A stretch of DNA of 64,000 nucleotides from Escherichia phage phAPEC8. Of this stretch, positions 1 through 64,000 are shown piece after piece; the first letter of the stretch is position 1, and every line of letters starts with the position of its first letter. The position numbers and the translations under genes were made by a program. Below the pieces are notes generated by a model. It saw nothing but the letters and a program-made list of their open reading frames with translations. It did not search any database and had not been told where the DNA came from. The stretch lies in the sequence record NC_020079.1. One strand, 5' to 3'.

Positions 1-2
1 AT

Positions 3-68
3 TCGAGCAATATTCCTGCACTTACTGTTTTGACAATGGCAAACATTAGTGTGGACGTTACCGAGTAA
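3..68 (+). CDS. 3' end of an upstream gene truncated by the window start
   Basis: Open frame from window edge to TAA at 66-68, followed by RBS AAGGGG and the ATG at 77. Confidence 0.3.
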   Translation, partial: SSNIPALTVLTMANISVDVTE

Positions 69-76
69 GGGGTAAA

Positions 77-2230
77 ATGAAACAAGCTATATTTACTGTC
101 ACGCGAGACAAGAGAGTAAATGCGAGTTCATTTAACTACACGACTGTTGATGGAACAGCAGTCGCTGGTAGAGATTATATTGCAAAATCGGGAACACTTG
201 TGTTCCCTGATGATGCTGATTCTGCTACCATTGTGGTTGAAGTATTTGAACGACCAAAGAACTCAATAGATCTTAACTTCTCCCTCCAAGTTTCAGGGAT
301 TAGTCAAAATAATATGATGGTTGAAACAACCATCAATTGTATTATAACTACTATCCAAGAAAATACTACTCCAATAACTTGGACTACAAAAGACGTTAAA
401 ATGTTCTCTCCTATGTATTGGACAATAGATTCTCAAGCAACGGAAAGTTGTTCTATTGTATCTCATGGAGACTCTTTTACTGCAAGATTTGTAAACAGAA
501 CAACAGCAGGTTTGGCAGGGGTTATCTGGAGCACAGTTGACAAATATGACCATAAAGGTGTTGGGTATTTACCCCACACAGATTTAAGTTCAGAGAAACT
601 TTGGTTTAAAATGGAAATTAGTCAAAACATGCCAGGTTTTAAAGAAGAACCTTTGGTGCCGACTTTGACTGTAACTCTCCTGGATAAAAGTGTTCATTAT
701 GTCAGTTTAGGATTCTACGCTTCAGATATTTCAGAAGATGGTAAAACAGCTACAATCAAGTTAGATTTTGGTAATATCTTTTCTGGCCCTAATAATGATA
801 TTCCTTTGGATATGAGTGCTGTAGATAATATTTTCTTCTCTTTGATTACAGCAAGGTATGAAGAAATAGAAGAGGTTGTACCTATTGACAGTCAAGAGGC
901 TTGGTTTACTTTCACTCTTCTTGAACCTACTTCTGGTTACAGTATGATGAAAGTCAGCAACCTTGTCCAGCCTGAACATGATATTCGCATGTGCACATCT
1001 TATGATGATATGTATAACCTGACTCCAGAGAGAGTTATTTATAATACATATGCACTAGGTTATCGTGGGATGATTAACCATTATAACGGAATGTCTCACT
1101 ATTATGAGTTCTCATGGAATGGAACATCTTGGGCTTTAAATAAATCTGTTTTCCTGAATCCGGCTACAGAAGCTTGGCTTAACAGCTTTCATTCTATAGC
1201 AAACGAGAAGGGCTACACAATAATGAACTCTTTAAGTTTTGAATTGATGAGCACAGTTTGTCCTGTAGAATGGGTCCAGCATGATTGGAACGATGCTCTT
1301 GCAGCAACAGGGTATAAACCTCCTAGTTATGTGTTGTCTCCAACTATTGACGAAGGTATGGAATATTTGCAAAATGTTATTAATAAAATAGCATCTATTT
1401 CTCAAGCTAACAATATTCCAGTCGTCATTCAAATTGGTGAACCTTGGTGGTGGTATAATACAGCAAGTAAAATGCCTTGCATATATGATTACACTACCAA
1501 ACTGGCATTCAACACAGAAACAGGTTTATTTGCACAAGATGCAGGAACAATAGATAATTATAAAACAGGAACGCCGTTTGACGAATACTATGCATTTTTG
1601 TCTCGTAAACTAGGATTAAGAGTTACAAAGTTTGCAACAGATCCCAGAGCAACTTACCCAGGAGCCAAGGTAACATTGCTTCCGTTCTTGCCATCAATTA
1701 TCGGCAACGGTTTGATGGAGAAAGTTAACTTTCCGTCTGATTACTACATTCCTGAAACTTTTGATTTTTACTGTTCAGAGTGTTACGACTGGCTTCTGGA
1801 AGGTAAAATGATGAAAGCATTCGATGCAATTACCATACCACATGAAAAATTAGGTTTTGAATATTCTGATATTCACTATCTTTCGGGTTTTGTTCCAGAT
1901 GCTACTCTTGCACCTTTGTATGGCTTCGATCCTGAATCAAACTACCGAACGTATCTTTGGAAAATGATTATAGGCAATATAGTATTGAACGCCAACAAGT
2001 TTGACGGACTTACACAATATATATGGGCCTATCCTCAAATAATGCACGATTCCATCACGGTAGTTAATTCTCAATCTCAAGTTTTCTATATGGGTAACGT
2101 GCCTTTGAACGTTTATTTACAGGATATCACTCTTAAACAGGTAAATGTTGAGATTGCCACCATAAGTGGAATTACATTAGCCACTAAATCTGGAGAAGAT
2201 TTGGTAACAACACAAAAATTTTATATATAG
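77..2230 (+). CDS. Large virion-associated protein with N-terminal Calx-beta-like domain (fibre/adhesin-like)
   Basis: 717 aa ORF; N-terminus FNYTTVDGTAVAGRDYIAKSGTLVFPDDADSATIVVEVF resembles Calx-beta motif; heads a run of fibre/spike genes. Confidence 0.45.
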   Translation: MKQAIFTVTRDKRVNASSFNYTTVDGTAVAGRDYIAKSGTLVFPDDADSATIVVEVFERPKNSIDLNFSLQVSGISQNNMMVETTINCIITTIQENTTPITWTTKDVKMFSPMYWTIDSQATESCSIVSHGDSFTARFVNRTTAGLAGVIWSTVDKYDHKGVGYLPHTDLSSEKLWFKMEISQNMPGFKEEPLVPTLTVTLLDKSVHYVSLGFYASDISEDGKTATIKLDFGNIFSGPNNDIPLDMSAVDNIFFSLITARYEEIEEVVPIDSQEAWFTFTLLEPTSGYSMMKVSNLVQPEHDIRMCTSYDDMYNLTPERVIYNTYALGYRGMINHYNGMSHYYEFSWNGTSWALNKSVFLNPATEAWLNSFHSIANEKGYTIMNSLSFELMSTVCPVEWVQHDWNDALAATGYKPPSYVLSPTIDEGMEYLQNVINKIASISQANNIPVVIQIGEPWWWYNTASKMPCIYDYTTKLAFNTETGLFAQDAGTIDNYKTGTPFDEYYAFLSRKLGLRVTKFATDPRATYPGAKVTLLPFLPSIIGNGLMEKVNFPSDYYIPETFDFYCSECYDWLLEGKMMKAFDAITIPHEKLGFEYSDIHYLSGFVPDATLAPLYGFDPESNYRTYLWKMIIGNIVLNANKFDGLTQYIWAYPQIMHDSITVVNSQSQVFYMGNVPLNVYLQDITLKQVNVEIATISGITLATKSGEDLVTTQKFYI

Positions 2231-2238
2231 GAGTAAAA

Positions 2239-5004
2239 ATGTCAACTACAATTACTAATTTACCCGAAACATCAAAAGTTAATGGTTCTGATTACCTGGT
2301 TTTAGATCAACCTGATAAGACTGTTAAAAGCACAGTTTCCAACTTTCTTACTGACACTGGGGTGGTTTTAGCCACCCAGCTAAAAGATACTTCTGGAGCT
2401 ACCAAGTATCCAGAACTTCAAATGTCACGTTGGAGAGATGAAGGTGATCCTAGAGGATGGGGAGCAGTAGGTGACGGAGCAACAGACGATACTAATGCCA
2501 TAACACAGCTTCTTGCTGCTATGCCTGATGGATGGATTGTTGATGGGCGTAATCTCACTTTCAAGGTTACAACACTACCAGATATAAGCAAGTTTAAAAA
2601 CGCTGCTTTTGTTTACGAGCGTATTGTTGGACAACCCCTTACTTACGTATCTGAGGGTTTCTTTGATGGAAATCTGACAAAAATTACGGATACACCATTT
2701 TACAATGCTTGGACGCAAGATAAGACGTTTGTTTATGACAATGTTATATATGCACCATTTATGGCTGGCGAACGTCATGGTGTACAAAACCTCCATGTAG
2801 CGTGGGTTAAATCAGGAGATGATGGACAAACTTGGTCTATGCCAGAATGGTTAACTCCAATTCATCCTGATTATAATGCCTCTTCAGCAAACAAAGTTAA
2901 CTATCATTGTATGAGTATGGGTGTATGTGGTAATCGCTTATATGCGGTGATCGAAACCCGTTACTTATCTAACATGCGATTGAAGAAAGCAGAACTTTGG
3001 TCACGTCCAATGCCTTATTATAGAAGGCCAACTGGAGGCATAACAATTAGTTCTGGGTCTACTACAGCGACAATTGTTTTAGAAAAGCATGGTCTTAAAG
3101 TTGGAGATGCTGTTAACTTTTCCAATTCAGGTGCAACTGGCGTATCTGGAAATATGACTGTTGCATCTGTAATTAACAAGGATACATTTACTGTTACATT
3201 AGCGAGTGCTGCCACATCTAATATAGATAATACAGGAACTACTTGGCATTTTGGAACACGTTTCTGGGATAGCCCTTGGGAAATTACAGAATTACCAGAT
3301 GTTGCCTATTCTACTAATGCAGATTTATGTGTTACAGAAACCCATAGTTTTACAGTTATAGATGATGATAATTACACTTTTGCTGTTGGTTATCACAATG
3401 GTGATGTTTCCCCAAGAAGATTAGGTATTTTGTATTTCAATAATGCTTACTCTGACCCAAGTTCTTTTACTCGTAGAACAATTAGTCAAGAATATGCTGA
3501 CAATGCAGCAGAACCCTGCATTAAATATTATGATGGAATTTTATATTTAACTACCAGGGGTACTTCAACTTCTGCTGCTGGTTCTACATTAGCAATGAGT
3601 ACCGACCTTGGAGAAAACTGGAACTACTTAAGATTCCCTAACAACGTTCATCATACAAACTTACCATTTGCAAAAGTTGGTAACTACCTTTATATCTTTG
3701 GTACAGAACGTTCATTCGGAGAATGGGAAGGAGAAGAACTAGATAATAGATATAAAGGCACGTATCCTCGAACGTTTATGTGCAAGATTAATGTATCTTC
3801 ATGGCCTACATCTTTATCCGATGTTCAATGGTTTAATATCACTGATCAGATGTATCAAGGGCATATTGTTAATTCTGCATGTGGTGTTGGTTCGGTATGT
3901 GTTAAAGATGGTTGGTTATATTATATCTTTGGAGGCGAAGATTTCTTATCTCCTTGGTCTATTGGGGATAATAGTAAAAAATTATGGTACAAGCATGATG
4001 GTCATCCAGCCGATTTATATAGTTATAGACTAAAGATTACCGAACATGATTTTGTATCACGTGATTTCAAATATGGAGCTACGCCAAACCGTACATTGCC
4101 TGTATCTATGGGTACAGATGGGGTAAGGCATGTCTCAGCCCCTGTAACTTTTGATAATGATGTACAAGTATACTCTTTAACAGTTACTGGCCTTGAGCAT
4201 GATGGGACACAACAATCTGCCGTTAGAATAAAATTAGATGGTGATTATGGGGTTGTTGCAAAAAATGTCCCAATAAAAAATCCTTCTAAACAGCGACTAA
4301 TCCTATGTGGAGGAGAAACTCCTTACGTTACTGATGGATCGCTATTACAACTATATGGTTCAAACCATACGTATCCAAACAGAGCAGTTTTATATGCCCC
4401 AGGAGGAGCATATACCCAAAATAATTTCATGCCGTATTTAGATGGACAAGTTGCATTAGGCGGTGCGTCTAACAGATGGTCAGAAGTGTACGCATCTACA
4501 GGAACCATTAATACTTCAGATGGAACATTAAAAACTAAACCTACAGAGATTGAAGATATTTTACTGAAAGCATGGGAAGATATTCATGTAATCTCTTACC
4601 AATGGCTTAGTGCTGTCGCGGAGAAAGGAGATTCTGCGCGTATTCATTTTGGTGTTATAGCTCAAGATGTAAGAGATATTCTGATTAATTATGGCTTAAT
4701 GGATGAAAATAGCACTGATTGTAAGTATGCTTTTCTGTGTTATGATGAATACCCTGCTATGTACGATAGTGTTGTTACGGGACAAAAAGAAATCCCTTTA
4801 TTTGATGATGAAGGGAATGTTGTAATTGATGAAGAAGGTAATCCAGTAACAATCGTAGAAGATGTTGTAGAAACTATCGAAATAATTCCAGCAGGATCGC
4901 GATGGGGTATCCGCGCTGACCAAATGTTTTTTATTGAGATGGCTTATCAACGTAAAAAGTTAAAAGCTCTTGAAGAAAGACTTGCAACCCTGGAAAGTAA
5001 ATAA
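2239..5004 (+). CDS. Tailspike/tail fibre with C-terminal intramolecular chaperone (peptidase S74-like) domain
   Basis: 921 aa; C-terminus TSDGTLKTK...ARIHFGVIAQDVRDIL...FFIEMAYQRKKLKALEERLATLESK matches the self-cleaving chaperone domain of endosialidase-type tailspikes and L-shaped fibres. Confidence 0.65.
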   Translation: MSTTITNLPETSKVNGSDYLVLDQPDKTVKSTVSNFLTDTGVVLATQLKDTSGATKYPELQMSRWRDEGDPRGWGAVGDGATDDTNAITQLLAAMPDGWIVDGRNLTFKVTTLPDISKFKNAAFVYERIVGQPLTYVSEGFFDGNLTKITDTPFYNAWTQDKTFVYDNVIYAPFMAGERHGVQNLHVAWVKSGDDGQTWSMPEWLTPIHPDYNASSANKVNYHCMSMGVCGNRLYAVIETRYLSNMRLKKAELWSRPMPYYRRPTGGITISSGSTTATIVLEKHGLKVGDAVNFSNSGATGVSGNMTVASVINKDTFTVTLASAATSNIDNTGTTWHFGTRFWDSPWEITELPDVAYSTNADLCVTETHSFTVIDDDNYTFAVGYHNGDVSPRRLGILYFNNAYSDPSSFTRRTISQEYADNAAEPCIKYYDGILYLTTRGTSTSAAGSTLAMSTDLGENWNYLRFPNNVHHTNLPFAKVGNYLYIFGTERSFGEWEGEELDNRYKGTYPRTFMCKINVSSWPTSLSDVQWFNITDQMYQGHIVNSACGVGSVCVKDGWLYYIFGGEDFLSPWSIGDNSKKLWYKHDGHPADLYSYRLKITEHDFVSRDFKYGATPNRTLPVSMGTDGVRHVSAPVTFDNDVQVYSLTVTGLEHDGTQQSAVRIKLDGDYGVVAKNVPIKNPSKQRLILCGGETPYVTDGSLLQLYGSNHTYPNRAVLYAPGGAYTQNNFMPYLDGQVALGGASNRWSEVYASTGTINTSDGTLKTKPTEIEDILLKAWEDIHVISYQWLSAVAEKGDSARIHFGVIAQDVRDILINYGLMDENSTDCKYAFLCYDEYPAMYDSVVTGQKEIPLFDDEGNVVIDEEGNPVTIVEDVVETIEIIPAGSRWGIRADQMFFIEMAYQRKKLKALEERLATLESK

Positions 5005-5052
5005 TACAGCTTAGGTGGTATTTCAATCTTTATATCCCACTTAGAGGTACTC

Positions 5053-5316
5053 ATGGCTAAAGAGAAAAATGGTTTTAAAAAATTTATTCGCGGAATGTTC
5101 TGCACTTACCCCGGCAACGGGGTAAGCTCTACGAAAGTCTGGAACGCTGTAGGCATGTCTGTTATGACAGGCATGTTTATCTTTTTAGGAATAGAAAAAG
5201 AAATTCCTGAATGGATGGGCTGGGCTTTTGTTTTCATGATAACCCCTTCTCGCCTCATGAAAAATCTTATTGATTTACGTTGGGGCAGATCACAATCTAC
5301 CAAAGAGGATGACTAA
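5053..5316 (+). CDS. Small membrane protein
   Basis: 87 aa with hydrophobic segments (MSVMTGMFIFLGI, WMGWAFVFMITP); RBS present; sits inside the structural operon. Confidence 0.35.
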   Translation: MAKEKNGFKKFIRGMFCTYPGNGVSSTKVWNAVGMSVMTGMFIFLGIEKEIPEWMGWAFVFMITPSRLMKNLIDLRWGRSQSTKEDD

Positions 5317-6803
5317 TGGACGAATATGGTTTGACAGATGCGGGATTTGTAATCCCGACTTTTGACGATGTTTTAAACAACTACATGACAGCAGTAAAAA
5401 ACACATTTGGTGCAGATGCAGCCACTTCGGAAGACACTGTGATCGGGCAACTGTTTAGAATAATTGCATACACAGATTACACATTGTGGGAAGGTATGCA
5501 AGGTGTTTATAATACTCAAACACTGGATGGTGCAGAAGGTATTTATCTTGACGAAATCTTTTCTAAACGCGGTTTCTATCGAGCAGGGGCAGCAGCAAGT
5601 ACAGGTTATGCATATGTTAAGAGCAATAACAAAGCAGCTTGGACTTATGAGCTAGGCACGGATATTTACTTCAACTCTGATAGTGATATGAACTACTATG
5701 TTAGCACACCAACTATGTTGAATGCTAAGATTGCAGCTTATCAAATCTCTTGTGCTAATGCAACTGCTACAGGTGTTCCAAATATTACTTTTTATGCACA
5801 AAGTGCGGTAGATGGAGGACTAAACAGTAAAACACTTGCACCTGGTTCTTCTACATTTATAACCGATCTTGAAACTTTTATCAAGGCAAATTTAACAGAA
5901 GCTGATCGTAGTCTTGTATTTTCTGATTCAGGTAACTTATCAATTGGTTTTACTTCTTTAACTAGTGATACTCCAGTGGGACTGGTAACTCCTATTAAAT
6001 TTTATGCTAGTGTTCCGGTTGGAACCAAGTGGAGTGAGATTCCGGTAGTTGCAGCAGAGAAAGGATACAACCCTGTTGGCGTGGAGTCTATTACAGGGAT
6101 ATCTTCTACCTTTACAGGTTATCTTGACAGTGGTAACTTTTATTCATTTTCTCCTGGTCGGGATGTTGAGACAGACGCAGAATTCCGCTCTCGTTTCAAT
6201 GACAACGTTGATGAAGCTAACGCAGGGACACGAGCAGCTATTGTGAAAGCTCTGCTACTTACAGATGGTGTTACTAAGGTGAAGATTTATGATAACCCTA
6301 CATTACATGATCAAGAACATGCTCCGGCTATGACTTTCCAGACTATAGTTTATGGAGGAAGTGCTGAAGAAGTTGCTGAAGTTATTTACAAAACTAAACC
6401 AATCAACAGTTTGACACATGGAACAACCAACATAACTGTTACAACGGAAGACGGAGGACAAGAAATTATTCGTTTTTCTCCTGGTGCTTCTGCTACGTAT
6501 TCCGTAAAACTTGTTTATCAAACTGTCAACGGAACAACTTTAAGTGGAACAGAAAAACAAAACATTGTAGAAGCTTTACAAAACCTGCAAGCTTACTTTG
6601 AATTAGGTTCTTCAGTAACGAACGATCAAATCAAAGGTGTTATTTATGCAGCACTTGCTTTTGGACGCTTGACTTCTCTTCGTGTTTATGTTAAACTTAA
6701 TACTGAGGATGACAGTAAATATACAGAGAATAATATAGTTCCTGCTTATAATGTTGTCCCTTCTTTTGACCTTGATAACATTTCTTACGAGTATGGAGTG
6801 TAA
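5316..6803 (+). CDS. Baseplate J-like (baseplate wedge) protein
   Basis: 495 aa; position and N-terminus consistent with the J/gp47-like family; followed by I-like, fibre and assembly-like genes in the canonical J-I-H-G order. Confidence 0.4.
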   Translation: MDEYGLTDAGFVIPTFDDVLNNYMTAVKNTFGADAATSEDTVIGQLFRIIAYTDYTLWEGMQGVYNTQTLDGAEGIYLDEIFSKRGFYRAGAAASTGYAYVKSNNKAAWTYELGTDIYFNSDSDMNYYVSTPTMLNAKIAAYQISCANATATGVPNITFYAQSAVDGGLNSKTLAPGSSTFITDLETFIKANLTEADRSLVFSDSGNLSIGFTSLTSDTPVGLVTPIKFYASVPVGTKWSEIPVVAAEKGYNPVGVESITGISSTFTGYLDSGNFYSFSPGRDVETDAEFRSRFNDNVDEANAGTRAAIVKALLLTDGVTKVKIYDNPTLHDQEHAPAMTFQTIVYGGSAEEVAEVIYKTKPINSLTHGTTNITVTTEDGGQEIIRFSPGASATYSVKLVYQTVNGTTLSGTEKQNIVEALQNLQAYFELGSSVTNDQIKGVIYAALAFGRLTSLRVYVKLNTEDDSKYTENNIVPAYNVVPSFDLDNISYEYGV

Positions 6804-6805
6804 AA

Positions 6806-7435
6806 ATGGCAGTGAGTGTTGACCATGTAACAACTTGGGCCAGTATCAATGAAGACGTTAAAAACCTTCTGATTGAAGATTTTAAATCTTCTCCTAACAT
6901 TGTCAAGCTCCTCTACATCGTATCCAGTGAAAAGCAAAAGATAGATCAGGCAATGATCTATCTTGCTAAACACCGCTTGATCTCCACAGCCACAGGCAAA
7001 TACCTAGATATCTTAGGAGAAGAAATGGGGATCGAACGTAATGGCTCTGATGATGAAGAGTATAGAACAATATTAAAAATCAGGGCTTACCGCGTAGCCT
7101 CATCGGGGACTCGTGGTGACATAATTGATATCTTCGCCCGTTTCACAGGAACAGAGCGTGAAACGCTTAATACTTACGTAGGTTTGAATAAAACCTTTGA
7201 TGTGTTTTTCTACAACCTGTGTCTTCAATCTGATCAAGCTTTAGAGCAGTTGCTAAGTGTTTTCCCTATTATTAGTAGCTACCGTCTTGGAGCAAAAGCA
7301 GGATCAGCTTTTGGTTTTAGTTCTTATTATGCTACCAAACCGCCTCATGGTATTGGTGGTTTAGGTTCCCTGTACATGGAATCTACTGGGGATGAAACAG
7401 GACGCATGTGTACGCTTCTCAAGCAAATAGATTAA
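6806..7435 (+). CDS. Baseplate/tail protein (P2 gpI / DUF2313-like)
   Basis: 209 aa; synteny after the J-like gene; tight coupling. Confidence 0.35.
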   Translation: MAVSVDHVTTWASINEDVKNLLIEDFKSSPNIVKLLYIVSSEKQKIDQAMIYLAKHRLISTATGKYLDILGEEMGIERNGSDDEEYRTILKIRAYRVASSGTRGDIIDIFARFTGTERETLNTYVGLNKTFDVFFYNLCLQSDQALEQLLSVFPIISSYRLGAKAGSAFGFSSYYATKPPHGIGGLGSLYMESTGDETGRMCTLLKQID

Positions 7436-7444
7436 GGAGTTTAA

Positions 7445-8506
7445 ATGGCGAAGCCAATATATTATCCTGACTGGGCTACACAAACTGTAACGCTCCCAGG
7501 AACTTTAAACACAAACAAAATTAGACCTAAAGAAACCATCCGCACAATTGGTATGGATTATGGTCAAATCATGACTTGCGAAGAGATGAACTGGATTCTT
7601 AATAATATCGGTTTATGGATTCGCTATTTGGTGGATGATTTTCTTCCAACTTTACCTAATACCTACTTGCCTTTAGTGGGAACTAAGATTACAATGGCAG
7701 GTGATGCTACTGGTGAGGCCACTTGGAACGGTAACAAAGAAGTTACTTTATCTATCCAAGTTCAAGATAACAGTCATAATCACTTGTCAGCAAACATTAC
7801 AGATGCTACTAGTTCAACAGTAACACCAAACGTGTTGGTAAAACGTGATGCGGGTGGTGCTATTTATGGTGGCGATGTTTATGTTAACGGTACTTCCACA
7901 ACAGATCCTGCAACACTGTTCTTCAAAAACTTTGCAGGACAAACAAATGGTGAGATTTCTGCCGAGTATCAAAGCGGAGGTCAGCTTTACATCTATCGTA
8001 GAAATCCTAGCACAGGTAGTGTATCGGCAGGTGTTCGTTTATATGATGCAGGTTATGTTCTAATAGATAATCCAAGATCGAACAGTGGACAAGATACTTC
8101 TAACGGAAATGCTTTAGTTCGTTTAGATTATCTGAACTCTCGTTTGACTTCCCTTCAGAACACATTGCAGACGAATATTAACACTGTTCAAAACAACTTG
8201 AATAATGTTAACAACAACCTCTCTTCTCGTATAAACAATGTAGAAAGTAATCATCAAAGTCAGATTACAAATAACTACAACTATGCTAACGGAACCTTTG
8301 TAAGAGATATTCGTTATACTAGCCAAGGTGTGTATTATCCACCAGGGAACGAGGTTTCTTGGACTTATATCTGTTCTTCTGGTTATGTTCTTTCTGGTAT
8401 TATCGTACAGGAAACAGGACGTAGCTCTGCGGATAACATCGGTGGGGTTTACTTCAAACGCCTCCAGCGCAACGTTAACGGAAACTGGTACGATATTGGA
8501 GGCTAA
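7445..8506 (+). CDS. Tail fibre protein (coiled-coil shaft)
   Basis: 353 aa; heptad-like N/Q/L-rich stretch LNSRLTSLQNTLQTNINTVQNNLNNVNNNLSSRINNVESN. Confidence 0.5.
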   Translation: MAKPIYYPDWATQTVTLPGTLNTNKIRPKETIRTIGMDYGQIMTCEEMNWILNNIGLWIRYLVDDFLPTLPNTYLPLVGTKITMAGDATGEATWNGNKEVTLSIQVQDNSHNHLSANITDATSSTVTPNVLVKRDAGGAIYGGDVYVNGTSTTDPATLFFKNFAGQTNGEISAEYQSGGQLYIYRRNPSTGSVSAGVRLYDAGYVLIDNPRSNSGQDTSNGNALVRLDYLNSRLTSLQNTLQTNINTVQNNLNNVNNNLSSRINNVESNHQSQITNNYNYANGTFVRDIRYTSQGVYYPPGNEVSWTYICSSGYVLSGIIVQETGRSSADNIGGVYFKRLQRNVNGNWYDIGG

Positions 8507-9052
8507 ATGATATTTACAAACTTTAAAAAATATATTCCTGAAGACCCTGAACTAAAAGAATTGGTAGAAGCAGAGAACATTCTTTTTCTTCGTTGCGATC
8601 AAGGTTACGACTGGTATGATTTACGTAGCACAGAATTCAATAACGATAAAATGAAAGTCGTTTTTGATGATCAAAATCGTATTGTGTTTTGGAATACTGA
8701 TCCTACACTACTTTGCCCTGAAGATCTTTCTATAGCACAAGTAGATTTTAATATAGATACTTTTGAGGATATTAGGAACAAGGTTCTGGATTTAGAAACC
8801 TTAACTCTTAAGGATAAAGAGTATTCCCGTGAAGAGTTGATGACACAAGCTAGTGCAAAAATTCGCTCTTTACAAGAAACAGCGGTAGCACTTATAACAC
8901 CTTTACAGTATGCTAAAGATTTAGAAATGGCTACTGAAGACGAATTAGCTTATCTTAAAAATCTTCAAGTTTATGTAGTTAAACTAAATCGTGTTCCGCT
9001 TCAAAAAGACTATCCTTACGCTATAGATTGGCCTACATTACCGACAGAATAA
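8507..9052 (+). CDS. Possible tail fibre assembly/chaperone protein
   Basis: 181 aa ORF start-overlapping the fibre gene stop (ATGA); size and position typical of Tfa-like chaperones. Confidence 0.3.
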   Translation: MIFTNFKKYIPEDPELKELVEAENILFLRCDQGYDWYDLRSTEFNNDKMKVVFDDQNRIVFWNTDPTLLCPEDLSIAQVDFNIDTFEDIRNKVLDLETLTLKDKEYSREELMTQASAKIRSLQETAVALITPLQYAKDLEMATEDELAYLKNLQVYVVKLNRVPLQKDYPYAIDWPTLPTE

Positions 9053-9061
9053 GGGATCACT

Positions 9062-9397
9062 ATGGAATTTCAAGAAGCATGGGGACTTGCAAAGGATGCA
9101 ATAATCCCTTTAATCGGAGTCATCTGGTTCTTTTTCAAACAAAAAATGGATAAATTCGGCTCTGATCTTGAGGAAATGGAGGAGAAAAGTCGAGAGCTAG
9201 AGAAGAAGTTGGTCTTTGTTGAATCAACTTACGCAACTAAAGCCGAACTTACCCAGATGCTAAATCAAATTAACTCTACATTAATGGCAAATAACAACAC
9301 CCTTGAGCAAAAAATTGAAAAGATTATGGACCTCAAGAATGCGACTATCCAAATGATGCTAGATGACATAGTTAAACGTACACAGAATAAGGGGTAA
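9062..9397 (+). CDS. Small membrane-anchored coiled-coil protein
   Basis: 111 aa; N-terminal hydrophobic helix (IIPLIGVIWFFF) then charged coiled-coil. Confidence 0.35.
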   Translation: MEFQEAWGLAKDAIIPLIGVIWFFFKQKMDKFGSDLEEMEEKSRELEKKLVFVESTYATKAELTQMLNQINSTLMANNNTLEQKIEKIMDLKNATIQMMLDDIVKRTQNKG

Positions 9398-9400
9398 TTA

Positions 9401-12400
9401 ATGGCAACATTCCCAACATATCCAGCAACGTCTCTCGAACAGGGCGTAGACCTGGTTATTTTCTCATCTAACCAACTCCATGATGTTATTAATGGAAGTG
9501 CTACAGAGAGTATTGAAACAGAATCAGGGTTGATACCAACCCTGAGAAAAGCCCTTGTTGACAACTTTTTCTTTAAAAGTCCATTAGATTGGGCGCAAGG
9601 CACAAACGAAACAGTTTTTAACCAACTTCGTTATTTCCAGAACGGGGTGTTGAGTGGTTATTACTATGCGCCTAACGCTACACTGGTAAACCCAATTCCT
9701 ATGCAAGGGACTCCAGTAGGAGATAACAACTGGGTATTGTGGGGACTGAAGACAGAACAACTAGCAACAGAAGTCACCCCTTGGGTATATTCTGGTGCAA
9801 CTGGTTATGAAACAGTAATCAGTCCTCCCTACATCTTTGATAGTGCTATTGTTACGATCAATGGTGTTATTCAGGTTCTGGGAGAAGCTTTCCGCATAGA
9901 AGATAGTAAAATCATCTTATCTGAACCTTTGGGACACGATCCTGCAACAGGACTGCCAAACAAACTTTTTGCCTATATTGGTAAAATCGTAGCTTCCGCA
10001 GATACAGATCCTAACTTAGAAAACCGTCTTGTCAGTTTAGAAACAAAAACTGAAGAACTGACAGAAAGCATGGATAAAGTACCTTTACAAACTATTGCTC
10101 GTAAATACGGTTTGTTGGATGATGAAGTAGCTTACGCAACAGCGGGTCAATCGTTAACAGGGATTAAAGCTCTGTATGATCCAGTAGCACAATCTTCCTA
10201 CACATTGCCTCCTAACATCACAGGGACTTTAACATCCTTGTCTGTTTCTGGAGTAATGACTTATTCTGGCGGATCTGTAGATCTTTCTGCATTGGCTGTT
10301 GAACGTGGACAGTTTGTTCATTTGCCTACAAGCTTTGGTAATAACGTAACTCTGACAGCTAAAAATCAGACGATTGGACGTGGTGCTGGTCGTTATCGTT
10401 GGGCTGGGAGTTTACCAAAAAGTATTTTGGCCTCAGATACATTGGAGACAAGCGGTGGATTAGGTCCAAATGCATGGGTTCTGACCAATACAGAAGGACT
10501 GTTAACCCCTCGTGGTGGAACATACAACGATTTATTCGATGTTGTCTACTTATCAGAATTTGCTAACAACACAACAACATATACCACACCAGAAGCAGCT
10601 TTCCAAGCGGCACTGTTAGCAGCAAAAGCTTCGAAAAGCAAGATTCTCGATGCTTACGGTTGCGATATGACTTTCACGACAAGCTCTTTTGATATTCAAG
10701 GTATCACTTTGCGTGGGGGTGTGTTCCGTGGTCAACGCGACTATCGTGTGCAAAATGCTACAGTAGAAGGCACAACTTTCCGTAACTCTCGTGTTATGTA
10801 TTGGGGTGGTGCTGTGCGCATGTTCGATTGTTTGTGGGACGGTGCTCCTCGCGCAGGTCAAGTTGGTAGCTTGGTATTCCAAGGCAACCCAATATCAGGT
10901 ACTTTTGAAATTGATAACTGTACTTTTAAAAACGGGTTGTATGGCATCCTTCAACAAGGAACAGGGGAACCAGTAACACGTGGTGTCTTCCGTAACCTTA
11001 CCTTCATGGACATGCAAGGTGATGCAATAGAACTGAACGTCATCAATAAACATTATGACGATGGTTGTGTGATTGAGAATATTTACCTGTCTAATATCGA
11101 TGGGACTAACGCTCCTATTCCTCTGTCCAACTGGGGTATCGGTATCGGTGTAGCTGGTAAAGGACCATATGGTTACGGAATCCCTGATGATCAATATTGC
11201 AAGAATATTACAATTCGTAACGTTTTTGCAAAACGTTGTCGTCAGATTGTCCACGTAGAAGTTGGTCGTAATATCTCTATCGAAAACATTCATGGCGATC
11301 CAGACCAGACCGTATCTGTTGGGACAGGTTTGGCAACTGGCGCAGTTGTAATGTATGGAAGTAAAGATTTTACGATTGACGGTGTTTACGGAGAGCCTAA
11401 AACAGACGGTAGCACACTTGCAAGTAATATCCGTATGATTTATTTGGAGTGGGGAACTAACGCAGTTCTGGACGAAGAGGGTAATCCGGTAGTTCCGGCA
11501 CAGGGTAGACCTTCAAACCCATGCTTTAACTATTCTGTTCGTAATATTCACACCAAAACTGGGCGTGTTTTTGCAGGAGTTTCCGCTGGGCCAGGTTATG
11601 AAAACAGAGTTAGCTTTGAAAATATTCGTTGCGCTGCATTGCAGTTATTCGGTATAGCTTCTTGGCTTTCAATGTCTAACATCACCTGTAATATCTTCGA
11701 TTGTGTTGGTCAACCTGAATCTGGTCCAGGGACATTTTATGATGGATTCTTCCGTAGAGAAAAATCTGTTCTTGAAATGGTTAACGTGAACTGTTACCCA
11801 GATGGCAAGACGATGGTTACTGGTCGTCCACAGTGGAGCCGTTGCCGTTACTCGGATATTCATCGTGTCAATTGTAATGTTGAAGCTAATATGTATACCA
11901 ATATCGCAGGTGGTATTGGAGCTATTGTAGGGACAACGGGCAAAGTTTATTACTTAGAGCCTAATCCTAGTCGAAACATTGATGGAATGCATTTCCCAAC
12001 AGGGAAAGAGTTTGACAAAGGTGATATGATAGTCAAGGCGGATAATACGTTCTTCCTTGTAACAACAAGTGGGGCATATATTCCAGATATCCCAGCTTTC
12101 GGTATTCGAGCTACACAGGCAGGAGATACCTTCCTGACACAGAACTTGACTCCTAACGGGACAGCAACAAATGCTTCTTGGTTGTATCATTACCCTCTGT
12201 CAGCAGGGACACGTATCCGTATTCCTGGCGCTGGTGTAGGTGGAGCAGATTTGGACACAGTTATTACTCGTGCACCTTATCAAGATAATGATACGTGGAC
12301 TAACCCAGTTAAAATAGACATTGCAGATCCAATTGTAACGCCTACAAGTGCTGGAGTTAGAATTAAAACCATACCTAATGATTCCAGTAATGTTTCTGTA

Positions 12401-12454
12401 GGTAATACTGCGGTTATTCGCCCAACGCCAGTAGTAGATGTGCCAACAACCTAA
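9401..12454 (+). CDS. Tailspike with probable right-handed beta-helix (depolymerase-like) domain
   Basis: 1017 aa; central region with repeated short beta-strand/turn units rich in N, G, I/V (NIYLSNIDGTN, NITIRNVFAKR, NISIENIHGD) typical of pectate-lyase-fold tailspikes. Confidence 0.5.
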   Translation: MATFPTYPATSLEQGVDLVIFSSNQLHDVINGSATESIETESGLIPTLRKALVDNFFFKSPLDWAQGTNETVFNQLRYFQNGVLSGYYYAPNATLVNPIPMQGTPVGDNNWVLWGLKTEQLATEVTPWVYSGATGYETVISPPYIFDSAIVTINGVIQVLGEAFRIEDSKIILSEPLGHDPATGLPNKLFAYIGKIVASADTDPNLENRLVSLETKTEELTESMDKVPLQTIARKYGLLDDEVAYATAGQSLTGIKALYDPVAQSSYTLPPNITGTLTSLSVSGVMTYSGGSVDLSALAVERGQFVHLPTSFGNNVTLTAKNQTIGRGAGRYRWAGSLPKSILASDTLETSGGLGPNAWVLTNTEGLLTPRGGTYNDLFDVVYLSEFANNTTTYTTPEAAFQAALLAAKASKSKILDAYGCDMTFTTSSFDIQGITLRGGVFRGQRDYRVQNATVEGTTFRNSRVMYWGGAVRMFDCLWDGAPRAGQVGSLVFQGNPISGTFEIDNCTFKNGLYGILQQGTGEPVTRGVFRNLTFMDMQGDAIELNVINKHYDDGCVIENIYLSNIDGTNAPIPLSNWGIGIGVAGKGPYGYGIPDDQYCKNITIRNVFAKRCRQIVHVEVGRNISIENIHGDPDQTVSVGTGLATGAVVMYGSKDFTIDGVYGEPKTDGSTLASNIRMIYLEWGTNAVLDEEGNPVVPAQGRPSNPCFNYSVRNIHTKTGRVFAGVSAGPGYENRVSFENIRCAALQLFGIASWLSMSNITCNIFDCVGQPESGPGTFYDGFFRREKSVLEMVNVNCYPDGKTMVTGRPQWSRCRYSDIHRVNCNVEANMYTNIAGGIGAIVGTTGKVYYLEPNPSRNIDGMHFPTGKEFDKGDMIVKADNTFFLVTTSGAYIPDIPAFGIRATQAGDTFLTQNLTPNGTATNASWLYHYPLSAGTRIRIPGAGVGGADLDTVITRAPYQDNDTWTNPVKIDIADPIVTPTSAGVRIKTIPNDSSNVSVGNTAVIRPTPVVDVPTT

Positions 12455-12460
12455 TGGAAT

Positions 12461-12480
12461 AGAGGGGGGATTCCCCCTCT
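12461..12480 (+). terminator. Hairpin after tailspike gene
   Basis: AGAGGGGG-GATT-CCCCCTCT perfect 8 bp stem; weak U-tract. Confidence 0.35.
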
Positions 12481-12516
12481 TCTTCCAATAGAATGGTCTA
12501 ATGATAGGAGAGATAA

Positions 12517-14541
12517 ATGAATTTAACAAGACCTAATAGTGCGATAGCCGATCTGGTAGAAGCTACTTATCGAAAACGTCGCAGCTTTGAGGCAGGTTTT
12601 ACATTACGTAATTCCCGTGAAGTTTTGCTGTTAGCAGCAGAAGGGAATTATTACCAATGGAAAGGAACTTTTCCTAAAGTTGTTCCAGCAAACTCTACGC
12701 CAGCCACCACAGGTGGTATTTCTTCCCTTGCATGGCAAAGTGTTGGGACCGCTGATGATATAGCAATTATCAATGCCAAGTTTACGGCAATGCAGCAACA
12801 GATTGATGATCTGTCGGAAACAATACCTGAAGCTGGTAAATCGGCTTATCAGATCGCACTTGATAATGGTTTTGTTGGAACAGAAGCACAATGGCTTGCT
12901 TCTTTGAAAGGGGATACTGGTGCTCAACTTAATATTAAAGGATCATTAGCAAGCACTAGTGAACTACCATCCACAGGTAACGTTGCAGGGGATGGTTATA
13001 TCGTAGGTGATGTAATCTACGCTTGGGATGGTTCTGTTTGGAAACTTATTTCTTCTCTTGGGCCAGAAGGTAAATCAGCTTACGAGGTATGGTTGGCAGA
13101 TGGTAATACAGGATCTGTTTATGATTTTCTTACCTCTATAAAAGGTGATAAAGGTGATGTTGGTCCTACAGGGCCACAGGGAGCACCTGGTGTTAACGCC
13201 AACGGTTTTGATTATCGTGGGGATTTGCCTTCTACAAGTAACTTACCACAACCTAACTCTGAAAACGTAAGCCAAGCTTATTCTATCAATGGTAATCTTT
13301 ATGTCTCTAATGGGACAGCTTGGGTCAACATGGGTAATATTGTTGGTCCTCAAGGTCCACAAGGTGAGGCAGGTAAAGACGGTCTTGATGGAACAGATGG
13401 AGATGAAGGGAAATCTGCATATCAAAGTTGGCTGGATGCTGGTAATGAAGGGACAGAAGTAGATTTTATTGCCTCACTTAAAGGTCCAAAAGGAGACAAG
13501 GGTGATCAAGGAGAGCGAGGTCCACAAGGTGAACTAGGTCCACAAGGACCAGTGGGTGCAACAGGATCAGGCTTAGAGATTATCGGGGTTCTGAACAGTG
13601 AAGCTGAACTTCCTCCTACTGGAGAAGTAGGTGATGCATATAAAATTAATAATGATTTGTATGTTTGGATTCAAGATGCTACGGAATGGATGAATGTTGG
13701 CAGTCTTGGAGGAACATCAATTACAGCTAAAGGTCATGTTCCGAACAGTGAAGCTCTCCCTGTTTATAATAACTATGGCGATGCCTACTTAACTGAAGAC
13801 ACCAGTAATCTTTACATCTATACCTACGATCAAGACACCAATTCCGCATCTTTTGTTGACATGGGAAGTATTAAAGGCGACAAAGGTGAAAAAGGGGATA
13901 AAGGGGATAAGGGTGATCCTGGAACAAATGGAACCAACGGTACTGATGGGACCAACGGTAAGGACGGCGCACAGTGGTTTGTAGCAACAACTAATCCAGT
14001 CGCAGGAGACGGTGTTATCAATGATTACGCCTTCAATACTACCACTGGAGCAGTGTTTAAGAAAACAGATTCTTCTACGTGGACACTTATAGGAACTCTT
14101 CCTAGTATACCAGAAGCCCCTCAAGACGGCTTGACGTATGGTCGTTCTGATGGAAACTGGATCGAAATATCAGGATCAGATCCTACAGAAGCTATAACAC
14201 CAACTAGAGTTACAGCAGGTTTCATGGAACTTGAAACAACTACTGCCAACTCTGGAGCATCTTGGACTCCTTCTGGAACTTCCAATATGTATGTTGTTAC
14301 AGTAACTGATGCTCTGACAGTTGGAGCATGGCCTGGTGTCACTGGCTCTACAAAACCTAAAGCGTTTTCAGCAATGATTTATTTGATTCAAGATACAACG
14401 GGACACACGGTTACACTAGATGCGTCTTATGGAGCACTAAATGATACAGAAATAGCAACTACTGCTAACGCAGTAACAATTTTGCAATTAACGTATCCTG
14501 GTGTGGGTGATATCGTGGACATGGTTGTTGTAACACGATAA
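12517..14541 (+). CDS. Collagen-like repeat tail fibre protein
   Basis: 674 aa with several Gly-X-Y runs (GDKGDVGPTGPQGAPG; GPQGPQGEAGKDGLDGTDGDEG; GPKGDKGDQGERGPQGELGPQGPVGATG; GDKGEKGDKGDKGDPGTNGTNGTDGTNGKDG). Confidence 0.65.
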   Translation: MNLTRPNSAIADLVEATYRKRRSFEAGFTLRNSREVLLLAAEGNYYQWKGTFPKVVPANSTPATTGGISSLAWQSVGTADDIAIINAKFTAMQQQIDDLSETIPEAGKSAYQIALDNGFVGTEAQWLASLKGDTGAQLNIKGSLASTSELPSTGNVAGDGYIVGDVIYAWDGSVWKLISSLGPEGKSAYEVWLADGNTGSVYDFLTSIKGDKGDVGPTGPQGAPGVNANGFDYRGDLPSTSNLPQPNSENVSQAYSINGNLYVSNGTAWVNMGNIVGPQGPQGEAGKDGLDGTDGDEGKSAYQSWLDAGNEGTEVDFIASLKGPKGDKGDQGERGPQGELGPQGPVGATGSGLEIIGVLNSEAELPPTGEVGDAYKINNDLYVWIQDATEWMNVGSLGGTSITAKGHVPNSEALPVYNNYGDAYLTEDTSNLYIYTYDQDTNSASFVDMGSIKGDKGEKGDKGDKGDPGTNGTNGTDGTNGKDGAQWFVATTNPVAGDGVINDYAFNTTTGAVFKKTDSSTWTLIGTLPSIPEAPQDGLTYGRSDGNWIEISGSDPTEAITPTRVTAGFMELETTTANSGASWTPSGTSNMYVVTVTDALTVGAWPGVTGSTKPKAFSAMIYLIQDTTGHTVTLDASYGALNDTEIATTANAVTILQLTYPGVGDIVDMVVVTR

Positions 14542-14544
14542 CAG

Positions 14545-14569
14545 AAGCCCCGAAAGGGGCTTTCTTTTT
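14545..14569 (+). terminator. Rho-independent terminator
   Basis: AAGCCCC-GAAA-GGGGCTT followed by TCTTTTT, directly after the fibre stop. Confidence 0.6.
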
Positions 14570-14582
14570 ATGGAGGGTTTAA

Positions 14583-17258
14583 ATGTTTCCAATTCCAATA
14601 TTTACTATTATGACCAGCACTGGTGTCGTTCCTCTGCCAGCAGGTATTGTTAAAAAAGTAATCACTTTAGATTACCCAGATAATGCTGGTAATTCTAACA
14701 GCAGTTTAGCAATTTTGCTTAATGATGGTAGATTGTTTACTCAAGGCGCAAACCTTTTTGGTGAGATTGCAGATGGAACTCGTAGTGCACGATTCAATAA
14801 TTTCCACTTAGCTTCTACTGTAGTAGCGGATGTGTTTACCGCAGATCGTTGTTTTGTTATTAAAACTAACAGTGGGGGATGGCAATATTCAGGATTGACA
14901 GCAGGATTGGTAGGATCTATAGCAGCAGGTGGTACGGACGCATGTGTAACTACTTGGACCAGCTTTCCATCTGTAATAACAGGGACTATCTCTTTAGCCA
15001 ATCTTAAAGAGGTTAAGGGAGGATATAACAACACTCTCTGGTTAATGAATAGTGGTGTTCTTTACGGATCTGGTCAAAACACAGTAGGCAGTTTAGGTGC
15101 AAGTACTACTAACGAAGTTTCTACTCCTCGTCAGATAACAAGTGCAGCAGTTGCTTTTGATGCAGGTTACAACCAATGCTCTTATGTCAACAATGTGGGA
15201 ACCTTGCGTGTTTGTGGAGCTAGTAAAGGTTTAGCAGGTAATAATAACACAACAACAGCTTTTGTCAATGCCAAGATATCCGCTACTGAAACAGTGTATG
15301 TCAAAGATTACATCAATACAGTTTCCCAGACAATAGTTGTAGGAGATACCTCCGGTGGCACGGGTGCAGTAAACTACTTATATGTTAGATCTAATACAGA
15401 AACAACCTACACTAAACTGGATACCTTTGCAGCAGGTTTCTCAACATGGAAATTTCCACCAAGCCGCCACTCTTTTTTCGTTGGGATCAATAATTCCTTG
15501 TGGGCTATTGGTAAGAACTACACTGCAAACTTAGGTTTGGGGTATGATTCTGCGAGCGGAGATCCACTTCAAGTGGGAAAACCAGTTAAACCTGAAGGAG
15601 TGGGTTCCTGGGATATAAACAAGCTCACAAGCGTTCATACGCTGAATATGGATGTTACTAACCAATTAGGTTATCAAGGAACCTTTTTCGTTTATAATGG
15701 AGATATGTATTATTCCGGTATTTGGAAAGATGGAAAAGCCTCGTATCTGTTCAATAGTGGTCTAAACTATAATAAATTCACACCAATAGCAAGCTCCGTG
15801 ATTACGGGTGATATTCTGGCAACTGGCTTAACTACGGATTCTTTAGGAATTTGTATTGTAGGTGGAACTAAACAGTTGACACATTCTGTTAGCCCAGAAG
15901 GAGGTAAACTTTTCAATATTAAATATACTTCTTCTGCCCCTGCAAACATGACAATATCGTCTACTGGTTTAATGACTTTCCATGCAGAAGGTGGTTTTGA
16001 TGCAGGTATGACAGCCTTAAACGCTGAAGGAACAACTTTATCAGATACCTCTGGAGGATATGCTTCAACATTGAGTGTTTACACCCCTAGCTTATCTGCG
16101 ATGGATGTAGGAACAACACAAACAATGGTAGCAGAAATAACGCCAACAGGAGCAGCAAGCTTACCTGGCATGGTTGTTGAGTATTTCTCTAATGACCCTA
16201 CGGTAGCAACAGTTGACCCCGTTACAGGCGTTATTACAGCGGTTGCTGATGGAGGTTGTCGTATCGGTTGTAGAGCAACTTATCAAGGTGTGGTAACTGC
16301 CGAAGATAGTTCTTATCTCACAGTGAATGCTGTGGTGATTGTGATGGATTATGATTTGACGCAAGAAACTATTCCGGCGGATGTAAAGGTCAACAGGAGT
16401 AACCGTTATGCCAGGGCTTCTGGAGATATCCTTGTACCTACAGAGAGTTCTGCTCCCGTAGCACCTTTAGAATATGTTGGTACAACTCCACAAGGTAGAC
16501 GTGTTGTAGCAGCCAACCGTACACATATCTTTATCAACAATAACTTGACAACAGCTTCCCCGTGGTTGAAGACGAACTTGACAGTCACAGCATCAACAAT
16601 CAACTCTCCGGTTGGAACTACGGCTAACACTTACAAGTTAACACCTTCTACAACTTCAGGACAACATATTTTATCAGCAGTGAATACAGCTTCTGATATT
16701 ACAGCAGGTAAGCACTGGGCGGCATCCGTATTCTTGAAGCCAGATGGGATCACTAAAGTGAAACTCAAATTGACTTCAGGAGATGAGATTAACGAAGGGA
16801 CTTATGATCTTGTAGCTGGAACATTTACAGGTGCAGATGCAAACATAATCGATATGGGGAATGGTTGGTATCGTGTAATTCTACACAAAGTGACAGTTGC
16901 CAAACAAGCATCTATAACCTATGAGATTATAGCTTTGAATGCAAGTGGATCAGACACTTTCGCAGGAGATGGTACGGCAGGTCTTATTGCTTGGGTTCCA
17001 CAGCTTGAGATGGGGGATATGACAAATCCAGTTTGGGCGGGGACACCATTTGTTTGTTCTTATGCACGAGACACTACCAGTGCTGTTACCTTCACTATTC
17101 CTAAGAATGGACATACTGGCGTGGACATTTACCACACTGATGGTACTGTGCAACGAGAGGTCTTCACTGGTACAGCTACAACTTGGATGTTGACGTTCAC
17201 CGCCGCAAGTGCGGATTGGGGATCGAAGTTCATTACAGGTTTGAAATATTACGACTAA
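14583..17258 (+). CDS. Large virion protein with bacterial Ig-like domain(s)
   Basis: 891 aa; T/S/G-rich; segment MVVEYFSNDPTVATVDPVTGVITAVADGGCRIGCRATYQGVVTAEDSSYLTVNAV resembles a Big_2-type Ig-like fold. Confidence 0.45.
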   Translation: MFPIPIFTIMTSTGVVPLPAGIVKKVITLDYPDNAGNSNSSLAILLNDGRLFTQGANLFGEIADGTRSARFNNFHLASTVVADVFTADRCFVIKTNSGGWQYSGLTAGLVGSIAAGGTDACVTTWTSFPSVITGTISLANLKEVKGGYNNTLWLMNSGVLYGSGQNTVGSLGASTTNEVSTPRQITSAAVAFDAGYNQCSYVNNVGTLRVCGASKGLAGNNNTTTAFVNAKISATETVYVKDYINTVSQTIVVGDTSGGTGAVNYLYVRSNTETTYTKLDTFAAGFSTWKFPPSRHSFFVGINNSLWAIGKNYTANLGLGYDSASGDPLQVGKPVKPEGVGSWDINKLTSVHTLNMDVTNQLGYQGTFFVYNGDMYYSGIWKDGKASYLFNSGLNYNKFTPIASSVITGDILATGLTTDSLGICIVGGTKQLTHSVSPEGGKLFNIKYTSSAPANMTISSTGLMTFHAEGGFDAGMTALNAEGTTLSDTSGGYASTLSVYTPSLSAMDVGTTQTMVAEITPTGAASLPGMVVEYFSNDPTVATVDPVTGVITAVADGGCRIGCRATYQGVVTAEDSSYLTVNAVVIVMDYDLTQETIPADVKVNRSNRYARASGDILVPTESSAPVAPLEYVGTTPQGRRVVAANRTHIFINNNLTTASPWLKTNLTVTASTINSPVGTTANTYKLTPSTTSGQHILSAVNTASDITAGKHWAASVFLKPDGITKVKLKLTSGDEINEGTYDLVAGTFTGADANIIDMGNGWYRVILHKVTVAKQASITYEIIALNASGSDTFAGDGTAGLIAWVPQLEMGDMTNPVWAGTPFVCSYARDTTSAVTFTIPKNGHTGVDIYHTDGTVQREVFTGTATTWMLTFTAASADWGSKFITGLKYYD

Positions 17259-17261
17259 TAA

Positions 17262-17295
17262 AAAAGGGAACCCGCAAAGGTTCCCTTTTCTTTTA
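17262..17295. terminator. Bidirectional intrinsic terminator between convergent modules
   Basis: AAAAGGGAACC-CGCAAA-GGTTCCCTTTT flanked by A-run and T-run; lies between the last + strand structural gene and the first - strand gene. Confidence 0.6.
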
Positions 17296-17321
17296 TAAAA
17301 ACTCTTTATAAATCAATAAGA

Positions 17322-18209
17322 TTAGAATGGGATATCATCGTCGAAGTCCATTGGAGGTTCTTCTTGATTGCTTGGAGTTGGTTCTGGTTGTGGTTCAGGT
17401 TTCTTCTCTTCTTTCTTCTCTTCTTTCTTAGGTTGTTCTGCGGAACCACGAATGGCAGCAGCAACTTTATCAGACAGAGCCAGAACTTTACGAGCAGAGT
17501 CAATCAGATCTTCTACAGATACAGTCTTAATGGTATGGTCTTTACAAGCATTGAGAATAGCGTGACCAACAGATGCCCCAAGATCATAATCATTAATATC
17601 AACGCCACGAGATTCAGCAATTTCAGATTTCAGCGTGACAGTTGCAGATTGAACAACCCCAGCGATATCGAAAGCATCGCCTTTAACACCATTACGAATC
17701 AGTTCCAGTGCACCATTTACTGCGTGACCAGTTTCCAGACCTACAGTATCACGTTTTTTATAGGACTGCTTAGGAGCAGCATCGTTGGAACCTTTATTGC
17801 CAGAAGATTTGTTAGACTTCTGAACACCATCGGTAGACAATACTGTAATACGAGATTTTTTAGTATTGTAGTAAGTCTTACCGCCTTTATTATCAACGCG
17901 ATCAATATCAATACTTACTTCTACACCTTTTTCAATAGTGATCCAATTATCACCTTCTTTGACTTGCAGGTTTTCATAACCTTCTTTCAGTTCAATGTCA
18001 CCAAGAGAAATCCAAACACCTTTCTCATCTGGTTTAGCACCTTTCTCTTTCAGAACAAGAGAAGCTCGGTGAGTTGAAACAATCGTTTTCCCTTCCCAAT
18101 GAAAAGTTTTAGGTTCAGCGAATTTATCCAGTTTAACGTAGTCTACGATACCAGTTGCATAAGTTACGGTTTTGCCTTTACGATCAGTTTCAGTATTAAT
18201 TACGGACAT
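17322..18209 (-). CDS. ssDNA-binding protein candidate with acidic C-terminal tail
   Basis: 295 aa; Lys/Glu/Pro-rich linker then C-terminus MDFDDDIPF identical in character to the bacterial SSB tail tip; adjacent to replication genes. Confidence 0.5.
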   Translation of the reverse strand: MSVINTETDRKGKTVTYATGIVDYVKLDKFAEPKTFHWEGKTIVSTHRASLVLKEKGAKPDEKGVWISLGDIELKEGYENLQVKEGDNWITIEKGVEVSIDIDRVDNKGGKTYYNTKKSRITVLSTDGVQKSNKSSGNKGSNDAAPKQSYKKRDTVGLETGHAVNGALELIRNGVKGDAFDIAGVVQSATVTLKSEIAESRGVDINDYDLGASVGHAILNACKDHTIKTVSVEDLIDSARKVLALSDKVAAAIRGSAEQPKKEEKKEEKKPEPQPEPTPSNQEEPPMDFDDDIPF

Positions 18210-18225
18210 TATTATCTCCTCTACA

Positions 18226-18618
18226 TTACATTAATTTTGCACAGAAAGAGCGGAGTCTTTCCATATCATCTTGCTCTAACAGGTATTTACCTTTACCTAT
18301 TCCAACTCCAATTTCACCATTAGGAAAATGAACTATTTGCACTGGGAAACCTCCGAGTTTAATTGTGGCAGCTTTGCCTTCTTCGTCTATAACGTTTCGG
18401 ATTGTATCTTGCAGTGAAATGAATTCTTTGTTTGTAACAGTGGTTTCAATTATTTCAGATGTTTCGACACGAGCAGTTAGCTTCTTGTTTCCACCTTGAA
18501 TAACCAAAATTTGAAAATAAAAAGAGTTGTCAAGACCTACAACATTTTTCTCAACTAGTGTCAAACTGGTATAGTTTCCATAAACAGTTTCAACAGCTAT
18601 CTTAGAACGTTCAGTCAT
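18226..18618 (-). CDS. Hypothetical protein
   Basis: 130 aa ORF, compact operon context. Confidence 0.35.
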   Translation of the reverse strand: MTERSKIAVETVYGNYTSLTLVEKNVVGLDNSFYFQILVIQGGNKKLTARVETSEIIETTVTNKEFISLQDTIRNVIDEEGKAATIKLGGFPVQIVHFPNGEIGVGIGKGKYLLEQDDMERLRSFCAKLM

Positions 18619-18663
18619 TGAATGCTATCCTATCATAAAATGTTTAATATTGTCAAGCTTTAA

Positions 18664-19257
18664 TTACCAAGGAATATCATCTTCTTCCAATCTGGTATCT
18701 ACTTGAGGTGGACGTGGAACCTTAACCTCTTTCACAAAACGAAGATATGGGAAACGTGTAGCAATTTTAATAACATGTTTGGCATCTTCTCTAACATCTT
18801 TGTGCAAGAAGCAGATCCCTGTTTCCAAGGTTGTTTCAAAATCTTTAGAATAATAACAGTCCTTCCCATCAAATGCAGCCTGGCAGATGGACAGATCGAA
18901 CTCATTTAGAAAGGTTGTCATTACGCTTGGTTCCATAATCATAAGGTTGCAAAGCTGACCATCACGTTCAAACTCAAAAACGTGTTTAAGACCAGTAACA
19001 CCTTCATAATTGTCAGAAGCCTCTTTGTTCCCTAGTTTACGAATATTGGTTCCCATTAAAGCAGATGCAATTAATCCTTGTATTTGTTCTTCAGTCCGAT
19101 GTGCAGGAAGGGATGTATAGAAATCCAGATCACGTCCAGCAATATCAAGAATACGCCAATCACGAACAGCACCGCCAGCCAAGACAGAATTAGGATCAGC
19201 GATCTTTAATATGGTAAGAATTTCTTTGGCAATATTGATTTGTTTTGATTTAGTCAT
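18664..19257 (-). CDS. Minimal class II nucleotidyltransferase (CCA-adding/poly(A) polymerase head-like)
   Basis: 197 aa; LAGGAVRDWRILDIAGRDLDFYT carries the GGAVRD signature and downstream D-x-D; C-terminus EEDDIPW. Confidence 0.5.
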   Translation of the reverse strand: MTKSKQINIAKEILTILKIADPNSVLAGGAVRDWRILDIAGRDLDFYTSLPAHRTEEQIQGLIASALMGTNIRKLGNKEASDNYEGVTGLKHVFEFERDGQLCNLMIMEPSVMTTFLNEFDLSICQAAFDGKDCYYSKDFETTLETGICFLHKDVREDAKHVIKIATRFPYLRFVKEVKVPRPPQVDTRLEEDDIPW

Positions 19258-19468
19258 TGATACGCTCCACAGTTACTTTTACAACATCGTCCATATTAAT
19301 CTCATCCCCCAAGACCTCAATAACACCTTCCTCATAAAGTCGAGCACATTCTTCCCACACTTCAGCTTCCGTCATTCCACCTGCAATCTTATTTGCAAGA
19401 CCTTTAATAACATCTTCATTTTGTTCATCAACAAGAATTGAAACATTAAAGCTCACTAATTTACGCAT
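19250..19468 (-). CDS. Hypothetical protein
   Basis: 72 aa; RBS AAGGAGA upstream; start-overlaps the upstream stop. Confidence 0.35.
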   Translation of the reverse strand: MRKLVSFNVSILVDEQNEDVIKGLANKIAGGMTEAEVWEECARLYEEGVIEVLGDEINMDDVVKVTVERIND

Positions 19469-19478
19469 TGTTTTCTCC

Positions 19479-19646
19479 TTATACTTCTAAACGGAAAGTT
19501 TCTTTAGATACAAAATCGTATCCACCTTTTTCAAGCCAATCGTTGTAAACCTCATCGGCTTGAGACTCTATCATAAAATACCGAGTGGTAACTTCGTCTC
19601 CGACAATACGCACAATTTTATAGCAAATCATGATACCATTTCCCAT
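19479..19646 (-). CDS. Small hypothetical protein (55 aa, below ORF-track cut-off)
   Basis: ATG preceded by GGAGGAAG; translation MGNGIMICYKIV...FRLEV; fills an otherwise non-coding gap. Confidence 0.3.
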   Translation of the reverse strand: MGNGIMICYKIVRIVGDEVTTRYFMIESQADEVYNDWLEKGGYDFVSKETFRLEV

Positions 19647-19837
19647 TAATCTTCCTCCAGATCAATTTCATTATAACAATGTATACAGAAACCATCATTG
19701 TGCATATGTTGTTCATAAGACATATCTTTACCACAAGACCAACAACGGATATCCCCATCGTCCCATTCACGTTCTTCTTCACCTTCAAATTCATCTGGTA
19801 GGTAAGGCATACCAAAATAATCTAAATCGTAACTCAT
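19646..19837 (-). CDS. Small zinc-ribbon protein
   Basis: Start chosen at internal ATG (MSYDL) preceded by AGGAGA; CWSCG...CIHC pairs; the longer track ORF would overlap the polymerase. Confidence 0.4.
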   Translation of the reverse strand: MSYDLDYFGMPYLPDEFEGEEEREWDDGDIRCWSCGKDMSYEQHMHNDGFCIHCYNEIDLEED

Positions 19838-19850
19838 ATCTTCTCCTATA

Positions 19851-19868
19851 AAGGGGCAGAAGCCCCTT
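19851..19868 (-). other. Intergenic hairpin after the DNA polymerase gene
   Basis: AAGGGGC-AGAA-GCCCCTT between polymerase stop and next RBS; no strong U-tract. Confidence 0.35.
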
Positions 19869-19886
19869 ATAAAACAATACGTTAGA

Positions 19887-22484
19887 TCAATGACAGGATG
19901 CCCAGGAATTACCCACATCATATCCGGCAGTAAGCTGAACATTAAGATTGTAAAATTCTCCAGCCTTAGTAACAGCTAAGGCAGCAAGTTCACCTGCCCG
20001 ACTATAGGCTGTAAACCATCCACCTTTGGGAGATTCATGAATGTTAGCCCAAATTTGTCCCGTCTCTTTTTCCTTATTATGCTTCCATTCTTCAACTTTA
20101 GCAAGGCATTCTTTATCAATTTTCTTTTGTTCTTCAGGATCGTCTACTTTCTTCCAACCTAACGATTCAGGTGAAAACCATTTGAATTCTACAAGGTTAC
20201 GAGAAACTTCAAGCTGGGCTTCATCGTGATATGCGATCATTTGTTGCACGAAGTCTTTATTCTTCCAGTCATCTTTAAAGAAGTCAACACTTAGTCCTTC
20301 TTCTTCGATCATGTCGTCATAAATAACCATTGCACGTTTAGCACAGATAACCCCACCACTTTGGAACAGAGAGTTAAGAATCGCGTGAGCAGAACGAGTA
20401 GGAACCTTACGACCGTCAATACCCAAAACATATTGTTTACCAGTCTTAACCCAGAAATCGTTTAAACGTTCTTTAAGACGCGCCAATGGGAATGCAGCTT
20501 CCCAGAAAGCATCGAACACCAATTGACCTGTAAACTTATCGCTACCAATTGTTTTAGCAACCTTGTCGGCTTGTGCACCATAGGTAATACCATACTTAAC
20601 AGATTTAGCAGGACTACGTTCAAATTTACGTCCAATAGTTTCAGTGATACGTTTTGCCATCATTGTGTGAACATCATTAGGTTTCTCTAACAGCAGAGCG
20701 TTACAATATTCGTGTGGCTCCGGCTCGTACCGCCAACAGTAGTGTGATTCAATTTTTGCTTCCAAAGAGTCGAAGTCGTAGCCGATCTGGAAGTATTTAG
20801 GAACCTCTACACCAAACAAGTTACGCATCTCCCATCCAAACAAAGATGTGACACGAGGAATATTAGCTACAGATCTATGCTTCATACGAGAGGTTGCAGC
20901 ATCACATGTAGCGGCTGGTGTAGGAATACGCCCATCCGCCCTTACTGCGGCTAAGAAACCTTTATCGTATTCTTGATCTTCTTCGTCTTCTTCCCAATCA
21001 GCACCGCCACCTAAAATAGAGTTCCTACGATGCTTATACGTTAAGTATTCTACAATCTGTGTAGCATAAGGGAATTTCTCACCCAAAGCTTGCAGGTTAG
21101 GACAGATTTCTTTTTCCTGACCTTTGGTAAAACATGGGTTAGTCAATACTTTAAGACCGCGACCTTTACCTTTTGCTATACGCTCTTGAATCTTCCTTTC
21201 CAAGGTTTCCGGTGTGCACTCCAGATGATCACAACGGTCCTGACAAAAATTAGAAGATAGAGTTTGCTCAACGTAAGCTCGAATACCTTTCTGAAGTTCT
21301 TCCTCGCTCTTTTTAATCTTGGTGCCAGATTTAAGAGTCAAGTCTTTATCTTTATATTCAGACGGTACCCAACCTAATCCTACAAGCCAGTTTTTAATAT
21401 GGGTTGTATCGTTCAATGTTGCAGGGATGTTAGGATCACACAGAGGCTCATCTGCTGCAACTGGCAGTTTCCACTCTTTCCCCAACATAACTAACCACCA
21501 ATCGCCATCCCTCTCTTCCAAATGACCATCATGTTTCTTAGCAAAATTGATCATATGGTTAGTTGGCTCTAAGTTCTTTTTAATTTGCAACTTAGGTGGA
21601 ATAAAAGCTTTAAGATAACCTTTTGTTGCTGGTTTAGGTGGCAAAATAGGCTCAACGAGTAAACGAAGACGCTCCATTTCTGCATCCAAAAAAGCAAGGT
21701 TCTCTTCTGCTTGTTTCATGTTAAAAGCAAACCCACGGTGTTCCTGGCGTGTAATAATGTCTGCTACACGTTGTTCAAGTTCAAATGGACCTTCCCATTT
21801 ATCATAATCACCCCATTCTTCCATAAGGTAATTATATACGCTCGTATTGGCTTTGTTGTCATAGATACAGTAATAAAGCATATCCGCAGCAAAAGTCTTA
21901 AATCGATCTTCTTCTGGAATCTCTTTACGGAAATCTATTTTTACATCACCACCTGCTTTTCGAGAAAGTGCTGCCAAGCTATGTCCTGATTTGCCCTCAA
22001 TCTTTCGATCTGGGTTTAACACTTTACTCAAAATCAAGGAGTCAATAAGTTTTACCTTATTTTTGCCCCACGTATTATATTTAACACTGTAATCTAATCC
22101 ATAAAACAGTTTTGTAGCCAACCAGTCGTAGTTGATACCGTTGTGAGCCACAGCCATTTCAACCAGATATTCAGGCTTGTCTTTAAAATAACCTTCATGA
22201 TTAATAAAATCTGGGAAATCTTTTAGTTGAAAATGTGTGTAATCTTGTGCCACATACTCTTTAAGAACATATGTGTATTTACCATCTGACTCTTCATAAG
22301 GACGCCCATCAAAGATGTATTTAGGGCCATCGTGGAAAGCTACTATTTCTCCTGTTTCATGGTTCTCTAAGACAATACAGTGCATTTGAAATGTGTCTTT
22401 GAGACGATAAGGACTAGCTAAATAATCAATAGTGTCATTATTCAACAATCCGTTTGCTTCAATATCCCATGTAAACTTACTCAC
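19887..22484 (-). CDS. Family A DNA polymerase, T7 gene 5-like
   Basis: 865 aa; N-terminal WDIEANGL (Exo I D-x-E); RSPAKSVKYGITYGAQ (motif B); IAYHDEAQLEV (motif C); C-terminus ...NSWASCH parallels T7 gp5 ...NWAICH. Confidence 0.85.
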   Translation of the reverse strand: MSKFTWDIEANGLLNNDTIDYLASPYRLKDTFQMHCIVLENHETGEIVAFHDGPKYIFDGRPYEESDGKYTYVLKEYVAQDYTHFQLKDFPDFINHEGYFKDKPEYLVEMAVAHNGINYDWLATKLFYGLDYSVKYNTWGKNKVKLIDSLILSKVLNPDRKIEGKSGHSLAALSRKAGGDVKIDFRKEIPEEDRFKTFAADMLYYCIYDNKANTSVYNYLMEEWGDYDKWEGPFELEQRVADIITRQEHRGFAFNMKQAEENLAFLDAEMERLRLLVEPILPPKPATKGYLKAFIPPKLQIKKNLEPTNHMINFAKKHDGHLEERDGDWWLVMLGKEWKLPVAADEPLCDPNIPATLNDTTHIKNWLVGLGWVPSEYKDKDLTLKSGTKIKKSEEELQKGIRAYVEQTLSSNFCQDRCDHLECTPETLERKIQERIAKGKGRGLKVLTNPCFTKGQEKEICPNLQALGEKFPYATQIVEYLTYKHRRNSILGGGADWEEDEEDQEYDKGFLAAVRADGRIPTPAATCDAATSRMKHRSVANIPRVTSLFGWEMRNLFGVEVPKYFQIGYDFDSLEAKIESHYCWRYEPEPHEYCNALLLEKPNDVHTMMAKRITETIGRKFERSPAKSVKYGITYGAQADKVAKTIGSDKFTGQLVFDAFWEAAFPLARLKERLNDFWVKTGKQYVLGIDGRKVPTRSAHAILNSLFQSGGVICAKRAMVIYDDMIEEEGLSVDFFKDDWKNKDFVQQMIAYHDEAQLEVSRNLVEFKWFSPESLGWKKVDDPEEQKKIDKECLAKVEEWKHNKEKETGQIWANIHESPKGGWFTAYSRAGELAALAVTKAGEFYNLNVQLTAGYDVGNSWASCH

Positions 22485-23278
22485 TATCCCTCCTTTCTAA
22501 TGTTCTCCAGAACCCACTGAAGTTCTTTTAAACTTAAACTTCTTACTCCCGCAGTTTTACTAGCTTCAGCTTTAAGTAACGGGTAAGCCTCAATGATACG
22601 CGTTTTAAGATCAGAAGTCAAGGCTTTTAAAAAATAGGTAGATGCTTCAGATAAAGAATCCTCTTCTGATAACACTTTACCTGCACTTGCTCCCGCTCTC
22701 CTAACGGCTATGTCGTAGTCTTTACTGTTGCCTAATACGAATAGTCGATTTTCTCCTAAAACAACGGGAGAACGCTTCTCGTTGCGTTTAATCCATATCT
22801 GGAATACACAAGGAACATCCCAAGGTTCTCCATGAAGAATAAAAGATCCTTTTGGACATTCTTCTTCGTAAAGAAGATGCATGTGGGGATTTAGTTTGTG
22901 TGCAAAAAAGATTTTTTGAAATGTGCGAGGCAAGATAAAACAAATACCACCTTCGTTATCCAGCATTTCAGCACAATGGTTAAAGAATTTAATGGCAAGA
23001 CTAGCATTTTTTCCAAACGGAGGATTACCGACAAAAGCAGTTACACTGCCAACAGACTCAACAGATTGAGCTAAAAAATCTGCCTCAATACAATCTTCAA
23101 ACTTAGGGTCAATATCAAAAGAAGTTATGTTTTTAAAACAAGAAGAGAAAGCTCCTTCTCCCGCAGATGGTTCTACGTAGTTAGCTTCCTCTCCAAAAAT
23201 TTCTTTGATCTTATCACATAAGAACCCCGCATAAGCGGGGTTAGTGTAATATTGATCAAGTGTGTTCAACTTGCTCAA
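22484..23278 (-). CDS. N6-adenine methyltransferase (probably DNA)
   Basis: 264 aa; EPSAGEGAF (AdoMet-binding motif I) and GNPPFG (NPPF catalytic motif IV). Confidence 0.6.
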   Translation of the reverse strand: MSKLNTLDQYYTNPAYAGFLCDKIKEIFGEEANYVEPSAGEGAFSSCFKNITSFDIDPKFEDCIEADFLAQSVESVGSVTAFVGNPPFGKNASLAIKFFNHCAEMLDNEGGICFILPRTFQKIFFAHKLNPHMHLLYEEECPKGSFILHGEPWDVPCVFQIWIKRNEKRSPVVLGENRLFVLGNSKDYDIAVRRAGASAGKVLSEEDSLSEASTYFLKALTSDLKTRIIEAYPLLKAEASKTAGVRSLSLKELQWVLENIRKEG

Positions 23279-23287
23279 TAGTCCTCC

Positions 23288-23719
23288 TTAGTTGTTAGCG
23301 AACTCAATAGTGAGGTCAACTTTACCATCGTCAGAAATAACCATGTTTTTGGTATTTTTAAAGATGATATCTACTTTACCTTCACTTACACGACAGAATG
23401 CAACACCATCTGCAACTTTATCGATATAATATTTGTAAGAAAGAATACCCACTTTACTACGACCAGCACCTTTTGTGAAAGAAGGGCTTACATCGAAACG
23501 GAAACCTTTAGAAGAAACAACACGGTAAGAACGTCCAGTTGGAAGATGTTCAATAACAGAGACATTATTCTCAACAACTTTTACAGCAAACTCTTCAGGA
23601 TGATCCTCAACAATCATATGTGGGATGGCAAATGCCAACGCTTGTTTGTGTTTAATAACACCAGCACCCAGAGCACCAGCAGCTTTAACTTTTGCATTCA
23701 GATCGATTGTCATACGCAT
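23288..23719 (-). CDS. Hypothetical protein
   Basis: 143 aa ORF between primase-helicase and methyltransferase. Confidence 0.35.
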   Translation of the reverse strand: MRMTIDLNAKVKAAGALGAGVIKHKQALAFAIPHMIVEDHPEEFAVKVVENNVSVIEHLPTGRSYRVVSSKGFRFDVSPSFTKGAGRSKVGILSYKYYIDKVADGVAFCRVSEGKVDIIFKNTKNMVISDDGKVDLTIEFANN

Positions 23720-23797
23720 TTTTACTTCTCCTCTTGTTTGGTTGATGAGACAAGTATAAGTCTCTTCCGTAAAGTTGTCAACAGGTATTTTTAATAA

Positions 23798-23813
23798 AAG
23801 GGCCGAAGCCCTT
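23798..23813 (-). other. Hairpin at the primase-helicase stop
   Basis: AAGGGC-CGAA-GCCCTT overlapping the stop codon. Confidence 0.35.
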
Positions 23814-25590
23814 AATAGTTGCTATCCGTAGGCAAATTAGCAGGATTGTTGAAATACTGCTCTTTGTCATGCAGAGTTGCAGTTCTAATGTCATAGTAAA
23901 ACTGCCCTGCCGGACCAGTTTCTGAGAACTCACGGTTTTTTAGGATAAAGCAATGAGTCGTATTGCGTTCTACAGGGTCTTCAGCGGCTTTATCTCGTTC
24001 CAAAGCCAAGGTAATACCAGCACCTTTAGCCAAGAAACTACTACCCATTGCATCGTCCTCTGTTAAGTGTTCATTGCCACCATTAGCCGATTTCTTAACG
24101 TGTGAGATGACAATAATAGTTATAGCATACTCTTTCATGATGCGCTTCAACCATGTTGCTAACTCTTCCTGGGCTTGAACATCCATACCAGAAAGCAAAT
24201 CAGAATAAGGGTCGATAACAAGAATTGTTACTCCAAAATAGATGATCATCTCCAAAACTTTTTCTTTGATAGACTCCACATCTGCTCCACGATCATCACA
24301 CACATAAAAACGTGGTGATCCATCTTCTCTTTCGTAAAAATCTAGGATTTTTTCTTTATTCTCTTCCAAGATTTGAAATTTCTCTTCCGGTGTTTTCCTG
24401 TGTAGAGGAATATGCAGGAACGAGGACAACAGGTTACGAGAATATTTCTTATAAGTTGCTTCCAAGGACAGAATACCTAGGGTATGTTCTGGGTGCGCAA
24501 CAATAATATGTTTGGTGATCTCGTTCACCATCAAAGTTTTACCGATACTGGTCTTTGCCAGGATAACTGTAATCTCTTCCTCTACTAAACCACCACCCAG
24601 CATATTTGCAGCAACACGCATAAAAGGAGGCAAGGTAATCATCTTGGATTCCAAGCATTCTAATGCAGCTTCATACAAGACATTAGAAGCATAAACACCT
24701 GCTGGGGTGTATAGACGAGCACTCCAAAAAGCTTTTACGAAATCTTTTGCACGACCTTCTTCCAGATACTGATTGGCATCCTTAAGATCCATCTGCATAC
24801 GGTAGACTTTGTTACGAGGCAACACCTTAACAATATTTTCAAATGCCTCATTACCTGCTTTGTCATTATCCATGCAAACAATAATCTTCTTAAATTTTTC
24901 AAAGAAAGGATATTGTGCCTGAACTTGTTTATACATACTGGTTTCACCAGTTGTGCCACTAACTACTGCTGGAAGTTCATATTTGTTGTCCAAGTTTTCA
25001 GACAGCATTTGATAAGCTGCCAGAGCATCGTGTTCACCACCTGTAATTACCACAGTATGAGAACGGTCTGCAAAACGAATTTGTCCAAAAAGATCTACAT
25101 CTTTACCTACTTGACCAATAGGTTTACTGAAATCTTTAGGATGAATACGACGCTTAAAACCAACCAATTCTTTACCGATAGTAGTTGGATATAAACAACT
25201 TTCTACTACCATCTGATCCCCTTCCTGGCGGTATTCATAACGAACACCATAGAAAGATGAAACTTTTTCTTTAATGCCTCGATAACCACGTGGGTTGGTT
25301 GATGTTTCTTGAACAATTTTACGATGAATCTGTTTATTAAATTCCGAACCCACAATCTCCTCCTCTTCTTCTAAAACTTCACCATTTTCTCGTAACCATT
25401 CTACGCTAGGAATAGTGTATTCACACGCAAAGCACTTAGCACCTTTATGCTCTCCATTAGAATCTAATCCATAAACCATCAGGTTATTACGAGAGCGATC
25501 CTTGCCATTTTTCATGCAGCGCGGACAACCTGTATGTCCTTCCTTGCTAAGATCAACATCAAATCCATATTTAGTTATAATGTGCGACAC
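23812..25590 (-). CDS. Bifunctional primase-helicase, T7 gp4-like
   Basis: 592 aa; N-terminal Cys4 zinc ribbon (CPRC...CFAC); central primase region; C-terminal DnaB-like helicase with Walker A-like AKTSIGKT. Confidence 0.75.
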   Translation of the reverse strand: MSHIITKYGFDVDLSKEGHTGCPRCMKNGKDRSRNNLMVYGLDSNGEHKGAKCFACEYTIPSVEWLRENGEVLEEEEEIVGSEFNKQIHRKIVQETSTNPRGYRGIKEKVSSFYGVRYEYRQEGDQMVVESCLYPTTIGKELVGFKRRIHPKDFSKPIGQVGKDVDLFGQIRFADRSHTVVITGGEHDALAAYQMLSENLDNKYELPAVVSGTTGETSMYKQVQAQYPFFEKFKKIIVCMDNDKAGNEAFENIVKVLPRNKVYRMQMDLKDANQYLEEGRAKDFVKAFWSARLYTPAGVYASNVLYEAALECLESKMITLPPFMRVAANMLGGGLVEEEITVILAKTSIGKTLMVNEITKHIIVAHPEHTLGILSLEATYKKYSRNLLSSFLHIPLHRKTPEEKFQILEENKEKILDFYEREDGSPRFYVCDDRGADVESIKEKVLEMIIYFGVTILVIDPYSDLLSGMDVQAQEELATWLKRIMKEYAITIIVISHVKKSANGGNEHLTEDDAMGSSFLAKGAGITLALERDKAAEDPVERNTTHCFILKNREFSETGPAGQFYYDIRTATLHDKEQYFNNPANLPTDSNY

Positions 25591-25602
25591 TTTGTTCTCC
25601 TG

Positions 25603-25881
25603 TTAAAATGGTTCGTTAGTCTCCATCATATATTCTGCTTCTAGTTCTTCCATATGCTTTCTAAATTGGAAAGCAATTTCTGCTACAGTTACATTTAAAT
25701 CTTTTTCAAAAACTTCTGTAGAGCCTTCATAAAAACGAATACCGTCAATTAAAAGCCCTCCGTGGTAATCCCAATCACTTTCACGAGAAAGCGGGTTAGG
25801 CTCTTCATAATAGTAATCCACCTCCACGACTAAAGCTTTCCCGTTACGAGCGGTGTATTCAAAATCAAAAGTGTTAATCAT
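25603..25881 (-). CDS. Hypothetical protein
   Basis: 92 aa, start-overlapping the upstream gene. Confidence 0.35.
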   Translation of the reverse strand: MINTFDFEYTARNGKALVVEVDYYYEEPNPLSRESDWDYHGGLLIDGIRFYEGSTEVFEKDLNVTVAEIAFQFRKHMEELEAEYMMETNEPF

Positions 25882-26825
25882 TATAGCTCCTCAAATAAAA
25901 GTCTACGACGCTCATTCAACACATCAATGTGATAATGAGTCCTGACATACTTAGCTAATGCTAATCCTTTCTCCATGCAAACATCGGGAGCACTTAATAA
26001 GTATTCCGTAATATCTTTCCACTCGGAAGGTGTTTCAGCAAAGAATAACAAATCTTTAAACTCTTGTGTATGATAATTCTCACGAGGAGAACAGATCAAA
26101 GGTAAACCCTTAGCACCTGCCTCAAGAATTTTAAGATTGCTTTTTGCATTATTAAACACGTTATCAATCAATGGCGCAAGACTGATTTGATGACCATCGT
26201 AAGATTCCATGTAGTTGGCATATGGTCTTACACCTTCATAAACACAAGTTGGTGCTACATTTTCTCTGATTACAGACCATTCACGACTACTTAAAACTTC
26301 AGAATCCCTACGAAAACCACATATTGTAAGATCTTTACCAAAATCGGGCAAGATAGCCAAGTCTTGTTTATGTGTTTCACTTCCAGCCCAGACTAATGGA
26401 GTTTTGGAGTAGCGATCACGGGTCAACACAAATTGACCTTCATCGTAAGGAAGTCCATTAGGGATTATGTGCACATTATCATTGTATTGTGAAAGTTCAA
26501 CTTGCAAAGCAGGTGTCGTAGTTGTAACGAGATCGCTGTGCTCTAAAAACCATTTTAAATGTTCACGAATACCTGATTCAAAAATACCTTCTAACATGTG
26601 TCCTTTTGGAATAACTAAAGAGTCATCCAAATCCATAACCATTTTAAAGCCTAGGTTTTTAAGGGCTAAAAAGCCCTCTTTACCTTTTGTTGGCACCCCG
26701 TTAAAAACGAAAACGTTGTGTTTAGGTTGTGAAGAGAACTGCCTTGAGTAAGGCAGCACTACTCTATGGAAATCGCAGACACTATAATTGATTCCGTTAC
26801 GATTGTCAAGAATTATTTGTCCCAT
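25881..26825 (-). CDS. GT-B fold glycosyltransferase (group 1-like), paralog 1
   Basis: 314 aa; C-terminal KILEAGAKGLPLICS resembles the group-1 donor-binding motif; paralogous to the next gene. Confidence 0.5.
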   Translation of the reverse strand: MGQIILDNRNGINYSVCDFHRVVLPYSRQFSSQPKHNVFVFNGVPTKGKEGFLALKNLGFKMVMDLDDSLVIPKGHMLEGIFESGIREHLKWFLEHSDLVTTTTPALQVELSQYNDNVHIIPNGLPYDEGQFVLTRDRYSKTPLVWAGSETHKQDLAILPDFGKDLTICGFRRDSEVLSSREWSVIRENVAPTCVYEGVRPYANYMESYDGHQISLAPLIDNVFNNAKSNLKILEAGAKGLPLICSPRENYHTQEFKDLLFFAETPSEWKDITEYLLSAPDVCMEKGLALAKYVRTHYHIDVLNERRRLLFEEL

Positions 26826-26832
26826 ACTTCAC

Positions 26833-27783
26833 CTACAAACTTTCAATAACCTGGCGTCGCAACTCGTTTGCATCTGCCAGATTATAATGTGTTCGAACAT
26901 GTTCAGCCAAGAACAAGCCACGATCTTCCCGATAGTTTGGATTGCGAAGAAGCTTAACAATTTCGTAATGCCATTCTGCTTTATTCTCTGCGTAAGCAAC
27001 AGCGCGAGCATCTACAGGGTTAAAATAAGGTAATACCTTAGAACAAACAATTGGAATACCTTTTGCTCCAGCTTCCAGGATTTTGAGATTACTTTTACAA
27101 TTATTAAAATCGTTATCTACCAAAGGAGCTATAGCAATAGCATGACTTTCGTAAACACTCATGTAATTATCTAAATCTTTTACAGCGGCTTTATATTTGG
27201 CATTTGGTAAATTTCTGCGAATCTTAATCCACTCTTGTCCTGTGATGCTTTGTGATGCTTCATATCCCGCAATAGTAAGAAGTTCATCATCGAAAGTATT
27301 AGAGACTAGTCGTAAATCGGGTTCGTGACTAGCACCGCCAGCCCATACAACAGGGGTACCGGATGAACGATCATTTGACAAAGTGAATTGTCCGCTATCA
27401 AAAGGAAGTGCATTTCGGATCACAACAACATTCCTATTTAAGTGGCGGATCTTATATGCCAAATATTCCGTAGTCACAATAACCACATCAGCAAGCTTAA
27501 CCATAGCTACAATAGCATGAGTGTTTGACTCGTATAGACTTGCTAAATAATGTTCTGGATTGAGTTGGTAGAAATCATCTAAATCTACAACAATCTTAAC
27601 ACCTTGACGTTTCAAAGATAAAACGTATTCTGCACCTTTAGAGTGGATACGGTTAAACACAACAACATCTTTCTTAGGTTGAATATTATTGTTGTTAAAG
27701 GGCATAACAATACGATGATAGTCACAACCGCTATGAGGTTTTGCATCAATTTTTAGTTTAGACCATTTTTTTTTATTTGACAT
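26833..27783 (-). CDS. GT-B fold glycosyltransferase (group 1-like), paralog 2
   Basis: 316 aa; KILEAGAKGIPIVCS; shared CD(F/Y)HR(V/I)V, VWAG, NxxxNxKSNLKILEAGAKG blocks with paralog 1. Confidence 0.5.
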   Translation of the reverse strand: MSNKKKWSKLKIDAKPHSGCDYHRIVMPFNNNNIQPKKDVVVFNRIHSKGAEYVLSLKRQGVKIVVDLDDFYQLNPEHYLASLYESNTHAIVAMVKLADVVIVTTEYLAYKIRHLNRNVVVIRNALPFDSGQFTLSNDRSSGTPVVWAGGASHEPDLRLVSNTFDDELLTIAGYEASQSITGQEWIKIRRNLPNAKYKAAVKDLDNYMSVYESHAIAIAPLVDNDFNNCKSNLKILEAGAKGIPIVCSKVLPYFNPVDARAVAYAENKAEWHYEIVKLLRNPNYREDRGLFLAEHVRTHYNLADANELRRQVIESL

Positions 27784-28456
27784 GTGCTAGTGCCTCCTCA
27801 TAGGAAATTCGGATTTTCCCATTTTTAATATCCTCTAAAGATGCTTTATATTCTTCCCAGTTAATCCCAATAGCAGCTTCTTTCTCTTCTTTTGTCAGAT
27901 TAGCAAAAGGCATAGGATTGTTTCCAAAAACATCGTCTGGGTGGATATAAGCCATGATACGAAGTGGACAAGGTGTTGCCTGAATACCATGATTCAAACC
28001 AGCAGCTTGCAAACGGTGTCCCCATTCAGCATCTTCAAAACCATAACCGTGAGTGTAAGGACGGAAATAACCCATCTTCTCAACAACGGCACGAGAATAC
28101 ATTGCAAATTGACACATTGCAAGTTCCCAGAGAATAACTTCTCCTTTGCTTCCAACAACTTTATCTTTGAAATACTCCGGCATACCAAAGAAATCCCATC
28201 CTCCAGAGACAGCTTGATCTACAAAGTATGTTTCCCATCCCTCCATGACTGGGTAGCAATCGTCGTCAAAAATAAACCAATAATCATAACCTTCTTCATA
28301 AAACTGGTGCATAAGTTCATTCCTGGCATAAGCTACACCTTTACGATCTGGATCGTTGAATACTCGAAAATCTGCACGTGGATCTGTTACAAGGTAGTCT
28401 TTAAGTGGACGGACACCTACAGTGATAACACCCACTCCGATTTTAATATTTTCCAT
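27773..28456 (-). CDS. GT-A fold (family 2-like) glycosyltransferase
   Basis: 227 aa; FIFDDDCYP (DxD) and GYGFEDAEWGHR (GT2-type ED motif). Confidence 0.5.
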   Translation of the reverse strand: MENIKIGVGVITVGVRPLKDYLVTDPRADFRVFNDPDRKGVAYARNELMHQFYEEGYDYWFIFDDDCYPVMEGWETYFVDQAVSGGWDFFGMPEYFKDKVVGSKGEVILWELAMCQFAMYSRAVVEKMGYFRPYTHGYGFEDAEWGHRLQAAGLNHGIQATPCPLRIMAYIHPDDVFGNNPMPFANLTKEEKEAAIGINWEEYKASLEDIKNGKIRISYEEALAHVK

Positions 28457-28464
28457 TTTCTCTC

Positions 28465-29028
28465 CTAAATAGTTTTACTGTGATCATGACAGTGTAATAA
28501 ATGATGTATAGACCGTTGAGGATTTGTTTGACCTAATCTGTAAATGTGAAACAGATACATTCCCCGCATCAATCCTAACCTCTTTCCTTTTTCATGTAAA
28601 GTGCGAGAGAAAATTAAGTCGAATTGGATAGATTTTTCTTCGAAAGGAATTTCATTCCACAATGATTTTCTAAAAAGCAAAAAGAAACCTGCCAGAGGTG
28701 TTCCGAAAGGAACTTCTTCAACATTTACTTTATGATATTCTCTTGCAATCTTAGCATATTCTATATGGTTTAGAATATCGGGATCATCGTTAATTTGGTT
28801 AGAGAAAAGCTGATAACCACTACCTAACCTGTTACAAGTTGCACCTATTACATCAAAAGGCGGGTTTGACATAACAAGCTCTTCAAGCATAGATGGTTGA
28901 TCAGGTAGGAGGAACATTGTATCGGTATCTCTTAAACACACCCAACTATCATCTGGAAGAACGGCAATGGCTTCATTGATAGCCTTGCCGATATTTCCTG
29001 TCAGATAGGGAGTAATATAATAAATCAT
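28465..29028 (-). CDS. Possible small GT-A-like transferase
   Basis: 187 aa; N-terminal beta-strand then DDSWVCLRDTDTMF (D-x-D like); co-operonic with three glycosyltransferases. Confidence 0.3.
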   Translation of the reverse strand: MIYYITPYLTGNIGKAINEAIAVLPDDSWVCLRDTDTMFLLPDQPSMLEELVMSNPPFDVIGATCNRLGSGYQLFSNQINDDPDILNHIEYAKIAREYHKVNVEEVPFGTPLAGFFLLFRKSLWNEIPFEEKSIQFDLIFSRTLHEKGKRLGLMRGMYLFHIYRLGQTNPQRSIHHLLHCHDHSKTI

Positions 29029-29044
29029 TCTCCCCTCCGTTATA

Positions 29045-29236
29045 TTAACTGTCGGCTACAATCCCGCGTTTAATCATTTCCTGTTGGATTTGGATGACAC
29101 GATCTCGTGCTTCCATGTATTCTTTAAAAGATTCTTGAAGATGGTCACGAGCTACGTCTCGTAGCTTAATCAGTTTGTCGTTTGTCACTTCTTGAAGAGA
29201 GATTTCGCCAGTTTCATTGGTCCCAAGCGTTTTCAT
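29045..29236 (-). CDS. Hypothetical protein
   Basis: 63 aa ORF in operon context. Confidence 0.3.
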   Translation of the reverse strand: MKTLGTNETGEISLQEVTNDKLIKLRDVARDHLQESFKEYMEARDRVIQIQQEMIKRGIVADS

Positions 29237-29444
29237 TTACAACCTCCTTAATAGCTACTGCACAGTTCTTACAAATACATTGACCTTTGTTCTTAGAAAT
29301 TTCAATGTAAGGTTCATTTTCGTTTTCTCCGCGTCGTGAGTCGTATATTACTGTATTGAAGCAGACAACGCAAATGTTTTTAATAACGACATATTTTTGC
29401 ACTTTCTGTTTAGTGCGAAAATTGACTTCAATGACTTCTCCCAT
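29214..29444 (-). CDS. Small zinc-ribbon protein
   Basis: Start placed at internal ATG (MGEVIEVNF) with RBS GGGGAG and ATGA coupling; CVVC...CKNC. Confidence 0.35.
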   Translation of the reverse strand: MGEVIEVNFRTKQKVQKYVVIKNICVVCFNTVIYDSRRGENENEPYIEISKNKGQCICKNCAVAIKEVVNENAWDQ

Positions 29445-29728
29445 CAATGAATCTCCCCTAAAATGTTGTTTTGAGACATTACTGCGGAGCATTCTACAGC
29501 ATCATGAGTCCTTGCAAAACGCTCCCACAACACAGCATCTACTTTAAGAACCATACAAGGATAAATACTGTCGTTGATCATGTCAATGCTATATTTATCT
29601 ACATCCTTTTCATCTTCCATAAACAAAGTAGCGTATGCTTCTAAATGCTTACGGGTGTAGTATACATCCTCTTCAGTAAGACCGACAACCAGGTAACTTG
29701 CTACAACAACAGTATTATCTTCTTGCAT
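29444..29728 (-). CDS. Hypothetical protein
   Basis: Start placed at internal ATG (MQEDNTVVV) with RBS AGGGGAG. Confidence 0.3.
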   Translation of the reverse strand: MQEDNTVVVASYLVVGLTEEDVYYTRKHLEAYATLFMEDEKDVDKYSIDMINDSIYPCMVLKVDAVLWERFARTHDAVECSAVMSQNNILGEIH

Positions 29729-29729
29729 T

Positions 29730-30251
29730 TTAACTCCCCTTTGGTAGATAGAAACCATGCACTTTATCTCGATAAACAAGACGCATATCACGTTCCCAGT
29801 GTGTCCTTATATTCCGTTTCTTGAAGTATAGAGCACCTTTAGTAACATCTAAAACAGACCGCAATTCAGGAAAATGTTTCTCTAAATAAAGTAAACGCTC
29901 CGCTATTGCTTTTGCTTCCTGCCACTTATCTTTCTCTGTTACGTTAAAAGTTTTCGCATATGAGAATTGCCCTTTCTGGAACAAGACTCCTCTGACTGTG
30001 TTAGGGAAGTAGGTATCATTTCTTCTGTTGATTACCACATTCCCAACGGCATTCATTCCTTTTTTACCCAGACCGCGACCTTCTGCGTAAATTGCACAAG
30101 CTAATAGAATTTTATCATTATATTGCTTTGTACATTTGTGAACTACTTTAGCGGTTTTTACGTTTGCAGCTTCGGCTTTCGCCACAACAGGTGTAAATGT
30201 AAAAGCAGTTAAGGATAGTAACGCAACTGTTACAAAGTTTTTTATCAGCAA
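29730..30251 (-). CDS. SleB/CwlJ-like cell-wall hydrolase with signal peptide
   Basis: 173 aa; signal peptide LLSLTAFTFTPVVAKA; CAIYAEGRG motif; TTG start behind RBS AAGGAGG. Confidence 0.55.
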   Translation of the reverse strand: MLIKNFVTVALLSLTAFTFTPVVAKAEAANVKTAKVVHKCTKQYNDKILLACAIYAEGRGLGKKGMNAVGNVVINRRNDTYFPNTVRGVLFQKGQFSYAKTFNVTEKDKWQEAKAIAERLLYLEKHFPELRSVLDVTKGALYFKKRNIRTHWERDMRLVYRDKVHGFYLPKGS

Positions 30252-30283
30252 ATTTTGCCTCCTTTTTAAGTTAACGAACTTCT

Positions 30284-30332
30284 AGTATAACACGATAGAG
30301 GCTTTATTGCAAGAGGGGGATTTCTCCCCCTC
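30284..30332 (-). promoter_or_regulatory. Hairpin plus sigma70-like promoter (TTGCAA-N17-TATACT) upstream of the hydrolase gene
   Basis: GAGGGGGA-TTTC-TCCCCCTC perfect stem right after terD stop, followed by -35/-10 hexamers. Confidence 0.4.
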
Positions 30333-30350
30333 AAAATCATTTGTTAATTA

Positions 30351-30953
30351 TTATGGACATTCATACCATTCTTTTTTACCACCAAAGGCCATCACCACAT
30401 CGCAAATATCCAGACCAGCTTTACCTACACCATATGCTTTCAGCTTCCATTCCCCATCTTCACGAACCAGCGAAGCCACGTGGCAGATTGTGTTGCCAGC
30501 TACTTCAGGAGCCAGGAAGTCAAAATCCAGAATTTCCACATTGCGCTCGGAGTCGAAGATTTTAAGCATACCTTCAGAAGCATGACCAAAACGTTTCAGA
30601 CCTGTATCATCATCAATGGTCAGAACAAAGGCAATCTCTTGTGCATCAGGAGAGATTTTAGCCAGAGTAATATCAATCTGCTCCATGCTGCCAGTTCCAT
30701 CACGAACATCGTCACCAGCGAAGGTAGAACGTTCAGGATCAAACTTGTTAGCATAGCAAACCAGATGACGTGCAGACAGCATTTCAGGATTGCCAGCGGC
30801 ATTATGACGACAAACCAGTGCACTTACATCCAGATCCAGTTTAGAATCAGATTTCCAAGAGAATTCCAGGCGCAGTTCTTTCAGAGCCGGAGCAACTTTC
30901 TTCAGGGAAATTTTTTCGCTAGAACCTTTTTTCAGGGAAATTTTATCAGTCAT
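30351..30953 (-). CDS. terD: TerD-family stress protein
   Basis: 200 aa; block-wise match to E. coli TerD: ISLKKG..ISLKK, DLDVSALVC, GDDVRDGTGS, FVLTIDD, GEWKLKAYGVG. Confidence 0.8.
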   Translation of the reverse strand: MTDKISLKKGSSEKISLKKVAPALKELRLEFSWKSDSKLDLDVSALVCRHNAAGNPEMLSARHLVCYANKFDPERSTFAGDDVRDGTGSMEQIDITLAKISPDAQEIAFVLTIDDDTGLKRFGHASEGMLKIFDSERNVEILDFDFLAPEVAGNTICHVASLVREDGEWKLKAYGVGKAGLDICDVVMAFGGKKEWYECP

Positions 30954-30968
30954 CTTTTGTCTCCTCTA

Positions 30969-31238
30969 TTATTTAAGTGTAATACCAGTTACAGTCAATT
31001 CTACTTCCAAAAGCTTAGATGTGTTTTGGATTGATACTAATTGTGCATGATGGTTTAGTTCTACAGCAGAATAATCATTTTCCCCATCATCTACTTTTAA
31101 ATAAACAATGATTTCACTAAGGTCTAAACCATTTTCGTCAAATGCATTTTCATAGACGAAAGTATCTCCTACATCCAAATCTTTAATGGTAAGGCATCGT
31201 TTATTTACTTTTTGCTCATCAATTTCGAAGTTTAACAC
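30969..31238 (-). CDS. Small protein, paralog B of a duplicated pair
   Basis: 89 aa; shares DLDVG(D/A)TF(V/M)Y...Y(E/D)...GLD and C-terminal T(G/N)ITLK with ORF 32260-32604. Confidence 0.4.
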   Translation of the reverse strand: MLNFEIDEQKVNKRCLTIKDLDVGDTFVYENAFDENGLDLSEIIVYLKVDDGENDYSAVELNHHAQLVSIQNTSKLLEVELTVTGITLK

Positions 31239-31467
31239 TTCTTCCTCCTAATGTTATCTCCGGTTTGTATATACGAAGAATTATAGCATTTTCATTTTCT
31301 TTGTCAACCCATTCTTCATAATCGGGCCATACATGAATCTCTACTCTACTTACAATATCTTCCATCCGCACAATCCCAATGAAATACTCTTTGAGACTGC
31401 GCATAATGAAAGCTTCTCTCTCGCGCCAATAATTTTCTACGACTTGAGAGGCAAGCTCGTCGATCAT
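31219..31467 (-). CDS. Hypothetical protein
   Basis: 82 aa ORF, coupled. Confidence 0.3.
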   Translation of the reverse strand: MIDELASQVVENYWREREAFIMRSLKEYFIGIVRMEDIVSRVEIHVWPDYEEWVDKENENAIILRIYKPEITLGGRSVKLRN

Positions 31468-32258
31468 TTTTTAGCACCTACTTTAACAACCCACTCTCCG
31501 AACTCTTCAGATAAGAGTTTGTCATAAAGCTCTGAATCTGTCAAGTCTAAATCTTTAATGCCAATGAAACCAACATTATCATAAGCATTTGCCAGTTCTT
31601 TCAGGAAGCCAAACTTCTCATTACCAACGCCAACCATGAACCAATAAATAGGTTTATTCTTATTCTCTTCGATAAGACGACGAACAGCACTAGGATCACC
31701 ATTCTCACCATCCGTTTGGAAGAATACAACACCAGGGGTAACGTCAGCACCTGGTTCAGATACAGCTACAACCTTTTCACGCTCTACAGATACTGTTTCA
31801 GTTTTACCAAGCAGACGATTAAAGAAGCCTTTCTTTGGAGCCTCCTCTTGTACCACTTGTTTAGTGGTAATATATTTGGTAACAGTGCCAAAATACTCGT
31901 CGTAGATATCTGCCATTACAGGGGCGTAGTTTGTTCCACCTCCGATACGAACATTACGCATACATTTACCAACATAATCATCGTAAACGTCTGCTGTTGC
32001 TGGGGTAAGCTCTTGAGAACTCGTATTAAAGGCCCACATATCAATTTGTTCATTATCGTCGAACAGCATACCAAAAGGAAGCAGTTTACCTACAAAATCA
32101 CTCACTACCCCACTAGCATATAGACCATGCATACTACCAGAAATATCTAGAGCACATGCTACACGAAGAACAATCTTACCTTCATTCAGGTTCTTATTCT
32201 TTTTCAGAGAGAAAGCAAGGTTTTCTTGACGTTTTTTCAGGCTGATTTTCTCGGACAT
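31464..32258 (-). CDS. von Willebrand factor A domain protein (TerY-like)
   Basis: 264 aa; MIDAS elements DISGSM (DxSxS), GGGT, FFQTDGENGD; N-terminus MSEKISLKK..SLKK echoes the TerD N-terminus. Confidence 0.7.
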   Translation of the reverse strand: MSEKISLKKRQENLAFSLKKNKNLNEGKIVLRVACALDISGSMHGLYASGVVSDFVGKLLPFGMLFDDNEQIDMWAFNTSSQELTPATADVYDDYVGKCMRNVRIGGGTNYAPVMADIYDEYFGTVTKYITTKQVVQEEAPKKGFFNRLLGKTETVSVEREKVVAVSEPGADVTPGVVFFQTDGENGDPSAVRRLIEENKNKPIYWFMVGVGNEKFGFLKELANAYDNVGFIGIKDLDLTDSELYDKLLSEEFGEWVVKVGAKK

Positions 32259-32259
32259 A

Positions 32260-32604
32260 TTATTTCTCCTTCTTAAGTGTAATGTTGGTAACTTCTAAAT
32301 CTACTTCCACCATCTTTGTATCTGGTGGGATGCAATGAGTATAGCCTCGTTGTGCTAGTGATCCATTAATACAGATCGCACTGTTTGTGGAATTTTTAAT
32401 GAACACCAAGTTACGGTAGGTATCCAACCCTGCGTCTTCATAGGCATCATAATACATGAATGTGGCCCCTACGTCAAGATCTTCGAAAGCAATAGGTAAA
32501 TCCTGACTTTTTTCTTCTTGAATATTGAATCTAAACACGCATACCTCCTCTACCAATTTTGAAGCCCAAATCGTAAGCTTCCTTAGTGATCTTTTGTAAC
32601 TCAC
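32260..32604 (-). CDS. Small protein, paralog A of a duplicated pair (true start probably internal)
   Basis: 114 aa as tracked, overlapping the upstream gene by about 70 nt; paralogous core begins near FRFNIQEE. Confidence 0.4.
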   Translation of the reverse strand: MSYKRSLRKLTIWASKLVEEVCVFRFNIQEEKSQDLPIAFEDLDVGATFMYYDAYEDAGLDTYRNLVFIKNSTNSAICINGSLAQRGYTHCIPPDTKMVEVDLEVTNITLKKEK

Positions 32605-33094
32605 TTATAGGAAGTGTTACAAGAGGATCATCTTCTTCAATTTCCATCTTGTCATCTTCTGTTTCAATGAGAGTATTATGCACTTTGTGATAAGGGTTGT
32701 CAACACGTTTAAACTTATTCTTTTCTGTGCTGAAAAAACAATCTGGATCTTCTTCACCATCACCCCAACCTTGGTTAGGATCTCCGTCAGATTGTTCTGT
32801 AGGGATTTCACCTGTAAAGTACTCTTCCAGCACCATAGCGATACCGTCCCTTGGATTTGAGGAATGCATCAAATCACAAACCTTACTCCAATCCATAGCC
32901 CATTCAAATCGTTCACGAACACCATTTTCATCCTCCTTTCCAGAGAAAACACAACCATAACTATCATAGTTGCCATACATCTCTTCAATAACAACACCGT
33001 CCTTCAAAAGAAAGAGATAACAAGGTGATCCGTCGAAAGAAGTAGAAAGGGCAGCTTTGCCCGATTCTTTGCACAAAAAGCTAAAACAACCCAT
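32531..33094 (-). CDS. Hypothetical acidic protein
   Basis: 187 aa ORF. Confidence 0.35.
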   Translation of the reverse strand: MGCFSFLCKESGKAALSTSFDGSPCYLFLLKDGVVIEEMYGNYDSYGCVFSGKEDENGVRERFEWAMDWSKVCDLMHSSNPRDGIAMVLEEYFTGEIPTEQSDGDPNQGWGDGEEDPDCFFSTEKNKFKRVDNPYHKVHNTLIETEDDKMEIEEDDPLVTLPISELQKITKEAYDLGFKIGRGGMRV

Positions 33095-33492
33095 TACAAA
33101 CCCTCCTTCAGATTATCAAGAGCTACAGTGGTTTCACAAAATTCTCCATAAGCTTTATGATGTTCCAGAAAAGCTTCGGGTCCACCCCAGTCATTATCTT
33201 GTGTATTCCAGCCATCAATAAAAGCATCTTCAATGATTGTGATCAGTTCCTGTCGAGTCAACGTAATGGTATCAGGTTTCTGCGTAGTTTCCACACGGAA
33301 CCCTGGTTCTTCATAAAAACCTTTAGTTACAATGGATTCTAACTCTTCTGCATCACAGAGGAAGTAGCCACAAAGATAACACCCACCGTCATCATCTTTC
33401 ATTACTTCATAAACTTCACCACTTGCTAACTTGATGAAAAGAGTAGGGTCTGTTACTGTAAGTTTTAAAAGAATACCTGTTGGATTATACAT
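33094..33492 (-). CDS. Hypothetical protein
   Basis: 132 aa ORF; start-overlaps the upstream stop. Confidence 0.35.
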   Translation of the reverse strand: MYNPTGILLKLTVTDPTLFIKLASGEVYEVMKDDDGGCYLCGYFLCDAEELESIVTKGFYEEPGFRVETTQKPDTITLTRQELITIIEDAFIDGWNTQDNDWGGPEAFLEHHKAYGEFCETTVALDNLKEGL

Positions 33493-33658
33493 CTTCTTCC
33501 TCCTCTAAGATATGGAACCCGTAATTACAATAATCCTGAAAGGTTTCGTGTGCAAGATCTTCTATATCTTCTTGAGACATATCATCTTCAATTTCGATAT
33601 CTACAACCTCATTGCATCCACACCAAGCCGTTTCAATATTCACTCGTAATATTTTCAT
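33485..33658 (-). CDS. Small acidic protein (57 aa, not in ORF track)
   Basis: ATG overlaps upstream TAA (TAATG) and its stop overlaps the next ATG; MKILRVNIETAWCGCNEVVDIEIEDD... Confidence 0.3.
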   Translation of the reverse strand: MKILRVNIETAWCGCNEVVDIEIEDDMSQEDIEDLAHETFQDYCNYGFHILEEEEDV

Positions 33659-33858
33659 TACTCCTCCTCCTCCTCATTGAAGTCAATATCTGCAAGGAGT
33701 TCGAATTTACGGAAGTTACGACAACCTTCATAAATATAACAATCACGACAAACTGCTAGAACACTTGGGGGATATATGCCTCCCATCGGTGCGAATCGTT
33801 TTTCGTCATCATAACGGACACCAATGTCTTCATCAATTATATAGATACGGATTCTCAT
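33658..33858 (-). CDS. Small Cys-containing protein
   Basis: 66 aa; CRDCYIYEGC; acidic C-terminus; coupled to telA stop. Confidence 0.35.
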   Translation of the reverse strand: MRIRIYIIDEDIGVRYDDEKRFAPMGGIYPPSVLAVCRDCYIYEGCRNFRKFELLADIDFNEEEEE

Positions 33859-34967
33859 TTACCAAGCCCTCGTTTCACAGCAGCTACCATCCCGTCTTCC
33901 AGAGATTGAACTTCATTAATATAATCAACACGAGCAGCACGGGCTTCCGTATTGATGCGGTTAGTTTCTTCCAACATCTTAACCAAGTTTTCCTGATCGT
34001 GACGCAGAGTTTCAATATCCAACACTTGACGGTTAGCCAGTGCTGCTGCTTCGATCTGATTCTGTGTGGCAAGATCGCTACCCAGTTTAATTGCCAGGTT
34101 AAATTCATCAAGAACGTTATTCTGCGTCTCTGCTGCTTTCATTTGACGTAAGCTCTCGATATACATTGAGAAGTTAGCAGAGTAAGCAGGAATAACATTA
34201 TTTACTATGTTACGCGCAGATCGCATTAAGCTTGCAGAAACTTTTTGCATACCTTGTACACGCGGTCCCATTTGGACACACAGTAGGCGCAATGCTTTTA
34301 AATCTGCAATACGAATCTCCAGAAGATCCAAAGTATCTCGGATCACTTGTCGCTGTTCTACTGCATCTTCTGGAAGAGCAGCCAAAGCTTGTTCTTCTTT
34401 TTCATAGGTTGCTGTTAGAAGCTGCATATCTCGGTTCAAACTTGCAGCATATTGTCCAATAGCTTGATGTAGCTTTTCAAGATATACCAAGGAATCTTCT
34501 TCTTTGCGAATATCCATTTGAAGGTTCTTTACCAACTCTTCAATACGGTTATTAACATTATCAAACTCCCCAAACAGATCTTCTTTCATACCCATAACTT
34601 TTTTAATGAGTTTAGTAATACCCTTGCTTTGTTTAATAGAGTTTGGATCAAGTTGTTTTGCCTGTTTAATCAAAGCTGTGAGTCGTTCACTCATCTGATC
34701 GCCTTGATTACTACGTTGATGTTTTAATACCTCGGCATTCAAGGAACGCAAGGTTGTTCCTGCCTCTGCCCCAATCTCTTCAATCTCTTGTCGGGTCATA
34801 GAAGGCAAAACTGGAACTTCTTGCGGTGCCGCTGGTGCATAAACAGGACTGGCATCTAACACGCTTGGAGCGAATACAGATTTACTTGCATCGGTTGTTG
34901 CAGCAAATACGCTCATTTCAGGCTTCTTCTGACCACCAGTAGCTGCTTTTAAAAATGGACTTGTCAT
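33855..34967 (-). CDS. telA: TelA/KlaA-like toxic-anion-resistance family protein
   Basis: 370 aa, largely helical/coiled-coil, size and composition of the TelA family; sits in a Ter gene neighbourhood. Confidence 0.6.
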   Translation of the reverse strand: MTSPFLKAATGGQKKPEMSVFAATTDASKSVFAPSVLDASPVYAPAAPQEVPVLPSMTRQEIEEIGAEAGTTLRSLNAEVLKHQRSNQGDQMSERLTALIKQAKQLDPNSIKQSKGITKLIKKVMGMKEDLFGEFDNVNNRIEELVKNLQMDIRKEEDSLVYLEKLHQAIGQYAASLNRDMQLLTATYEKEEQALAALPEDAVEQRQVIRDTLDLLEIRIADLKALRLLCVQMGPRVQGMQKVSASLMRSARNIVNNVIPAYSANFSMYIESLRQMKAAETQNNVLDEFNLAIKLGSDLATQNQIEAAALANRQVLDIETLRHDQENLVKMLEETNRINTEARAARVDYINEVQSLEDGMVAAVKRGLGK

Positions 34968-35554
34968 TCTTCATTCTCCTCTTCTGCATCTCTTATATAT
35001 GGTGAAACACCGTACTCTTTAGCTACTTTAACCCAATCGTCCCATTTATACAACCATAATTTTCCTTCGGTCCCTTCTTTATCTGATTTCAACCACATAT
35101 TAGGTTGCTTACCTGGGTACATGCGATTAGGTTTACGATTATAACCTCTAACACATCTTGTCGCAAACCCATCTACCAGAACAAGAACATATTTATATTC
35201 GTGGTTCAACGGCTCTTTGGAAGTGGCTTTAGGATTAGCCCCTAATTCTGCTGCCAGTTTTTGCCAATGAGCACCGTGCCTACTAAACTTACCCATACAA
35301 CCATCAATAGCATGAGCAATTTCGTGCTTCATTGTGTCCACGATCATATCTCTTGTGGAGTTCTTATGCAAGTGCCAATTTACAACAACAATTTTATCTC
35401 GGTAGTTGCACCAACCGAAAGAGTTATTCACTTTGTTTCTAACACAAGCTTTATATCCTGCTTCACGTAACATGTTGTAGTAAACAGGAAAATCTTCTTT
35501 TATTTCCTGCATCACTTCCCACCACAAGAGTTGCAAGTCTCTCTCGGTATGCAT
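34964..35554 (-). CDS. SprT-like zinc metallopeptidase
   Basis: 196 aa; HEIAHAI (HExxH) followed by GKFSRHGAHW. Confidence 0.5.
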   Translation of the reverse strand: MHTERDLQLLWWEVMQEIKEDFPVYYNMLREAGYKACVRNKVNNSFGWCNYRDKIVVVNWHLHKNSTRDMIVDTMKHEIAHAIDGCMGKFSRHGAHWQKLAAELGANPKATSKEPLNHEYKYVLVLVDGFATRCVRGYNRKPNRMYPGKQPNMWLKSDKEGTEGKLWLYKWDDWVKVAKEYGVSPYIRDAEEENEE

Positions 35555-35557
35555 AAC

Positions 35558-36151
35558 TTACACCTTAAAAGCGAAATGCGTGGTCGTGGCTTCAAAATCA
35601 GGGCCAGATAAACTTGCACTGAAATCTGAAATATTTGTAATTAAAAAGCTTTTATGCATACCTAACACAGCCACGCTTTCAATATCTTCTACTAACATTT
35701 CAATCATGTTAGAAACATGGCTGAACGTATAGTTTTGTTTTTTGATGGTGTAGAAAGAAAGACTCCCACCTGCTGTATAAGATACCTCTTCAAAATCTTT
35801 AATCGTATATTGTGTACCATCAGTAAAGAAAATGGTAGCTTTATTAGTAGCACGTTTCTTGTTTTTTGGTCCTTTTTTACGTTTACTGCGAGTAGGCAAA
35901 CCGTTTGGGAACACCGTAGCTACAAATTCTTCAGGGGAAACCTCCTTACCGAAATCATAATCGTAAGAAACAGCGTCTATACACTCGTCGTCTTCATTTT
36001 TAAAATAATGAAAATAGGGCCAATTTGAGAGATTATCGAGCATCTTATGCGCATCCACAACAGAGAACGTATCCCTCAAAGCACGTGTGATTTGCAAAGC
36101 ATTAGGCAAACTTTTAACACCTGTAATGGAAGTACGAATAGAAATTGTCAT
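35558..36151 (-). CDS. Hypothetical protein
   Basis: 197 aa ORF. Confidence 0.35.
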   Translation of the reverse strand: MTISIRTSITGVKSLPNALQITRALRDTFSVVDAHKMLDNLSNWPYFHYFKNEDDECIDAVSYDYDFGKEVSPEEFVATVFPNGLPTRSKRKKGPKNKKRATNKATIFFTDGTQYTIKDFEEVSYTAGGSLSFYTIKKQNYTFSHVSNMIEMLVEDIESVAVLGMHKSFLITNISDFSASLSGPDFEATTTHFAFKV

Positions 36152-36165
36152 TGTTTTTCTCCTTA

Positions 36166-36603
36166 TTAACGTCGCTTGCTACGAGATGAACTCTTTTTAC
36201 TTAAAGGGCTATTGTAAGATTTACGAGTTGTATAGCTACTATTTGTTTTAAAAGTTTGTCTCGGCTTTTCATAAGTTTTTATCTCTTGTTTAGGCTTACC
36301 ATAAAAATTAGTTTTCGGTTTAGGTGTATTATAATGCTTATTAATAATCGTTCTGTTATCGTTATAATCCCCACTGCTACGATTACTACCACCACTCATC
36401 ATATGCCCTAACAACATACCTGTAGCAAACTCACCAACACCGCTACTACTAGAACCGCCACCATTGTTGATAATAGTTGTATCTCCGTCAGATCCTTGTT
36501 GAGCGTATTGTTGAGGAGGTTGTTGGTATTGTGCAGGATTTGTTTCATCCTCGCAAGCTGTTAAAAAGATACAACCAATTAAAATCAGGGCTAGTTTTTT
36601 CAT
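36166..36603 (-). CDS. Lipoprotein with Gly/Ser-rich region
   Basis: Start at ATG behind GAGGAAAG; signal MKKLALILIGCIFLTAC (lipobox LTAC); Q/G/S-rich linker. Confidence 0.5.
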   Translation of the reverse strand: MKKLALILIGCIFLTACEDETNPAQYQQPPQQYAQQGSDGDTTIINNGGGSSSSGVGEFATGMLLGHMMSGGSNRSSGDYNDNRTIINKHYNTPKPKTNFYGKPKQEIKTYEKPRQTFKTNSSYTTRKSYNSPLSKKSSSRSKRR

Positions 36604-36790
36604 ATTTGCTTTCCTCATTTTGACTATTAATACATCTGTGTTTGAAATCTCCAGAGAAGCAATAAAGTTGCTCTCCATCTCGGTATAAACTCACTTTACT
36701 GCCGTTGATTACGCTTGTCAATACAAAAATTACAACAAACAACCCTATTGCAAAACAAATATTTTCAAACACAACCAACAAGTATTTCAT
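36545..36790 (-). CDS. Small membrane protein
   Basis: 81 aa; hydrophobic N-terminus LLVVFENICFAIGLFVVIFVL. Confidence 0.3.
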   Translation of the reverse strand: MKYLLVVFENICFAIGLFVVIFVLTSVINGSKVSLYRDGEQLYCFSGDFKHRCINSQNEESKYEKTSPDFNWLYLFNSLRG

Positions 36791-37137
36791 TTTAAAAATA
36801 CCTCATCATCAGTCTCATTATCCCAGAAGAACAAATCCCAACCATTCGGATCATTCCATTTGGCTGCTGGAGAAGTCCATATTTGTTCGATATCAATATT
36901 CAAAACTTCACCGTTTCGTTTTGAAACAGCTTTAGTTAATTCCCAACGAGATACAGGCTCTACTTCCCCTGAACCACTCCCACAACAAGCTACCACGTTA
37001 GGAGGCAAATTAATTGGATCTTTGGTCACGATCATAACGCTTACCCCAGGGTAAACTTTTGAAAGATAATCTAAAACGTAATCCACATCACCAGATAAAT
37101 CCCAAACAAGTTCTTGAATTTCATCAAAATTATTCAT
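36787..37137 (-). CDS. Hypothetical protein
   Basis: 116 aa ORF. Confidence 0.35.
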   Translation of the reverse strand: MNNFDEIQELVWDLSGDVDYVLDYLSKVYPGVSVMIVTKDPINLPPNVVACCGSGSGEVEPVSRWELTKAVSKRNGEVLNIDIEQIWTSPAAKWNDPNGWDLFFWDNETDDEVFLK

Positions 37138-37179
37138 AAGTCTCTCCTATAAAATAGCCTCCCGAAGGAGGCTCATCTA

Positions 37180-38154
37180 TTAAACAGCAGCTTCTTCTTT
37201 TTCAGGGAAGATAAAGCTTGCAATAACACCAAGAGCTAATGTGCCTAGAACAATCATCAGACTTACGTTAGGGGAAATATCATGCGGGAGGAATGACCAC
37301 TTGGCATGAAGTGTTTCACCGAACGGGTGATACATAAGTTTAGCACCGACAAATACCAGAACCACAGCAACAGCTTTCTCTAAGTGAACCAGATATTTCA
37401 CAGCCACACTTAACACAAAGAAAAGTGCACGTAAACCAAGAACAGCCATCAGCATTGCAGAATAAACTAGCAGAGGTTCTTGTGTCACACCGATCACAGC
37501 CGGAACTGAATCAAAAGAGAAGACAATATCTGTAAGCTCAATAACAAACACACAAAGAAGAGCAGGAGTTGCATATTTAATACCATTCTTAATGGTGATG
37601 AACTTTTCACCATCTAGTGCATTGTGCACAGGCAGAACTTTACCTACTAAACGAACAGCCCAATGCTTAGAGTAATCAATATCCTCTTCTTCGTCACCAC
37701 CTTTGATGATAGCCACGGCAGACCAAGCTACAATCAAACCGAACAACACTTGGACCGACCAATGAAGGTTAAACAAAGCGGTCCCTGCTGCAACAAAAAT
37801 ACCTCGGAAGACAATGGCTCCTGCAATCCCCCAAAGTAAAATCTTATGTTGGAGATGTGTGCTCTTAATTCCAAAGCTTGCAAAAATTGCCATGAACACC
37901 ATCAAGTTATCTACAGAAAGACTCTTTTCCAACACATAGCCACTTAGGAAAAGCGCGGCAAACTCTTTACCATGTTCTACCCAAATGAATGCGTAATATC
38001 CTAAAGCTAAAGCAATCCAAAAAACAGACCAAAGCAAAGCAGATTTAATTCCAATTTCTTTATTCTCTTTATGACCAAAGAAATCGATACCAATAGACAA
38101 TGCTAAAATACCAACCAAAACAACTACATCAATAATGGGGAAACCAAGTTGCAT
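37180..38154 (-). CDS. terC: TerC-family integral membrane protein
   Basis: 324 aa; multiple TM helices; EKSLSVDN motif characteristic of TerC. Confidence 0.75.
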   Translation of the reverse strand: MQLGFPIIDVVVLVGILALSIGIDFFGHKENKEIGIKSALLWSVFWIALALGYYAFIWVEHGKEFAALFLSGYVLEKSLSVDNLMVFMAIFASFGIKSTHLQHKILLWGIAGAIVFRGIFVAAGTALFNLHWSVQVLFGLIVAWSAVAIIKGGDEEEDIDYSKHWAVRLVGKVLPVHNALDGEKFITIKNGIKYATPALLCVFVIELTDIVFSFDSVPAVIGVTQEPLLVYSAMLMAVLGLRALFFVLSVAVKYLVHLEKAVAVVLVFVGAKLMYHPFGETLHAKWSFLPHDISPNVSLMIVLGTLALGVIASFIFPEKEEAAV

Positions 38155-38173
38155 TATTTTCTCCTTTCTCTTT

Positions 38174-38232
38174 GCGGGGAACCACTCCCCGCCTCATGTG
38201 ATACATCTTACTCTATTCTAAAACTTTGTCAA
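38174..38232 (-). promoter_or_regulatory. Early-type promoter plus 5' hairpin cassette driving terC
   Basis: - strand reads TTGACA-N16-TAAGAT-gtatcacat-GGCGGGGA-gtggt-TCCCCGC-aaagagaaaGGAGaaaataATG; same architecture as the 60-64 kb cassettes. Confidence 0.55.
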
Positions 38233-38235
38233 CAC

Positions 38236-38457
38236 TTATTTTGAAGAACTTGAGGAAAAGATCCCACGTAGTACAGCCATGATAAATGCCACACACACCA
38301 CAGTCCAGAAGGTGACAGGAACAGTGATATCTGTGTGACCCATCATTTCAACAACGTAGTTATAAGCCAGCAGCAGAAGCCATGCTGGAATCATACTAAT
38401 CAGAAAAGCAATAACAAACACAATAATCACTGCAAGAATACCTGCTAAAACGCCCAT
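38236..38457 (-). CDS. Small two-helix membrane protein
   Basis: 73 aa, strongly hydrophobic. Confidence 0.4.
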   Translation of the reverse strand: MGVLAGILAVIIVFVIAFLISMIPAWLLLLAYNYVVEMMGHTDITVPVTFWTVVCVAFIMAVLRGIFSSSSSK

Positions 38458-38470
38458 AATATTTCTCCTC

Positions 38471-38944
38471 TTAAAGTTTATAAATAGTCACATCGTGACC
38501 TGTTTTTACTAAAGTTTCTTCAATCATCACTTGGATGATAGCCCAATTACCTCCAGCATGTCCAGCGCCAATCATAGGTAAGCCGATCTTACATTTTTGG
38601 TCACGGAGAAGCAAATCGTTAGCCATAGCTATTAGTGCATCGTAAAGTGCATCATAGTCCAACTGACGACCTTTAGCATTGTATCCGTAACGGTATTGCC
38701 CGTATAGATTATATACCAAAGGGTCTGATTGTTCGTCTGGCACTCCTAAACTAAAACAACCTAGTTTACTTTGATCACCAGCCATTGTGTCTAAGTCTGC
38801 TGCATATGCGTAAGGAAATGCTCGTTTGATTTGTGGGGCAATACCTGCCCCCATATTACACATACAGTTGCAACAATGAGCAATAACAGTTACTTCACCT
38901 GCTTTAGCGGCATCAATAAGATTACCTGTTTTCATTTTAAGCAT
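38471..38944 (-). CDS. Macro domain protein (ADP-ribose binding/processing)
   Basis: Start at ATG behind AAGGAG; VIAHCCNCMCNMGAGIAPQIKRAFP and IGLPMIGAGHAGGNW parallel the two macro-domain glycine-rich loops. Confidence 0.55.
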   Translation of the reverse strand: MLKMKTGNLIDAAKAGEVTVIAHCCNCMCNMGAGIAPQIKRAFPYAYAADLDTMAGDQSKLGCFSLGVPDEQSDPLVYNLYGQYRYGYNAKGRQLDYDALYDALIAMANDLLLRDQKCKIGLPMIGAGHAGGNWAIIQVMIEETLVKTGHDVTIYKL

Positions 38945-38957
38945 TTTTAGCTCCTTA

Positions 38958-39785
38958 TTACAGAATGTGTTGTTTTGTGTAACGATCCAAGAATTCAAAG
39001 TTTTCAGCATACTTTGAAATTCGGTTGTAACCTTCTCCCAAGCATCCAAAGAAAAGTTGCTCTACATAGTAATGTGGCAATTGGCTAAGAATGATTTTGA
39101 AGTCTTCATGATTTTGGCCCATAAGATACTTAATAGGACGAACAAGACACTGTGCATCACGTTCTTCATTAATCATTTTAACAAACGCTTCCGGTGTATT
39201 AATGTAGTTAAAATTCAGTTTAGCTTCGGTATCTGCTTGATTACCTTCATATTTTGCAAAATACAGGAAGTAAACATCATTTTTAACTTGATTTTCATTA
39301 AGGATCTCAATCAGTTTGTCTTCATGCGTTCCAGTGATATTTACATCATCAATGAATACAAGCTTCTTATCACCCCAGAATTCTTTGTTACAGTAGAATG
39401 TATCCCCATCAATAAGTTTCTTACGACTAGCTTTATCCAAGAAACCATAATCGTTGATATAGCTAACTTTACGATGAATAATGTCCAGTTCTGCTGAACG
39501 ACCTTGATCATATTGTGATTGCAACATATTAAAGTAATTAATAAAATGATCTGTCATCATTGTTGCAGCATTATGCACATGGTTGTAAGGAGAAGGAATG
39601 ATAACAAATTGTTCCCCAATATGTTTCATTGCCACTTGAGCAAAAAACTGAAGTGCCAATTCTTTACCCATACGACGCGCGGCTTGGTTACTACCAAATT
39701 TCAATTTTGAATAATCTTGGATATCAAAAGTAGCAGTTTCCAGGTCATCAAATTTATTTGCAAAAATTTGAGTTTGATTACGCAT
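38958..39785 (-). CDS. Phosphoribosyltransferase (type I PRTase fold) domain protein
   Basis: 275 aa; KLVFIDDVNITGTHEDK matches the PRPP-binding motif (hydrophobic-DD-x-x-TG-T). Confidence 0.55.
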   Translation of the reverse strand: MRNQTQIFANKFDDLETATFDIQDYSKLKFGSNQAARRMGKELALQFFAQVAMKHIGEQFVIIPSPYNHVHNAATMMTDHFINYFNMLQSQYDQGRSAELDIIHRKVSYINDYGFLDKASRKKLIDGDTFYCNKEFWGDKKLVFIDDVNITGTHEDKLIEILNENQVKNDVYFLYFAKYEGNQADTEAKLNFNYINTPEAFVKMINEERDAQCLVRPIKYLMGQNHEDFKIILSQLPHYYVEQLFFGCLGEGYNRISKYAENFEFLDRYTKQHIL

Positions 39786-40434
39786 TTACAATTTCTCCTC
39801 TTTTAAGTTTCTCTAGTAAGTCGTTAGGGTTCTTAATATGACAGAAGTTAAATCCTAAGTCAACACATTTTCCATCATATTCTTCACTATCGCCTACGTG
39901 CAATACTTCGTGCCCTAACAGAGGGATCGGAGAATACGTGAGCGTGCGAGCAAAGAATCGCGGATCTGGTTTACAAAGTAAAGCTTCATCCGAGAAATGG
40001 GTGAACTCAAAACAATTCCAACTATCAAACTTACAAGCACGACGCAGGATATCCCCTGATATAAAGTTGGTATTGCTCTTAATACTCAAATCATAACGTC
40101 CCGAAAGATACAGCAAGTACATCGGCAGATCCACGGCTACGTGTGGTGGAAACTTAAGGAACCACTGTTCACACTCGAAACGAAGCTTTGCAGACTTCCA
40201 AGGTGTTATCCCAAGTTCAGAACCAAGTCTTTCCCAGGCGTATGCTGCACACTCGGCTTTGCCTTGAAGTGCTGCATTATCCAGTTCCTTTTTGATCTTC
40301 TTATAAGCTGCTCTTGCTTCCACTTCCGTAATATCTCCATATTTTGCGATAGTCCAGGCTCGCATGTCTGCGTAATTGGAGTTTGCTGTGATCAGTGTGT
40401 TCCATACATCAAAAGAGATATGTTTAATAGTCAT
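39778..40434 (-). CDS. HAD-superfamily hydrolase/phosphatase-like protein
   Basis: 218 aa; N-terminal ISFDVWNTLI (nucleophile Asp motif I variant) and HVGDSEEYD (motif IV-like). Confidence 0.45.
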   Translation of the reverse strand: MTIKHISFDVWNTLITANSNYADMRAWTIAKYGDITEVEARAAYKKIKKELDNAALQGKAECAAYAWERLGSELGITPWKSAKLRFECEQWFLKFPPHVAVDLPMYLLYLSGRYDLSIKSNTNFISGDILRRACKFDSWNCFEFTHFSDEALLCKPDPRFFARTLTYSPIPLLGHEVLHVGDSEEYDGKCVDLGFNFCHIKNPNDLLEKLKRGEIVNA

Positions 40435-40435
40435 A

Positions 40436-41041
40436 TTAAGCCCACCATGCGTCTAAGTTAAGATTACTGTCCACTACCACTTGTTCTATGTGGTAGCCTT
40501 TTATCTGTATCCCACTGTTCAAGAGCATATCATACGCTTCATTGAAACGCAACTTATCTTCTGCGGAATATAAGCGAGCATTATAAAATCGGTAATCAAT
40601 TTCTTCAGCATTAGAAGAAATACGGAAGAAGTTTGTTTCTACTTCGGGATCACTTGCTGAAGTCTTAATGTGAACTTCTCCGTAATTTTCTTTACTTAGA
40701 TCCATGAAAAGAACACAGGCAACATGTTTAAACATTCGTTCCAGTTTGTAACGAACAACATTGAAACCTGCATTCTCAAGTTTTTCTACACACTGCAACA
40801 TTAAAGTAGTGTCGAGATCGCTTTGATACTTTGTTAACATACGATCACGTTGAGACTTTGTATCCCGATGTAAATCAATTGTTGTGCATTTGGCACCAAT
40901 AATCTTAGCTGCTTTCATCAACTCTTCAGAACTAACGTTAGATAAAGTAAGATGAAAGTGGGCTTTCCACACTTTTTTAGCAGGGACACCAAAAGATTTA
41001 TCCCCACTATTCGGCATGTTGACTACTACACTATGTTGCAT
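40436..41041 (-). CDS. Hypothetical protein co-operonic with HAD/PRTase/macro genes
   Basis: 201 aa; no confident motif. Confidence 0.35.
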   Translation of the reverse strand: MQHSVVVNMPNSGDKSFGVPAKKVWKAHFHLTLSNVSSEELMKAAKIIGAKCTTIDLHRDTKSQRDRMLTKYQSDLDTTLMLQCVEKLENAGFNVVRYKLERMFKHVACVLFMDLSKENYGEVHIKTSASDPEVETNFFRISSNAEEIDYRFYNARLYSAEDKLRFNEAYDMLLNSGIQIKGYHIEQVVVDSNLNLDAWWA

Positions 41042-41056
41042 TACTTATCTCCTCAC

Positions 41057-41248
41057 TTAAAATGGAAGTCTTTGAAGTTCATCTCCTCCGATATCAAGTA
41101 ATTTAGCAACATCTCGATCAGAAAGCAACTCTTTTCTTTGTAAAATATCCACAAGGGTTGCAAGAATGTCCTTAACGTCCCGATCACTGTTCTTCAAAAG
41201 TTCTCCTGCCGTCCCTACTCTATCTCCTACAGCAAAATATGTAACCAT
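41057..41248 (-). CDS. Hypothetical protein
   Basis: 63 aa ORF. Confidence 0.3.
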   Translation of the reverse strand: MVTYFAVGDRVGTAGELLKNSDRDVKDILATLVDILQRKELLSDRDVAKLLDIGGDELQRLPF

Positions 41249-41260
41249 GAAACCTCCTAG

Positions 41261-41731
41261 TTAATCTGATTGCCAACCACTTGCCGTTTTGGTCCATAAT
41301 CTTTGATTATCTGACCCTCTGAAAGGTTTTGTAGTTGGATTGTTTATTTCATACTTTCCGTCTACAATAATGTCAACAAGATTTTTAATATACAAAGGCA
41401 CTTCCTCAAAAGTATACCCTGTATACACCATTATATCTTTGCTTGACCCATAAACGTCTCTAACCTTTTCTATAAGGTTTTTAACATTGTAAATATTCTG
41501 TGGATCTAATGGCTCTCCTCCTAAAATTGTTAAACCTTTTACAAACGGTCTTGACAAATCTTTTAAAACTTGCTCTACATTTTCGTGAGTAAACGGTTTC
41601 CCATAAGAATAAGACCAGGCTTTTTGGTTAAAACAGCCACGACAACCGTGGCTACAACCACTAACCCAGAGGGAGCACCTAACTCCCTCACCATTAATAA
41701 GATCTACAGGTTCGTATCCTGCAAAATTCAA
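41261..41731 (-). CDS. nrdG: Anaerobic ribonucleotide reductase activating protein
   Basis: 156 aa; radical-SAM Cys cluster CSLWVSGCSHGCRGCFN; start-overlaps nrdD stop. Confidence 0.75.
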   Translation of the reverse strand: MNFAGYEPVDLINGEGVRCSLWVSGCSHGCRGCFNQKAWSYSYGKPFTHENVEQVLKDLSRPFVKGLTILGGEPLDPQNIYNVKNLIEKVRDVYGSSKDIMVYTGYTFEEVPLYIKNLVDIIVDGKYEINNPTTKPFRGSDNQRLWTKTASGWQSD

Positions 41732-43542
41732 AAATGTTTCTCCCTTTGCAAAACTTCCTGCATTTTACCTTTGTTGTAAGGCCGTGAATTAGGGGCAGAA
41801 AGATACCCTGATACACGTCTAACTACAGAAATAGTTTCTTCTTCATGGTTGCCACAATCAGGACACTCAAACCCTTTAGCCGTTGCCTTAAATTCTCCAT
41901 GAAAACCACACTTAAAGCATTGATCCACGGGCTGATTAATACCAAAATAGTGAATATGTTCATAAGCGTAGTCTACTAAAGTCTCCAAAGCTTCTAAGTT
42001 ATTCTTTAAGTTTGGTGTTTCGACATAACTTATGTTACCACCATTACTAATCTGTGCAAAACCTGCTTCATAATCCCATTTTTCAAAAGGATTTGTTACC
42101 AACCACACAGGTTGATGAAAAGAGTTAGTAAGATAATCTCTTTCTACCAAACCTGGGTATTTTTCATTTAAAGCTGTTGCAAACTTATAGCACAAGGATT
42201 CTGCTGGAGTTCCATAGAGACTAAACGCCAAATTAGATCGTTCTTTAAACACAGCACACACATCTTTCATATGTTGCAGAATGTTTTTACCAAGTTCCTT
42301 TTTATCTTTTTCTTCTGGATAAAGGATTTCCAAAGCTTCGGCAAGACCTACATAACCAATACTAATAGAAGCATAACCACCTTCAAACAAAACACCAATT
42401 TCATCGTTGGCATTTAAACGCGCTAAAGCCCCTTCCATGAAAAGAATAGGGTTTTCAGATGCTTTGGTATGTCTGATACGGTTTACACGTAGCATGTGAG
42501 CATCGTAGGCTATCTCCATATGTTTATTAAGAAGATCGGTGAAAGATTCTCCTTTACTTCTCGCTTCCGCAGCGATCAGAGGTAAGTTGATAGAAACTAC
42601 TCCAAGGTTGAATCGTCCATCGTATTTTTCTCCTTGTTCTGTGGCATAGTACGACAAAAAGGAACGACAACCCATACTCGTAACAGTGCCATCTGCTGAT
42701 CCCGTAACTTCTTTGTTCAAAGGAACAGAAATAAAATCTGGATAAATACGATCAGCACAACATGCCAAAGCTTGTTGCTTAAGGTCATAGTTAGGATCAC
42801 TAGGTTTCATGTTAACACCTTCTTGTAAAAAGAAAATAACTTTAGGGAATACAGGCGTTACATGATCTTTGCCTAGACCATTACTATGCACTTTAAGATA
42901 GTTAGCTGTGATCATTCTGCCAAAAACAGAGGTATCCAGACCCATACTGATTGTAATAAAAGGAGATTGTCCATTAACACTCATTAAAGTATTAACCTGA
43001 TACAAGAGAGTTTGCATAGCATCATATACATCTTGTTCGGTCATTTCTAGGGCTTCTTTCCTTGCATAACAACCGTAGCGACGTTTGGTTATCTCCATGT
43101 TTTTAAGGAAACTAGCTTCAACATAAGGACTAAGACCTTTATCAATGTGCGCACACGTCTGACCTCCATACTGACTGGAGGCAACAGCTTGGATGATTTG
43201 AGTTAGCACTGTGGTAGCTACTCCAATAGATTTTGGTTTTTCTATCTGTGCGGCACCGATTTTAAAACCATTTTCTAACATATCTTGATAATTAACAAGA
43301 CAACAGTTTGTAAGAGGAGAGAGCAGATAATCCAAGTCGTGAATATGTCCAAAACCTTCTGTATGCCACTCTGACAAGTTTTTTGGCAGTATCTGTGTCA
43401 TTGCCATATGTTTGCTTAAAATCCCCGCCAAGAGATCCCTATGCGTGTTAACGAGGTGGGAAGGTTTGTTTGCATTCTCTCTAGTGTATGTTTCTGAAGT
43501 ACGATCTAAAAAAGAAAAAACATCTTGGTACAAATCTTTCAT
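41728..43542 (-). CDS. nrdD: Anaerobic ribonucleoside-triphosphate reductase (class III)
   Basis: 604 aa; C-terminal zinc ribbon CFKCGFHGEF...CPDCG and glycyl-radical-type motif RRVSGYL. Confidence 0.85.
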   Translation of the reverse strand: MKDLYQDVFSFLDRTSETYTRENANKPSHLVNTHRDLLAGILSKHMAMTQILPKNLSEWHTEGFGHIHDLDYLLSPLTNCCLVNYQDMLENGFKIGAAQIEKPKSIGVATTVLTQIIQAVASSQYGGQTCAHIDKGLSPYVEASFLKNMEITKRRYGCYARKEALEMTEQDVYDAMQTLLYQVNTLMSVNGQSPFITISMGLDTSVFGRMITANYLKVHSNGLGKDHVTPVFPKVIFFLQEGVNMKPSDPNYDLKQQALACCADRIYPDFISVPLNKEVTGSADGTVTSMGCRSFLSYYATEQGEKYDGRFNLGVVSINLPLIAAEARSKGESFTDLLNKHMEIAYDAHMLRVNRIRHTKASENPILFMEGALARLNANDEIGVLFEGGYASISIGYVGLAEALEILYPEEKDKKELGKNILQHMKDVCAVFKERSNLAFSLYGTPAESLCYKFATALNEKYPGLVERDYLTNSFHQPVWLVTNPFEKWDYEAGFAQISNGGNISYVETPNLKNNLEALETLVDYAYEHIHYFGINQPVDQCFKCGFHGEFKATAKGFECPDCGNHEEETISVVRRVSGYLSAPNSRPYNKGKMQEVLQREKHF

Positions 43543-43613
43543 TATTAATCCTTATTTTGTGAGTAGAACTATTATTCTACCTCTTCCAACCGAAAAAAGC
43601 TTTGAGGAAAATC

Positions 43614-43635
43614 AAAAAAGGCGCAAAGTGCGCCT
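43614..43635 (-). terminator. Rho-independent terminator (- strand)
   Basis: + strand AGGCGCA-AAG-TGCGCCT preceded by an A-run, giving a U-tract on the - strand transcript. Confidence 0.5.
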
Positions 43636-43642
43636 TTAAGTT

Positions 43643-45031
43643 TTATCGTTTGGAGAGGAATTGTCTTCCCATGATCTTACCGTTCTTTACAGCGGTCCCA
43701 TCGTGTCCATTATAATCCCAAGTTCCATCAATGTTACGCAAGAAGCTATCACGAACAGTGTAGGCTTTACCGTTCTCTACTTTACTTTCTTCAACAATGA
43801 TTGCCATAACAAGCTTATTTTCAATTTCGGTAGTAACCGATTCTTTAATACCCTCTGTAACTTCACGATCATATTGGATATAAACTCGCTCCTCGGTTAC
43901 TTGCACATCAACCACATTTTTAAATGTGTATGTCTGTTGTGTAGTGTAGAGGACACGAACGACACTCTTCTTACCTACCGGAGGCTTCTTACGAGGCTTA
44001 CGGTAACGTGGTTTAGGGTTGTTAGTTGGAAGCCAACCAACAATATCCCGATCATATCCAACATGACCCCAAGTGAAATGCGTAGCCGATCCACTATCCG
44101 TAGTTCCGTCACGAAAGAGAACTTCTACGTGACCACCACAAGGGCGGTGTCCACCATTATTATAGTTGTATTTTGCCGTGCGCGGGAGAATGAAGTATTC
44201 TTTAATCGCCCACTCTTCCAGATTGTCGATATTCCAAGTGAATACTGTTCCCTTAGCAACATCTGTTTGACCATTGTTGAAGCGAACCTGCACGAAATCT
44301 TCTGAAGGCATAACACCTGTGTTCGGAAGATATTCAAATGCAGTATCTTCCGCTACAAACTGTTCTTCCTCTTGCTCCTCAATACTTGGCACAGGCGCAG
44401 CTTCATCGTATTTCGCAGCAAACATATTTTTAAATTCTTGAGCCGTGACTTCTACAAGGCCGCGATCACCAGTAGCAGCAGAGTGTGGGCGTGGTAAATC
44501 CCCAACTTCAATATGCATTGCATCTAAGCCTGCTTGACGATCAAAGAAGATAACCTTGCGGAATTGTTTATCTTTATATTGTGGCAGTTCATACATACTT
44601 GGGTCGATTGTCTTCAAACGTTCAGCATCTTCTGGCTTCCAGAAGCTTTTACCTGTTGCAAATCTAAAGTCTACCAGTAGTTTAACAACATCTCCTAATG
44701 ATAACCTATCTGCATCTACGAAAACGTCTTCGATTCCCAATAACCCTGATTTCTTAAGAATCAGATCTAACATGTAACCTCCTGTGGTTTGTTCTGCGTC
44801 TGGATAACGATCAACACTGGTGCTGGTTACACCGTTTATTTCACCAGTGGAGGCATTGTAGGAAATATATGGGAAGGTCATATCGTTCATTGCAAAATCA
44901 CCTGAACAGGTTGGATCATCTTCTCCCTCCCAGCCATACACCTTCACAATACCTTCACACAATTTGTCATACACACCAGCGCGACGTGCTGCTTCAGCAA
45001 CTTCCTGTTTACGGGCAAATTTATTAATCAT
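43643..45031 (-). CDS. Large hypothetical protein
   Basis: Start set at ATG (MINKFARK) behind AGGAGG; about 462 aa. Confidence 0.4.
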   Translation of the reverse strand: MINKFARKQEVAEAARRAGVYDKLCEGIVKVYGWEGEDDPTCSGDFAMNDMTFPYISYNASTGEINGVTSTSVDRYPDAEQTTGGYMLDLILKKSGLLGIEDVFVDADRLSLGDVVKLLVDFRFATGKSFWKPEDAERLKTIDPSMYELPQYKDKQFRKVIFFDRQAGLDAMHIEVGDLPRPHSAATGDRGLVEVTAQEFKNMFAAKYDEAAPVPSIEEQEEEQFVAEDTAFEYLPNTGVMPSEDFVQVRFNNGQTDVAKGTVFTWNIDNLEEWAIKEYFILPRTAKYNYNNGGHRPCGGHVEVLFRDGTTDSGSATHFTWGHVGYDRDIVGWLPTNNPKPRYRKPRKKPPVGKKSVVRVLYTTQQTYTFKNVVDVQVTEERVYIQYDREVTEGIKESVTTEIENKLVMAIIVEESKVENGKAYTVRDSFLRNIDGTWDYNGHDGTAVKNGKIMGRQFLSKR

Positions 45032-45581
45032 GATTCCTCCTATTAATTGCCATAGATGCACGAGGTTCGGCTATGGCTGTTGCATAAATATATGGATGAC
45101 CTTGTGGGGACAATCTTGTTCCGAATGACCCTAATTCTAAACCATTCATGTCTTCCACGTCAAGCCCTATTTCTGTTTCTACAATTCTTGTTTGGACTTT
45201 GTAGTAGGTCCAGAAGAAGTATCGCATTTCTTCGGCATACTCTTTCACTTCACCAAAGCTGGGATAGAACTCAATCAACTCCAGCTTCAAGAAGATGTTG
45301 AAGTGAGAATCATCCAACACTTCCTCTGTGCGGTAACATGGTGTCAGGGCCATGTAGGGATGACCAGCGATAAACTCGTAGCCATCCTTTTCCATTTGCA
45401 AGAATGATTGCTCGGCACTGGCAACATAAAACTTCCCATTAGGATGCCCCAAAGGAGCATCTTCTTTGCCAGGTGGCAGTGTGAATGCCAAAATATCTGC
45501 ATCCACTAAATAAGGAACATCTAACATTTCAGCAAAGCGTCCATAACTCTGGATGGCTTCGGCAATCACACCTGTGTTCAT
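45024..45581 (-). CDS. Hypothetical protein
   Basis: 185 aa ORF. Confidence 0.35.
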   Translation of the reverse strand: MNTGVIAEAIQSYGRFAEMLDVPYLVDADILAFTLPPGKEDAPLGHPNGKFYVASAEQSFLQMEKDGYEFIAGHPYMALTPCYRTEEVLDDSHFNIFLKLELIEFYPSFGEVKEYAEEMRYFFWTYYKVQTRIVETEIGLDVEDMNGLELGSFGTRLSPQGHPYIYATAIAEPRASMAINRRNHD

Positions 45582-45829
45582 GACCTTCCTCCTGTGCGAA
45601 ACGCACGTTTAGTAATGTTTGACATAATGATCAAATCTTGTAAAGTCGTACCTGGGAACTGTTGTTCTAACACTCCCTCGACAGCACCTATAATATCAGA
45701 TAGTTCAACAAGTTGCATTATTTTGCAATCCTGTTCAACAGCATCGAAAAGTTCTTCCACTTCCTCTTTAATCTTTTCTATGCTTCCGTAAGATTGTTTC
45801 TTAATGTCTGTTATGTGATACCCTGCCAT
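45578..45829 (-). CDS. Possible MazG-like nucleotide pyrophosphohydrolase domain protein
   Basis: 83 aa; EEVEELFDAVEQ...ELSDIIGAVEGV resembles the MazG/HisE helical EExxE..D motif pair. Confidence 0.3.
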   Translation of the reverse strand: MAGYHITDIKKQSYGSIEKIKEEVEELFDAVEQDCKIMQLVELSDIIGAVEGVLEQQFPGTTLQDLIIMSNITKRAFRTGGRS

Positions 45830-47422
45830 TTAACGATCCTCTCTGATTTGATTAATCTTACGAGCAAGGGCCGCTATAAGTTTATCTTCTTCAGATACAG
45901 GAGCCGTGCTCTTACCTAAACGATGCATGTCTAAAATCTCTTGAACAGTTCGGTTCCATTGCAGGCATTTAATACAACGTGTATGTGCAACATACAGAAG
46001 ATTTCGTTCTGATTCTTCAAGACCTACCCACTCACCCTTCTTATCATAATTGGAAGGAAAGTCATTTGCAACAATAACCTGATCCCATTCCAAACCTTTT
46101 GATTTGTGGGCTGTAGTTAAAGTAACTTTAGCCGTTGGAGAGTTACGGTGCATACGTAAAGTATATGCAATATTATTAGCTTTACCAGAAACAACAATGT
46201 TTAAAAGTCGTTTTGCATCAGGATCTGATTCTGCACACTCTACAAATTCTTCCCAAGAAGTGTAAGGGAGAACTGTCTCATGCTTAACTTTGTCCAAATC
46301 ACCTCTACGTAAAGCATTAACACTATCAACCATAGAAATGAAATCTTTGGTATCTACGTTAATAATAATCTCTTCTCCGTTAGCGATTCGGTCCATAGCT
46401 TCGAGCAACAGAGTCAAATTCTTACGGAAAATAATGGTGTAAGGTTTACTATAATCTACCACATCAGAATGAAAACTTCCAGTGACAGTATCATAACCTT
46501 TGCCTACCAGCGGATGCTTCAGAGGTGAACGATCAGAAAGGATCGCATTAGCAATTTCCGCAACTTTAGGACCAAAGCGAAAACAAGCTGTCAGAGGCAA
46601 CTCAACCCCATATGTAGCCGTTTGCTTCATCATGTTCTGGCTTCCACGGAACTGATAAATACTCTGAAATTCATCACCCACAACAACAATACGTTTAGCC
46701 GATTTAGCATTGCGAAGGATAGACAGGAATGCAGGGTTAACATCCTGGAATTCATCTCCGAAAATAATATCATATCCTAAGTCTTCTTTGCTCAATTCAA
46801 ATAGTTTCACATAGGTGTCATGAGTCATAATTGTTTCTGATTTAGGATCAATACGCTCACGCCAAAGTTGCTTCGCATATTTAACAACTTCGTTAATAAG
46901 TTTTTGTTCGTTGATGTTTTTACGTTTTAGGTCTGACATATGCACTTTAGGAAAATGTTTATGTCCAATATGTTCATCGTCAGAAAACTCATATTTAGCT
47001 AAAGTTTGTTTGACCATTAACCCGATCATTGCACGAGTCAGTAGCACTTTACCATTCTTATCGATCAAGTTCTGAATCTTGAATTTCTTGGCAATCTCAC
47101 TACCAGTTCCAGCTACGTTAACATATTGACCTTCTGGACGAGATAATTTGTGTCGAAGGTTTTGTGGAAGACGCTGGTAACAGATAGAATGTAGCGTTCG
47201 GCACATAACATTAGGCGGCATTTTACGTCGAGCTTCCTCTGCCATACTTTTGTTAAATGCCAAGTATAGAATACTATCATTTGTGCCATTAGCCAACATA
47301 TACAGTGTTGACGTTTTACCTGATCCAGATTTAGCTTGAATTGTAACGAAACGATTTTCTTTATACCCGCTTTCAATAGCGTATTGTTCCTCGGTAGGTG
47401 TAAAACTCAATTGTGTAGACAC
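45830..47422 (-). CDS. SF1 DNA helicase, UvrD/PcrA-like
   Basis: 530 aa; FTPTEEQYAI...IQAKSGSGKTSTL (motif Q/I, Walker A) and VVVGDEFQSIY (motif II). Confidence 0.6.
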   Translation of the reverse strand: MSTQLSFTPTEEQYAIESGYKENRFVTIQAKSGSGKTSTLYMLANGTNDSILYLAFNKSMAEEARRKMPPNVMCRTLHSICYQRLPQNLRHKLSRPEGQYVNVAGTGSEIAKKFKIQNLIDKNGKVLLTRAMIGLMVKQTLAKYEFSDDEHIGHKHFPKVHMSDLKRKNINEQKLINEVVKYAKQLWRERIDPKSETIMTHDTYVKLFELSKEDLGYDIIFGDEFQDVNPAFLSILRNAKSAKRIVVVGDEFQSIYQFRGSQNMMKQTATYGVELPLTACFRFGPKVAEIANAILSDRSPLKHPLVGKGYDTVTGSFHSDVVDYSKPYTIIFRKNLTLLLEAMDRIANGEEIIINVDTKDFISMVDSVNALRRGDLDKVKHETVLPYTSWEEFVECAESDPDAKRLLNIVVSGKANNIAYTLRMHRNSPTAKVTLTTAHKSKGLEWDQVIVANDFPSNYDKKGEWVGLEESERNLLYVAHTRCIKCLQWNRTVQEILDMHRLGKSTAPVSEEDKLIAALARKINQIREDR

Positions 47423-47436
47423 GTATTTCTCCTCTC

Positions 47437-47952
47437 TTAATAAAAACTCTTGACAATCCTCATCATTTCCTTAGCTCTGCTGGCATAAGGTTCTTTTAGA
47501 TTAGGTGGCAAATGTGCATTAATGTACCCCATTTGTTTTTCCCATGTCCACTTATCTTTAAATCTTGGCATGGTGTCTCCTGCTAAACTGTTTTCTTTTC
47601 GTGTTTGAATAATCCAATTGCATGGAAAATGCACACCACCTTTACGGAAGGGAATATAATGTCCCAATGTGAATGCCTTATTGTTCTTTAAACGTCCAGC
47701 TAAATTAAGATTAACAATAAGACTACGAAACACGTAGTATTGATAAAGATTGTCAACAGTATATACAGAGTAGTATGCTCTAAGTGCATTATCTCTACTA
47801 AGATTACCAACATCCAAACTGCACCAGTTTAAATTACTTGGATCGTAGTTGTGATTATCAATCCATTCTTCTCTTTCCTCAAATTCTGCATTAACAGCAG
47901 ACTGCCCTGCTGTAGATACAAAAAGAGAATTTGCATCAAAGAACATACTCAC
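47437..47952 (-). CDS. Hypothetical protein
   Basis: 171 aa ORF. Confidence 0.35.
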   Translation of the reverse strand: MSMFFDANSLFVSTAGQSAVNAEFEEREEWIDNHNYDPSNLNWCSLDVGNLSRDNALRAYYSVYTVDNLYQYYVFRSLIVNLNLAGRLKNNKAFTLGHYIPFRKGGVHFPCNWIIQTRKENSLAGDTMPRFKDKWTWEKQMGYINAHLPPNLKEPYASRAKEMMRIVKSFY

Positions 47953-47960
47953 TCCCCCTT

Positions 47961-48371
47961 TTAGTTTACATCGTTTAGAGCATTACCAATCTTTAAGATA
48001 ATAACATCATTAAGAGCTTCTTCTCCATTAAGGCCAGAGAAAGCAGGAGTAACGAAAGTTACCATATAATAATGGTCTTCTTGTAGGATTGCGATAACGC
48101 CGTCTAGTTTAACATCTCCTGTGAAACGAAAAACTTTCAACTTTTGTTCTAAAGGAAGATCTCCTTCAACATTTAAAACCATATCTCCGACACCAAACCT
48201 TTCTGCCCCGATGTAGATGTAAGCTTTGTCCTCTTTTTTATGATAATACAATGTTGCTTGTTTGTCTTGTAGTGTTGTGATACCAAACACATCTACATCA
48301 ATAATATTTTTCAAAAATTCTCCTCCCAAATCCAATAATTGTCTACATAAGTAGGATGCCTTTTGTCCCAC
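47961..48371 (-). CDS. Hypothetical protein (start uncertain; overlaps upstream gene by 60 nt as tracked)
   Basis: 136 aa ORF. Confidence 0.3.
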   Translation of the reverse strand: MGQKASYLCRQLLDLGGEFLKNIIDVDVFGITTLQDKQATLYYHKKEDKAYIYIGAERFGVGDMVLNVEGDLPLEQKLKVFRFTGDVKLDGVIAILQEDHYYMVTFVTPAFSGLNGEEALNDVIILKIGNALNDVN

Positions 48372-48679
48372 TCTTTTCTAGCCCAAGCTACGGCTGCTAC
48401 CAATACATCTCCATGACAAGGTTGAGGTGAGCAGTAGCAAACTAAATCTTTCCCTTCTAACTCTAATAAATCTTCAAGAGTGATCTTACCACAACGAATT
48501 TGCTCCCACAACCACTCTTTATACCTTTGTATGGTTGATCCTCGTGGTTCATCATCTTTTAACTTAAAAGGATTTGCAAACTTAGAGGCTTTTAGTCCCA
48601 TATGTGGCATTGCTCTACCAATATAAACAGCACCCTCTGGGATTGTTTTGCCTAAATGGTAAAAGTTTAATACCTTCAT
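48311..48679 (-). CDS. Conserved phage protein with CxC...CHG motif (DUF4326-like)
   Basis: 122 aa; LVCYCSPQPCHGDVL. Confidence 0.35.
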   Translation of the reverse strand: MKVLNFYHLGKTIPEGAVYIGRAMPHMGLKASKFANPFKLKDDEPRGSTIQRYKEWLWEQIRCGKITLEDLLELEGKDLVCYCSPQPCHGDVLVAAVAWARKEWDKRHPTYVDNYWIWEENF

Positions 48680-48680
48680 A

Positions 48681-49043
48681 TTAACCTAAACACATACGTG
48701 CGATCAGACCTTGGATGAGTTTATCTGCTTCTTCACGATCATAGTCGGTATCTTCTATACCACCATCTTCGTCACGATAAACTTTACCTTCCAGGTACCC
48801 AGCATCGATCAAACCAATAATCAAATCGAACTGCCAGCAAGAGTTACCGAAAGGGCGTTTTCCACTGAAACTATCTTCTTCTTCCCAAAGCGTAGAGAGC
48901 AGTCGTCTGAAATATTCACGCACAGTAACAGTGCCAAGATCATCGTCTTCAAAAACAACATCTAAAGCATCTGGTTCAGCTTTCTCTACAACAGGCACAT
49001 AACGTTGACCATTAATAACAACATCTACAATCGTTTCTCTCAT
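48681..49043 (-). CDS. Hypothetical acidic protein
   Basis: 120 aa ORF. Confidence 0.35.
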   Translation of the reverse strand: MRETIVDVVINGQRYVPVVEKAEPDALDVVFEDDDLGTVTVREYFRRLLSTLWEEEDSFSGKRPFGNSCWQFDLIIGLIDAGYLEGKVYRDEDGGIEDTDYDREEADKLIQGLIARMCLG

Positions 49044-49402
49044 TTTTCCTCCTTCTTGTATTCTAAGAACATGTCAACTTCATAAGCTGTCCGTTCATCA
49101 AATTTACTAGGATCTACTAAAATAAAAAGTTGTTTGTTTATATCTTGAAACTCTTTTACTACAATGTAAAGGTGTTTCTTACACGAGAAGCCTGTTGCTT
49201 GATAAGCATCACCCCAATCATCCACACCTTTTAATGTTTCTACATACTTACATTTTATTTTATCTTTACCGTCTTGGTAAAGTGCTTCACCTCCGAACCA
49301 TGTGAAGAATTTAGTGCGATCTGCCCCAACCTTAAAGCCGTCACGAGCAAAAACACCAGTAGAGGCTAATAACAGCAAGGCAAACAGCACTTTTCTCATC
49401 AC
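49040..49402 (-). CDS. Secreted/periplasmic protein
   Basis: 120 aa; signal peptide MMRKVLFALLLLASTGVFA. Confidence 0.4.
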   Translation of the reverse strand: MMRKVLFALLLLASTGVFARDGFKVGADRTKFFTWFGGEALYQDGKDKIKCKYVETLKGVDDWGDAYQATGFSCKKHLYIVVKEFQDINKQLFILVDPSKFDERTAYEVDMFLEYKKEEK

Positions 49403-49707
49403 ATCTCCTCGTCGGACTTCAAGGCTTTAGAGAATACCACATTAAACATTTCACCGCAACCATTATTAACGTAATACATGATATAATTATCATCTTCGTC
49501 TACAGGCGCACGGTACTCAAGTTCATAACTGTATAGGTTAGAATTACTTGTGCAACCTTGTGGATACCAAAAATAAAGTTCATCACCGGATTCTACCCAT
49601 TTAAGACCCGTCCGATCTTCAAACACCAATGTAGAAGGATTTTCTGAATCTTTCACAGCTTCTTCGTAATACTGATGAACCGTAACTGCTAATGATAATG
49701 TACTCAT
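49399..49707 (-). CDS. Hypothetical protein
   Basis: 102 aa ORF. Confidence 0.35.
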   Translation of the reverse strand: MSTLSLAVTVHQYYEEAVKDSENPSTLVFEDRTGLKWVESGDELYFWYPQGCTSNSNLYSYELEYRAPVDEDDNYIMYYVNNGCGEMFNVVFSKALKSDEEM

Positions 49708-49877
49708 ATAACCTCCTCATAGCCTTTGCAGACAACTAAACGCCAAGTCTTTTTATAGTGCTCTCGGATCTCAAGAGCAGCGTGATAAGATGGAATGTGT
49801 TGTGCTAAAAGCATCCATTCACAGTCCACACCCATACGTCCGTAAAGTGCATACTTGATTACTTTGTTTTTAGTCAC
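49704..49877 (-). CDS. Small hypothetical protein (57 aa, GTG start; not in ORF track)
   Basis: RBS AAGGAG 7 nt before GTG; stop overlaps the next ATG. Confidence 0.25.
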   Translation of the reverse strand: MTKNKVIKYALYGRMGVDCEWMLLAQHIPSYHAALEIREHYKKTWRLVVCKGYEEVI

Positions 49878-49896
49878 AACACTTCTCCTTAGTTAA

Positions 49897-50094
49897 TTAA
49901 ACTTTTTCCCAAGTACCAAAAGCACAGGAAGGATAGATCCCAACTTGAGGGTTTCCGTTATCATCTTTGAAAGTAAAACTGTTGTTGTCTTTATCAAGAA
50001 CTGTAGAATAAATCTTACCAACAGTAACGCAGTTGGAAGCTTGACCCAGTTCAGTGAGAGTAAGACATTTCATTTTCTGTTTCTTTGTAGCCAT
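49897..50094 (-). CDS. Hypothetical protein
   Basis: 65 aa; preceded by TTGACA-N18-TAGAAT promoter (+ coordinates 50125-50154). Confidence 0.35.
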   Translation of the reverse strand: MATKKQKMKCLTLTELGQASNCVTVGKIYSTVLDKDNNSFTFKDDNGNPQVGIYPSCAFGTWEKV

Positions 50095-50176
50095 TTATAA
50101 AATCTCCTTAGTAAGTGAATCTTTATTCTACACAAAGAGCTTTGCACATGTCAAGTAACTCTTTGTCAGATTAGTC

Positions 50177-50446
50177 TTAATGATTAGTGATGTTGATGAC
50201 AATTTTAGTTTCAACCTTAGCCCAACAGTAATCTGCTTCATTAAAACGACTAGTCACAATGTATTCTCCTGCACGAGAACCTGTTAAGCACACTGCACCT
50301 GTATCTGTAGCTAAGTAGTAGTCCCGTTCTTGTTCACTTACTTCTGAATCGTAGTAGTAGAAAACAGACATAGGTTCAATTTCATCTAAACGATATAATT
50401 TTGGAACAGGGGATTTCTCGATAAACTCGATAGAAGTCTTACTCAT
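50177..50446 (-). CDS. Hypothetical protein
   Basis: 89 aa ORF. Confidence 0.35.
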   Translation of the reverse strand: MSKTSIEFIEKSPVPKLYRLDEIEPMSVFYYYDSEVSEQERDYYLATDTGAVCLTGSRAGEYIVTSRFNEADYCWAKVETKIVINITNH

Positions 50447-50679
50447 TTGTTTTCTCCTAGATCTAAACTAATTAAGAAGTCACGAAGGATGATCATTTGT
50501 TCTGTAGACAATGATAATACACCTTCTCCATAAATATCACCAGACCATTCAGCAGTTAGATCTAGTGTACCAGTACCAGGAAACCAATCAACAGTGATCT
50601 GATTACCATTAGAGTCAGGTAGTATTTCACTGACTAACATAACACACTCTCCTATTATTGTTCTTGATCTTACGATCAT
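50443..50679 (-). CDS. Hypothetical protein
   Basis: 78 aa ORF. Confidence 0.35.
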   Translation of the reverse strand: MIVRSRTIIGECVMLVSEILPDSNGNQITVDWFPGTGTLDLTAEWSGDIYGEGVLSLSTEQMIILRDFLISLDLGENK

Positions 50680-50816
50680 CTACCGATAAGAACAAGTACT
50701 TAAATCTCTGTTCTTCGAACATCTAACGATAGAGATTAATTTATTACATAATCTATACTCGCTATCGCTCGACCCTTCGGGGTTAGGGTAGCATATTTTT
50801 TGAAAAAAGTCAACAC

Positions 50817-51134
50817 TTATTTTTTGGTAAGTAGATAAACCAATTGTTCACCTGCTTCTGGTGCATATAGTGCTTTAGTATCGAAGTCAAAGAAGTGAGT
50901 GACTCCTGTTACTTTGGATGCATGAATAGATAATCGTGCAAGCTTAAGCAGATTATCCATTTCCGCAATCTTTGCACGAAATACTGCACGTGTAGCGTCA
51001 AAAGCTGCATGTGGCATATATTTACGATTTAGACTACTACGTTTAAATTTACGATAATCTGCAATGATCTTGTTACGTTCTTTGTTCAAGTGCTTTACCA
51101 GTGCAGTATATACATGTGGTTCTTTGTTAGCCAT
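50817..51134 (-). CDS. Hypothetical basic protein
   Basis: Start set at ATG (MANKEPHVY) behind GAGGAG. Confidence 0.35.
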   Translation of the reverse strand: MANKEPHVYTALVKHLNKERNKIIADYRKFKRSSLNRKYMPHAAFDATRAVFRAKIAEMDNLLKLARLSIHASKVTGVTHFFDFDTKALYAPEAGEQLVYLLTKK

Positions 51135-51339
51135 TGTTAATCTCCTCTTCATATGTTGGTAGTGCATGGTATGCGATCACAGGTGCCAAGTCAAAATAAA
51201 AATGACCATTGATAACAGCTATCGTGCCATTGCGTGTTTTGTTAACTTCACAGAATCCCTTCTTGCCGTTTGCCATGATTACAAGCCACTCTCCGATAGG
51301 AACATCCTCAGTACCAGATACTTTAATCCATCCACTCAC
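51127..51339 (-). CDS. Hypothetical protein
   Basis: 70 aa ORF. Confidence 0.3.
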   Translation of the reverse strand: MSGWIKVSGTEDVPIGEWLVIMANGKKGFCEVNKTRNGTIAVINGHFYFDLAPVIAYHALPTYEEEINNG

Positions 51340-51593
51340 TTTACTTCCCCTTTGTAATCGGACACTATACCAGGTCTTACTTTTGCCTTAAGATGTTTCA
51401 ACTCTGCCATAGGAGTTGCCACTTGTATAGGGTTAACTTCAACCTCGTAGATAGTATACTCATAACCCGCATACTTCCCGATGGAATGCAGGTATTTGAT
51501 AGCATGTTCAGGTGAATCTGCTTCAACATACCCCAAATCTTTTGTAGTGCGGCCTTCACAGTCGCCTTCTGTAGTTACGTGATAAAGTGTCAT
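51336..51593 (-). CDS. Hypothetical protein
   Basis: 85 aa ORF. Confidence 0.35.
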   Translation of the reverse strand: MTLYHVTTEGDCEGRTTKDLGYVEADSPEHAIKYLHSIGKYAGYEYTIYEVEVNPIQVATPMAELKHLKAKVRPGIVSDYKGEVK

Positions 51594-51739
51594 AAAACCT
51601 CCTCATAGTAAGGTAAAGCCTTGATCAGTTGTTCTGAAGTGCCATTTTGCACCCACGTAACACCCTTGTCAAGAGAAACATACCCTTTCTTATTGATAAA
51701 TTTACGGAGACAACCAGTGAACTTGTTTTTGTAGATCAT
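51590..51739 (-). CDS. Small hypothetical protein (49 aa, not in ORF track)
   Basis: ATGA overlaps at both ends (translational coupling); MIYKNKFTGCLRKF... Confidence 0.3.
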   Translation of the reverse strand: MIYKNKFTGCLRKFINKKGYVSLDKGVTWVQNGTSEQLIKALPYYEEVL

Positions 51740-52179
51740 TTCTTCTTTCCTTTCTTTAATTTGTTGTGACCTTTACCCTTATAAAGCTTGTGATTACGAG
51801 TAGACGGGTTATTTTGGTTCTCCAGTCGGCTAACAGGTGTATTCCAAAGGTTTCCTGCTACAAAAGATGCTGCCACAAGTTCTTCCAGGTATACAAAATC
51901 CAAAGCAGGTATCTTTGTTTCCCTCATCTCGCGTTCTACATTAGACAACACGCCTTCTTCCTTACTGTCTTCTTTTTCAATTACAGACCAACCCTCTTCC
52001 TGCCAAGCTTCTCCTCTGAACCAAGTTTCCATGTTATAACCTTGTTCGTCGAGAATAACACCATCTCGCATCTCAAACCATTCGCCACCACAAAAATGGC
52101 GGTGCTCAACACGTCTACCTTCCTTCATTGCTTCTTTAGCTTCGGGCCAAGTCAGTTTGATGTTTTGGATGTTTTGCAT
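51736..52179 (-). CDS. Hypothetical protein with Lys-rich tail
   Basis: 147 aa; first gene of the - strand block. Confidence 0.4.
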   Translation of the reverse strand: MQNIQNIKLTWPEAKEAMKEGRRVEHRHFCGGEWFEMRDGVILDEQGYNMETWFRGEAWQEEGWSVIEKEDSKEEGVLSNVEREMRETKIPALDFVYLEELVAASFVAGNLWNTPVSRLENQNNPSTRNHKLYKGKGHNKLKKGKKK

Positions 52180-52209
52180 TTGTTTTCTCCTTTTGTTTGG
52201 TAGGAGTTG

Positions 52210-52268
52210 ATCTTAACAAGATTAAAAAGTATGTCAATACTTGATCTGAAATTATTTTCAGGTATCAT
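52210..52268. promoter_or_regulatory. Divergent sigma70-like promoter pair at the strand switch
   Basis: - strand TTGACA-N17-TAAGAT (+ coordinates 52210-52238) and + strand TTGATC-N16-TATCAT (52241-52268). Confidence 0.45.
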
Positions 52269-52293
52269 GTATGAACATTAACAAGAGAGGTAG

Positions 52294-52587
52294 ATGATGA
52301 ACATTACTTTAGCAACTAAGAATATTTCTGAAACAATTAACGGTTTTGGTGTGATTGTAGCCTTGCACGGTAACAATGAGAAATGGTTGGCTTCTTTTGA
52401 AGAAGATCGTCAACACAACATTATTTTAGATGCCCCTATAAAAGTTATGCATATCGTTGGTGAAAACAAAGTGCTCACTTCCTCCCGTTCAAAGGAACAA
52501 ATTACAAACGAATTAGTAAAACTGCTTGACAATGTTCTTAACATGTTTGATAATGCGCCCATCGACACAAAACGTGTCTTAATGTGA
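52294..52587 (+). CDS. Hypothetical protein
   Basis: 97 aa ORF. Confidence 0.35.
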   Translation: MMNITLATKNISETINGFGVIVALHGNNEKWLASFEEDRQHNIILDAPIKVMHIVGENKVLTSSRSKEQITNELVKLLDNVLNMFDNAPIDTKRVLM

Positions 52588-52599
52588 AAGGAGAATATA

Positions 52600-53091
52600 A
52601 TGGCTTACCCTGATTACATTGACGAACGTGCTATGGGTTTCTTCCGTAACTTCTTGGTTGGTCGTTCTCACGGAGACAACGGTTCCAGTTATAAAACAAG
52701 CTGGGATAGTCAATGTGGCGCTAAGGCTACCAAAACTTTGAAAATGCCAGGTCGTCCGTTGTGCGCGTATTGTGGTAATGAAGCCTTAGCTCTTCAACCT
52801 TGTATTGAACATGGTGATTATACTATTAAAGGTTACACTTGTGTCTGCAAAGGTGCAATGGACGAGGCGGATTGGGTAAAAGAAAAAGCAGAGATGGAGG
52901 AACGCCATAAACGAGAAGTTTATGAAATGGAAAAACGTATGCCTGTTCCAGATTTGCAAGTTAAGAAAAATATTGTTGCGAAAATGATGGAAAAAGTCCA
53001 GAAAGCAGAGACGGAAGAAGACCTAAACCGTGCACTGGAAAACTTGCGTAATTTTAAAGAAGAAAAAGAGTTGCGCGAGATTATGTGGTAA
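52600..53091 (+). CDS. Cys-rich (zinc-binding) protein with charged helical tail
   Basis: 163 aa; CAYCGN...CIEHGDYTIKGYTCVC. Confidence 0.35.
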   Translation: MAYPDYIDERAMGFFRNFLVGRSHGDNGSSYKTSWDSQCGAKATKTLKMPGRPLCAYCGNEALALQPCIEHGDYTIKGYTCVCKGAMDEADWVKEKAEMEERHKREVYEMEKRMPVPDLQVKKNIVAKMMEKVQKAETEEDLNRALENLRNFKEEKELREIMW

Positions 53092-53128
53092 GGTATACTA
53101 TTTCCATCAATTAAGAGAGGAGAACCAA

Positions 53129-53416
53129 ATGTATTATTCACAAGATGAAGTAGCAAACATTAAACTGGCAGTGGGCGATCTTATTGTGTCACCTAACTAC
53201 TATTGGGATAACACAGATTTGGTTGAAGTAGTAACCTATGTTGGAGTTGAAGGTATTGTGCTCTACACACTAGGTGGAGGTGTTGTTGGGGAAATGGAAC
53301 GTTATACGACAACGAAGAAACTGGTAAGCTCTTATCACATGTTTTTACACCAAGGTTCGGAAGAGTATACAGCTTTCTTGTTGAAATTAGATGCAGATCG
53401 GGAGAAGGCACGATGA
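53129..53416 (+). CDS. Hypothetical protein
   Basis: Start at ATG behind GAGAGGAG (track ORF starts further upstream). Confidence 0.35.
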   Translation: MYYSQDEVANIKLAVGDLIVSPNYYWDNTDLVEVVTYVGVEGIVLYTLGGGVVGEMERYTTTKKLVSSYHMFLHQGSEEYTAFLLKLDADREKAR

Positions 53417-53769
53417 AAATTGTACACGATGAAATTCAAATAGAAGAAAGTGACCTGATGGATTTGGATGCAGCTTTGGGGAAGGTAATCTATGCAGGAA
53501 TTAAAGCCTTCCGTGAGAAGGCAAACAATAGCACGTTTGTCATGATCCCCACTAAACTGATGCGTGTTTTGTATCCAAATAGAAGTGCGCCGTATACAGA
53601 TGAAGAAGAGGAGACAGGTAGAAGAGAGTGGTTAAATATTTTAGAAAAGATGGAGAATGCTTTTATTGATAGTGGTAATCCAGAAATCGTGTATGCTGAA
53701 GATCAAAGGAAGGCACGGTTAGAGGGCCGTCTTTTATTCGCTAGTTATTTTGATAATCTTTGGAGCTAA
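53413..53769 (+). CDS. Hypothetical protein
   Basis: 118 aa ORF. Confidence 0.35.
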   Translation: MKIVHDEIQIEESDLMDLDAALGKVIYAGIKAFREKANNSTFVMIPTKLMRVLYPNRSAPYTDEEEETGRREWLNILEKMENAFIDSGNPEIVYAEDQRKARLEGRLLFASYFDNLWS

Positions 53770-53771
53770 AT

Positions 53772-53948
53772 ATGTCTGAATTCTTCACAATGGCTTTCTT
53801 AGGGATCTATCTGATTATTAGTGCTGTTGGCTTAATCATGTCTCTAATAGAGGAAATGGGAATTAAGTGGAATTGTGTATTCGGTATAGCTCTTATGCTC
53901 ACTCCAGTTTGGATTTACATTTGCAAATCGGTTGAACTAATTGGTTAA
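53772..53948 (+). CDS. Small membrane protein
   Basis: Start at ATG behind GGAG; two hydrophobic helices. Confidence 0.35.
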   Translation: MSEFFTMAFLGIYLIISAVGLIMSLIEEMGIKWNCVFGIALMLTPVWIYICKSVELIG

Positions 53949-53958
53949 TGGAGGTAAT

Positions 53959-54297
53959 ATGTTTAGTAAAGAAATGAGAGAGGTGATCGCTACTCTGGTA
54001 GTTGATCATGGTGTTGAAGTTGAGCGTCACATTTGGAAAGATGAGCCTCCTTTCTTTGATTTGGCATCACGGGCTAAAAGTCACATGTATCTCCTTGAAG
54101 ATGATAAGGATTTTATTCTGCGTATGCGTTATGATCGAGAGTTTAGAATTCCTCTTGACACAGATCCTGATGATGTAATATTGTGGTTGGCAGAGCATTT
54201 CGCATTTAACGCTCTACATGGAAGAAGTTTTGGTAATGAACGTTGGGATACCATTTGTCGTAAACATAATATTGAACCAGAATACGGGAGTATGTAA
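53959..54297 (+). CDS. Hypothetical protein
   Basis: Start at ATG behind GGAGGT. Confidence 0.35.
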   Translation: MFSKEMREVIATLVVDHGVEVERHIWKDEPPFFDLASRAKSHMYLLEDDKDFILRMRYDREFRIPLDTDPDDVILWLAEHFAFNALHGRSFGNERWDTICRKHNIEPEYGSM

Positions 54298-54548
54298 TGT
54301 TAAGCGTTAAGCCTAAGATGATCAGTGAAGACCAGAAAGATTTCATTTACAAGTGTGGACGAATCTGGAGAGAGTATACCAAGGGTAACGAGGTCGTGGT
54401 GGTTACTGAACACGAGATTGAAATCTCTGATCTTTTCGGTGATTATTTGCAAGTGATCAAATTAGGCATTGACAGAGGTTTGGTGCAGGTGTTAACATTA
54501 TCCCAAGTTGAAGCAGAACACTTAGACAAAATCATTGTCGAGTTCTAA
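54297..54548 (+). CDS. Hypothetical protein
   Basis: 83 aa ORF. Confidence 0.35.
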   Translation: MLSVKPKMISEDQKDFIYKCGRIWREYTKGNEVVVVTEHEIEISDLFGDYLQVIKLGIDRGLVQVLTLSQVEAEHLDKIIVEF

Positions 54549-54561
54549 GAGGAGAAAGAAT

Positions 54562-54726
54562 ATGATCTCTTTAGAATCAATAGCTTTTAAGAAAGGGTAT
54601 ACCGCAGGGTTCAAGTTTGGTATGTTTAATAAAGTAAATCCATACTGTCCAATGACACACAAAAAGGAATTCGAAGAATGGGAAGATGGATTTTCTAAAG
54701 GCTACCAGGCAAAGGGTTGGTTGTAA
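54562..54726 (+). CDS. Small hypothetical protein
   Basis: Start at ATG behind GAGGAGA. Confidence 0.3.
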   Translation: MISLESIAFKKGYTAGFKFGMFNKVNPYCPMTHKKEFEEWEDGFSKGYQAKGWL

Positions 54727-54735
54727 GGAGAGAAT

Positions 54736-54900
54736 ATGATTTTAAACTTCATCATCAATTTGTGTTTGACATTGGGACTACTTTGCGCAATAGTATCCCC
54801 TCTGGTTGGTGAATATTGTTCAGAACTGGCGATGTTTATAGTTCTTGGTGTGGCTGTTGCTAACATGTTTGTCGCTGCGATTTGTATGTTGTGGGAATAG
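54736..54900 (+). CDS. Small hydrophobic membrane peptide (54 aa, not in ORF track)
   Basis: RBS AAGGAG; MILNFIINLCLTLGLLCAIVSPLVGEYCSELAMFIVLGVAVANMFVAAICMLWE. Confidence 0.35.
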   Translation: MILNFIINLCLTLGLLCAIVSPLVGEYCSELAMFIVLGVAVANMFVAAICMLWE

Positions 54901-54911
54901 GAGGGAAGTTT

Positions 54912-55268
54912 ATGAAAAAATTAATCTTAGTCACATTGCTGGCTACCGTAAGCTTCACCACTTACGCTCAAAAATTTGTAGCAGTTAAAACGGATATTGG
55001 TAAAGATGTTGTGATCACAGGCAACAAGTTTTACTATACACCTGGAAATGGTGTTCTAGAAGAGTGTAAAGATATTGAGGCATATACAGGAAAAGAAGAT
55101 AACACGGAACGTCCTTTTTATTCGATTATAGCTACTTGCAAAAATGAAATAGTAGCTATTAAACAATACAAAGATGCCCCTGGAGGAGAGTACTTATTAA
55201 TCAAGAATATTAAGAGTGAAAAAACTGCAAAGTTTACAGTAATTATTTTAAAAGGAGAAACGTTCTAA
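54912..55268 (+). CDS. Secreted protein
   Basis: Start at ATG behind GGAGGG; signal peptide MKKLILVTLLATVSFTTYA. Confidence 0.4.
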   Translation: MKKLILVTLLATVSFTTYAQKFVAVKTDIGKDVVITGNKFYYTPGNGVLEECKDIEAYTGKEDNTERPFYSIIATCKNEIVAIKQYKDAPGGEYLLIKNIKSEKTAKFTVIILKGETF

Positions 55269-56407
55269 TGAAATACACTATTTTTGGAGATGTGGCTGTT
55301 GTAAATAAGGAATATGGTGTTGAAGCTAATAAACTTCCTGCTGGAGTTTGGGTTGTCAACTGCGATCCGCACGGTAACTACTCTTTAGTGCGTGGCGAAA
55401 GTTTCTCTCTTCCGAACACTCTTTATGGGGAAACTAAAGACCGCGCCGCACATGTTATTAAAACATTTGCTCGTCGTAGTAAAGAAGGTAAAAATACTGG
55501 GGTGTTACTGACAGGGACAAAGGGCAGTGGTAAGACGATGTTAGCTAAACTGATTAGCATGTCCCTAATGTCCACAGAAGGTTTAGGTATTCCGACCATT
55601 TTGGTTACACAGCCTTACACAGATGCTGGCTTCTTAGAATTTATGAGTAAAATTACAGATCGTGCTGTTGTTTTATTTGACGAATTTGATAAAGTGTACG
55701 CTAAGAAAGAAGATCAGGAAGCACTGTTGACCTTGTTGGATGGAACAGGAAGTGGGAATAAACTTTACATCCTCACTAAAAATAGTGGTTATATCTCGGA
55801 ATATTTTGTAAACCGTCCTAGTCGTATCTACTACAGTTTCAATTACGATAAACTGTCTAGTGAAACTATGTTAGATTACTTGGATAAGAACTTGGTAAAT
55901 AAAAAACACGTAGATAACTTCCAACGTTTATGGGATGTTAGCACAGAGTTGTCTTTCGATGTTATTCAAGGCATTGTAGAAGAATTGAATTTCTATCCAA
56001 AAATGACTTTTAAAGAATGTCTTGAAATGATGGGTATTTCTTTAGGCAATGATGCTAAATGGAATGTGGCTTCTATTGTAGCTAATGGCAAAACCTTGAA
56101 GGTGAATTGGATCAATAACTGGCACGACTTTACCCCTACTAAGTTTTTGTCGGGTGCTTGTTCCTTGAACATCTATCTACAAAGCTTGAAAGATGATGAA
56201 GTGGAAGCAATGGAAACCAATAGTTATGTTATCCTAGACGAAGATGGCGATCCACATATTGATCTATGTGCAACTGCTGATGGTCTAACTTGTGATCTGA
56301 TTGAAGGTGGTAAGATCCTGGTGATGAGCACTACACCAGGAAACACTCTGCGAGTGGTGCTGGAGCCTGTAACACAACGTTCCACTACTTTGGGTAGCGT
56401 ATTCTAA
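55268..56407 (+). CDS. AAA+ family ATPase
   Basis: 379 aa; Walker A LTGTKGSGKT; Walker B VVLFDEFD. Confidence 0.55.
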   Translation: MKYTIFGDVAVVNKEYGVEANKLPAGVWVVNCDPHGNYSLVRGESFSLPNTLYGETKDRAAHVIKTFARRSKEGKNTGVLLTGTKGSGKTMLAKLISMSLMSTEGLGIPTILVTQPYTDAGFLEFMSKITDRAVVLFDEFDKVYAKKEDQEALLTLLDGTGSGNKLYILTKNSGYISEYFVNRPSRIYYSFNYDKLSSETMLDYLDKNLVNKKHVDNFQRLWDVSTELSFDVIQGIVEELNFYPKMTFKECLEMMGISLGNDAKWNVASIVANGKTLKVNWINNWHDFTPTKFLSGACSLNIYLQSLKDDEVEAMETNSYVILDEDGDPHIDLCATADGLTCDLIEGGKILVMSTTPGNTLRVVLEPVTQRSTTLGSVF

Positions 56408-56424
56408 TAAGTTGAGATTCATTA

Positions 56425-56449
56425 AACCCGCTTCGGCGGGTTTTCTCTT
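56425..56449 (+). terminator. Rho-independent terminator
   Basis: AACCCGC-TTCG-GCGGGTT then TTCTCTT. Confidence 0.6.
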
Positions 56450-56482
56450 GTATGGATATCAGATTAATAAGAGGAGCAACAG

Positions 56483-57667
56483 ATGGCAGCACCAAAATCA
56501 TGGGAACAATATAAAGAAGAGTGTCAACCAATAGCAGAGAGTAAGCAAATCCAAATCTTAGGATGGACGGGAGAATGGAAAGGGGTTAATACAAAACTTG
56601 ATTTGTTGTGTCATTGTGGTTATAAATGGGATACTACAAGTATTAACAGTTTTAAACGTGGTGGTGGTTGTCCTATGTGTGCAGGTCAAATTAAAGATTT
56701 AAAAACATACCTTACTGAATGTAAACCAATAGCGGAAGCTAAGGGGATTACCATCATAGGTATCGTAGAACCGTTTAAAGGTGCGCGTACGAAAATGATG
56801 CTACGTTGTAGGTATGGTCATGAATGGAATACATGCAGTTTTGATAGTTTTAAACATGGCAGTGGTTGTCTTATATGTAGGTATGAGAACACAAGGAGGT
56901 CACAAACAATACCAGACGATCAACATATTGCAGATTTCTTTTCTACAGGGAAGTTTAAGGAAGGTACTATTTTCACCAATACGGGGGAACGTAAAGGGTG
57001 TGATCCAATATGGATGGTTCAGTGTCCTGTTTGTTCTCATGATGAATATGTTAAAGCTGGACTATGTGATGGTAAGTTTTATATGACGCGTAGCAATCTT
57101 AAATATGGACACTTACCCTGCCGTTGCTCTGCATCTTATAGGTATACAGCGGAACAGATTACGTATAAAGTAAGAAAGAAAATAGAAAAGAAAGGGTATG
57201 TTTGGATAGGATGGATTACCAAACCATCTTCTATAGGTAAGTTTAAATATGTATGTAAGAGTCATGGGGAACAAAAAGGAACTGCAAACAACCTTTTAAA
57301 CATAGGACAAGGTTGTCCGCAGTGTGCTAACAAAAATCAACAACAAGCCTACATTAATTATATTTACGATGAGCAAGATATTCTCTGTGCACTGAAGTTT
57401 GGTATTGCTAATAATAGTAATCGCCGTATCAAAGAACAAAATAGTCGTAATGTGTTTACTATGAAACAGGGTCAAGTGTGGCACTTCCCTACTGTGAAGC
57501 AATGCAAAGATGCAGAAAAGCGTTGTAAGCGTGTCCTTCACACGGAAGCAGTGAGCAAATATTCTATGCCAGATGGCTACACAGAGACAGTAGAGTTATC
57601 TTGCATGGCCTCAATACAAAACATTTATAAACTTTATGGTGGAATATTACAGGAGGAAACATGTTAG
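56483..57667 (+). CDS. Tandem zinc-ribbon repeat protein, possible nuclease-like C-terminus
   Basis: 394 aa; four ~55 aa repeats each ending in a CxxC knuckle (GCPMCAGQ, GCLICRYE, CPVCSHDE, GCPQCANK); C-terminal YINYIYDEQD...KFGIANNSNRR weakly GIY-YIG-like. Confidence 0.4.
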   Translation: MAAPKSWEQYKEECQPIAESKQIQILGWTGEWKGVNTKLDLLCHCGYKWDTTSINSFKRGGGCPMCAGQIKDLKTYLTECKPIAEAKGITIIGIVEPFKGARTKMMLRCRYGHEWNTCSFDSFKHGSGCLICRYENTRRSQTIPDDQHIADFFSTGKFKEGTIFTNTGERKGCDPIWMVQCPVCSHDEYVKAGLCDGKFYMTRSNLKYGHLPCRCSASYRYTAEQITYKVRKKIEKKGYVWIGWITKPSSIGKFKYVCKSHGEQKGTANNLLNIGQGCPQCANKNQQQAYINYIYDEQDILCALKFGIANNSNRRIKEQNSRNVFTMKQGQVWHFPTVKQCKDAEKRCKRVLHTEAVSKYSMPDGYTETVELSCMASIQNIYKLYGGILQEETC

Positions 57668-58026
57668 TTGACGTTCAAATTATGCGCAACGAAAGGATGG
57701 ATTTCTTTGAAGCAGTAGAGAAACATCTGATCCGATGGGACTATGAATTTGTTCCTGCTGGATGTGGACCAGTAGAGCATTTAGCGGAAGACGATGATGT
57801 ATACATGATCATTCGTCAAGTGTACCAGACAGACCAGTGTGAAGAAACTCCTGAACTAATTTTGTTTGAGTGCAAAGATCTTGCAAAATATTTTGACTAT
57901 GGCGGAAAAGAGGGTCATAATCTCTCCAGATACAATAAACGTCTACTTATCTTAGACTACATGCGGAACAATAAACACAAACTCATCGACGCAGACGCAG
58001 TTTATGGCTACTGGTGGATGGACTAA
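57661..58026 (+). CDS. Hypothetical protein
   Basis: 121 aa ORF. Confidence 0.35.
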   Translation: MLVDVQIMRNERMDFFEAVEKHLIRWDYEFVPAGCGPVEHLAEDDDVYMIIRQVYQTDQCEETPELILFECKDLAKYFDYGGKEGHNLSRYNKRLLILDYMRNNKHKLIDADAVYGYWWMD

Positions 58027-58039
58027 CAAAGGAGAAACT

Positions 58040-58228
58040 ATGGCACGTTTAGCAGATCATGAAATCTTTAAACCTATTCTGAACCACTATGATGAACTTA
58101 AAGCAGTGTTGGATTGTTATAGAGAGGATGAAGAACGTTTGGAAGTCAATCTTAAGATAGTTCTGATGAAAGCTTTTCAAGACGGGCAAGCTAAAGTTTT
58201 AGAAGGCATGAAAAATGAGAATAACTGA
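58040..58228 (+). CDS. Small hypothetical protein
   Basis: Start at ATG behind AGGAGA. Confidence 0.3.
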   Translation: MARLADHEIFKPILNHYDELKAVLDCYREDEERLEVNLKIVLMKAFQDGQAKVLEGMKNENN

Positions 58229-58757
58229 TGAATATGTATTCTTCTTTTCACATAAAGATGTGTTTAGTAATTGGTATATTGCACCCTTTACAGAAACTGA
58301 ACCAGGTTACAATCAGACATTTAATTGTGTCGAACAATACATGATGTGGCGTAAAGCTTTGCTTTTTAATGATCACAACACTGCACAGGCTATTCTGACT
58401 CATAGTTTGATACGGAAAGATGAGAAGATCCAAGCTTATTACAAACGTATGGGTAGGGCAGTGTCAGATTTTGATAACAACGTATGGGAAGAGAACCGTG
58501 AGCGTATTGTTATGCGAGGTTTATGCTTGAAATATGTACAGAATCCAGATTTGTATGCAGACTTACACCTTTACCAATACAAAACGTTTGTTGAAGCAAG
58601 TCCTTACGATAAGGTTTACGGTATTGGAATGGGAATGTATGAACCAGGGGTGCTAAATCCGGTCAACTGGAAAGGGCAAAATCTTTTAGGTAAATATCAT
58701 AACAAACTGATCGAAATACTTTTCCCAGACAAAATACCGCAAAGACGATATTTGTGA
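58215..58757 (+). CDS. NADAR (YbiA-like, DUF1768) domain protein
   Basis: 180 aa; YVFFFSHKDVFSNWYIAPF, FNCVEQYMMWRKALLFND, GQNLLGKYHNKLIEIL match conserved NADAR blocks. Confidence 0.55.
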   Translation: MRITDEYVFFFSHKDVFSNWYIAPFTETEPGYNQTFNCVEQYMMWRKALLFNDHNTAQAILTHSLIRKDEKIQAYYKRMGRAVSDFDNNVWEENRERIVMRGLCLKYVQNPDLYADLHLYQYKTFVEASPYDKVYGIGMGMYEPGVLNPVNWKGQNLLGKYHNKLIEILFPDKIPQRRYL

Positions 58758-58812
58758 TATTTTAACTTTTTTCATTTTTAGAACAAAGGTGTCACTTTGT
58801 AGCACAGAAATA

Positions 58813-58848
58813 AGGCTCCTACAGCACCGTAGAGAGCCTGTTATTTTG
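58813..58848 (+). terminator. Rho-independent terminator ending the + strand block
   Basis: AGGCTCCTAC...GTAGAGAGCCT stem followed by GTTATTTTGT. Confidence 0.5.
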
Positions 58849-59000
58849 TCCTATACAAACCCTTATCTTTTTCAGTTTGCATCACTAGGATTCGATCTAA
58901 GTGGGTTCCTGAAGGTTTACCAATAAGATTAAAGGTTATCTCAAATTCCCACTACCTATTATCTCAAAAATCCCTCAAATTATTTAAACTTTTTAAGAAT

Positions 59001-59047
59001 TTACAAAAGTGAAAGTTGAAAACCAAAATTTAAAGTTTAGGAAAATT
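59001..59047. repeat. AT-rich direct repeat, copy 1
   Basis: ttacaaaagtgaaagttgaaaaccaaaatttaaagtttaggaaaatt; about 75% identical to the copy at 59139-59186. Confidence 0.5.
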
Positions 59048-59138
59048 ATCTTAAAATGTTAGATACAAAACAAAACTCAAAAGTCAAGGAAAATTTTAAA
59101 AATTTTGCGCGCCCACAGTATTTAAAGTTTTTTTGCTT

Positions 59139-59186
59139 TTACAAAAATGAAAGTACAAAAGCAAAATTTAAAGTTTACAAAAATTT
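59139..59186. repeat. AT-rich direct repeat, copy 2
   Basis: tttacaaaaatgaaagtacaaaagcaaaatttaaagtttacaaaaatt. Confidence 0.5.
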
Positions 59187-59223
59187 ATGCAGGTGGGAAT
59201 GAGAAGAGTTCTCATGTGGAAAT

Positions 59224-59242
59224 GCAAATGATAATGATTCGC
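59224..59242. promoter_or_regulatory. Fur-box-like palindrome 1
   Basis: gcAAATGATAATGATTcgc; 14/19 to consensus GATAATGATAATCATTATC. Confidence 0.35.
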
Positions 59243-59281
59243 ATTTAAGTTTATAAATGAGATTGATTCTTATTCAATAAG

Positions 59282-59300
59282 GTAAATGATAATCATTCTC
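59282..59300. promoter_or_regulatory. Fur-box-like palindrome 2
   Basis: gtAAATGATAATCATTctc; core AATGATAATCATT perfect, 17/19 to consensus. Confidence 0.45.
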
Positions 59301-59531
59301 ATTTAGAGAATGACGCGCAGGGGTGGTGTTTGTCTCGCGCTCCCGTGTCCCCTCGCCATGTAATAAGAATAACAGATCCAACCAGGAAAGCAAGCGATTA
59401 TTTTATCTTTACATTTCTTTACAAATATATAGCGCCCAGCCTACCGGCGATCAACCTTCCAACCAGTGCCCCTGGTATGTTAGCCCCGCCTTTACGCCGT
59501 GGGGTGGCGCTTCCTCTTCTGTATGTAAAAC

Positions 59532-59560
59532 AGTATAAGCCCGATCCCTGGGCTTGTCAA
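59532..59560 (-). promoter_or_regulatory. Strong sigma70-like promoter on - strand facing the GC-rich non-coding segment
   Basis: - strand TTGACA-N17-TATACT; the same DNA on + strand forms hairpin AAGCCC..GGGCTT followed by a T-rich run. Confidence 0.4.
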
Positions 59561-59562
59561 TA

Positions 59563-59829
59563 TTATTTTTTGTTTTCTTGCCAGGATAGGACACCTAACC
59601 AAAAATGCATGTCGCCCCGCGCCCCTGGTGGGATCTTGCTTTCCCCGCCGCCACTGCAAGCCCATAAATAACCATCAGCGAACGGATCAAAATTTTCTAT
59701 TTCTTCCACCTTATGATCGCCCAGGTTGAGAACTGTTTCAACCTTTAAGCCCGTTGCGCTTGCTACCTGGTGCACCGTGCCGCCTTGCCAGCCCAATGAG
59801 TGCATAAGGTGTAATGTAGTATTTGTCAT
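59563..59829 (-). CDS. Hypothetical protein with high-GC, host-like composition
   Basis: 88 aa ORF; GC-rich codons unlike neighbours; upstream TTGCTA-N17-TATTAT. Confidence 0.4.
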   Translation of the reverse strand: MTNTTLHLMHSLGWQGGTVHQVASATGLKVETVLNLGDHKVEEIENFDPFADGYLWACSGGGESKIPPGARGDMHFWLGVLSWQENKK

Positions 59830-59938
59830 GGTGTCGCCCTTTCTTTGTTGTGCGCCCTGGTTGGCGCGGTAGAAAGATAATAGCCCTTTCCTTTACATAT
59901 AGCAAGCAAAAAGAAAATAAAAAAGATTGAAAAAGTGG

Positions 59939-59997
59939 TTGACGTTCCTCACCTGGTAGCGTAGTATTCATCTTGTAGGGCGGCAATGGTGCCGCTC
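59939..59997 (+). promoter_or_regulatory. Promoter-hairpin cassette 1
   Basis: TTGACG-N17-TAGTAT then GGGCGGCAATGGTGCCGCTC hairpin, RBS, ATG 60017. Confidence 0.55.
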
Positions 59998-60016
59998 ACT
60001 ATTTGGAGTTAAGATC

Positions 60017-60214
60017 ATGGCAACATTGCACATTGTGGCGAAAGCTGGACAAATCAACGTAATAGTAAACGGTTTTACTGAGTTCAGTCATCCCCAGGAT
60101 GATCATGAAACGGTTTTATCTTTCATTGATTCCCTGTTAGAAATGGGAGTAATTACAGAAGACCAGCACGCTACAAAATGCAAACGCGTTAATCAAATTG
60201 CAGGAATAGAATAA
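60017..60214 (+). CDS. Early small protein
   Basis: 65 aa; RBS GGAG. Confidence 0.45.
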   Translation: MATLHIVAKAGQINVIVNGFTEFSHPQDDHETVLSFIDSLLEMGVITEDQHATKCKRVNQIAGIE

Positions 60215-60220
60215 AAAGTA

Positions 60221-60282
60221 TTGACAACAAACAACAACCTGATAAGATGTACCACATAGGGCGGCGGAATGGTCCACCGCTC
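60221..60282 (+). promoter_or_regulatory. Promoter-hairpin cassette 2
   Basis: TTGACA-N16-TAAGAT then GGGCGGCGGAATGGTCCACCGCTC. Confidence 0.55.
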
Positions 60283-60304
60283 ACAACAGAAGAGAGAAAT
60301 CATC

Positions 60305-60577
60305 ATGGCATCATATAGCGCAACAATGATCGTAGTCGGCACCACTGGTAAACCTATGAGCGGTGGCGGATCTTTCGCAAATATCAACATTGACGGGCGT
60401 TTATCCCTGGACGCAGCGATCACCGTGGCGCGGGAAACATTTAAGAAAGAATGTAAATTCAATAAACAAGATTATCTCGGTTTCGCTATTGAAAAAACCG
60501 CGCGTTTTGTTGATTATAAAAGCCCAAAAATGGTTGATACTACACTAAAAGCGCAAGATGTAGCGTTTTTGCTTTAA
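60305..60577 (+). CDS. Early small protein
   Basis: Start at ATG (MASYSAT) behind AGAAGAGAGA; the longer track ORF begins inside the hairpin. Confidence 0.45.
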   Translation: MASYSATMIVVGTTGKPMSGGGSFANINIDGRLSLDAAITVARETFKKECKFNKQDYLGFAIEKTARFVDYKSPKMVDTTLKAQDVAFLL

Positions 60578-60580
60578 GGC

Positions 60581-60635
60581 TTGACATTAACGAATAATTT
60601 GTTAATATGTTACATAAAGCGGGAATAGTTCCCGC
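60581..60635 (+). promoter_or_regulatory. Promoter-hairpin cassette 3
   Basis: TTGACA-N16-TAATAT then GCGGGAATAGTTCCCGC. Confidence 0.55.
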
Positions 60636-60653
60636 TATTTGTAAGGTGGTAGA

Positions 60654-60911
60654 ATGTTTTACATCAAATTAAAAGGTCACGTGATCGCGTTCAAAGATAA
60701 CGCTTTTTACAGATTAGCAAAATATGCGTTAATACATCCCCACTATGTTTATATAAGGGGGCGTGATGAAATAAATATCTTTGATCAAACAACATGCGAA
60801 AACATCGAGATCCGCAAGGTTGGCGTACGTGATTATCGTACATCTTTCTACCCTTGCAAGGATTCAGCAAGTCTTTTTAAAGTATGCCAATTGTTGAAAA
60901 AAGGTGGTTAA
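60654..60911 (+). CDS. Early small protein
   Basis: 85 aa; RBS AAGGTGG. Confidence 0.45.
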   Translation: MFYIKLKGHVIAFKDNAFYRLAKYALIHPHYVYIRGRDEINIFDQTTCENIEIRKVGVRDYRTSFYPCKDSASLFKVCQLLKKGG

Positions 60912-60912
60912 T

Positions 60913-61470
60913 ATGGGCCGCGAATATGTGATCCAGTCTTGGGTAAAACATGAAGCAGATGATCCGCGCATCATTCCCGATCATCTTATCGATGAATCCA
61001 CGGGATATAGCGGTGAGCAAATAGGTAACAGATTAGCACGTAGTAACGGCAACGTAAAAGCGCGTTATGTGCGCCCTGGCTGGCTGGCAAATGGTAACGC
61101 TGATTTATCCAGTGCGGAAGATGCGAGCGACGGCGCGAAAGATAATCCTTTGTACAAAGTTGATCCGGCTTTTCGTGTCCTAGATGAATACCCCAGCAAG
61201 ATAGCGGCGCTTGATGAAGCATTGGAAAGTAAGCGCATCACCTGGACCGCTTACAACATGGCAAAAAACGTACTTGATGGTAAATTGATTCAAGCTGAAA
61301 GAAAATTAGCCAAAATTGCAGCCATAGCCCAGGAGGAAGACGAGGAGACAACGGAAGAGGAAGAGTACGAAGAGATCCCGCCGTTGTTGTGTGTTGATGC
61401 TTTTCCTGATTATCAGCCGACAGAGGAAGAAAAAAGGATCGCACTAGAAAACTTTGAAAATAGTCTTTGA
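60913..61470 (+). CDS. Early protein with acidic C-terminal region
   Basis: Start at ATG (MGREYV) behind AAGGTGG; EEDEETTEEEEYEE stretch. Confidence 0.4.
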   Translation: MGREYVIQSWVKHEADDPRIIPDHLIDESTGYSGEQIGNRLARSNGNVKARYVRPGWLANGNADLSSAEDASDGAKDNPLYKVDPAFRVLDEYPSKIAALDEALESKRITWTAYNMAKNVLDGKLIQAERKLAKIAAIAQEEDEETTEEEEYEEIPPLLCVDAFPDYQPTEEEKRIALENFENSL

Positions 61471-61525
61471 CATATCGCCGCCACTGGCATAATATTTACC
61501 ACGTAGGGCGGCAATGGTGCCGCTC
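61467..61525 (+). promoter_or_regulatory. Promoter-hairpin cassette 4
   Basis: TTGACA-N17-TAATAT then GGGCGGCAATGGTGCCGCTC. Confidence 0.55.
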
Positions 61526-61552
61526 ATAGTGAAATTATGCAAGAGGCTTACA

Positions 61553-61660
61553 ATGATTAATAAAGGAAATAGCTTGACAGTTGGAACGATTAACGCTATC
61601 ATCTTAGTCGTTCCATTCTGGATCACCGTGGCAGTTATCGCAACAATCATTTTCAAGTAA
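61553..61660 (+). CDS. Small hydrophobic peptide (35 aa, not in ORF track)
   Basis: MINKGNSLTVGTINAIILVVPFWITVAVIATIIFK; first ORF after cassette 4. Confidence 0.3.
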   Translation: MINKGNSLTVGTINAIILVVPFWITVAVIATIIFK

Positions 61661-61670
61661 GGGGCACACC

Positions 61671-61862
61671 ATGTTTAAAAATATCACTGGCAACGTAGCA
61701 ACATTGAAAGCAGGCGACAAAGTAGAATTGCACCGGATCACAATGACAGTAGCGCACGTCGAGAAAGTGCCACCGCATCACCGCAAGATCTCGCTAATGT
61801 GCGACAAAGGGCGCAACATTACCGCCACACTGCACGAAAAAGATAACGTAGTCATTTTGTAA
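61671..61862 (+). CDS. Early small protein
   Basis: 63 aa; RBS AAGGGG. Confidence 0.4.
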   Translation: MFKNITGNVATLKAGDKVELHRITMTVAHVEKVPPHHRKISLMCDKGRNITATLHEKDNVVIL

Positions 61863-61872
61863 GGTGGACACT

Positions 61873-62154
61873 ATGAGCAAGGTAATTAACTATAAAGAGT
61901 TAAGCCCTACCCTTTCAATGAGTGAATGTACCGATGGGTATTGGCTGTATGATGAAACGCGCGGCATGAATTTAGCAATGCAAGCGAAAACCGAACAAGC
62001 GGCATATGTGCAAGCCCTGGAATATTACCAGCGACGACTACAGGAAGTCGAAAGCAATTATAAAAGCCTGAAATCAAAGGTTGATCACTTTATCAACCAG
62101 GTAGCAGATGACGATGATGATCACTACTGCGAACGATGCGGATCATATAGTTAA
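61873..62154 (+). CDS. Early small protein
   Basis: Start at ATG (MSKVINYK) behind AAGGTGG. Confidence 0.4.
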   Translation: MSKVINYKELSPTLSMSECTDGYWLYDETRGMNLAMQAKTEQAAYVQALEYYQRRLQEVESNYKSLKSKVDHFINQVADDDDDHYCERCGSYS

Positions 62155-62162
62155 AAATATCT

Positions 62163-62224
62163 TTGACAACGTTTAAAATTAGTGTAAGATGTATCACATA
62201 GAGCGGCGGAATGGTTTCCCGCTC
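62163..62224 (+). promoter_or_regulatory. Promoter-hairpin cassette 5
   Basis: TTGACA-N16-TAAGAT then GAGCGGCGGAATGGTTTCCCGCTC. Confidence 0.55.
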
Positions 62225-62245
62225 ACAACAGAGAGATTAAAGATT

Positions 62246-62473
62246 ATGGCTATCAATATTGTTCGCGTATCCGGTACCGTTGGTAACTCCCAGGTTGTAG
62301 CAGTTATCACAGAGAAGAAAGGGGATGATCTTCACTCTTCCTTGAATAGCTGGGCGGTCGCTAACTTCGGGCAATGGTCGAGCGTTGAGTACATCGAATC
62401 CTACCAGGTGCCGACGATTAGCCTAACCGATCTCAACGTTGATCGCTTGTTGTGCCTGGATGAATTAATCTGA
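62246..62473 (+). CDS. Early small protein
   Basis: Start at ATG (MAINIV) after purine-rich RBS; the track ORF start at 62189 lies in the hairpin. Confidence 0.45.
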   Translation: MAINIVRVSGTVGNSQVVAVITEKKGDDLHSSLNSWAVANFGQWSSVEYIESYQVPTISLTDLNVDRLLCLDELI

Positions 62474-62483
62474 AAAAAGATTG

Positions 62484-62541
62484 TTGACACCGGAAAGAAA
62501 AAGAGTAGAATATATTACATAGGGCGGCAATGGTGCCGCTC
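62484..62541 (+). promoter_or_regulatory. Promoter-hairpin cassette 6
   Basis: TTGACA-N16-TAGAAT then GGGCGGCAATGGTGCCGCTC. Confidence 0.55.
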
Positions 62542-62564
62542 ACAACAGAAGAGAGATTATCACG

Positions 62565-62780
62565 ATGGCTAATATCCGCACTTTACTGAAAAATGCAAGT
62601 CAAGTTTTATTTTCAGATGACGAGTATTTCAATAAAGACATTACAGGCGTGAAAAATTTAAAAGACGTGAAGGATGTTATCGGTATCCGTGGATCTTTAC
62701 GTAAGGGCGATTACTACGGTAACAAGGTGCAATATAAACTGTCAAAGGATTACAATTTTACTTTGACAATTATTTCATAA
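62565..62780 (+). CDS. Early small protein
   Basis: 71 aa ORF. Confidence 0.45.
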   Translation: MANIRTLLKNASQVLFSDDEYFNKDITGVKNLKDVKDVIGIRGSLRKGDYYGNKVQYKLSKDYNFTLTIIS

Positions 62781-62786
62781 AACCGC

Positions 62787-62846
62787 TTGCAATACTGCAA
62801 AAATAAAGTAAACTATATTCATCAAGGCGGGGAATGGTCCGCCGCC
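62787..62846 (+). promoter_or_regulatory. Promoter-hairpin cassette 7
   Basis: TTGCAA-N16-TAAACT then GGCGGGGAATGGTCCGCCGCC. Confidence 0.45.
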
Positions 62847-62870
62847 TAACAAAGAGAAGAGGAAAATATC

Positions 62871-63038
62871 ATGATCACTTTCGCTACCCGTGAAGCCGCT
62901 CGCAACGTTGCACGTAAAGTTAACGCCGCCAACCTGGGCGCTACACTTAAAGCCCCGGTAAAAGATGAATCAGGAAAATGGATCTTCCCTGGTTTGCGTC
63001 ACGCTGACAAGTTAGGTACTTTAAGCCTTAAAAAATAA
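62871..63038 (+). CDS. Early small basic protein (55 aa, not in ORF track)
   Basis: MITFATREAARNVARKVNAANLGATLK...; first 15 nt identical to the gene at 63113. Confidence 0.35.
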   Translation: MITFATREAARNVARKVNAANLGATLKAPVKDESGKWIFPGLRHADKLGTLSLKK

Positions 63039-63041
63039 TCG

Positions 63042-63078
63042 TTGACTTTTCGTTATAGCGCCTTATAATGGGCGCTAT
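63042..63078 (+). promoter_or_regulatory. Promoter with palindrome overlapping the -10 (cassette 8, variant)
   Basis: TTGACT-N16-TATAAT embedded in ATAGCGCC-ttataatg-GGCGCTAT. Confidence 0.5.
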
Positions 63079-63112
63079 AGAGAAGAGAAACCACTACTAA
63101 CAAGGAAACATC

Positions 63113-63334
63113 ATGATCACTTTCGCTATTGTCGCCGTTGTCGCTGGTCAAGTTTACGTAAATGAGACATTTACTACAGAAGACAAGGCGGCAGGAGATA
63201 TAACCGCCGTTTACAACGAGTGCAAGGCAGTAGAAAGGATGTTAGCGCCTTGTATGCTAATGAGTGAACGCCAGGACGGGATAACAGTATTTACTAACAT
63301 TGAAACAGGGTACCAAATGGTAGTAACAAAATAA
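63113..63334 (+). CDS. Early small protein, N-terminally hydrophobic
   Basis: 73 aa; MITFAIVAVVAGQVYV. Confidence 0.4.
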   Translation: MITFAIVAVVAGQVYVNETFTTEDKAAGDITAVYNECKAVERMLAPCMLMSERQDGITVFTNIETGYQMVVTK

Positions 63335-63337
63335 AGC

Positions 63338-63394
63338 TTGACACGGATTTAATTTTCAGTAAACTGTTACACGTAGGGCGGGAATAGTTCCCGC
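63338..63394 (+). promoter_or_regulatory. Promoter-hairpin cassette 9
   Basis: TTGACA-N16-TAAACT then GGGCGGGAATAGTTCCCGC. Confidence 0.55.
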
Positions 63395-63412
63395 TAAAAA
63401 GAGAGAAAGACC

Positions 63413-63766
63413 ATGAAAGCACAAAATGCAATTAAAGAGTACATCCTTGCCGCTATCGATTTTAATGATCACGGTATTACAACCGAAAAAGAGAAGATCG
63501 CGGAATTGATGCGCCGTTTTAATTCCGAGTACTGGTACCCTGATAACCAATCACGTTTTAATTATAGTATTGTTAAAGCACTTGCATCATGGTTACAAGG
63601 TTTGCCATCAGATATCAATATCGCTTTCGAATATTGGGAAATTGATCGCTTGTTAACATCCTGGGGATACATTAAAGAGAATAGCAACGATGATAAAATC
63701 CAACGAGAAAGGGAAAATTATTGGCTTTATATTGCAGGCGTGATCCTTGCTTGCTCTTATGAATGA
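63413..63766 (+). CDS. Early protein
   Basis: 117 aa; RBS AGAGAGAAAGA. Confidence 0.45.
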   Translation: MKAQNAIKEYILAAIDFNDHGITTEKEKIAELMRRFNSEYWYPDNQSRFNYSIVKALASWLQGLPSDINIAFEYWEIDRLLTSWGYIKENSNDDKIQRERENYWLYIAGVILACSYE

Positions 63767-63772
63767 TAAACC

Positions 63773-63826
63773 TTGACAATTTTACAAAACAGTTTAAATT
63801 AACAATATAGCGGCAATGGTGCCGCT
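63773..63826 (+). promoter_or_regulatory. Promoter-hairpin cassette 10
   Basis: TTGACA-N16-TAAATT then AGCGGCAATGGTGCCGCT. Confidence 0.5.
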
Positions 63827-63845
63827 CATATGAAGAGGAAACAAA

Positions 63846-63992
63846 ATGAATACATCTGATCGCGCAGAAAAAATTCAATCTTCCAAGATCCGCAAGGCCT
63901 GGAACGAGGAAGTGATCCGCAAAGGCGACAAGCGCAATAAAACAAAGCGCGGGAAGAGTGACAAATATAATTGGATGGATTTAGAGGATTAA
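63846..63992 (+). CDS. Early small basic protein (48 aa, not in ORF track)
   Basis: MNTSDRAEKIQSSKIRKAWNEEVIRKGDKRNK...; RBS GAGGAAA. Confidence 0.35.
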   Translation: MNTSDRAEKIQSSKIRKAWNEEVIRKGDKRNKTKRGKSDKYNWMDLED

Positions 63993-64000
63993 CATAACAA

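Follow-up and report, generated by a model that had tools for sequence, protein, structure and literature searches.

A Gad2-like mini nucleotidyltransferase in the replication gene block of Escherichia phage phAPEC8: probably not an enzyme of tRNA CCA repair

Gad2 (Gabija anti-defence 2; PF26128) is a protein of ~400 aa that is found in Bacillus SPbeta-like phages and prophages. It is the product of an anti-Gabija gene, a knockout of which stays viable on hosts without Gabija, and a literature search found no paper explaining its mechanism. Class II CCA-adding enzymes and bacterial poly(A) polymerases (PAP) carry a motif A of GGxVRD followed by DxD, a motif B of RRD for recognition of the ribose 2'-OH and a motif D of EDxxR, which acts as an amino-acid template for CTP/ATP selection. 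A bacterial stand-alone "CCA-adding enzyme head domain" is represented by PDB 2la3 (S. pneumoniae NP_344798.1, 191 aa). Phage MNT-like nucleotidyltransferases (NTases; Ho et al. 2022) have been reported to jam TIR-STING by making a nucleotide signal or decoy. Stand-alone phage mini-NTases of about 140 to 220 aa are grouped in PHROGs 10174 and 1614, members of which include phi92 gp158, Vibrio phage ICP1 ORF223 and Klebsiella phage fHe-Kpn01 Gp22. Dozens of phage genomes already carry the gene described here as a named entry, and the class of its fold is an ordinary one. The literature search returned no paper characterising NTases of the phAPEC8 type.

The DNA that was analysed, referred to here as the window, is a 64,000-nucleotide stretch of the Phapecoctavirus phAPEC8 (NC_020079.1). 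The NTase gene occupies 18664..19257 of the minus strand as one exact open reading frame (ORF) with an ATG start and a stop within this span, and encodes 197 aa. A GGAG Shine-Dalgarno sequence is located ~7 nt 5' of the ATG, and the start of the gene and the stop of the 72-aa ORF before it overlap by 8 nt. The protein is acidic (pI 5.3), is 100% identical to anhysbys_4 and is the product of a gene labelled "putative tRNA nucleotidyltransferase/poly(A) polymerase" in GenBank. A preliminary description of this DNA was silent on the strand and on the C-terminal ...EEDDIPW tip of the protein. Profile searches matched phrog_10174 (E=7.9e-63, residues 1-128) and phrog_1614 (E=1.8e-11, residues 4-184), and these significant full-length HMM matches join the protein to the mini-NTases of these PHROGs, which fall in the same family or superfamily by HMM. 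No match was obtained with NCBIfam, and phmmer against PDB returned only weak, spurious matches to the abscisic-acid receptor PYL1. A promoter scan detected 18 sites compared to 18.9 in shuffled sequence and hence no excess. The sequence indicated that this is a real gene for a very small enzyme, with a predicted nucleotide-adding activity.

The preliminary description had drawn attention to GGAVRD plus D-x-D in a 197-aa protein, and these elements were located at residues 28-33 and 43-45 (DLD). They form motif A (G28-G29-A-V-R32-D33-W34 ... D43-L-D45; 19123..19176, minus strand), a glycine turn with two predicted catalytic aspartates, in the context LAGGAVRDW...RDLDF (residues 26-46). A regular-expression search of all six frames for GG[AS]xRD...DxD, or even a loose GGxxRD, detected no other site in the window. 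G28, G29, W34, D43 and D45 were invariant in 104/104 family members, with R32 present in 100 and D33 in 96. A candidate for the third catalytic carboxylate is E95 (18973..18975, minus strand), which lies in the predicted strand 90-98 (V93-F-E95-F-E-R) and fits the Pol-beta NTase pattern h[DE]h. The corresponding family column (E61/D11/N17/Q4) is conserved but not universal, with N or Q in about 20%. Residues 120-177 (18727..18900, minus strand) make up a C-terminal subdomain with the conserved pattern F120-D-L-S123-I-C125...F140...H161..K164...F169-P170, which replaces the neck, body and tail of class II enzymes.

An AlphaFold (AF2) model of the protein (pLDDT 85, pTM 0.79) comprised an alpha/beta domain of the head type, followed by a small C-terminal subdomain (~50 residues) and 20 disordered residues at the end. 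The absence of visible body and tail domains, as suggested earlier, was thus upheld, and the structure prediction that had been proposed as a check contained no class II neck, body or tail. CCA-, CC- and A-adding enzymes were the top matches in a fold search of solved structures with this model, and Pol X-family DNA polymerases ranked directly under the class II enzymes. The predicted fold therefore matches the head type of class II CCA-adding enzymes and PAP.

The comparison with class II enzymes at the sequence level was less favourable. A PolyA_pol search had been put forward as another check, and PF01743 scored 13.9 bits (E=0.07) against a gathering cut-off of 23, with coverage of profile positions 3-41 of 126. 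Across the family, 15/104 members matched at E<=0.01, the best E being 3.9e-5. Motif A was the only stretch alignable with class II enzymes in the HMM searches, and it alone aligned in profile comparisons with Cca and PcnB of E. coli, each taken as a single sequence. In place of RRD, the protein has E119-F120-D121 (family consensus x-F-[P/S/D/G]); in place of EDxxR it has E157-D158-A-K-H161 (EDxxH) in a low-confidence alignment with Cca (43%, greedy mode). This greedy hhalign result paired EFDLSICQAAF with RRDLTINALA of Cca, and REDAK/HVIKIATRF with GEDPLRVLRVARF. The Cca reference profile was narrow (>=68% identity) and so the weak 43% result understates any true relationship to Cca, a gap that was covered by the structure searches. 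Within the mini-NTase family the ED pair at 157-158 is not conserved, whereas H/Y161 and K164 are. A Pfam search of the protein detected no RNA-binding domain (PF12627, PolyA_pol_RNAbd), which true Cca relatives bear. The proposal of a class II tRNA NTase/PAP head was thus sustained for motif A and the predicted fold, but not for the PF01743 profile, which stayed below threshold, or for RRD, which like EDxxR is not conserved in the family.

The short length of the protein is the norm for its family. The stand-alone family, of about 175-220 aa, comprises >2,100 clusters at 50% identity, and among 2,146 representatives the best 150 were nearly all 175-220 aa long. Ten family proteins of 254-400 aa had extra regions free of Pfam domains; these longer members were uninformative as fusions, and gene-call starts may explain their length. 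Alignment of the family with the Gad2 family by hhalign gave a probability of 96.6% (E=5.7e-10, 123 columns), and alignment with single Gad2 sequences gave 93-94%. Both the phAPEC8 protein and Gad2 matched phrog_1614. Precomputed matches to PF26128 were present for a 60%-identical homologue (P0009) and, weakly, for two further members (P0014 and P0150), and none was recorded for the exact phAPEC8 protein. Overall, sequence comparison indicated homology between the mini-NTase family and the catalytic domain of Gad2.

The preliminary description had placed the gene next to replisome genes, and it does lie between a family-A DNA polymerase gene and an SSB-like gene. The order on the minus strand is primase/helicase, methyltransferase, polymerase (PolA), small ORFs, NTase, a 130-aa protein and the SSB-like protein. 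The T7-type primase/helicase gene (23812..25590) is upstream of the Pol-NTase-SSB block, and the methyltransferase gene is upstream of the NTase gene, beyond the polymerase. The polymerase is T7-like (19887..22484), has an AGGAGG ribosome-binding site and a GTG start of its own and is separated from the NTase gene by three small ORFs of 72, 55 and ~63 aa (19250..19942), which belong to PHROGs 25475, 22931 and 25582 and have no functional label. Downstream of the NTase gene is a conserved 130-aa protein (18226..18618; phrog_16560), orthologues of which occupy the same position in phi92 (gp157) and metagenomic contig L007 and share a conserved C terminus (GFGIGKGKYxLE...C.KxM). L007 was the one informative contig of four retrieved by exact protein match, the other three being <1.1 kb long. 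The second gene downstream encodes the SSB-like protein (17322..18209, 295 aa), which is labelled SSB in several records, ends in ...EEPPMDFDDDIPF and matches SSB PHROGs only over residues ~246-295. A GC-rich palindromic hairpin flanked by A and T runs (17262..17289, not assigned to a strand) is a probable bidirectional terminator that would close the block; no terminator-like sites were found on the minus strand from 17322 to 24500.

Neighbourhood statistics were then computed for other members of the family. A replication gene (PolA, primase/helicase or 5'-3' exonuclease) was present within 7 kb of the NTase gene in 33/46 non-redundant viral clusters and a helicase homologue in 32 of the 46, while in 13/46 no replication gene was detectable within this distance. 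PolA was located <=2.5 kb from the NTase gene in 11/30 long viral contigs compared to about 3 expected, although this chance expectation is a rough estimate and the enrichment tests are not independent because replication genes cluster together. Across unrelated phages, mini-NTase genes show a statistical association with those for family-A polymerases and primase/helicases.

The last part of the protein (18667..18726, minus strand) is a disordered Pro-rich linker with an acidic, aromatic-ended tip (VKVPRPPQVDTRLEEDDIPW) that resembles the C-terminal tip of SSB (SSB-Ct). Mean pLDDT for the terminal segment (...PRPPQVDTRLEEDDIPW) was about 50 at residues 181-197 and <50 at 189-196. An ending of [DE][DE]IP[FW] was detected in 2/261 ORFs of the window, namely, the NTase and the SSB-like protein. 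The latter ends in ...PPMDFDDDIPF, an exact copy of the E. coli SSB ending, and a vibriophage SSB-like candidate ends in ...DDGEDIPW; IPW therefore occurs as a tip variant. The NTase tip was conserved in P0001-P0010, and 10 of 160 family proteins examined had it. It is restricted to the Phapecoctavirus-like clade, with a few analogous acidic-aromatic tips elsewhere, and was absent from phi92 gp158 and the vibriophage members. The similarity suggested a putative docking tip of the SSB-Ct type. As it is limited to one clade, this tip cannot account for what the family as a whole does.

We tentatively favour, at somewhat less than even confidence, the explanation that the protein is a catalytically competent, stand-alone, replisome-associated Gad2-type enzyme of the Pol-beta superfamily, most likely serving counter-defence or replication protection rather than tRNA CCA addition or repair. 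In the mechanism that we infer, the NTase gene would be expressed together with the rest of the replication block. Catalytic activity would depend on the GG turn together with D43 and D45 (plus E95) as a putative binding site for Mg2+ and an NTP or dNTP, the nucleotidyl group of which would pass to a 3'-OH. In the Phapecoctavirus-like clade, the flexible Pro-rich linker ending in EEDDIPW may imitate the SSB C-terminal tip. Such a tip could recruit the NTase to proteins on which SSB tails dock, be they SSB partners of the host or the phage's own polymerase/helicase, and thus to replicating phage DNA as the site of the acceptor. There its most likely task, on the model of Gad2, would be to counter host defences or to protect replication, with counter-defence as the probable purpose. 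Several points weigh against this explanation: the Gad2 homology is limited to the NTase core and does not extend to the RDW of the family signature, Gad2 is encoded in a different kind of locus, the tip is confined to one clade, the third carboxylate is N or Q in about 20% of members, and 13/46 clusters had no replication gene nearby. A more specific version, in which the SSB-tail mimic tethers the NTase to the replisome and the 3'-OH ends of replicating phage DNA or primers are tailed or capped against end- or nick-sensing defences such as Gabija, is speculative and rather unlikely as it stands.

The interpretation first placed on this gene was that of an NTase that may repair tRNA 3' ends damaged by host defences or be repurposed for a new substrate, and it was partly upheld. 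The assignment as an NTase was supported, but the protein is probably no tRNA CCA-repair enzyme, because its closest phenotype-tested relative is the anti-Gabija protein Gad2 and because its gene keeps company with DNA-replication genes. A minimal class II enzyme that restores tRNA CCA ends, either after their damage or removal by host defences or because phage tRNAs require them, would be consistent with the class II signature in motif A, the top solved-structure matches and the motif B- and D-like segments of the greedy alignment, in which E157-D158-x-x-H161 resembles EDxxR. Investment of the phage genus in tRNA biology, with 10 tRNA genes and an RNA ligase/phosphoesterase pair, points in the same direction. 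Against this, the PF01743 score was under the gathering threshold, NCBIfam gave no match, significant homology was limited to motif A, and an acidic protein with neither body/tail nor PolyA_pol_RNAbd domains belongs to a family in which RRD and ED..R are not conserved. CCA is already encoded by 10/10 tRNA genes of the same-genus phage ESCO13, the tRNA cluster of which is located at 57.5-59.5 kb; no tRNA genes were found in the 64-kb window or in ESCO13 1-50,000. The tRNA and RNA-ligase genes lie about 40 kb away from the NTase gene, which is in the replication block, and the family is enriched beside PolA and helicase genes across unrelated phages. We consider CCA repair unlikely. A somewhat better, if still doubtful, case can be made for a defence-free accessory of replication or recombination, which would extend RNA primers, the 3' ends of Okazaki fragments or genome ends by untemplated nucleotides, for instance so that intermediates are primed, marked or protected for the T7-like PolA and primase/helicase. 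Such a function would fit the conserved position beside genes for PolA, primase/helicase and 5'-3' exonuclease on the same strand, the suggestion of docking on the replisome or SSB partners through the tip, and the rank of Pol X-family polymerases in the structure searches. The gene is missing, however, from many phages with the same replisome type, which favours an accessory, conflict-type function over a core one; T7 itself is not known to have a mini-NTase gene. The anti-defence phenotype of Gad2 and the viability of its knockout on hosts without Gabija also argue against this alternative, as does the truncated ICP1 copy, which lies far from the polymerase.

Three other alternatives fared less well. 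A host-takeover toxin acting in the manner of MenT, which would modify host RNAs or tRNAs by tailing or blocking their 3' ends and shut down host translation or RNA metabolism early in infection, is improbable: there was no sequence relationship to MenT or AbiEii, PADLOC gave no match, the gene lies in the replication block and outside the early host-takeover region, and toxicity on overexpression is nonspecific evidence. There is only a slim chance that the protein synthesizes a nucleotide signal or decoy (a cyclic or linear oligonucleotide) that jams a nucleotide-sensing host defence, although it is small and acidic, has no obvious nucleic-acid-binding domain, and phage NTases making cGAMP and c-di-AMP competitors have been described. 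The signature of the MNT-like CDN-synthase family (GS-x-AY[GAN]T-x4-SDxD; Ho et al. 2022) was absent from the protein and from the six frames of the window. NTases of defence systems (such as CD-NTase and MenT/AbiEii) were likewise set aside, with no PADLOC HMM match at E<=0.1. Tip mimicry and the variation of the third carboxylate across the family would suit a catalytically inert scaffold or competitive decoy that mainly presents the SSB-like tip, but GG, D43 and D45 were invariant across 104 diverse members, most of the family lacks the tip, and this role is hardly credible.

The annotation "tRNA nucleotidyltransferase/poly(A) polymerase" is probably misleading, and "Gad2-like nucleotidyltransferase, substrate unknown" would be a better one. 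The homology of the family to Gad2, its linkage to polymerase and helicase genes and the SSB-like tip of one clade were not found in the literature searched. If the link with Gad2 is functional, the ~180-aa core would offer a much simpler handle on the action of Gad2-type enzymes and would suggest that the replication modules of phages routinely harbour counter-defence enzymes. If tailing or capping proved correct, it would reveal a catalytic mechanism common to Gad2 and mini-NTases, and the >2,000 clusters would constitute a very widespread class of enzymatic counter-defence inside these modules.

Compared to the known systems, the phAPEC8 protein shares motif A and, as modelled, the head-domain fold with class II enzymes and bacterial PAP (E. 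coli Cca and PcnB; PDB 1miv, 3aql, 3h37 and 4wby), but it is less than half their size, lacks their neck, body, tail and RNA-binding domain, is acidic and is encoded in a replication module. Sequence similarity to the stand-alone head domain 2la3 went undetected in HMM searches. Its tip differs from SSB-Ct, the ...DFDDDIPF docking peptide of the SSB interactome, in being shorter, in ending in W rather than F and in being carried behind a disordered Pro-rich linker on an enzyme rather than an OB-fold protein. The relatives in PHROGs 10174 and 1614 have the size and fold in common with it (BFVD matches, TM up to 0.82). The phi92 and fHe-Kpn01 homologues are beside PolA as in phAPEC8, Gp22 of the latter, which is toxic in E. 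coli, being joined to the NTase through PHROG 1614, whereas ICP1 ORF223 is a truncated 139-aa copy. Gad2 and the mini-NTases are alike in being encoded by phages or prophages, in being toxic when expressed in some cases and in sharing the AGG turn, DxD, a strand Q equivalent to Q104, the FD[FL][ST][IV]C segment (FDFTVC in Gad2) and F140. The alignment covers only the core of the NTase and stops at Gad2 residue ~141; beyond it Gad2 continues for about 250 aa of C-terminal sequence that the 197-aa protein lacks. Gad2 also has ITSLF where the mini-NTase family has an invariant (P/V)RDW, has no SSB-like tip and is encoded in an anti-defence locus away from the polymerase, whereas the phAPEC8 gene belongs to the replication module.

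The mini-nucleotidyltransferase (NTase) gene was located at 18664..19257 on the minus strand and encoded an acidic protein (pI 5.3) of 197 amino acids (aa) from an ATG start. Inspection of the sequence detected a GGAG ribosome-binding site ~7 nt 5' of this start, which overlapped the stop of the preceding 72-aa ORF by 8 nt. Residues 26 to 46 read LAGGAVRDWRILDIAGRDLDF, and regex scans of all six frames of the window placed both GG[AS]xRD...DxD and the looser GGxxRD at this site only; the GGAVRD-plus-DxD ORF of the preliminary description was hence present exactly as reported, with a unique motif. The phage belongs to Phapecoctavirus (rV5/phAPEC8-like Escherichia myoviruses), with 99.3% identity between vB_EcoM_3A1_SA_NWU and the 6-kb region and 100% identity between the NTase protein and anhysbys_4. 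Many GenBank records already carry the name "putative tRNA nucleotidyl transferase / poly(A) polymerase" or "nucleotidyltransferase," and the initial idea therefore corresponded to an existing annotation. Databases already contain the gene, its classification as an NTase and its family.

The proximity to replisome genes noted initially was borne out. The NTase gene lay within a tightly packed, single-direction block consisting of a T7-type primase/helicase (23812..25590, minus strand), a 143-aa ORF, an N6-adenine methyltransferase (22484..23278), an 865-aa family-A DNA polymerase (PolA; 19887..22484, minus strand, with its own AGGAGG ribosome-binding site and a GTG start), three small ORFs, the NTase, a 130-aa protein (phrog_16560; 18226..18618, minus strand) and, adjoining the latter, an SSB-like protein (17322..18209, minus strand). 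The block was closed by a palindromic terminator-like hairpin (17262..17289; perfect 11-bp stem, AAAAGGGAACC...GGTTCCCTTTT, with A/T runs on either side), likely a bidirectional terminator, which separated it from a convergent tail-fibre-like gene (14583..17258, plus strand). In several close relatives, including anhysbys (L001:4039-7371), the polymerase gene carried 735 additional bp (245 aa) in frame that are missing from the window polymerase; the product was annotated as a single 1,110-aa CDS, and the insertion resembles an intein or another mobile element inserted in frame. The SSB-like protein was recognizable as an SSB through its last 40 to 50 residues only, the sole match of its N-terminal 245 residues being phrog_4477, a PHROG of unknown function. 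The 130-aa protein was retained between the NTase and SSB-like genes in Phapecoctavirus, phi92 (gp157) and a metagenomic contig (L007), with a conserved C terminus (EIGFGIGKGKYxLExDD...C.KxM); it may work together with one or the other neighbor.

Searches of PHROGs with the NTase detected phrog_10174 (7.9e-63) and phrog_1614 (1.8e-11 over residues 4 to 184), both annotated "nucleotidyltransferase" and nothing more, while no NCBIfam or PADLOC defense model matched. When 1.84 billion representative proteins were searched exhaustively with a profile, 2,146 relatives were recovered at an E value of ≤0.001 and 725 at a cutoff of 1e-10. Of the 150 best-scoring among the 2,146, nearly all were 175 to 220 aa long and matched query positions 1 to 175; a short chain is therefore the native form in a very large family rather than the product of truncation. 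In a 104-sequence alignment, Q6, A10, P22, A27-G-G-A-(P/V)-R-D-W34, D43, D45, Y84 and K164 were invariant or nearly so, and Y47, Q104, F120, S123, C125, W128, K130, F140, Y155, H/Y161, K/R168, F169 and P170 were strongly conserved. At E95, a probable third carboxylate, 72 members had an acidic residue (E or D) and 21 an amide (N or Q). In a confident AlphaFold2 model (pLDDT, 85.4; pTM, 0.79), an alpha/beta head was followed by a small C-terminal subdomain and, from approximately residue 178, by a disordered tail. The body domain suspected to be missing was indeed missing, and no neck, tail or RNA-binding domain was found. Foldseek ranks 1 to 31 against the PDB were all class II CCA-, CC- or A-adding enzymes or bacterial poly(A) polymerase (E = 1e-5 to 4e-3; TM, ~0.5), followed by Pol lambda, TUTases and MenT1. 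The top matches in a viral structure library were many small uncharacterized phage NTases, including phiKMV/KP34-like, Pectobacterium, Caulobacter and Vibrio phage proteins and ORF223 of Vibrio phage ICP1. The latter (L003:3956-4375) is a truncated 139-aa, head-only version without the C-terminal subdomain, encoded near DNA ligase and NAD-salvage genes and not adjacent to a polymerase.

Precomputed Pfam annotations listed PF26128 (Gad2, Gabija anti-defense 2) for three family members, P0009 (a close homologue with 60% identity), P0014 and P0150. Gad2, with 400 aa, is needed by Bacillus phage SPbetaL7 to overcome Gabija and is a predicted nucleotidyltransferase, toxic upon expression (Gad2 paper); a February 2026 review still regarded its mechanism as unelucidated, and a March 2026 preprint treated it only as a known inhibitor. 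Gabija has been described as acting at phage DNA ends under RecBCD inhibition. Gad2 sequences from the supplement of the Gad2 paper were used to collect 120 homologues, all of which contained PF26128 except for one truncated protein. Comparison of the mini-NTase family with single Gad2 sequences by hhalign gave 93 to 94% probability (E = 2-3e-7; 114 to 120 columns), rising to 96.6% (E = 5.7e-10; 123 columns, query residues 11 to 154) with a 117-sequence Gad2 alignment; Gad2 against the Cca profile gave nothing significant. An independent link was provided by PHROG 1614, which matched phi92 gp158 (2e-34), Gp22 of fHe-Kpn01 (1.3e-39; 182 aa, with demonstrated toxicity in E. coli) and Gad2 (8e-6) and also takes in ICP1 ORF223, a Zobellviridae vibriophage NTase and the phAPEC8 NTase. 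Residues 25 to 131 of a Gad2 homologue (P0282) weakly matched a PADLOC candidate defense model, PDC-S19 (E = 3.8e-4), raising the possibility that phages and hosts alike deploy related NTase domains in their conflict.

Phage phi92, Klebsiella phage 05F01 and contig L007 shared the gene order PolA, NTase, 130-aa protein and SSB-like protein. In the unrelated podovirus fHe-Kpn01, the NTase gene overlapped the 3' end of the PolA gene, and in the Zobellviridae vibriophage it came after a 5'-3' exonuclease gene. Loci from IMG/VR with a family member (80 in total, forming 46 clusters at 60% identity) were searched with PolA, primase/helicase and 5'-3' exonuclease queries from annotated examples, which other polymerase types would escape. 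At least one of these genes was present within 7 kb in 33 of the 46 clusters, within 2.5 kb in 27 and within 1.3 kb in 22, and the nearest polymerase or helicase match was on the NTase strand in 52 of 54 cases. Among 30 contigs of at least 40 kb, PolA lay within 2.5 kb in 11 (~3 expected from a rough model of a randomly placed single-copy gene; binomial P, ~9e-5) and helicase within 7 kb in 18 (~6.3 expected; P, ~4e-6), tests that are not independent because replication genes cluster. Coupling of the mini-NTase to PolA and helicase genes was thus statistically supported. The same-genus phage ESCO13 (NC_047770.1; L011, 19719-20850 and 33046-36324) encoded Sir2-like proteins as well as a pathway for dTDP-rhamnose/nucleotide sugars; these may serve NAD-related or DNA/surface-modification functions with a possible bearing on defense evasion.

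The NTase ended in ...VKVPRPPQVDTRLEEDDIPW, with a pLDDT of <50 for residues 189 to 196, and the SSB-like neighbor ended in ...EEPPMDFDDDIPF, its last 11 residues being identical to those of E. coli SSB (...NEPPMDFDDDIPF). These were the only two of 261 six-frame ORFs of at least 50 aa with a [DE][DE]IP[FW] ending. All ten close homologues (identities as low as 58%) retained the tip, which neither phi92 gp158 nor the vibriophage members possessed. A few distant members had analogous acidic, aromatic-ended tips (PAPWDEEF, DFSDEW and SFSDDDF), and the PAPWDEEF member adjoined an SSB-like protein ending in DFDDDIPF. A 232-aa protein of Vibrio phage 1.235.O (Zobellviridae; L004:1759-2457), encoded near the exonuclease and NTase and ending in ...DDGEDIPW, is probably the SSB of that phage with a W-ended variant. 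Many replication and repair proteins dock onto the C-terminal tip of SSB, and the acidic, Phe-ended tails of T7 gp2.5 and gp4 bind polymerase. Docking of the NTase onto the replisome or onto SSB partners may be mediated by its tip.

Assignment of the protein as a PolyA_pol-type class II head stood with respect to motif A and the head fold. The Pfam PolyA_pol profile scored 13.9 bits against a cutoff of 23 and covered positions 3 to 41 of 126; class II enzymes topped profile searches of PDB sequences weakly (E = 0.007 to 0.014) and across motif A only. Alignments with E. coli Cca or PcnB spanned 24 to 50 columns by hhalign, and a Cca-plus-PcnB profile gave 43% probability over 25 columns. A longer Cca alignment, obtained in greedy mode only, placed EFDLSICQAAF over RRDLTINALA (motif B) and REDAK/HVIKIATRF over GEDPLRVLRVARF (motif D), which may represent a faint echo of these motifs; the RRD and ED..R residues were not conserved in the 104-sequence alignment. 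Apart from motif A and the head fold, the defining features of CCA-adding enzymes were either not found or gave no clear outcome, and naming the protein a CCA-adding enzyme is probably incorrect. The proposed repair of tRNA 3' ends fared badly, most membership tests having failed, and fits poorly with genomic context: no tRNA genes were detected within the window, and the ten of ESCO13, ~40 kb from the NTase gene, all had a genomically encoded CCA. Such a role is accordingly improbable. In ESCO13 (L014; 51441-52926 and 57537-59549), an RNA ligase and phosphoesterase pair adjoined the tRNA cluster, not the NTase gene; it resembles the T4 Rnl1/Pnkp module and is a candidate tRNA repair module of that type.

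We tentatively favor an active Gad2-type mini-NTase, which would act alongside the replication machinery in counter-defense or in protection of replication. A pure replication accessory, although in agreement with the genomic context, is unlikely given the sporadic distribution of the family. A MenT-like toxin directed at the host, to which over-expression toxicity was the single pointer, is slightly more doubtful than tRNA repair, and synthesis of a nucleotide decoy is less probable again, as the known phage family has another signature, absent here. The invariant catalytic residues contradict an inert scaffold, which is very improbable.

The points of moderate interest are the Gad2 homology, the supported coupling to PolA and helicase and the SSB-like tip; taken together, they make of a protein otherwise named simply "nucleotidyltransferase" a testable route into the question of how DNA-targeting defenses are defeated by Gad2-type enzymes. 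True relatives of Cca carry PF12627, whereas the NTase has no RNA-binding domain; the structure of another head-only, class II-like protein has already been solved (PDB 2la3), so that the NTase is of a known kind. Gad2 and the mini-NTases have in common the AGG turn, the DxD motif, a strand Q equivalent to Q104, FD[LF][ST][IV]C and F140.

Follow-up and report, generated by a model that had tools for sequence, protein, structure and literature searches.

The glycosyltransferase gene cluster in the replication module of phage phAPEC8 and its possible role in virion glycosylation

The gene cluster and its enzymes

The window considered in the present work is a stretch of 64,000 nucleotides from Escherichia phage phAPEC8 (NC_020079.1), which is assigned to Phapecoctavirus. 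On its minus strand, positions 25881-29028 are occupied by four tightly packed sugar-transferase genes that we judge to be genuine, encoding two GT-B paralogs, one GT2-like GT-A enzyme and one minimal GT2-like GT-A enzyme. GT-a (25881..26825, minus strand) and GT-b (26833..27783, minus strand) are GT-B-fold, GT4-like glycosyltransferases. GT-c (27773..28456, minus strand) is a GT2-like GT-A glycosyltransferase with an R...FDDD...YGxED signature, and GT-d (28465..29028, minus strand) is a minimal GT2-like GT-A module with a near-invariant RDxDT motif and an invariant His161. The existing annotation in RefSeq relatives of the window is "glycosyltransferase x4".

Both in the window and in its large-myovirus relatives, the cluster and the genes for primase/helicase and DNA polymerase are tightly packed into one operon, ca 40 kb away from the head genes. 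Sigma-70-like promoters are found upstream of the operon and no terminator is predicted in it, which, together with the tight linkage to replication genes, suggests early or middle expression. A SleB-like hydrolase is encoded near the cluster. The preliminary description of this DNA had recognized four consecutive glycosyltransferase genes inside the replication module, two for GT-B paralogs and two for GT-A-like enzymes, and the present analysis agrees with it on gene calls, folds, paralogy and position.

The assignment of GT-a is based on a match to phrog_7162 (E 1.9e-145), on Pfam Glyco_trans_1_2 (PF13524; 25.2 bits, cut-off 25) and on the family alignment (A3). GT-b scores 22.8 and 20.4 bits with curated Pfam Glycos_transf_1-type models, under the cut-offs, and many members of the GT-B family carry PF13524 or PF13692. 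The two proteins are 41% identical, and each of them retains all 37 residues that are invariant in the family. It is reasonable, as judged from the sequences, that the pair provides two sugar additions or two specificities. In GT-c, the invariant residues of the family alignment (A1) are R16, D64-D65-D66 and E141-D142, and ED is followed in the family by A, T, S or V, not by Y or F. GT-d matches phrog_14179 (E 1e-112), and its family comprises 981 representative clusters. Since a profile-profile comparison of GT-d with GT-c showed no similarity, the fold of GT-d was checked by means of distant relatives: the GT-d-homologous region in two of them (P0284 and P0171) passes Pfam GT2 models, and other homologs are fused to TOD1/MUCI70 GT-like, GT2 and O-methyltransferase domains.

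The structure models have high-confidence GT-B and GT-A folds, with two Rossmann-like domains in GT-B topology for GT-a and GT-b. GT-c and GT-d are assigned to the GT-A fold with a DxD metal and nucleotide-sugar motif. No membrane-spanning segment was found in the four proteins by Kyte-Doolittle analysis; the only window above 1.6 is in GT-b (1.65), and it corresponds to a buried Rossmann-fold element in the predicted model. With confident folds, conserved DxD and nucleotide-sugar motifs and no predicted membrane spans, the modelled enzymes look intact. Sequence and profile searches of the four proteins against solved structures gave nothing significant, and there is no NCBIfam model for any of them.

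A mobile cassette among phages

GT-d, GT-c and GT-B genes travel jointly, in variable order, in many unrelated phages, including lambdoid and HK97-like prophages of Pseudomonas and Serratia. GT-d occurs together with both GT-c and GT-B in 11 lineages, and the cassette is carried by more than 570 viral contigs. The three families constitute a widespread mobile phage glycosylation cassette, of which the duplicated GT-B gene is a feature of the large-myovirus version.

This three-family cassette, and its location mostly in or beside the head/packaging operon, are new here. The head/packaging block contains or adjoins the GT-B gene in 26 of the 37 GT-B lineages. The gene is among the TerL, portal or capsid genes in 5 of the 37, directly 3' of the major capsid gene in 4, and at most 5.5 kb upstream of TerL in 17. 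The head genes at these loci were verified with PHROGs, and their TerL, portal and capsid families differ between lineages. In the window and in four other large-myovirus lineages, the cluster is located beside primase and DNA polymerase, not beside head genes. Loci with GT-d-domain fusions were examined separately from this GT-B-seeded survey. Such fusions are placed between portal and MuF, and also between the genes for the head-tail connector and head closure, where the stop and start codons overlap.

The cassette is sometimes accompanied by glycan-tailoring genes, namely SDR sugar epimerases or dehydratases, TylF/CmcI-type sugar O-methyltransferases and extra GT2 domains, and in places by a PLOD-type (protein hydroxylysine) GT domain. 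A Burkholderia homolog adjoins an invasin-like adhesin, and a distant GT-B homolog in actinophage Zuko is next to a sugar epimerase and terminase. We sought a conserved acceptor protein or base modifier that co-travels with the cassette, and none was found. The capsid families of the carriers are unrelated to each other.

Sugar supply and the case for DNA

The complete genome of tuntematon, a relative that is ca 99% identical, has rmlB, rmlA, rmlC and rmlD annotated at 121.3-124.6 kb, amid nucleotide-metabolism genes, ca 70 kb from the cluster and outside the window. RmlC homologs are present in 167 phage records, essentially the same set as the phages with the GT-B genes. The complete RmlA-D pathway is co-distributed with the glycosyltransferases, and dTDP-L-rhamnose is their putative donor. 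On account of the location of the rml genes among nucleotide-metabolism genes, DNA rhamnosylation was proposed for the Phapecoctavirus group by Olsen 2020 (PMC7552041).

The preliminary description likewise preferred DNA base glycosylation for anti-restriction. The enzymes would in that case glycosylate (rhamnosylate) the bases of the phage DNA, as the T4, RB69 and TET-associated systems do, so that it evades nucleases. The cluster is within the replication module, and DNA, being an acceptor in every phage, would account for the mobility of the cassette. GT-c has the R...DDD...ED signature described for DNA-modifying GT-A enzymes, and weak TAGT (PF20691) matches are found in 17 of 18 GT-c family members (best E 1e-4), and also in phrog_842. 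A distant GT-B lineage (ca 32% identity) has a borderline Tet_JBP gene two genes away, and other GT-B homologs are near Mom-like and ParB-methylase genes.

However, the partners that such a system needs are absent. The preliminary description had itself proposed a search for a hydroxymethylase or other base-modifying enzymes as a check, and its DNA reading fails it: neither a ThyA-family hydroxymethylase or hydroxylase nor a TET/JBP enzyme was found in the window or the complete relative genome. A tblastn search with E. coli ThyA gave no match in the window, the relative genome or the PaulScherrer locus (L002), the best E value being 0.56. The window, the complete tuntematon genome and all loci with the d-c-B cassette lack a Tet_JBP-like ORF; such ORFs occur only at two loci (L075 and L081), both in the distant GT-B branch. 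Pfam scans of 20 candidate proteins returned only ThyX, NT5C and MazG-like domains. ThyX is the only thymidylate-synthase homolog, and it is common to more than 1,000 phage records, including groups without these glycosyltransferases; it is found in rV5, ICP1, N4-like and PAK_P1-like phages, which are absent from the 144 GT-B-homolog records. The idea of ThyX as a cryptic hydroxylase was rejected because of this wide distribution. In one prophage (L006) the entire early region is visible and has no base modifier, and the head-morphogenesis operons of many small phages hold the cassette without any base-modifying partner.

Experimental reports on relatives point in the same direction. The phi92-like phages, which form the sister genus and have both rml genes and an orthologous cluster of four genes, are described as "exceptionally susceptible" to RM systems (PMC8594841), and they are also reported to be sensitive to Druantia III-A; both observations count against a protective DNA modification. 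Also, HincII fingerprinting had been used on a phage collection including Phapecoctavirus isolates. Other structures are closer to the window enzymes than the T4 alpha-GT and beta-GT, and in the ranking of viral structures a TAGT protein comes only at place 37. DNA systems are not known to have O-methyltransferase or PLOD-GT partners. The isoelectric point and net charge were dropped as indicators of DNA binding, because even the TET-adjacent GT-B homolog is acidic. DNA hypermodification is accordingly weakly supported, and we consider it unlikely.

One variant deserves mention. DNA, or a co-packaged component, could be glycosylated with sparse or sequence-limited marks, through a chemistry independent of any hydroxyl group made by ThyA or TET. 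Plating assays with common restriction systems would miss such marks, and the variant would reconcile the placement near replication genes in large phages with that near terminase and portal in small ones. We regard it as highly improbable.

Host envelope and other acceptors

The solved structures nearest to the window enzymes, PglH/WlaC, PimA, WaaG, TarM/TarP/TarS, RmlT and GlfT2, act on lipid-linked, LPS, PIM or teichoic-acid acceptors. This argues for a remodelling of the host envelope, in which sugars would be added to the LPS core, ECA or another Und-P-linked or lipid-linked intermediate, so as to block superinfection, prevent trapping of progeny on debris or modulate lysis. The adjacency of the cassette to lysis genes in several phages (L009, L014, L094), and the nearby SleB-like hydrolase in the window, are in line with this, as are the facts that envelope acceptors are common to proteobacterial hosts and that ECA and LPS-core glucose are reported receptors of this phage group (PMC8594841). 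On the other hand, the four proteins have no membrane-spanning segment, and no flippase, ligase or Gtr-like genes were seen in the Pfam-annotated neighbourhoods. Several cassettes are located between capsid, portal and connector genes, and not near integrase/attachment sites or tail fibres. The lytic cycle lasts tens of minutes, during which little new envelope is displayed, and no conversion phenotype has been reported. Taken together, this makes an envelope target quite unlikely.

Another option considered was a host cytoplasmic protein, taken over by a glycosylation such as the EarP-like rhamnosylation, or else a metabolite of the small-molecule or nucleotide type. In the large phages these soluble proteins probably have early or middle expression, and BshA, MshA and SenB, which use small-molecule acceptors, are among the GT-B structural relatives. 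However, the structural matches listed showed nothing specifically similar to EarP or toxin-type protein glycosyltransferases, three or four cooperating enzymes point to an oligosaccharide rather than a single regulatory sugar, and the head-operon placement in small phages would be left unexplained. Such an acceptor appears very unlikely.

Glycosylation of the virion

The reading that we favour, with a probability of roughly 45%, is the stepwise building of a deoxyhexose-containing glycan on virion proteins, which are a more likely target than DNA. The preliminary description had mentioned virion glycosylation as the alternative to its DNA proposal; it is this alternative that now leads, while the preference for DNA is not upheld. 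We favour it because the requirements for DNA glycosylation are absent, and because the cassette is associated with head genes, glycan-tailoring accessories and RmlC. The Burkholderia homolog beside the invasin-like adhesin also counts for a protein-linked glycan. As a precedent, the capsids of cluster F1 mycobacteriophages are glycosylated (Freeman 2023, as cited in PMC11256854).

In the scheme that we infer for the order of action, the sugars, the acceptor and the benefit, the four genes would supply the core glycosyltransferases of a glycan-building system carried by the phage. The donors would be dTDP-L-rhamnose from the phage RmlBACD enzymes and probably also host UDP-sugars. The soluble GT-d, GT-c, GT-b and GT-a would work in succession, one priming the acceptor and the others extending it, to yield a short deoxyhexose-bearing glycan of up to ca four sugars. 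The acceptor would most likely be at least one virion protein, such as a capsid, decoration or other head or tail component, and the glycan coat could keep proteases or antibodies off the particles, or prevent their unproductive adhesion to cell debris.

It is important to note that several observations weaken this assignment. The cluster in the window is ca 40 kb from the head genes, in a replication operon, and no conserved acceptor protein accompanies the cassette, although its carriers have unrelated capsid families. No long Ser/Thr-rich acceptor tails are present in the capsid, decoration, sheath and tube proteins of the relative genome or in the cassette-adjacent capsids; the virion protein ends examined have only short S/T-rich stretches, such as ...TSSSTT and ...KLTTA. 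The placement in the head block is also less telling in view of the zone upstream of the terminase being a general hot-spot that hosts DNA modifiers too, and published DNA-glycosylation clusters can likewise adjoin structural genes (bioRxiv 10.1101/2023.12.21.572611). Literature searches on this phage group returned no direct measurements, by LC-MS or otherwise, of modified DNA or of glycans on virions, and no report that a Phapecoctavirus or phi92-like phage has glycosylated virion proteins.

The question is of practical relevance. The phAPEC8-like and phi92-like phages are among the commonest broad-host-range coliphage isolates and are used in therapy cocktails, and a rhamnose-containing coat, if true, would affect immunogenicity, clearance, stability and adsorption, and it would mean that virion glycosylation is found not only in actinophages but also in phages of Gram-negative bacteria. 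With the cassette present in so many viral contigs, identification of the acceptor would allow a large block of phage "dark matter" to be annotated, and it would settle the published disagreement on whether the dTDP-rhamnose machinery serves DNA modification. A more general caution is that a glycosyltransferase cluster in a replication module need not mean DNA hypermodification.

Comparison with known systems

Like the T4 alpha- and beta-glucosyltransferases and RB69-type enzymes, the window pair are GT-B-fold phage proteins encoded amid DNA-metabolism genes. RB69, DLP3 and HY126 have arabinosyl-5-hydroxycytosine systems (PMC13326640), and RB69 also encodes its own nucleotide-sugar pathway, for UDP-arabinose instead of dTDP-L-rhamnose as here. 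The difference is that no ThyA-family dNMP hydroxymethylase/hydroxylase was found in the window or the relative genome.

The TAGT enzymes (PF20691; Pyle et al., bioRxiv 10.1101/2023.12.21.572611) share with GT-c the R...DDD...ED signature, and their clusters resemble the present ones in the epimerase-plus-GT and sequential-GT layouts and in being at times near terminase or structural genes. However, the C5-methyltransferase and TET partner are absent from the genome and from every d-c-B cassette locus, and the same work considered action on DNA less likely for glycosyltransferase matches that have no 5mYOX or ThyS neighbour. GT-c scores 19.5 bits with PF20691 (gathering cut-off 27.5), with only 37 residues aligned, and was rejected as a TAGT member on this sub-threshold score and the missing TET partner.

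Virion glycosylation in mycobacteriophages is documented for Che8, Corndog and Myrna (Freeman et al. 2023, as cited in PMC11256854). The similarities are soluble phage-encoded glycosyltransferases, several per genome, a capsid or tail decoration that is putative here, and the distant GT-B homologs in actinophages such as Zuko. The present system differs in its Gram-negative hosts, in the lack of long Ser/Thr-rich acceptor tails and in the location of the window genes in the replication module.

The phage-encoded Gtr systems (GtrABC) consist of integral-membrane proteins, encoded near attP/integrase and expressed in lysogens, that glucosylate the O-antigen, a cell-surface glycan affecting phage adsorption. 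The present genes would likewise provide phage-encoded glycosylation, but the four proteins have no predicted membrane spans and the cassette is located in lytic operons. In chlorovirus PBCV-1, the capsid is glycosylated by A064R-type rhamnosyltransferase and methyltransferase modules; this is a eukaryotic giant virus, with no detectable sequence homology to the present enzymes beyond the fold. By analogy, the phage system described here would be a Gram-negative counterpart of the capsid and tail glycosylation of mycobacteriophages and chloroviruses.

Locus and enzyme identity

The DNA belongs to a phAPEC8-like myovirus of the genus Phapecoctavirus (Stephanstirmvirinae), and over the 3.7 kb around the glycosyltransferase (GT) genes it matches TSP7_1, UP17, tuntematon and some 60 further genomes at 98-99% identity. 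Our ORF calls agree exactly with the coordinates of the preliminary description, giving four minus-strand genes: GT-a (25881-26825, 314 aa), GT-b (26833-27783, 316 aa), GT-c (27773-28456, 227 aa) and GT-d (28465-29028, 187 aa). Each has an ATG start preceded by a Shine-Dalgarno-like sequence, and the gaps among them and to both direct neighbours range from -11 to +16 nt. The block is flanked by a primase/helicase gene (23812-25590) and, on the other side, by a gene for a SleB-like cell-wall hydrolase (29730-30251, minus strand; Pfam Hydrolase_2, E 2e-17), whose N-terminus is strongly hydrophobic and signal-peptide-like (KD 1.94). The same phage genome has a second lysozyme beside its rml genes, and hence two candidate lysins, as well as a spanin near the terminase.

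Beyond the primase/helicase lie a methyltransferase-like gene with an NPPF motif (22484-23278, minus strand) and the DNA polymerase gene (19887-22484, an 865-aa ORF). The former matches phrog_799, reaches just E 0.017 against Pfam Eco57I and gave no match in an NCBIfam search; its assignment as a putative N6-adenine methyltransferase is plausible but weak. The polymerase of PaulScherrer, a phi92-like BASEL phage, is annotated with an intein (L002:12458-15772, 1,104-aa precursor); that of the window falls short of this by about 240 aa, as would fit a polymerase that has no intein.

All four GT proteins match phage glycosyltransferase PHROGs (E 1e-78 to 1e-149). RefSeq relatives already carry the annotation 'glycosyltransferase' four times at this locus, and PaulScherrer has a 'putative disaccharide synthase/glycosyltransferase'. 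The paralogs GT-a and GT-b share 41% identity (E 1e-77), and each retains every one of the 37 columns that are invariant in an alignment of 41 family members. The model of GT-c (pLDDT 92) is a GT2-like GT-A fold, with structural matches that include GlfT2, chondroitin polymerase, ppGalNAc-T1, beta4GalT7, RmlT and TarP/S, and with the invariant signature R16...F-D-D-D...Y-G-x-E-D. GT-d has no match in Pfam, PDB or NCBIfam, and a profile comparison with GT-c showed no similarity. Its family, obtained by exhaustive profile search, comprises 981 representative clusters, in which RDxDT is near-invariant and His161 invariant, and the GT-d-homologous region of two distant members exceeds the Pfam GT2 threshold (P0284, residues 17-164, 42.9 bits; P0171, residues 422-490, 44.4 bits). 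Judged by sequence, GT-d is thus a minimal GT-A module. No membrane-spanning segments are predicted in any of the four proteins. Together, the PHROG, paralogy, model and profile evidence bears out in full the earlier observation of two GT-B paralogs, a GT2-like GT-A enzyme and a small GT-A enzyme, the HMM classification of GT-d coming by way of its distant relatives.

Upstream of the GT-containing block is a promoter that fits the sigma-70 consensus perfectly (TTGACA, 16 nt, TG-TATAAT; 31307-31280, minus strand), and an 11/12 match (23781-23753, minus strand) is located in the gap past the primase/helicase. No minus-strand terminator-like site is predicted from 31280 to 24710, and the cluster, lying downstream of sigma-70-like promoters, may be transcribed early or in the middle period. 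Adjoining the block on the same strand (30351-40400; e.g. 33855-34967 and 34964-35554, and about 38.9-40.4 kb by synteny with locus L001) is a Ter-type stress or nucleoside-metabolite gene set, an unusual cargo in a lytic coliphage. Its members encode a 'tellurite resistance'/TelA-like protein, an SprT-like protein, a TerC-like membrane protein, a HAD hydrolase and a PRTase resembling ComF (Pfam E 4.5e-42).

A mobile cassette associated with head genes

The GT-B family occurs at more than 573 loci in viral contigs; members in bacterial genomes proved on inspection to lie in prophages. An HMM search of all fetched loci places GT-d-like, GT-c-like and GT-B genes next to one another in numerous unrelated phages, in the orders d-c-B, c-B-d, B-c and B-d, so that the unit is a three-family cassette, of which Phapecoctavirus and Justusliebigvirus have a version with duplicated GT-B. 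After clustering of the loci at 70% identity into 37 GT-B lineages, GT-c-like genes accompany about 27 of these and GT-d 11. GenBank records named as Acinetobacter or Campylobacter phages carry the region at the identity seen among E. coli Phapecoctavirus or Justusliebigvirus (e.g. OP562383.1, with 98.5% DNA identity here; MG065656.1; OR584014.1), and a record with the name Pseudomonas phage PsgM04F falls together with phiWec188, an Escherichia phage, the GT-b identity of each being ~81% at the protein level. The probable explanation is a mislabelled host or contamination with a coliphage.

The position is remarkably regular, being within or next to the head/packaging block in 26 of the 37 lineages: 5 have the cassette between genes for TerL, portal or capsid, 4 immediately behind the major capsid gene, and 17 on the strand of TerL and no more than 5.5 kb upstream of it. 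The head genes, verified with PHROGs, belong to differing TerL, portal and capsid families. Streptomyces phage Zuko, for example, has the order epimerase, GT, TerS-like gene, TerL, portal, and in Serratia and Pseudomonas prophages lysis genes are followed by the cassette and then HNH/TerS/TerL. The same association appears in a survey of GT-d-domain fusions that was not seeded with GT-B, the partners being TOD1/MUCI70 GT-like, GT2 and O-methyltransferase domains; one fusion sits between portal and MuF, another in the head-tail connector/head-closure interval with overlapping stop and start codons. The fusions at these two kinds of site (L100:1034-2770, L097:7484-9230), from uncultured phages, combine O-methyltransferase, TOD1/MUCI70 GT-like and GT-d domains in one protein.

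The accessory genes are of the glycan-tailoring kind, namely SDR epimerases/dehydratases, TylF/CmcI-type sugar O-methyltransferases, extra GT2 and a PLOD-type GT domain. Within the near GT-B branch, neither an acceptor protein nor a base modifier travels with the cassette, and prophage L006, with its entire early region visible, has no base modifier. A 411-aa GT-B homolog of Burkholderia dolosa (L008:3025-8440), with no phage context around it, directly follows genes for an invasin/intimin-like protein (853 aa) and a 571-aa protein of unknown function, which hints at adhesin glycosylation. In phage contigs of about 32 kb with distant GT-B relatives (~32% identity; L081:8441-9232, L063:8354-8926, L087:4486-5604), the genes found just upstream of TerL include those for a ParB-N6/N4 DNA methylase, a protein of the Mom family and a borderline Tet_JBP dioxygenase; this region may be a DNA-modification island that includes a GT-B.

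It should be pointed out that the zone upstream of the terminase is prone to insertions in general and harbours DNA modifiers too, and that DNA-glycosylation clusters have been found near structural genes as well (Pyle et al., bioRxiv 10.1101/2023.12.21.572611). Moreover, the window and four other large-myovirus lineages conserve the cassette next to the genes for primase/helicase and DNA polymerase, and the capsid proteins adjoining it lack long Ser/Thr-rich tails. The pI was also considered and does not discriminate between the acceptors.

Sugar supply and the question of DNA glycosylation

The complete tuntematon genome encodes RmlB, RmlA, RmlC and RmlD at 121-125 kb, beyond the window. RmlC homologs occur in 167 phage records, and this set is essentially the GT-B-bearing one (Phapecoctavirus, Justusliebigvirus and Klebsiella relatives). 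Olsen et al. (2020) drew attention to the rml pathway and suggested that hydroxymethylated nucleotides are rhamnosylated (PMC7552041), so that the DNA interpretation favoured in the preliminary description had already been published.

We consider DNA an unlikely acceptor of the glycan. GT-c does share the R...DDD...ED signature with DNA-modifying GT-A enzymes, and 17 of 18 members of its family match the model of TET-associated glycosyltransferases (TAGT, PF20691) weakly, that of the window with 19.5 bits at a cut-off of 27.5 bits. Also, one distant GT-B lineage (about 32% identity) is two genes away from a borderline Tet_JBP gene, and others are near Mom-like and ParB-methylase genes. In structural rankings, however, T4 alpha-GT and beta-GT come only 19th and 36th for GT-b, and a TAGT-domain protein 37th among viral structures for GT-c.

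All DNA glycosylation routes known to us require a prior hydroxyl-installing enzyme. The hydroxyl can come from a ThyA homolog (5hmC, 5hmU, or 5-hydroxycytosine in RB69, DLP3 and HY126; PMC13326640) or, once a methyltransferase has acted, from a TET/5mYOX dioxygenase (bioRxiv 10.1101/2023.12.21.572611). Neither was detected in the window, the complete tuntematon genome or PaulScherrer L002, where tblastn with E. coli ThyA gave a best E of 0.56 and a Tet_JBP-like seed search found no relative. A Pfam scan of 20 candidate proteins, including the neighbourhood of a 'Dcm-like' gene, yielded just ThyX, an NT5C-like nucleotidase and a MazG-like protein. More than 1,000 phage records carry ThyX, among them those of rV5, ICP1, N4-like and PAK_P1-like phages, groups that are absent among the 144 records with GT-B homologs. 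GT hits that lack 5mYOX or ThyS neighbours are rated less likely to act on DNA by Pyle et al. (bioRxiv 10.1101/2023.12.21.572611).

The behaviour of relatives points in the same direction. In the sister genus (phi92-like phages) a cluster of four genes is syntenic with that of the window at about 72% identity, and rml genes are likewise present; its phages are 'exceptionally susceptible' to restriction-modification (RM) 'despite a putative dTDP glycosylation machinery' (PMC8594841). Druantia III-A is effective against them too, whereas T4 with its glucosyl-hmC escapes it. HincII fingerprinting has been used on a phage collection that includes Phapecoctavirus isolates. The genes, folds, paralogy and position described at the outset stand, while DNA base glycosylation is weakly supported in view of the missing ThyA/TET partner and the RM-sensitive relatives.

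Proposed function and relation to known systems

Virion proteins are the most likely acceptor, with a probability of about 0.45. This reading is favoured because the cassettes are repeatedly embedded in head-morphogenesis operons, their partners are glycan-tailoring genes, the Burkholderia homolog adjoins an adhesin-like gene, the prerequisites of DNA glycosylation are absent, and there is a precedent in the glycosylated capsids of mycobacteriophages (Freeman 2023, as cited in PMC11256854). The comparisons above show what the enzymes are, how the cassette is built and distributed, and that it is linked to rml. As to its action, we infer that GT-d, GT-c and the two GT-Bs would act sequentially as soluble enzymes, assembling a short glycan with deoxyhexose from dTDP-L-rhamnose made by the phage and UDP-sugars of the host, presumably to some benefit.

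The GT genes and the DNA hypothesis are already known; what is new is that d-c-B is recognized as a mobile cassette biased towards head operons, and that a partner hydroxylating the bases is absent genome-wide. A host envelope glycoconjugate is a less probable acceptor than DNA, and the cassette is not Gtr-like; for any other acceptor we see a slim chance. The likeness to DNA glycosyltransferase systems is limited to fold and motif level: relative to TAGT, GT-c fails on model score and the TET partner is missing, and relative to T4/RB69-type systems no ThyA homolog was found here and restriction resistance is at odds with the literature on relatives. By analogy, the cassette may instead work like known systems with which viruses build glycans, such as the A064R-type modules of chloroviruses and the glycosylation of actinophage virions.

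Follow-up and report, generated by a model that had tools for sequence, protein, structure and literature searches.

A Ter-type gene block in Escherichia phage phAPEC8 and its relation to the compact Ter operons of other phages

In the large lytic E. coli phage phAPEC8 (Phapecoctavirus; NC_020079.1), a TerD-domain protein is encoded together with TelA and a vWA protein of the TerF type; TerC and a phosphoribosyltransferase/HAD pair lie upstream. We analysed a stretch of 64,000 nucleotides from this genome, referred to as the window, in which the original prediction had placed TerD, vWA and TelA genes within a block at 30351-34967. Profile searches (PF02342, PF10138, PF05816) confirm the three genes at their coordinates on the - strand, but these limits truncate the locus, which reaches to ~41 kb and also comprises a DarG-like macro domain; TerC (37180-38154) and the PRTase_3/HAD pair (38958-40434) count as part of the block (Table 1).

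Table 1. Features of the phAPEC8 Ter locus, with positions in the window
Feature	Coordinates	Strand	Remarks
GC-rich hairpin GGGGGAGAAATCCCCC	30315..30330	-	directly past TerD stop codon; read from sequence
TerD-domain protein, 200 aa	30351..30953	-	PF02342; cytoplasmic beta-sandwich
89-aa protein	30969..31238	-	phrog_11278, E 7e-45
82-aa protein	31219..31467	-	Phapecoctavirus-specific; phrog_22387
Perfect sigma-70 consensus promoter	31280..31307	-	TTGACA-16-TATAAT, extended TG; 35 nt upstream of 89-aa ORF, ahead of TerD
vWA protein, 264 aa	31464..32258	-	PF10138; stand-alone TerF-C/YcbR type, intact MIDAS site
92-aa protein	32260..32538	-	directly upstream of vWA; phrog_11278, E 3.5e-50
187-aa protein	32531..33094	-	widespread phage family, not Ter-specific
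Promoter-like site	32675..32703	-	TTGACA-17-CATAAT (11/12); within 187-aa gene, upstream of p92-vWA
Three small overlapping ORFs (132, 57, 66 aa)	33094..33858	-	TelA to 187-aa gene; PHROG families only
TelA, 370 aa	33855..34967	-	PF05816; phrog_5890 'tellurite resistance'
SprT-like zinc metalloprotease, 196 aa	34964..35554	-	HEIAH motif; PF10263, E 4.2e-9
197-aa protein	35558..36151	-	C-terminal half related to phi92 gp179
Predicted lipoprotein	36166..36603	-	MKKLALILIGCIFLTAC lipobox, Ser/Gly/Asn-rich tail; sequence reading
116-aa protein	36787..37137	-	directly downstream of TerC; phrog_27498
Intrinsic-terminator-like hairpin	37156..37173	-	AGCCTCC-TTCG-GGAGGCT + T-rich tail; 7 nt past TerC stop
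TerC/Alx-family integral membrane protein, 324 aa	37180..38154	-	PF03741, TIGR03718
73-aa hydrophobic small membrane protein	38236..38457	-	upstream of TerC; phrog_16065
Macro-domain protein, 157 aa	38471..38944	-	from ATG at 38944; DarG-like or Poa1p-like; PF01661, E 1.3e-4
ComF-like phosphoribosyltransferase (PRTase_3), 275 aa	38958..39785	-	PF15610, E 1.3e-41, full length
HAD-superfamily hydrolase, 218 aa	39778..40434	-	phrog_14393 'hydrolase', E 3e-117
201-aa protein	40436..41041	-	head of HAD-PRTase-Macro run; PADLOC 'AbiEi' models, E 5e-13

The TerD, vWA and TelA matches all lie 70-100 bits above the Pfam gathering scores, and chance is therefore excluded. TerD matches PF02342 across 175 of 187 profile positions (E 3.2e-28) and aligns over its full length with the solved K. 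pneumoniae TerD (2KXT; E 1.5e-15). Its Ca2+-loop motif is partly degenerate (GDDVRDGTGSMEQ vs canonical GDNRTGEGDGDDE, the form retained in other phage TerDs), and Ca2+ binding is uncertain because most acidic residues of the loop are gone. TelA matches PF05816 across 315 of 332 positions (E 3.2e-33) and consists of a disordered N-terminal stretch of ~55 residues followed by long helices, with no transmembrane segment. Its AF2 model, of moderate confidence (pLDDT 69), contains helices at 127-197, 203-311 and 319-367 and yielded no informative structural neighbour. Among 5.8 billion proteins, those most closely related to this TelA belong to phages or phage-sized contigs wherever their source is identifiable.

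The original prediction had described the second protein as a TerY-like vWA/MIDAS protein, of which the vWA domain with an intact MIDAS site stands: the residues D38-x-S40-G41-S42, T109 and T182-D183-G184 are invariant across six distant phage homologs. Its type is a different one, as the protein matches PF10138 ('vWA found in TerF C terminus') with E 2.1e-37 and the generic VWA family PF00092 with E 0.0037, under the latter's cut-off. A TerY-like identity is ruled out by this type and by the identity to the C-terminal half of plasmid TerF (28%, residues 182-408) and to a stand-alone plasmid vWA (40%, KKGFF insert included). The anti-phage TerY-P triad, reportedly described by Gao et al. in 2020, combines a TerY vWA with a PP2C phosphatase and a Ser/Thr kinase. 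While it shares with phAPEC8 a vWA/MIDAS protein of the Ter world, that of phAPEC8 is TerF-type, no phosphatase or kinase partner is found in the annotated 28 kb, and PADLOC returns no TerY-P match.

The original claim of a co-directional run is borne out: from SprT (34964-35554) to TerD, all genes lie on the - strand, neighbouring genes share 1-20 nt or stand 1-15 nt apart, and a GGAG/AGGAG Shine-Dalgarno sequence precedes almost every one. The promoter ahead of the 89-aa and TerD genes, located within the 82-aa coding sequence, is the sole perfect sigma-70 match in the window, against a chance expectation of 0.07; in phi92 and FBKp34, too, TerD is immediately preceded by a promoter or promoter-like sequence. 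The promoter-like site ahead of the 92-aa and vWA genes recurs with the same hexamers and spacing at the orthologous place in phi92 (positions 10915-10943 of its locus, L002), though dS exceeds 1. Past TerD, transcription probably ends at the hairpin GGGGGAGAAATCCCCC, a putative terminator with a T-poor tail; in phi92, a canonical terminator occupies the equivalent place 3' of TerD.

TerC sits in a transcription unit apart from TelA-vWA-TerD, with a terminator after its gene. It matches PF03741 (E 3e-40) and, with 319 bits vs a 246-bit cut-off, TIGR03718 (Alx subfamily, 'metal homeostasis'), carries the LSVDN and FDSVPA motifs, and is 48-50% identical to plasmid TerC/Alx proteins. The 116-aa protein occupies the same position as FBKp34 gp125, and both contain a homologous VVACCG(S/T)G(S/A)GEV segment.

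The small ORFs scattered among these genes are lineage-specific phage genes rather than Ter components. Regarding them as Ter accessories does not hold up, as they are missing from the compact Ter operons of other phages and the 187-aa family is found without Ter. This family has 314 relatives, none with a Pfam domain, in gene contexts without Ter neighbours, and features the invariant motifs MGCxSxxC, GNYDSYG and DPNQGWG; the AF2 model of the phAPEC8 member reaches a pLDDT of 89, yet has no PDB fold match. The 92-aa protein is the ortholog of phi92 gp174 (65% identity); its gene has a GTG start with a Shine-Dalgarno sequence, and the phrog_11278 match begins at residue 24 of a longer ORF. Its paralog, the 89-aa protein (35% identity, E 1e-13), does not occur at this position in phi92, and the 82-aa protein has no Pfam match. 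The 132-, 57- and 66-aa ORFs overlap by 1-8 nt, the second with a weak DUF7167 match. Upstream of TelA, the SprT gene, whose stop shares 4 nt with the start of TelA, is a Phapecoctavirus-specific insertion; phi92 has no gene there, between gp179 and TelA. The 197-aa protein found no match in a Pfam search and is 41% identical over 98 aa to gp179, the gene upstream of phi92 TelA (E 3e-13). For the lipoprotein, we adopted the start from the SKA64 annotation; gp180, at the equivalent place in phi92, has a predicted signal peptide.

Upstream of TerC, the HAD gene overlaps the PRTase start by 8 nt. The HAD protein matches PF00702 (E 4e-4), TIGR02252 (E 2.4e-8) and a YjjG-type model (E 3.8e-5), all three under their cut-offs. 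PRTase_3, a Ter-linked family, occurs in 155 phage records from the same lineages as the Ter core, usually beside a HAD hydrolase, and at the genome level at least five phage lineages have the pair together with the core, including cases in which the genes are not adjacent. The macro-domain protein matches the DarG models of PADLOC (E 4.3e-10, over the macro part) and NCBIfam (E 5.5e-9, under the cut-off); phi92 gp185, at the equivalent place, is a Macro protein too (E 2e-7). Whether the 201-aa protein belongs to the module is doubtful: it has no Pfam or PDB match, profile search included, and does not occur at this position in phi92.

The phAPEC8 gene set matches the compact TelA-vWA-TerC/DUF475-TerD operon, and the locus is almost certainly the Phapecoctavirus version of this core. 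TelA, vWA, DUF475 or TerC, and TerD follow in the same order in CcrColossus (gp222-219), Rhizobium phage RHph_TM3_3_6, phiPsa374 (gp015-011) and the Caballeronia grimmiae conjugative plasmid p2; in Pseudomonas phages, the operon carries a short TerC. Like phAPEC8, these operons contain the same four families, a single TerD and no TerB, with all genes co-directional and a stand-alone vWA with MIDAS site and KKGFF insert. Relative to the Caballeronia operon, vWA is 40% and TelA and TerD are each 28% identical. Unlike these operons, which have DUF475 or a short TerC between vWA and TerD, phAPEC8 has its 324-aa Alx-type TerC upstream in its own transcription unit, its four core genes extend across ~7.8 kb with 12 extra ORFs, lineage-specific phage insertions, between them, and the Ca2+ loop of its TerD is degenerate.

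All three genera of the Stephanstirmvirinae share the same Ter gene set in rearranged order. The loci of the sister genera are orthologous to that of phAPEC8, with identities to phi92 (Justusliebigvirus; gp172-187) of 81% for TerD, 79% for TelA, 71% for TerC, 68% for vWA and 65% for PRTase. Both phi92 and FBKp34 (Klebsiella phage phiKp34, gp124-142; Ter cluster described in PMC8386662) have the HAD-PRTase pair and an adjacent SleB hydrolase in common with phAPEC8, and phi92 also the macro domain. By contrast, phAPEC8 has the extra 82- and 89-aa genes between vWA and TerD and the SprT-like protease gene abutting the TelA start, whereas FBKp34 differs in its two TerDs, rearranged order and downstream HAD-PRTase pair.

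The likeness to the plasmid terZABCDEF + terWXY + biosynthetic gene (R478-type) locus, compared via an Enterobacter roggenkampii IncF plasmid, is more limited. Shared are TerC (48% identity), a TerD-domain protein, the TerF vWA domain and, close by in the plasmid, a PRTase with other metabolite enzymes; the PRTases, however, are of different families and alignable only at the PRPP loop. phAPEC8 lacks TerB, the TerZ/A/E paralogs, TerW, ATP-grasp, HpcH-type lyase and StiP, its vWA lacks the fusion to a TerD domain seen in TerF, and its TelA is absent from the plasmid locus. TerB is missing from these phages, and the phAPEC8 locus is therefore not a terZABCDEF operon.

Since these families are best known from Enterobacteriaceae plasmids and genomic islands, the possibility that the assembly has picked up host or plasmid DNA, or that the block is a recently acquired passenger without function, has to be considered, but this reading is refuted on several grounds and retains only a vanishingly small probability. 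Searched against 5,426 complete E. coli genomes, neither the Ter block nor the TerC gene gives a nucleotide match, and the block is therefore not host contamination. Protein identity to the plasmid homologs is only 28-50%, GC content is flat across the block, and composition equals that of the flanks. At least 80% of the block is covered at 95-99% identity by 63 phage records, all Phapecoctavirus-type genomes of ~150 kb, and two genera together contribute more than 100 independent phage genomes that carry it. Its genes are under purifying selection (dN/dS 0.09-0.26 vs phi92, TerD 0.13; dS > 1), and the closest TelA relatives of identifiable source are of phage type. The prediction of a conserved, phage-encoded Ter-type set in a virulent phage is thus upheld, while its premise that such sets are 'normally' bacterial or plasmid-borne is not: TelA is present in 221 and TerF-C-type vWA in 211 phage records from several unrelated lytic lineages.

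Phage-borne Ter modules are already known; they are annotated in these GenBank genomes and treated in the literature, including phiKp34 and phiPsa374 (PMC7824862, PMC8386662, PMC9796965, PMC11256456). Iyer, Anantharaman, Krishnan, Burroughs and Aravind (2021; PMC7824862) surveyed jumbo-phage Ter systems, for which they propose superinfection exclusion, and explicitly report them for 'certain other related smaller tailed phages' as well. These systems have the same components as phAPEC8 (PRTase and HAD as 'signal biosynthesis', TerD, TerC, TerF-vWA, TelA), but phAPEC8 is a 150-kb non-jumbo coliphage, and its macro domain and interspersed ORFs fall outside that description.

As the best overall explanation, to which we give about an even chance, we regard a compact Ter core that would protect the infected cell in a membrane-associated, metal-dependent way and keep out competitors. 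The specific mechanism is more tentative, falling just short of even. Host RNA polymerase would transcribe the Ter genes from the sigma-70-type promoters, in the early/replication-gene arm; the neighbouring genes encode DNA polymerase, helicase and ribonucleotide reductase. Soluble TerD, vWA and TelA, the latter a long-helix, putatively membrane-peripheral protein, would join TerC, a predicted inner-membrane protein of the TerC/Alx-type metal-ion transporter family, on the cytoplasmic side of the inner membrane in a complex requiring divalent metals (Ca2+, Mn2+ or Zn2+), while PRTase_3 and HAD, possibly with the macro domain, may produce or process a nucleoside-like (phospho)ribosyl ligand. 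The complex would keep membrane integrity and ion homeostasis steady, mimicking plasmid ter phenotypes (inhibition of other phages, resistance to pore-forming colicins), and the infected cell would be shielded from superinfecting competitors and membrane insults until burst. We counted against this mechanism the absence of TerB, which is required in the plasmid ter system, the separate transcription unit of TerC, the degenerate TerD Ca2+ loop, the moderate TelA model and the lack of any PADLOC defence model matching the core Ter proteins. Analogy speaks in its favour: the R478 ter genes inhibit phages and make cells resistant to colicins (Whelan 1995, as cited in PMC12054061 and PMC8386662), and K. 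pneumoniae with terC deleted is less resistant to phage, Zn and Mn (PMC12054061). The originally suggested host takeover or stress manipulation by the phage Ter set appears plausible.

Part of this evidence could also be read as a host-fitness module, in which TerC exports Mn2+/Zn2+ or metalates secreted enzymes and TerD, vWA and TelA buffer metal or envelope stress, so that the infected cell and the metal-dependent phage enzymes stay competent till lysis and competitors are not targeted. The 'metal homeostasis' assignment of TerC above cut-off, the Zn(II) and Mn(II) resistance linked to K. pneumoniae terC, the Zn-induced ter operon (PMC12054061) and the anaerobic ribonucleotide reductase genes NrdD and NrdG adjoining the locus agree with it, and phage papers place Ter genes among those for auxiliary metabolism or stress tolerance (PMC11256456). 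Rfam finds neither a yybP-ykoY riboswitch nor any other match in the window; TerC would be made whatever the metal status, because the Mn2+ riboswitch controlling bacterial alx is lost. We nevertheless consider this reading unlikely: metal stress has little time to matter within a lytic cycle of tens of minutes, the joint travel of TelA, vWA and TerD with TerC/DUF475 in many phages is left unexplained, and for such incomplete ter sets, here without TerB, full tellurite resistance is judged unlikely (PMC9796965).

More improbable still is a role in counter-defence or lysis control, with the Ter complex guarding the inner membrane against membrane-depolarising abortive-infection effectors of the host or, alternatively, holding it energised so that the SleB-type hydrolase and lysis system do not act prematurely. 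This reading is built on gene context, the core proteins match no anti-defence family, and SleB is not adjacent in the Caulobacter, Rhizobium and Pseudomonas phages with the compact core. It would nonetheless be in line with the protection against pore-forming colicins ascribed to plasmid ter in work cited by PMC12054061 and PMC8386662, and with the DarG-like macro domain, a candidate counter-defence enzyme, and the lipoprotein nearby. Likewise, although the block is rearranged among the three Stephanstirmvirinae genera, each of them has a secreted SleB-type cell-wall hydrolase, with a signal peptide, directly beside it.

The Escherichia phage phAPEC8 carries a real Ter locus, correctly placed in the original prediction and already known, whose parts are identifiable and intact, conserved, found together across phages and of phage origin. 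The genes for TerD, a vWA protein and TelA all lie where they had been predicted, and profile searches with the three proteins return significant matches to PF02342, PF10138 and PF05816, respectively. In the six-frame ORF list, minus-strand genes follow each other in an unbroken run across this Ter block (30351-34967), and the measured spacing confirms their tight, co-directional packing: from the SprT-like gene to TerD, adjacent genes are 1-15 nt apart or overlap by 1-20 nt, and a GGAG-type ribosome-binding site precedes nearly all starts. The block had been drawn too short, however; the genes assigned to it stand, but genes for a TerC-family membrane protein, a macro-domain protein, a phosphoribosyltransferase (PRTase) and a HAD hydrolase lie upstream on the same strand.

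Likewise, the presence of a Ter gene set in a virulent phage is real but not a new find. For jumbo and 'related smaller' phages, the literature already contains the phenomenon, its component list and a hypothesis on its role (PMC7824862), an equivalent cluster has been described in the sister phage phiKp34, i.e. Klebsiella phage FBKp34 (PMC8386662), and gp172, gp173 and gp178 of phi92 were flagged as TerD/tellurite-resistance genes in 2015 (PMC4690881). GenBank records of the genus carry Ter annotations, and that of the related phage SKA64 already names TerD, a TerF-like vWA protein, TelA, TerC, the phosphoribosyltransferase and the HAD hydrolase. Our analysis adds four points: it corrects the type of the vWA protein, delimits the whole locus, assigns it to a compact-operon class rather than the R478 class, and removes the small ORFs from the list of Ter components.

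Features of the phAPEC8 Ter locus and its surroundings
Feature	Coordinates	Strand	Evidence and remarks
Four consecutive glycosyltransferase genes	25881-29028	-	two GT1-like, one GT2-like, one further GT
SleB-type cell-wall hydrolase	29730-30251	-	signal-peptide-like N-terminal segment; directly downstream of TerD
TerD-domain protein	30351-30953	-	PF02342, E 3.2e-28
p89	30969-31238	-	phrog_11278; immediately upstream of TerD
Sigma-70 promoter	31280-31307		perfect consensus, TTGACA-16-TATAAT, extended TG
vWA protein, 'vWA found in TerF C terminus' family	31464-32258	-	PF10138, E 2.1e-37
p92	32260-32538	-	phrog_11278; immediately upstream of vWA
187-aa protein	32531-33094	-	314 relatives detected, all lacking a Pfam domain
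Promoter-like site	32675-32703		11/12; upstream of p92-vWA
TelA	33855-34967	-	PF05816, E 3.2e-33
SprT-like protease	34964-35554	-	stop overlaps TelA start; Phapecoctavirus-specific
Predicted lipoprotein	36166-36603	-	lipobox LTAC; low-complexity Ser/Gly/Asn/Lys-rich tail
TerC-family membrane protein	37180-38154	-	PF03741, E 3e-40
Small hydrophobic protein		-	upstream of TerC; further gene of the locus
Macro-domain protein	38471-38944	-	Pfam, E 1.3e-4; PADLOC DarG macro part, E ~4e-10
ComF-like phosphoribosyltransferase	38958-39785	-	Ter-linked PRTase_3 family, PF15610, E 1.3e-41
HAD hydrolase	39778-40434	-	HAD profile matches weak, under cut-offs; phrog_14393 'hydrolase', 3e-117
201-aa protein	40436-41041	-	head of the HAD-PRTase-macro run; two PADLOC 'AbiEi' models, full length, E 5e-13
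NrdD	41728-43542	-	604 aa, complete
472-aa ORF	43643-45061	-	'class III ribonucleotide reductase' in SKA64

The claim that the block is phage-encoded rather than host DNA holds, as none of 5,426 complete E. coli genomes matches either the Ter block or the TerC gene. By contrast, 63 phage genomes match at least 80% of the block at 95-99% identity in a megablast search, all of them myophages of about 150 kb from the genus Phapecoctavirus (phAPEC8-like, Stephanstirmvirinae), and relatives at 60-90% identity are found in Justusliebigvirus (phi92-like) and Klebsiella phages. Base composition is flat over the block, the Ter proteins are only 28-50% identical to their plasmid homologs, and dN/dS against the phi92 orthologs is 0.09-0.26, with dS above 1. 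Among 5.8 billion proteins, the nearest TelA relatives with an identifiable source are phages or phage-sized contigs, and the homolog search, whose returned relatives all had at least 44% identity, carried either no name or a phage name and in many cases lay on phage-sized contigs, identified no close bacterial donor of TelA. Given the flat composition, the lack of an E. coli match, the low plasmid identity, the phage TelA relatives and the dN/dS values, we can rule out that the block stems from host contamination or a prophage, or is a passenger without function. A Phapecoctavirus isolate has been described as virulent and without lysogeny genes, with 'tellurite resistance' among its annotated genes (PMC13096147).

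The original prediction had taken the vWA protein for TerY-like and had equated the gene set with the bacterial and plasmid ter system; neither survives closer inspection. The vWA protein belongs to the TerF C-terminal type (see table), whereas the generic VWA profile PF00092 stays under its cut-off (E 0.0037). The anti-phage TerY-P triad combines TerY with a PP2C phosphatase and a Ser/Thr kinase; no kinase or phosphatase is annotated nearby, and the vWA protein has no PADLOC match. On these grounds we reject a TerY identity. The plasmid terZABCDEF locus used for comparison (R478 type, from an Enterobacter roggenkampii IncF plasmid) encodes TerZ, TerA, TerB, TerC, TerD and TerE, a TerD-vWA fusion (TerF), TerW, an ATP-grasp protein, a PRTase, StiP and HpcH. 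The phage, by contrast, has a single TerD without TerZ, TerA or TerE paralogs, a stand-alone vWA protein without a TerD domain, and TelA, which the plasmid locus lacks. TerB is part of the minimal terBCDE set, yet tblastn with plasmid TerB finds it in no Stephanstirmvirinae genome at E <= 1e-3, and none is annotated in the 28 kb around the block. The locus is therefore no terZABCDEF operon.

Instead, the phage set matches a compact operon of four genes, TelA-vWA-DUF475/TerC-TerD. These genes occur in one and the same order in the phages CcrColossus (Caulobacter), RHph_TM3_3_6 (Rhizobium) and phiPsa374 (Pseudomonas), the last with a short TerC, and on a conjugative plasmid of Caballeronia grimmiae (p2). 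The window vWA protein is 40% identical to that of the C. grimmiae plasmid (E 1e-54) and shares with it a KKGFF-containing insert that is absent from TerF, while TelA (E 3e-34) and TerD are each 28% identical to their plasmid counterparts. The window thus encodes a TerD, a TerF-C-type vWA protein with an intact MIDAS, a TelA and a nearby membrane protein of the TerC superfamily, i.e. the same content in a looser organization: a contiguous TelA-vWA-membrane protein-TerD operon was not found in the window, where the order is TerC, TelA, vWA, TerD, with 12 ORFs in between and a terminator-like hairpin after TerC. In the Stephanstirmvirinae, lineage-specific ORFs separate the four genes and their order is rearranged among genera; the set itself is kept in phi92 and FBKp34.

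TerD aligns over its full length with the solved structures 2KXT (K. pneumoniae TerD, E 1.5e-15) and 3IBZ, and keeps the DLD motif and the GD of the Ca2+ loop. Its acidic loop reads GDDVRDGTGSMEQ, nearly identical to that of phi92 (GEDVRDGVGQMEQ), whereas the canonical GDN.TG..G.DDE loop (also written GDN(R/L)TG.G.GDDE) is present in the TerD proteins of FBKp34, CcrColossus, the Rhizobium phage and phiPsa374. Because this loop is altered, Ca2+ binding by the window TerD appears uncertain. In the vWA protein, the MIDAS residues D38-x-S40-x-S42, T109 and D183 are invariant when six phage homologs, 28-68% identical, are aligned. The AF2 model of TelA (pLDDT 69) is all-helical; helices of 70, 109 and 49 residues come after a disordered N-terminus. 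Resemblance to PspA/ESCRT-III, BAR domains or alpha-pore-forming toxins was considered. The best Foldseek match in the PDB has an E value of 4e-3, with TM scores of at most 0.39, and the matches, long helical bundles of a generic kind, justify no mechanistic analogy for TelA. PDB sequence searches with TelA and with the vWA protein returned no match.

The fourth core component, TerC, is 48-50% identical to plasmid TerC/Alx proteins and is encoded co-directionally with TelA, 2.2 kb upstream of it, a linkage that phi92 and FBKp34 share. Its score against TIGR03718, the TerC/Alx 'metal homeostasis' subfamily, exceeds the curated cut-off (319 vs 246 bits), and K. pneumoniae becomes less resistant to phage, Zn and Mn when terC is deleted (PMC12054061). 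A role in metal and stress homeostasis is the main rival to the reading that we favor below, although we consider it rather unlikely. Unlike riboswitch-controlled alx/TerC genes, which have a yybP-ykoY leader, the window gene has no such Mn2+ riboswitch in its leader, nor does any Rfam family match anywhere in the window at gathering score; tRNA genes are likewise absent from the window. For tellurite, the authors of the phiPsa374 study judged resistance improbable with such incomplete sets (PMC9796965).

Further upstream, the PRTase and HAD genes overlap by 8 nt. A Ter-linked module for a nucleoside-like metabolite was proposed by Anantharaman et al. (2012), as summarized in PMC7824862, and the window encodes such a Ter-associated pair of a PRTase and a HAD phosphoesterase. 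They are not orthologs of the plasmid ter-linked PRTase and its neighbor, as only the PRPP loop aligns; the two PRTases belong to different families. Moreover, an ATP-grasp ligase and an HpcH-type C-C lyase, both present on the plasmid locus, are absent from the Pfam matches of the genes at 35558-41041 and from the SKA64 annotation. TelA is encoded in 221 phage records, the window-type vWA in 211, the window-type TerD in 144 and PRTase_3 in 155. PRTase_3, usually with a HAD neighbor, is found in core-bearing lineages (Stephanstirmvirinae, Rhizobium, Brevundimonas and Caulobacter phages, Xanthomonas XaC1), often tens of kb from the Ter core outside the Stephanstirmvirinae; this genome-level co-occurrence supports a functional link between the pair and the core.

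The macro protein, whose gene adjoins that of the PRTase, is similar to the macro (ADP-ribosyl glycohydrolase) portion of the antitoxin DarG, although its match to the NCBIfam DarG model (E 5.5e-9) is under the cut-off, and phi92 encodes a macro domain at the equivalent place (gp185, 'Tk.4-like'). Judging from this resemblance, it could counter ADP-ribosylating defenses instead of being a member of the Ter module. For the locus as a whole, counter-defense or lysis control appears improbable. The 201-aa protein has no Pfam match, and no PDB match even with a profile; its invariant residues include H28, H30, T32, TTIDL, DRMLTKY, H124-x-K126 and RFYN. Its HLTL and HIKT motifs had suggested a 2H phosphoesterase, a guess that found no support: the second motif is H-x-K-T and the PDB profile search is empty.

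The small proteins that the original prediction had placed in the block are present, but phage-to-phage comparison speaks against an accessory role in the Ter system. The paralogs p89 and p92 (35% identity, E 1e-13) belong to a family confined to Stephanstirmvirinae, phi92 has only the copy upstream of vWA, and the small proteins of the window are not related to those encoded beside TelA or vWA in phiPsa374, CcrColossus, the Rhizobium phage and FBKp34; among the Ter phages compared, no conserved partner was found upstream of TelA. Relatives of the 187-aa protein are encoded on other phage contigs amid replication or unrelated genes rather than Ter genes, and its confident model has no structural neighbor in the PDB. 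Therefore, p89, p92, the 187-aa protein and the SprT-like protease should not be counted as Ter components. The SleB gene also adjoins the Ter block in phi92 (gp170) and FBKp34 (gp136), though their Ter gene order differs. Between TerC and TelA lies the predicted lipoprotein gene, and phi92 has a protein with a predicted signal peptide at the equivalent place (gp180). Phage lipoproteins are often superinfection-exclusion factors.

The Ter genes are likely to be transcribed early by the host polymerase. The perfect promoter, 35 nt upstream of the p89-TerD pair, is the sole one in the 64-kb window (0.07 expected by chance), and phi92 keeps the hexamers and spacing of the site before p92-vWA unchanged. 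A strong sigma-70-like promoter stands before both p89 and p92; in phi92 and FBKp34, too, TerD directly follows a promoter or promoter-like site. A GC-rich hairpin follows TerD, and one resembling an intrinsic terminator follows TerC. The neighbors of the locus include DNA polymerase, helicase, methyltransferase and ribonucleotide reductase genes. It sits mid-way in a 34-kb minus-strand arm for replication and nucleotide metabolism, and the GC skew reverses at about 18 kb and 52 kb, where plus- and minus-strand gene blocks switch.

We found no experiment on any phage Ter gene in the literature, and the papers on phiPsa374 and P. syringae phages call the function unknown. Plasmid ter genes inhibit phages and confer resistance to pore-forming colicins (Whelan 1995, as cited in PMC12054061 and PMC8386662), and a proposal by Iyer et al. 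has phages deploying Ter systems against superinfecting phages (PMC7824862). Weighing the alternatives, we regard as likeliest, if tentatively, that the locus protects the membrane of the infected cell and excludes competitors. From the family literature, TerC would be the membrane anchor and ion-handling component, TelA a sub-membrane helical protein, and vWA (via its MIDAS) and TerD metal-dependent interaction modules, while the PRTase and HAD would make a nucleoside-like ligand. In a further reading, which we think doubtful at best, the core would be a membrane guard that keeps the inner membrane energized against pore-forming attacks by host abortive-infection effectors, colicins or the holins or ejection proteins of superinfecting phages; in Stephanstirmvirinae it would also be wired to the phage's secreted SleB hydrolase and the lipoprotein for lysis timing, with the PRTase_3/HAD/macro ligand as its switch.

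Ter determinants occur widely in pathogens, and for 30 years it has been an open question how they work. Those of phages are minimal and strongly conserved, and are carried by lytic phages able to plate on E. coli K-12 MG1655. This host has no ter operon of its own, which makes the phages tuntematon, anhysbys and ukendt a clean genetic system. Such a system could reveal the function of the TelA-vWA-TerC-TerD core and whether the PRTase/HAD pair supplies its ligand.

Some further observations concern database records and neighboring genes. The Ter-locus genes of three 'Campylobacter phage' records (MG065650, MG065689, MG065656), of OP562383 ('Acinetobacter phage ABPW7') and of OR584014 ('Pseudomonas phage PsgM04F') are 90-100% identical to those of E. 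coli Phapecoctavirus or Justusliebigvirus; probably the hosts are mislabeled, or else contaminating coliforms were the source of these phages. The four glycosyltransferases encoded just downstream of the Ter/SleB region are kept in phi92 (gp163-166); the cell surface or DNA may be what they modify. The 472-aa ORF, in a stretch of raised GC content (0.427 at 44-46 kb), has no similarity to NrdD, and since the true NrdD is complete, a split NrdD is excluded. In the NrdD of FBKp34, about 300 aa are inserted behind the LTNC motif, and the N-terminus is extended.
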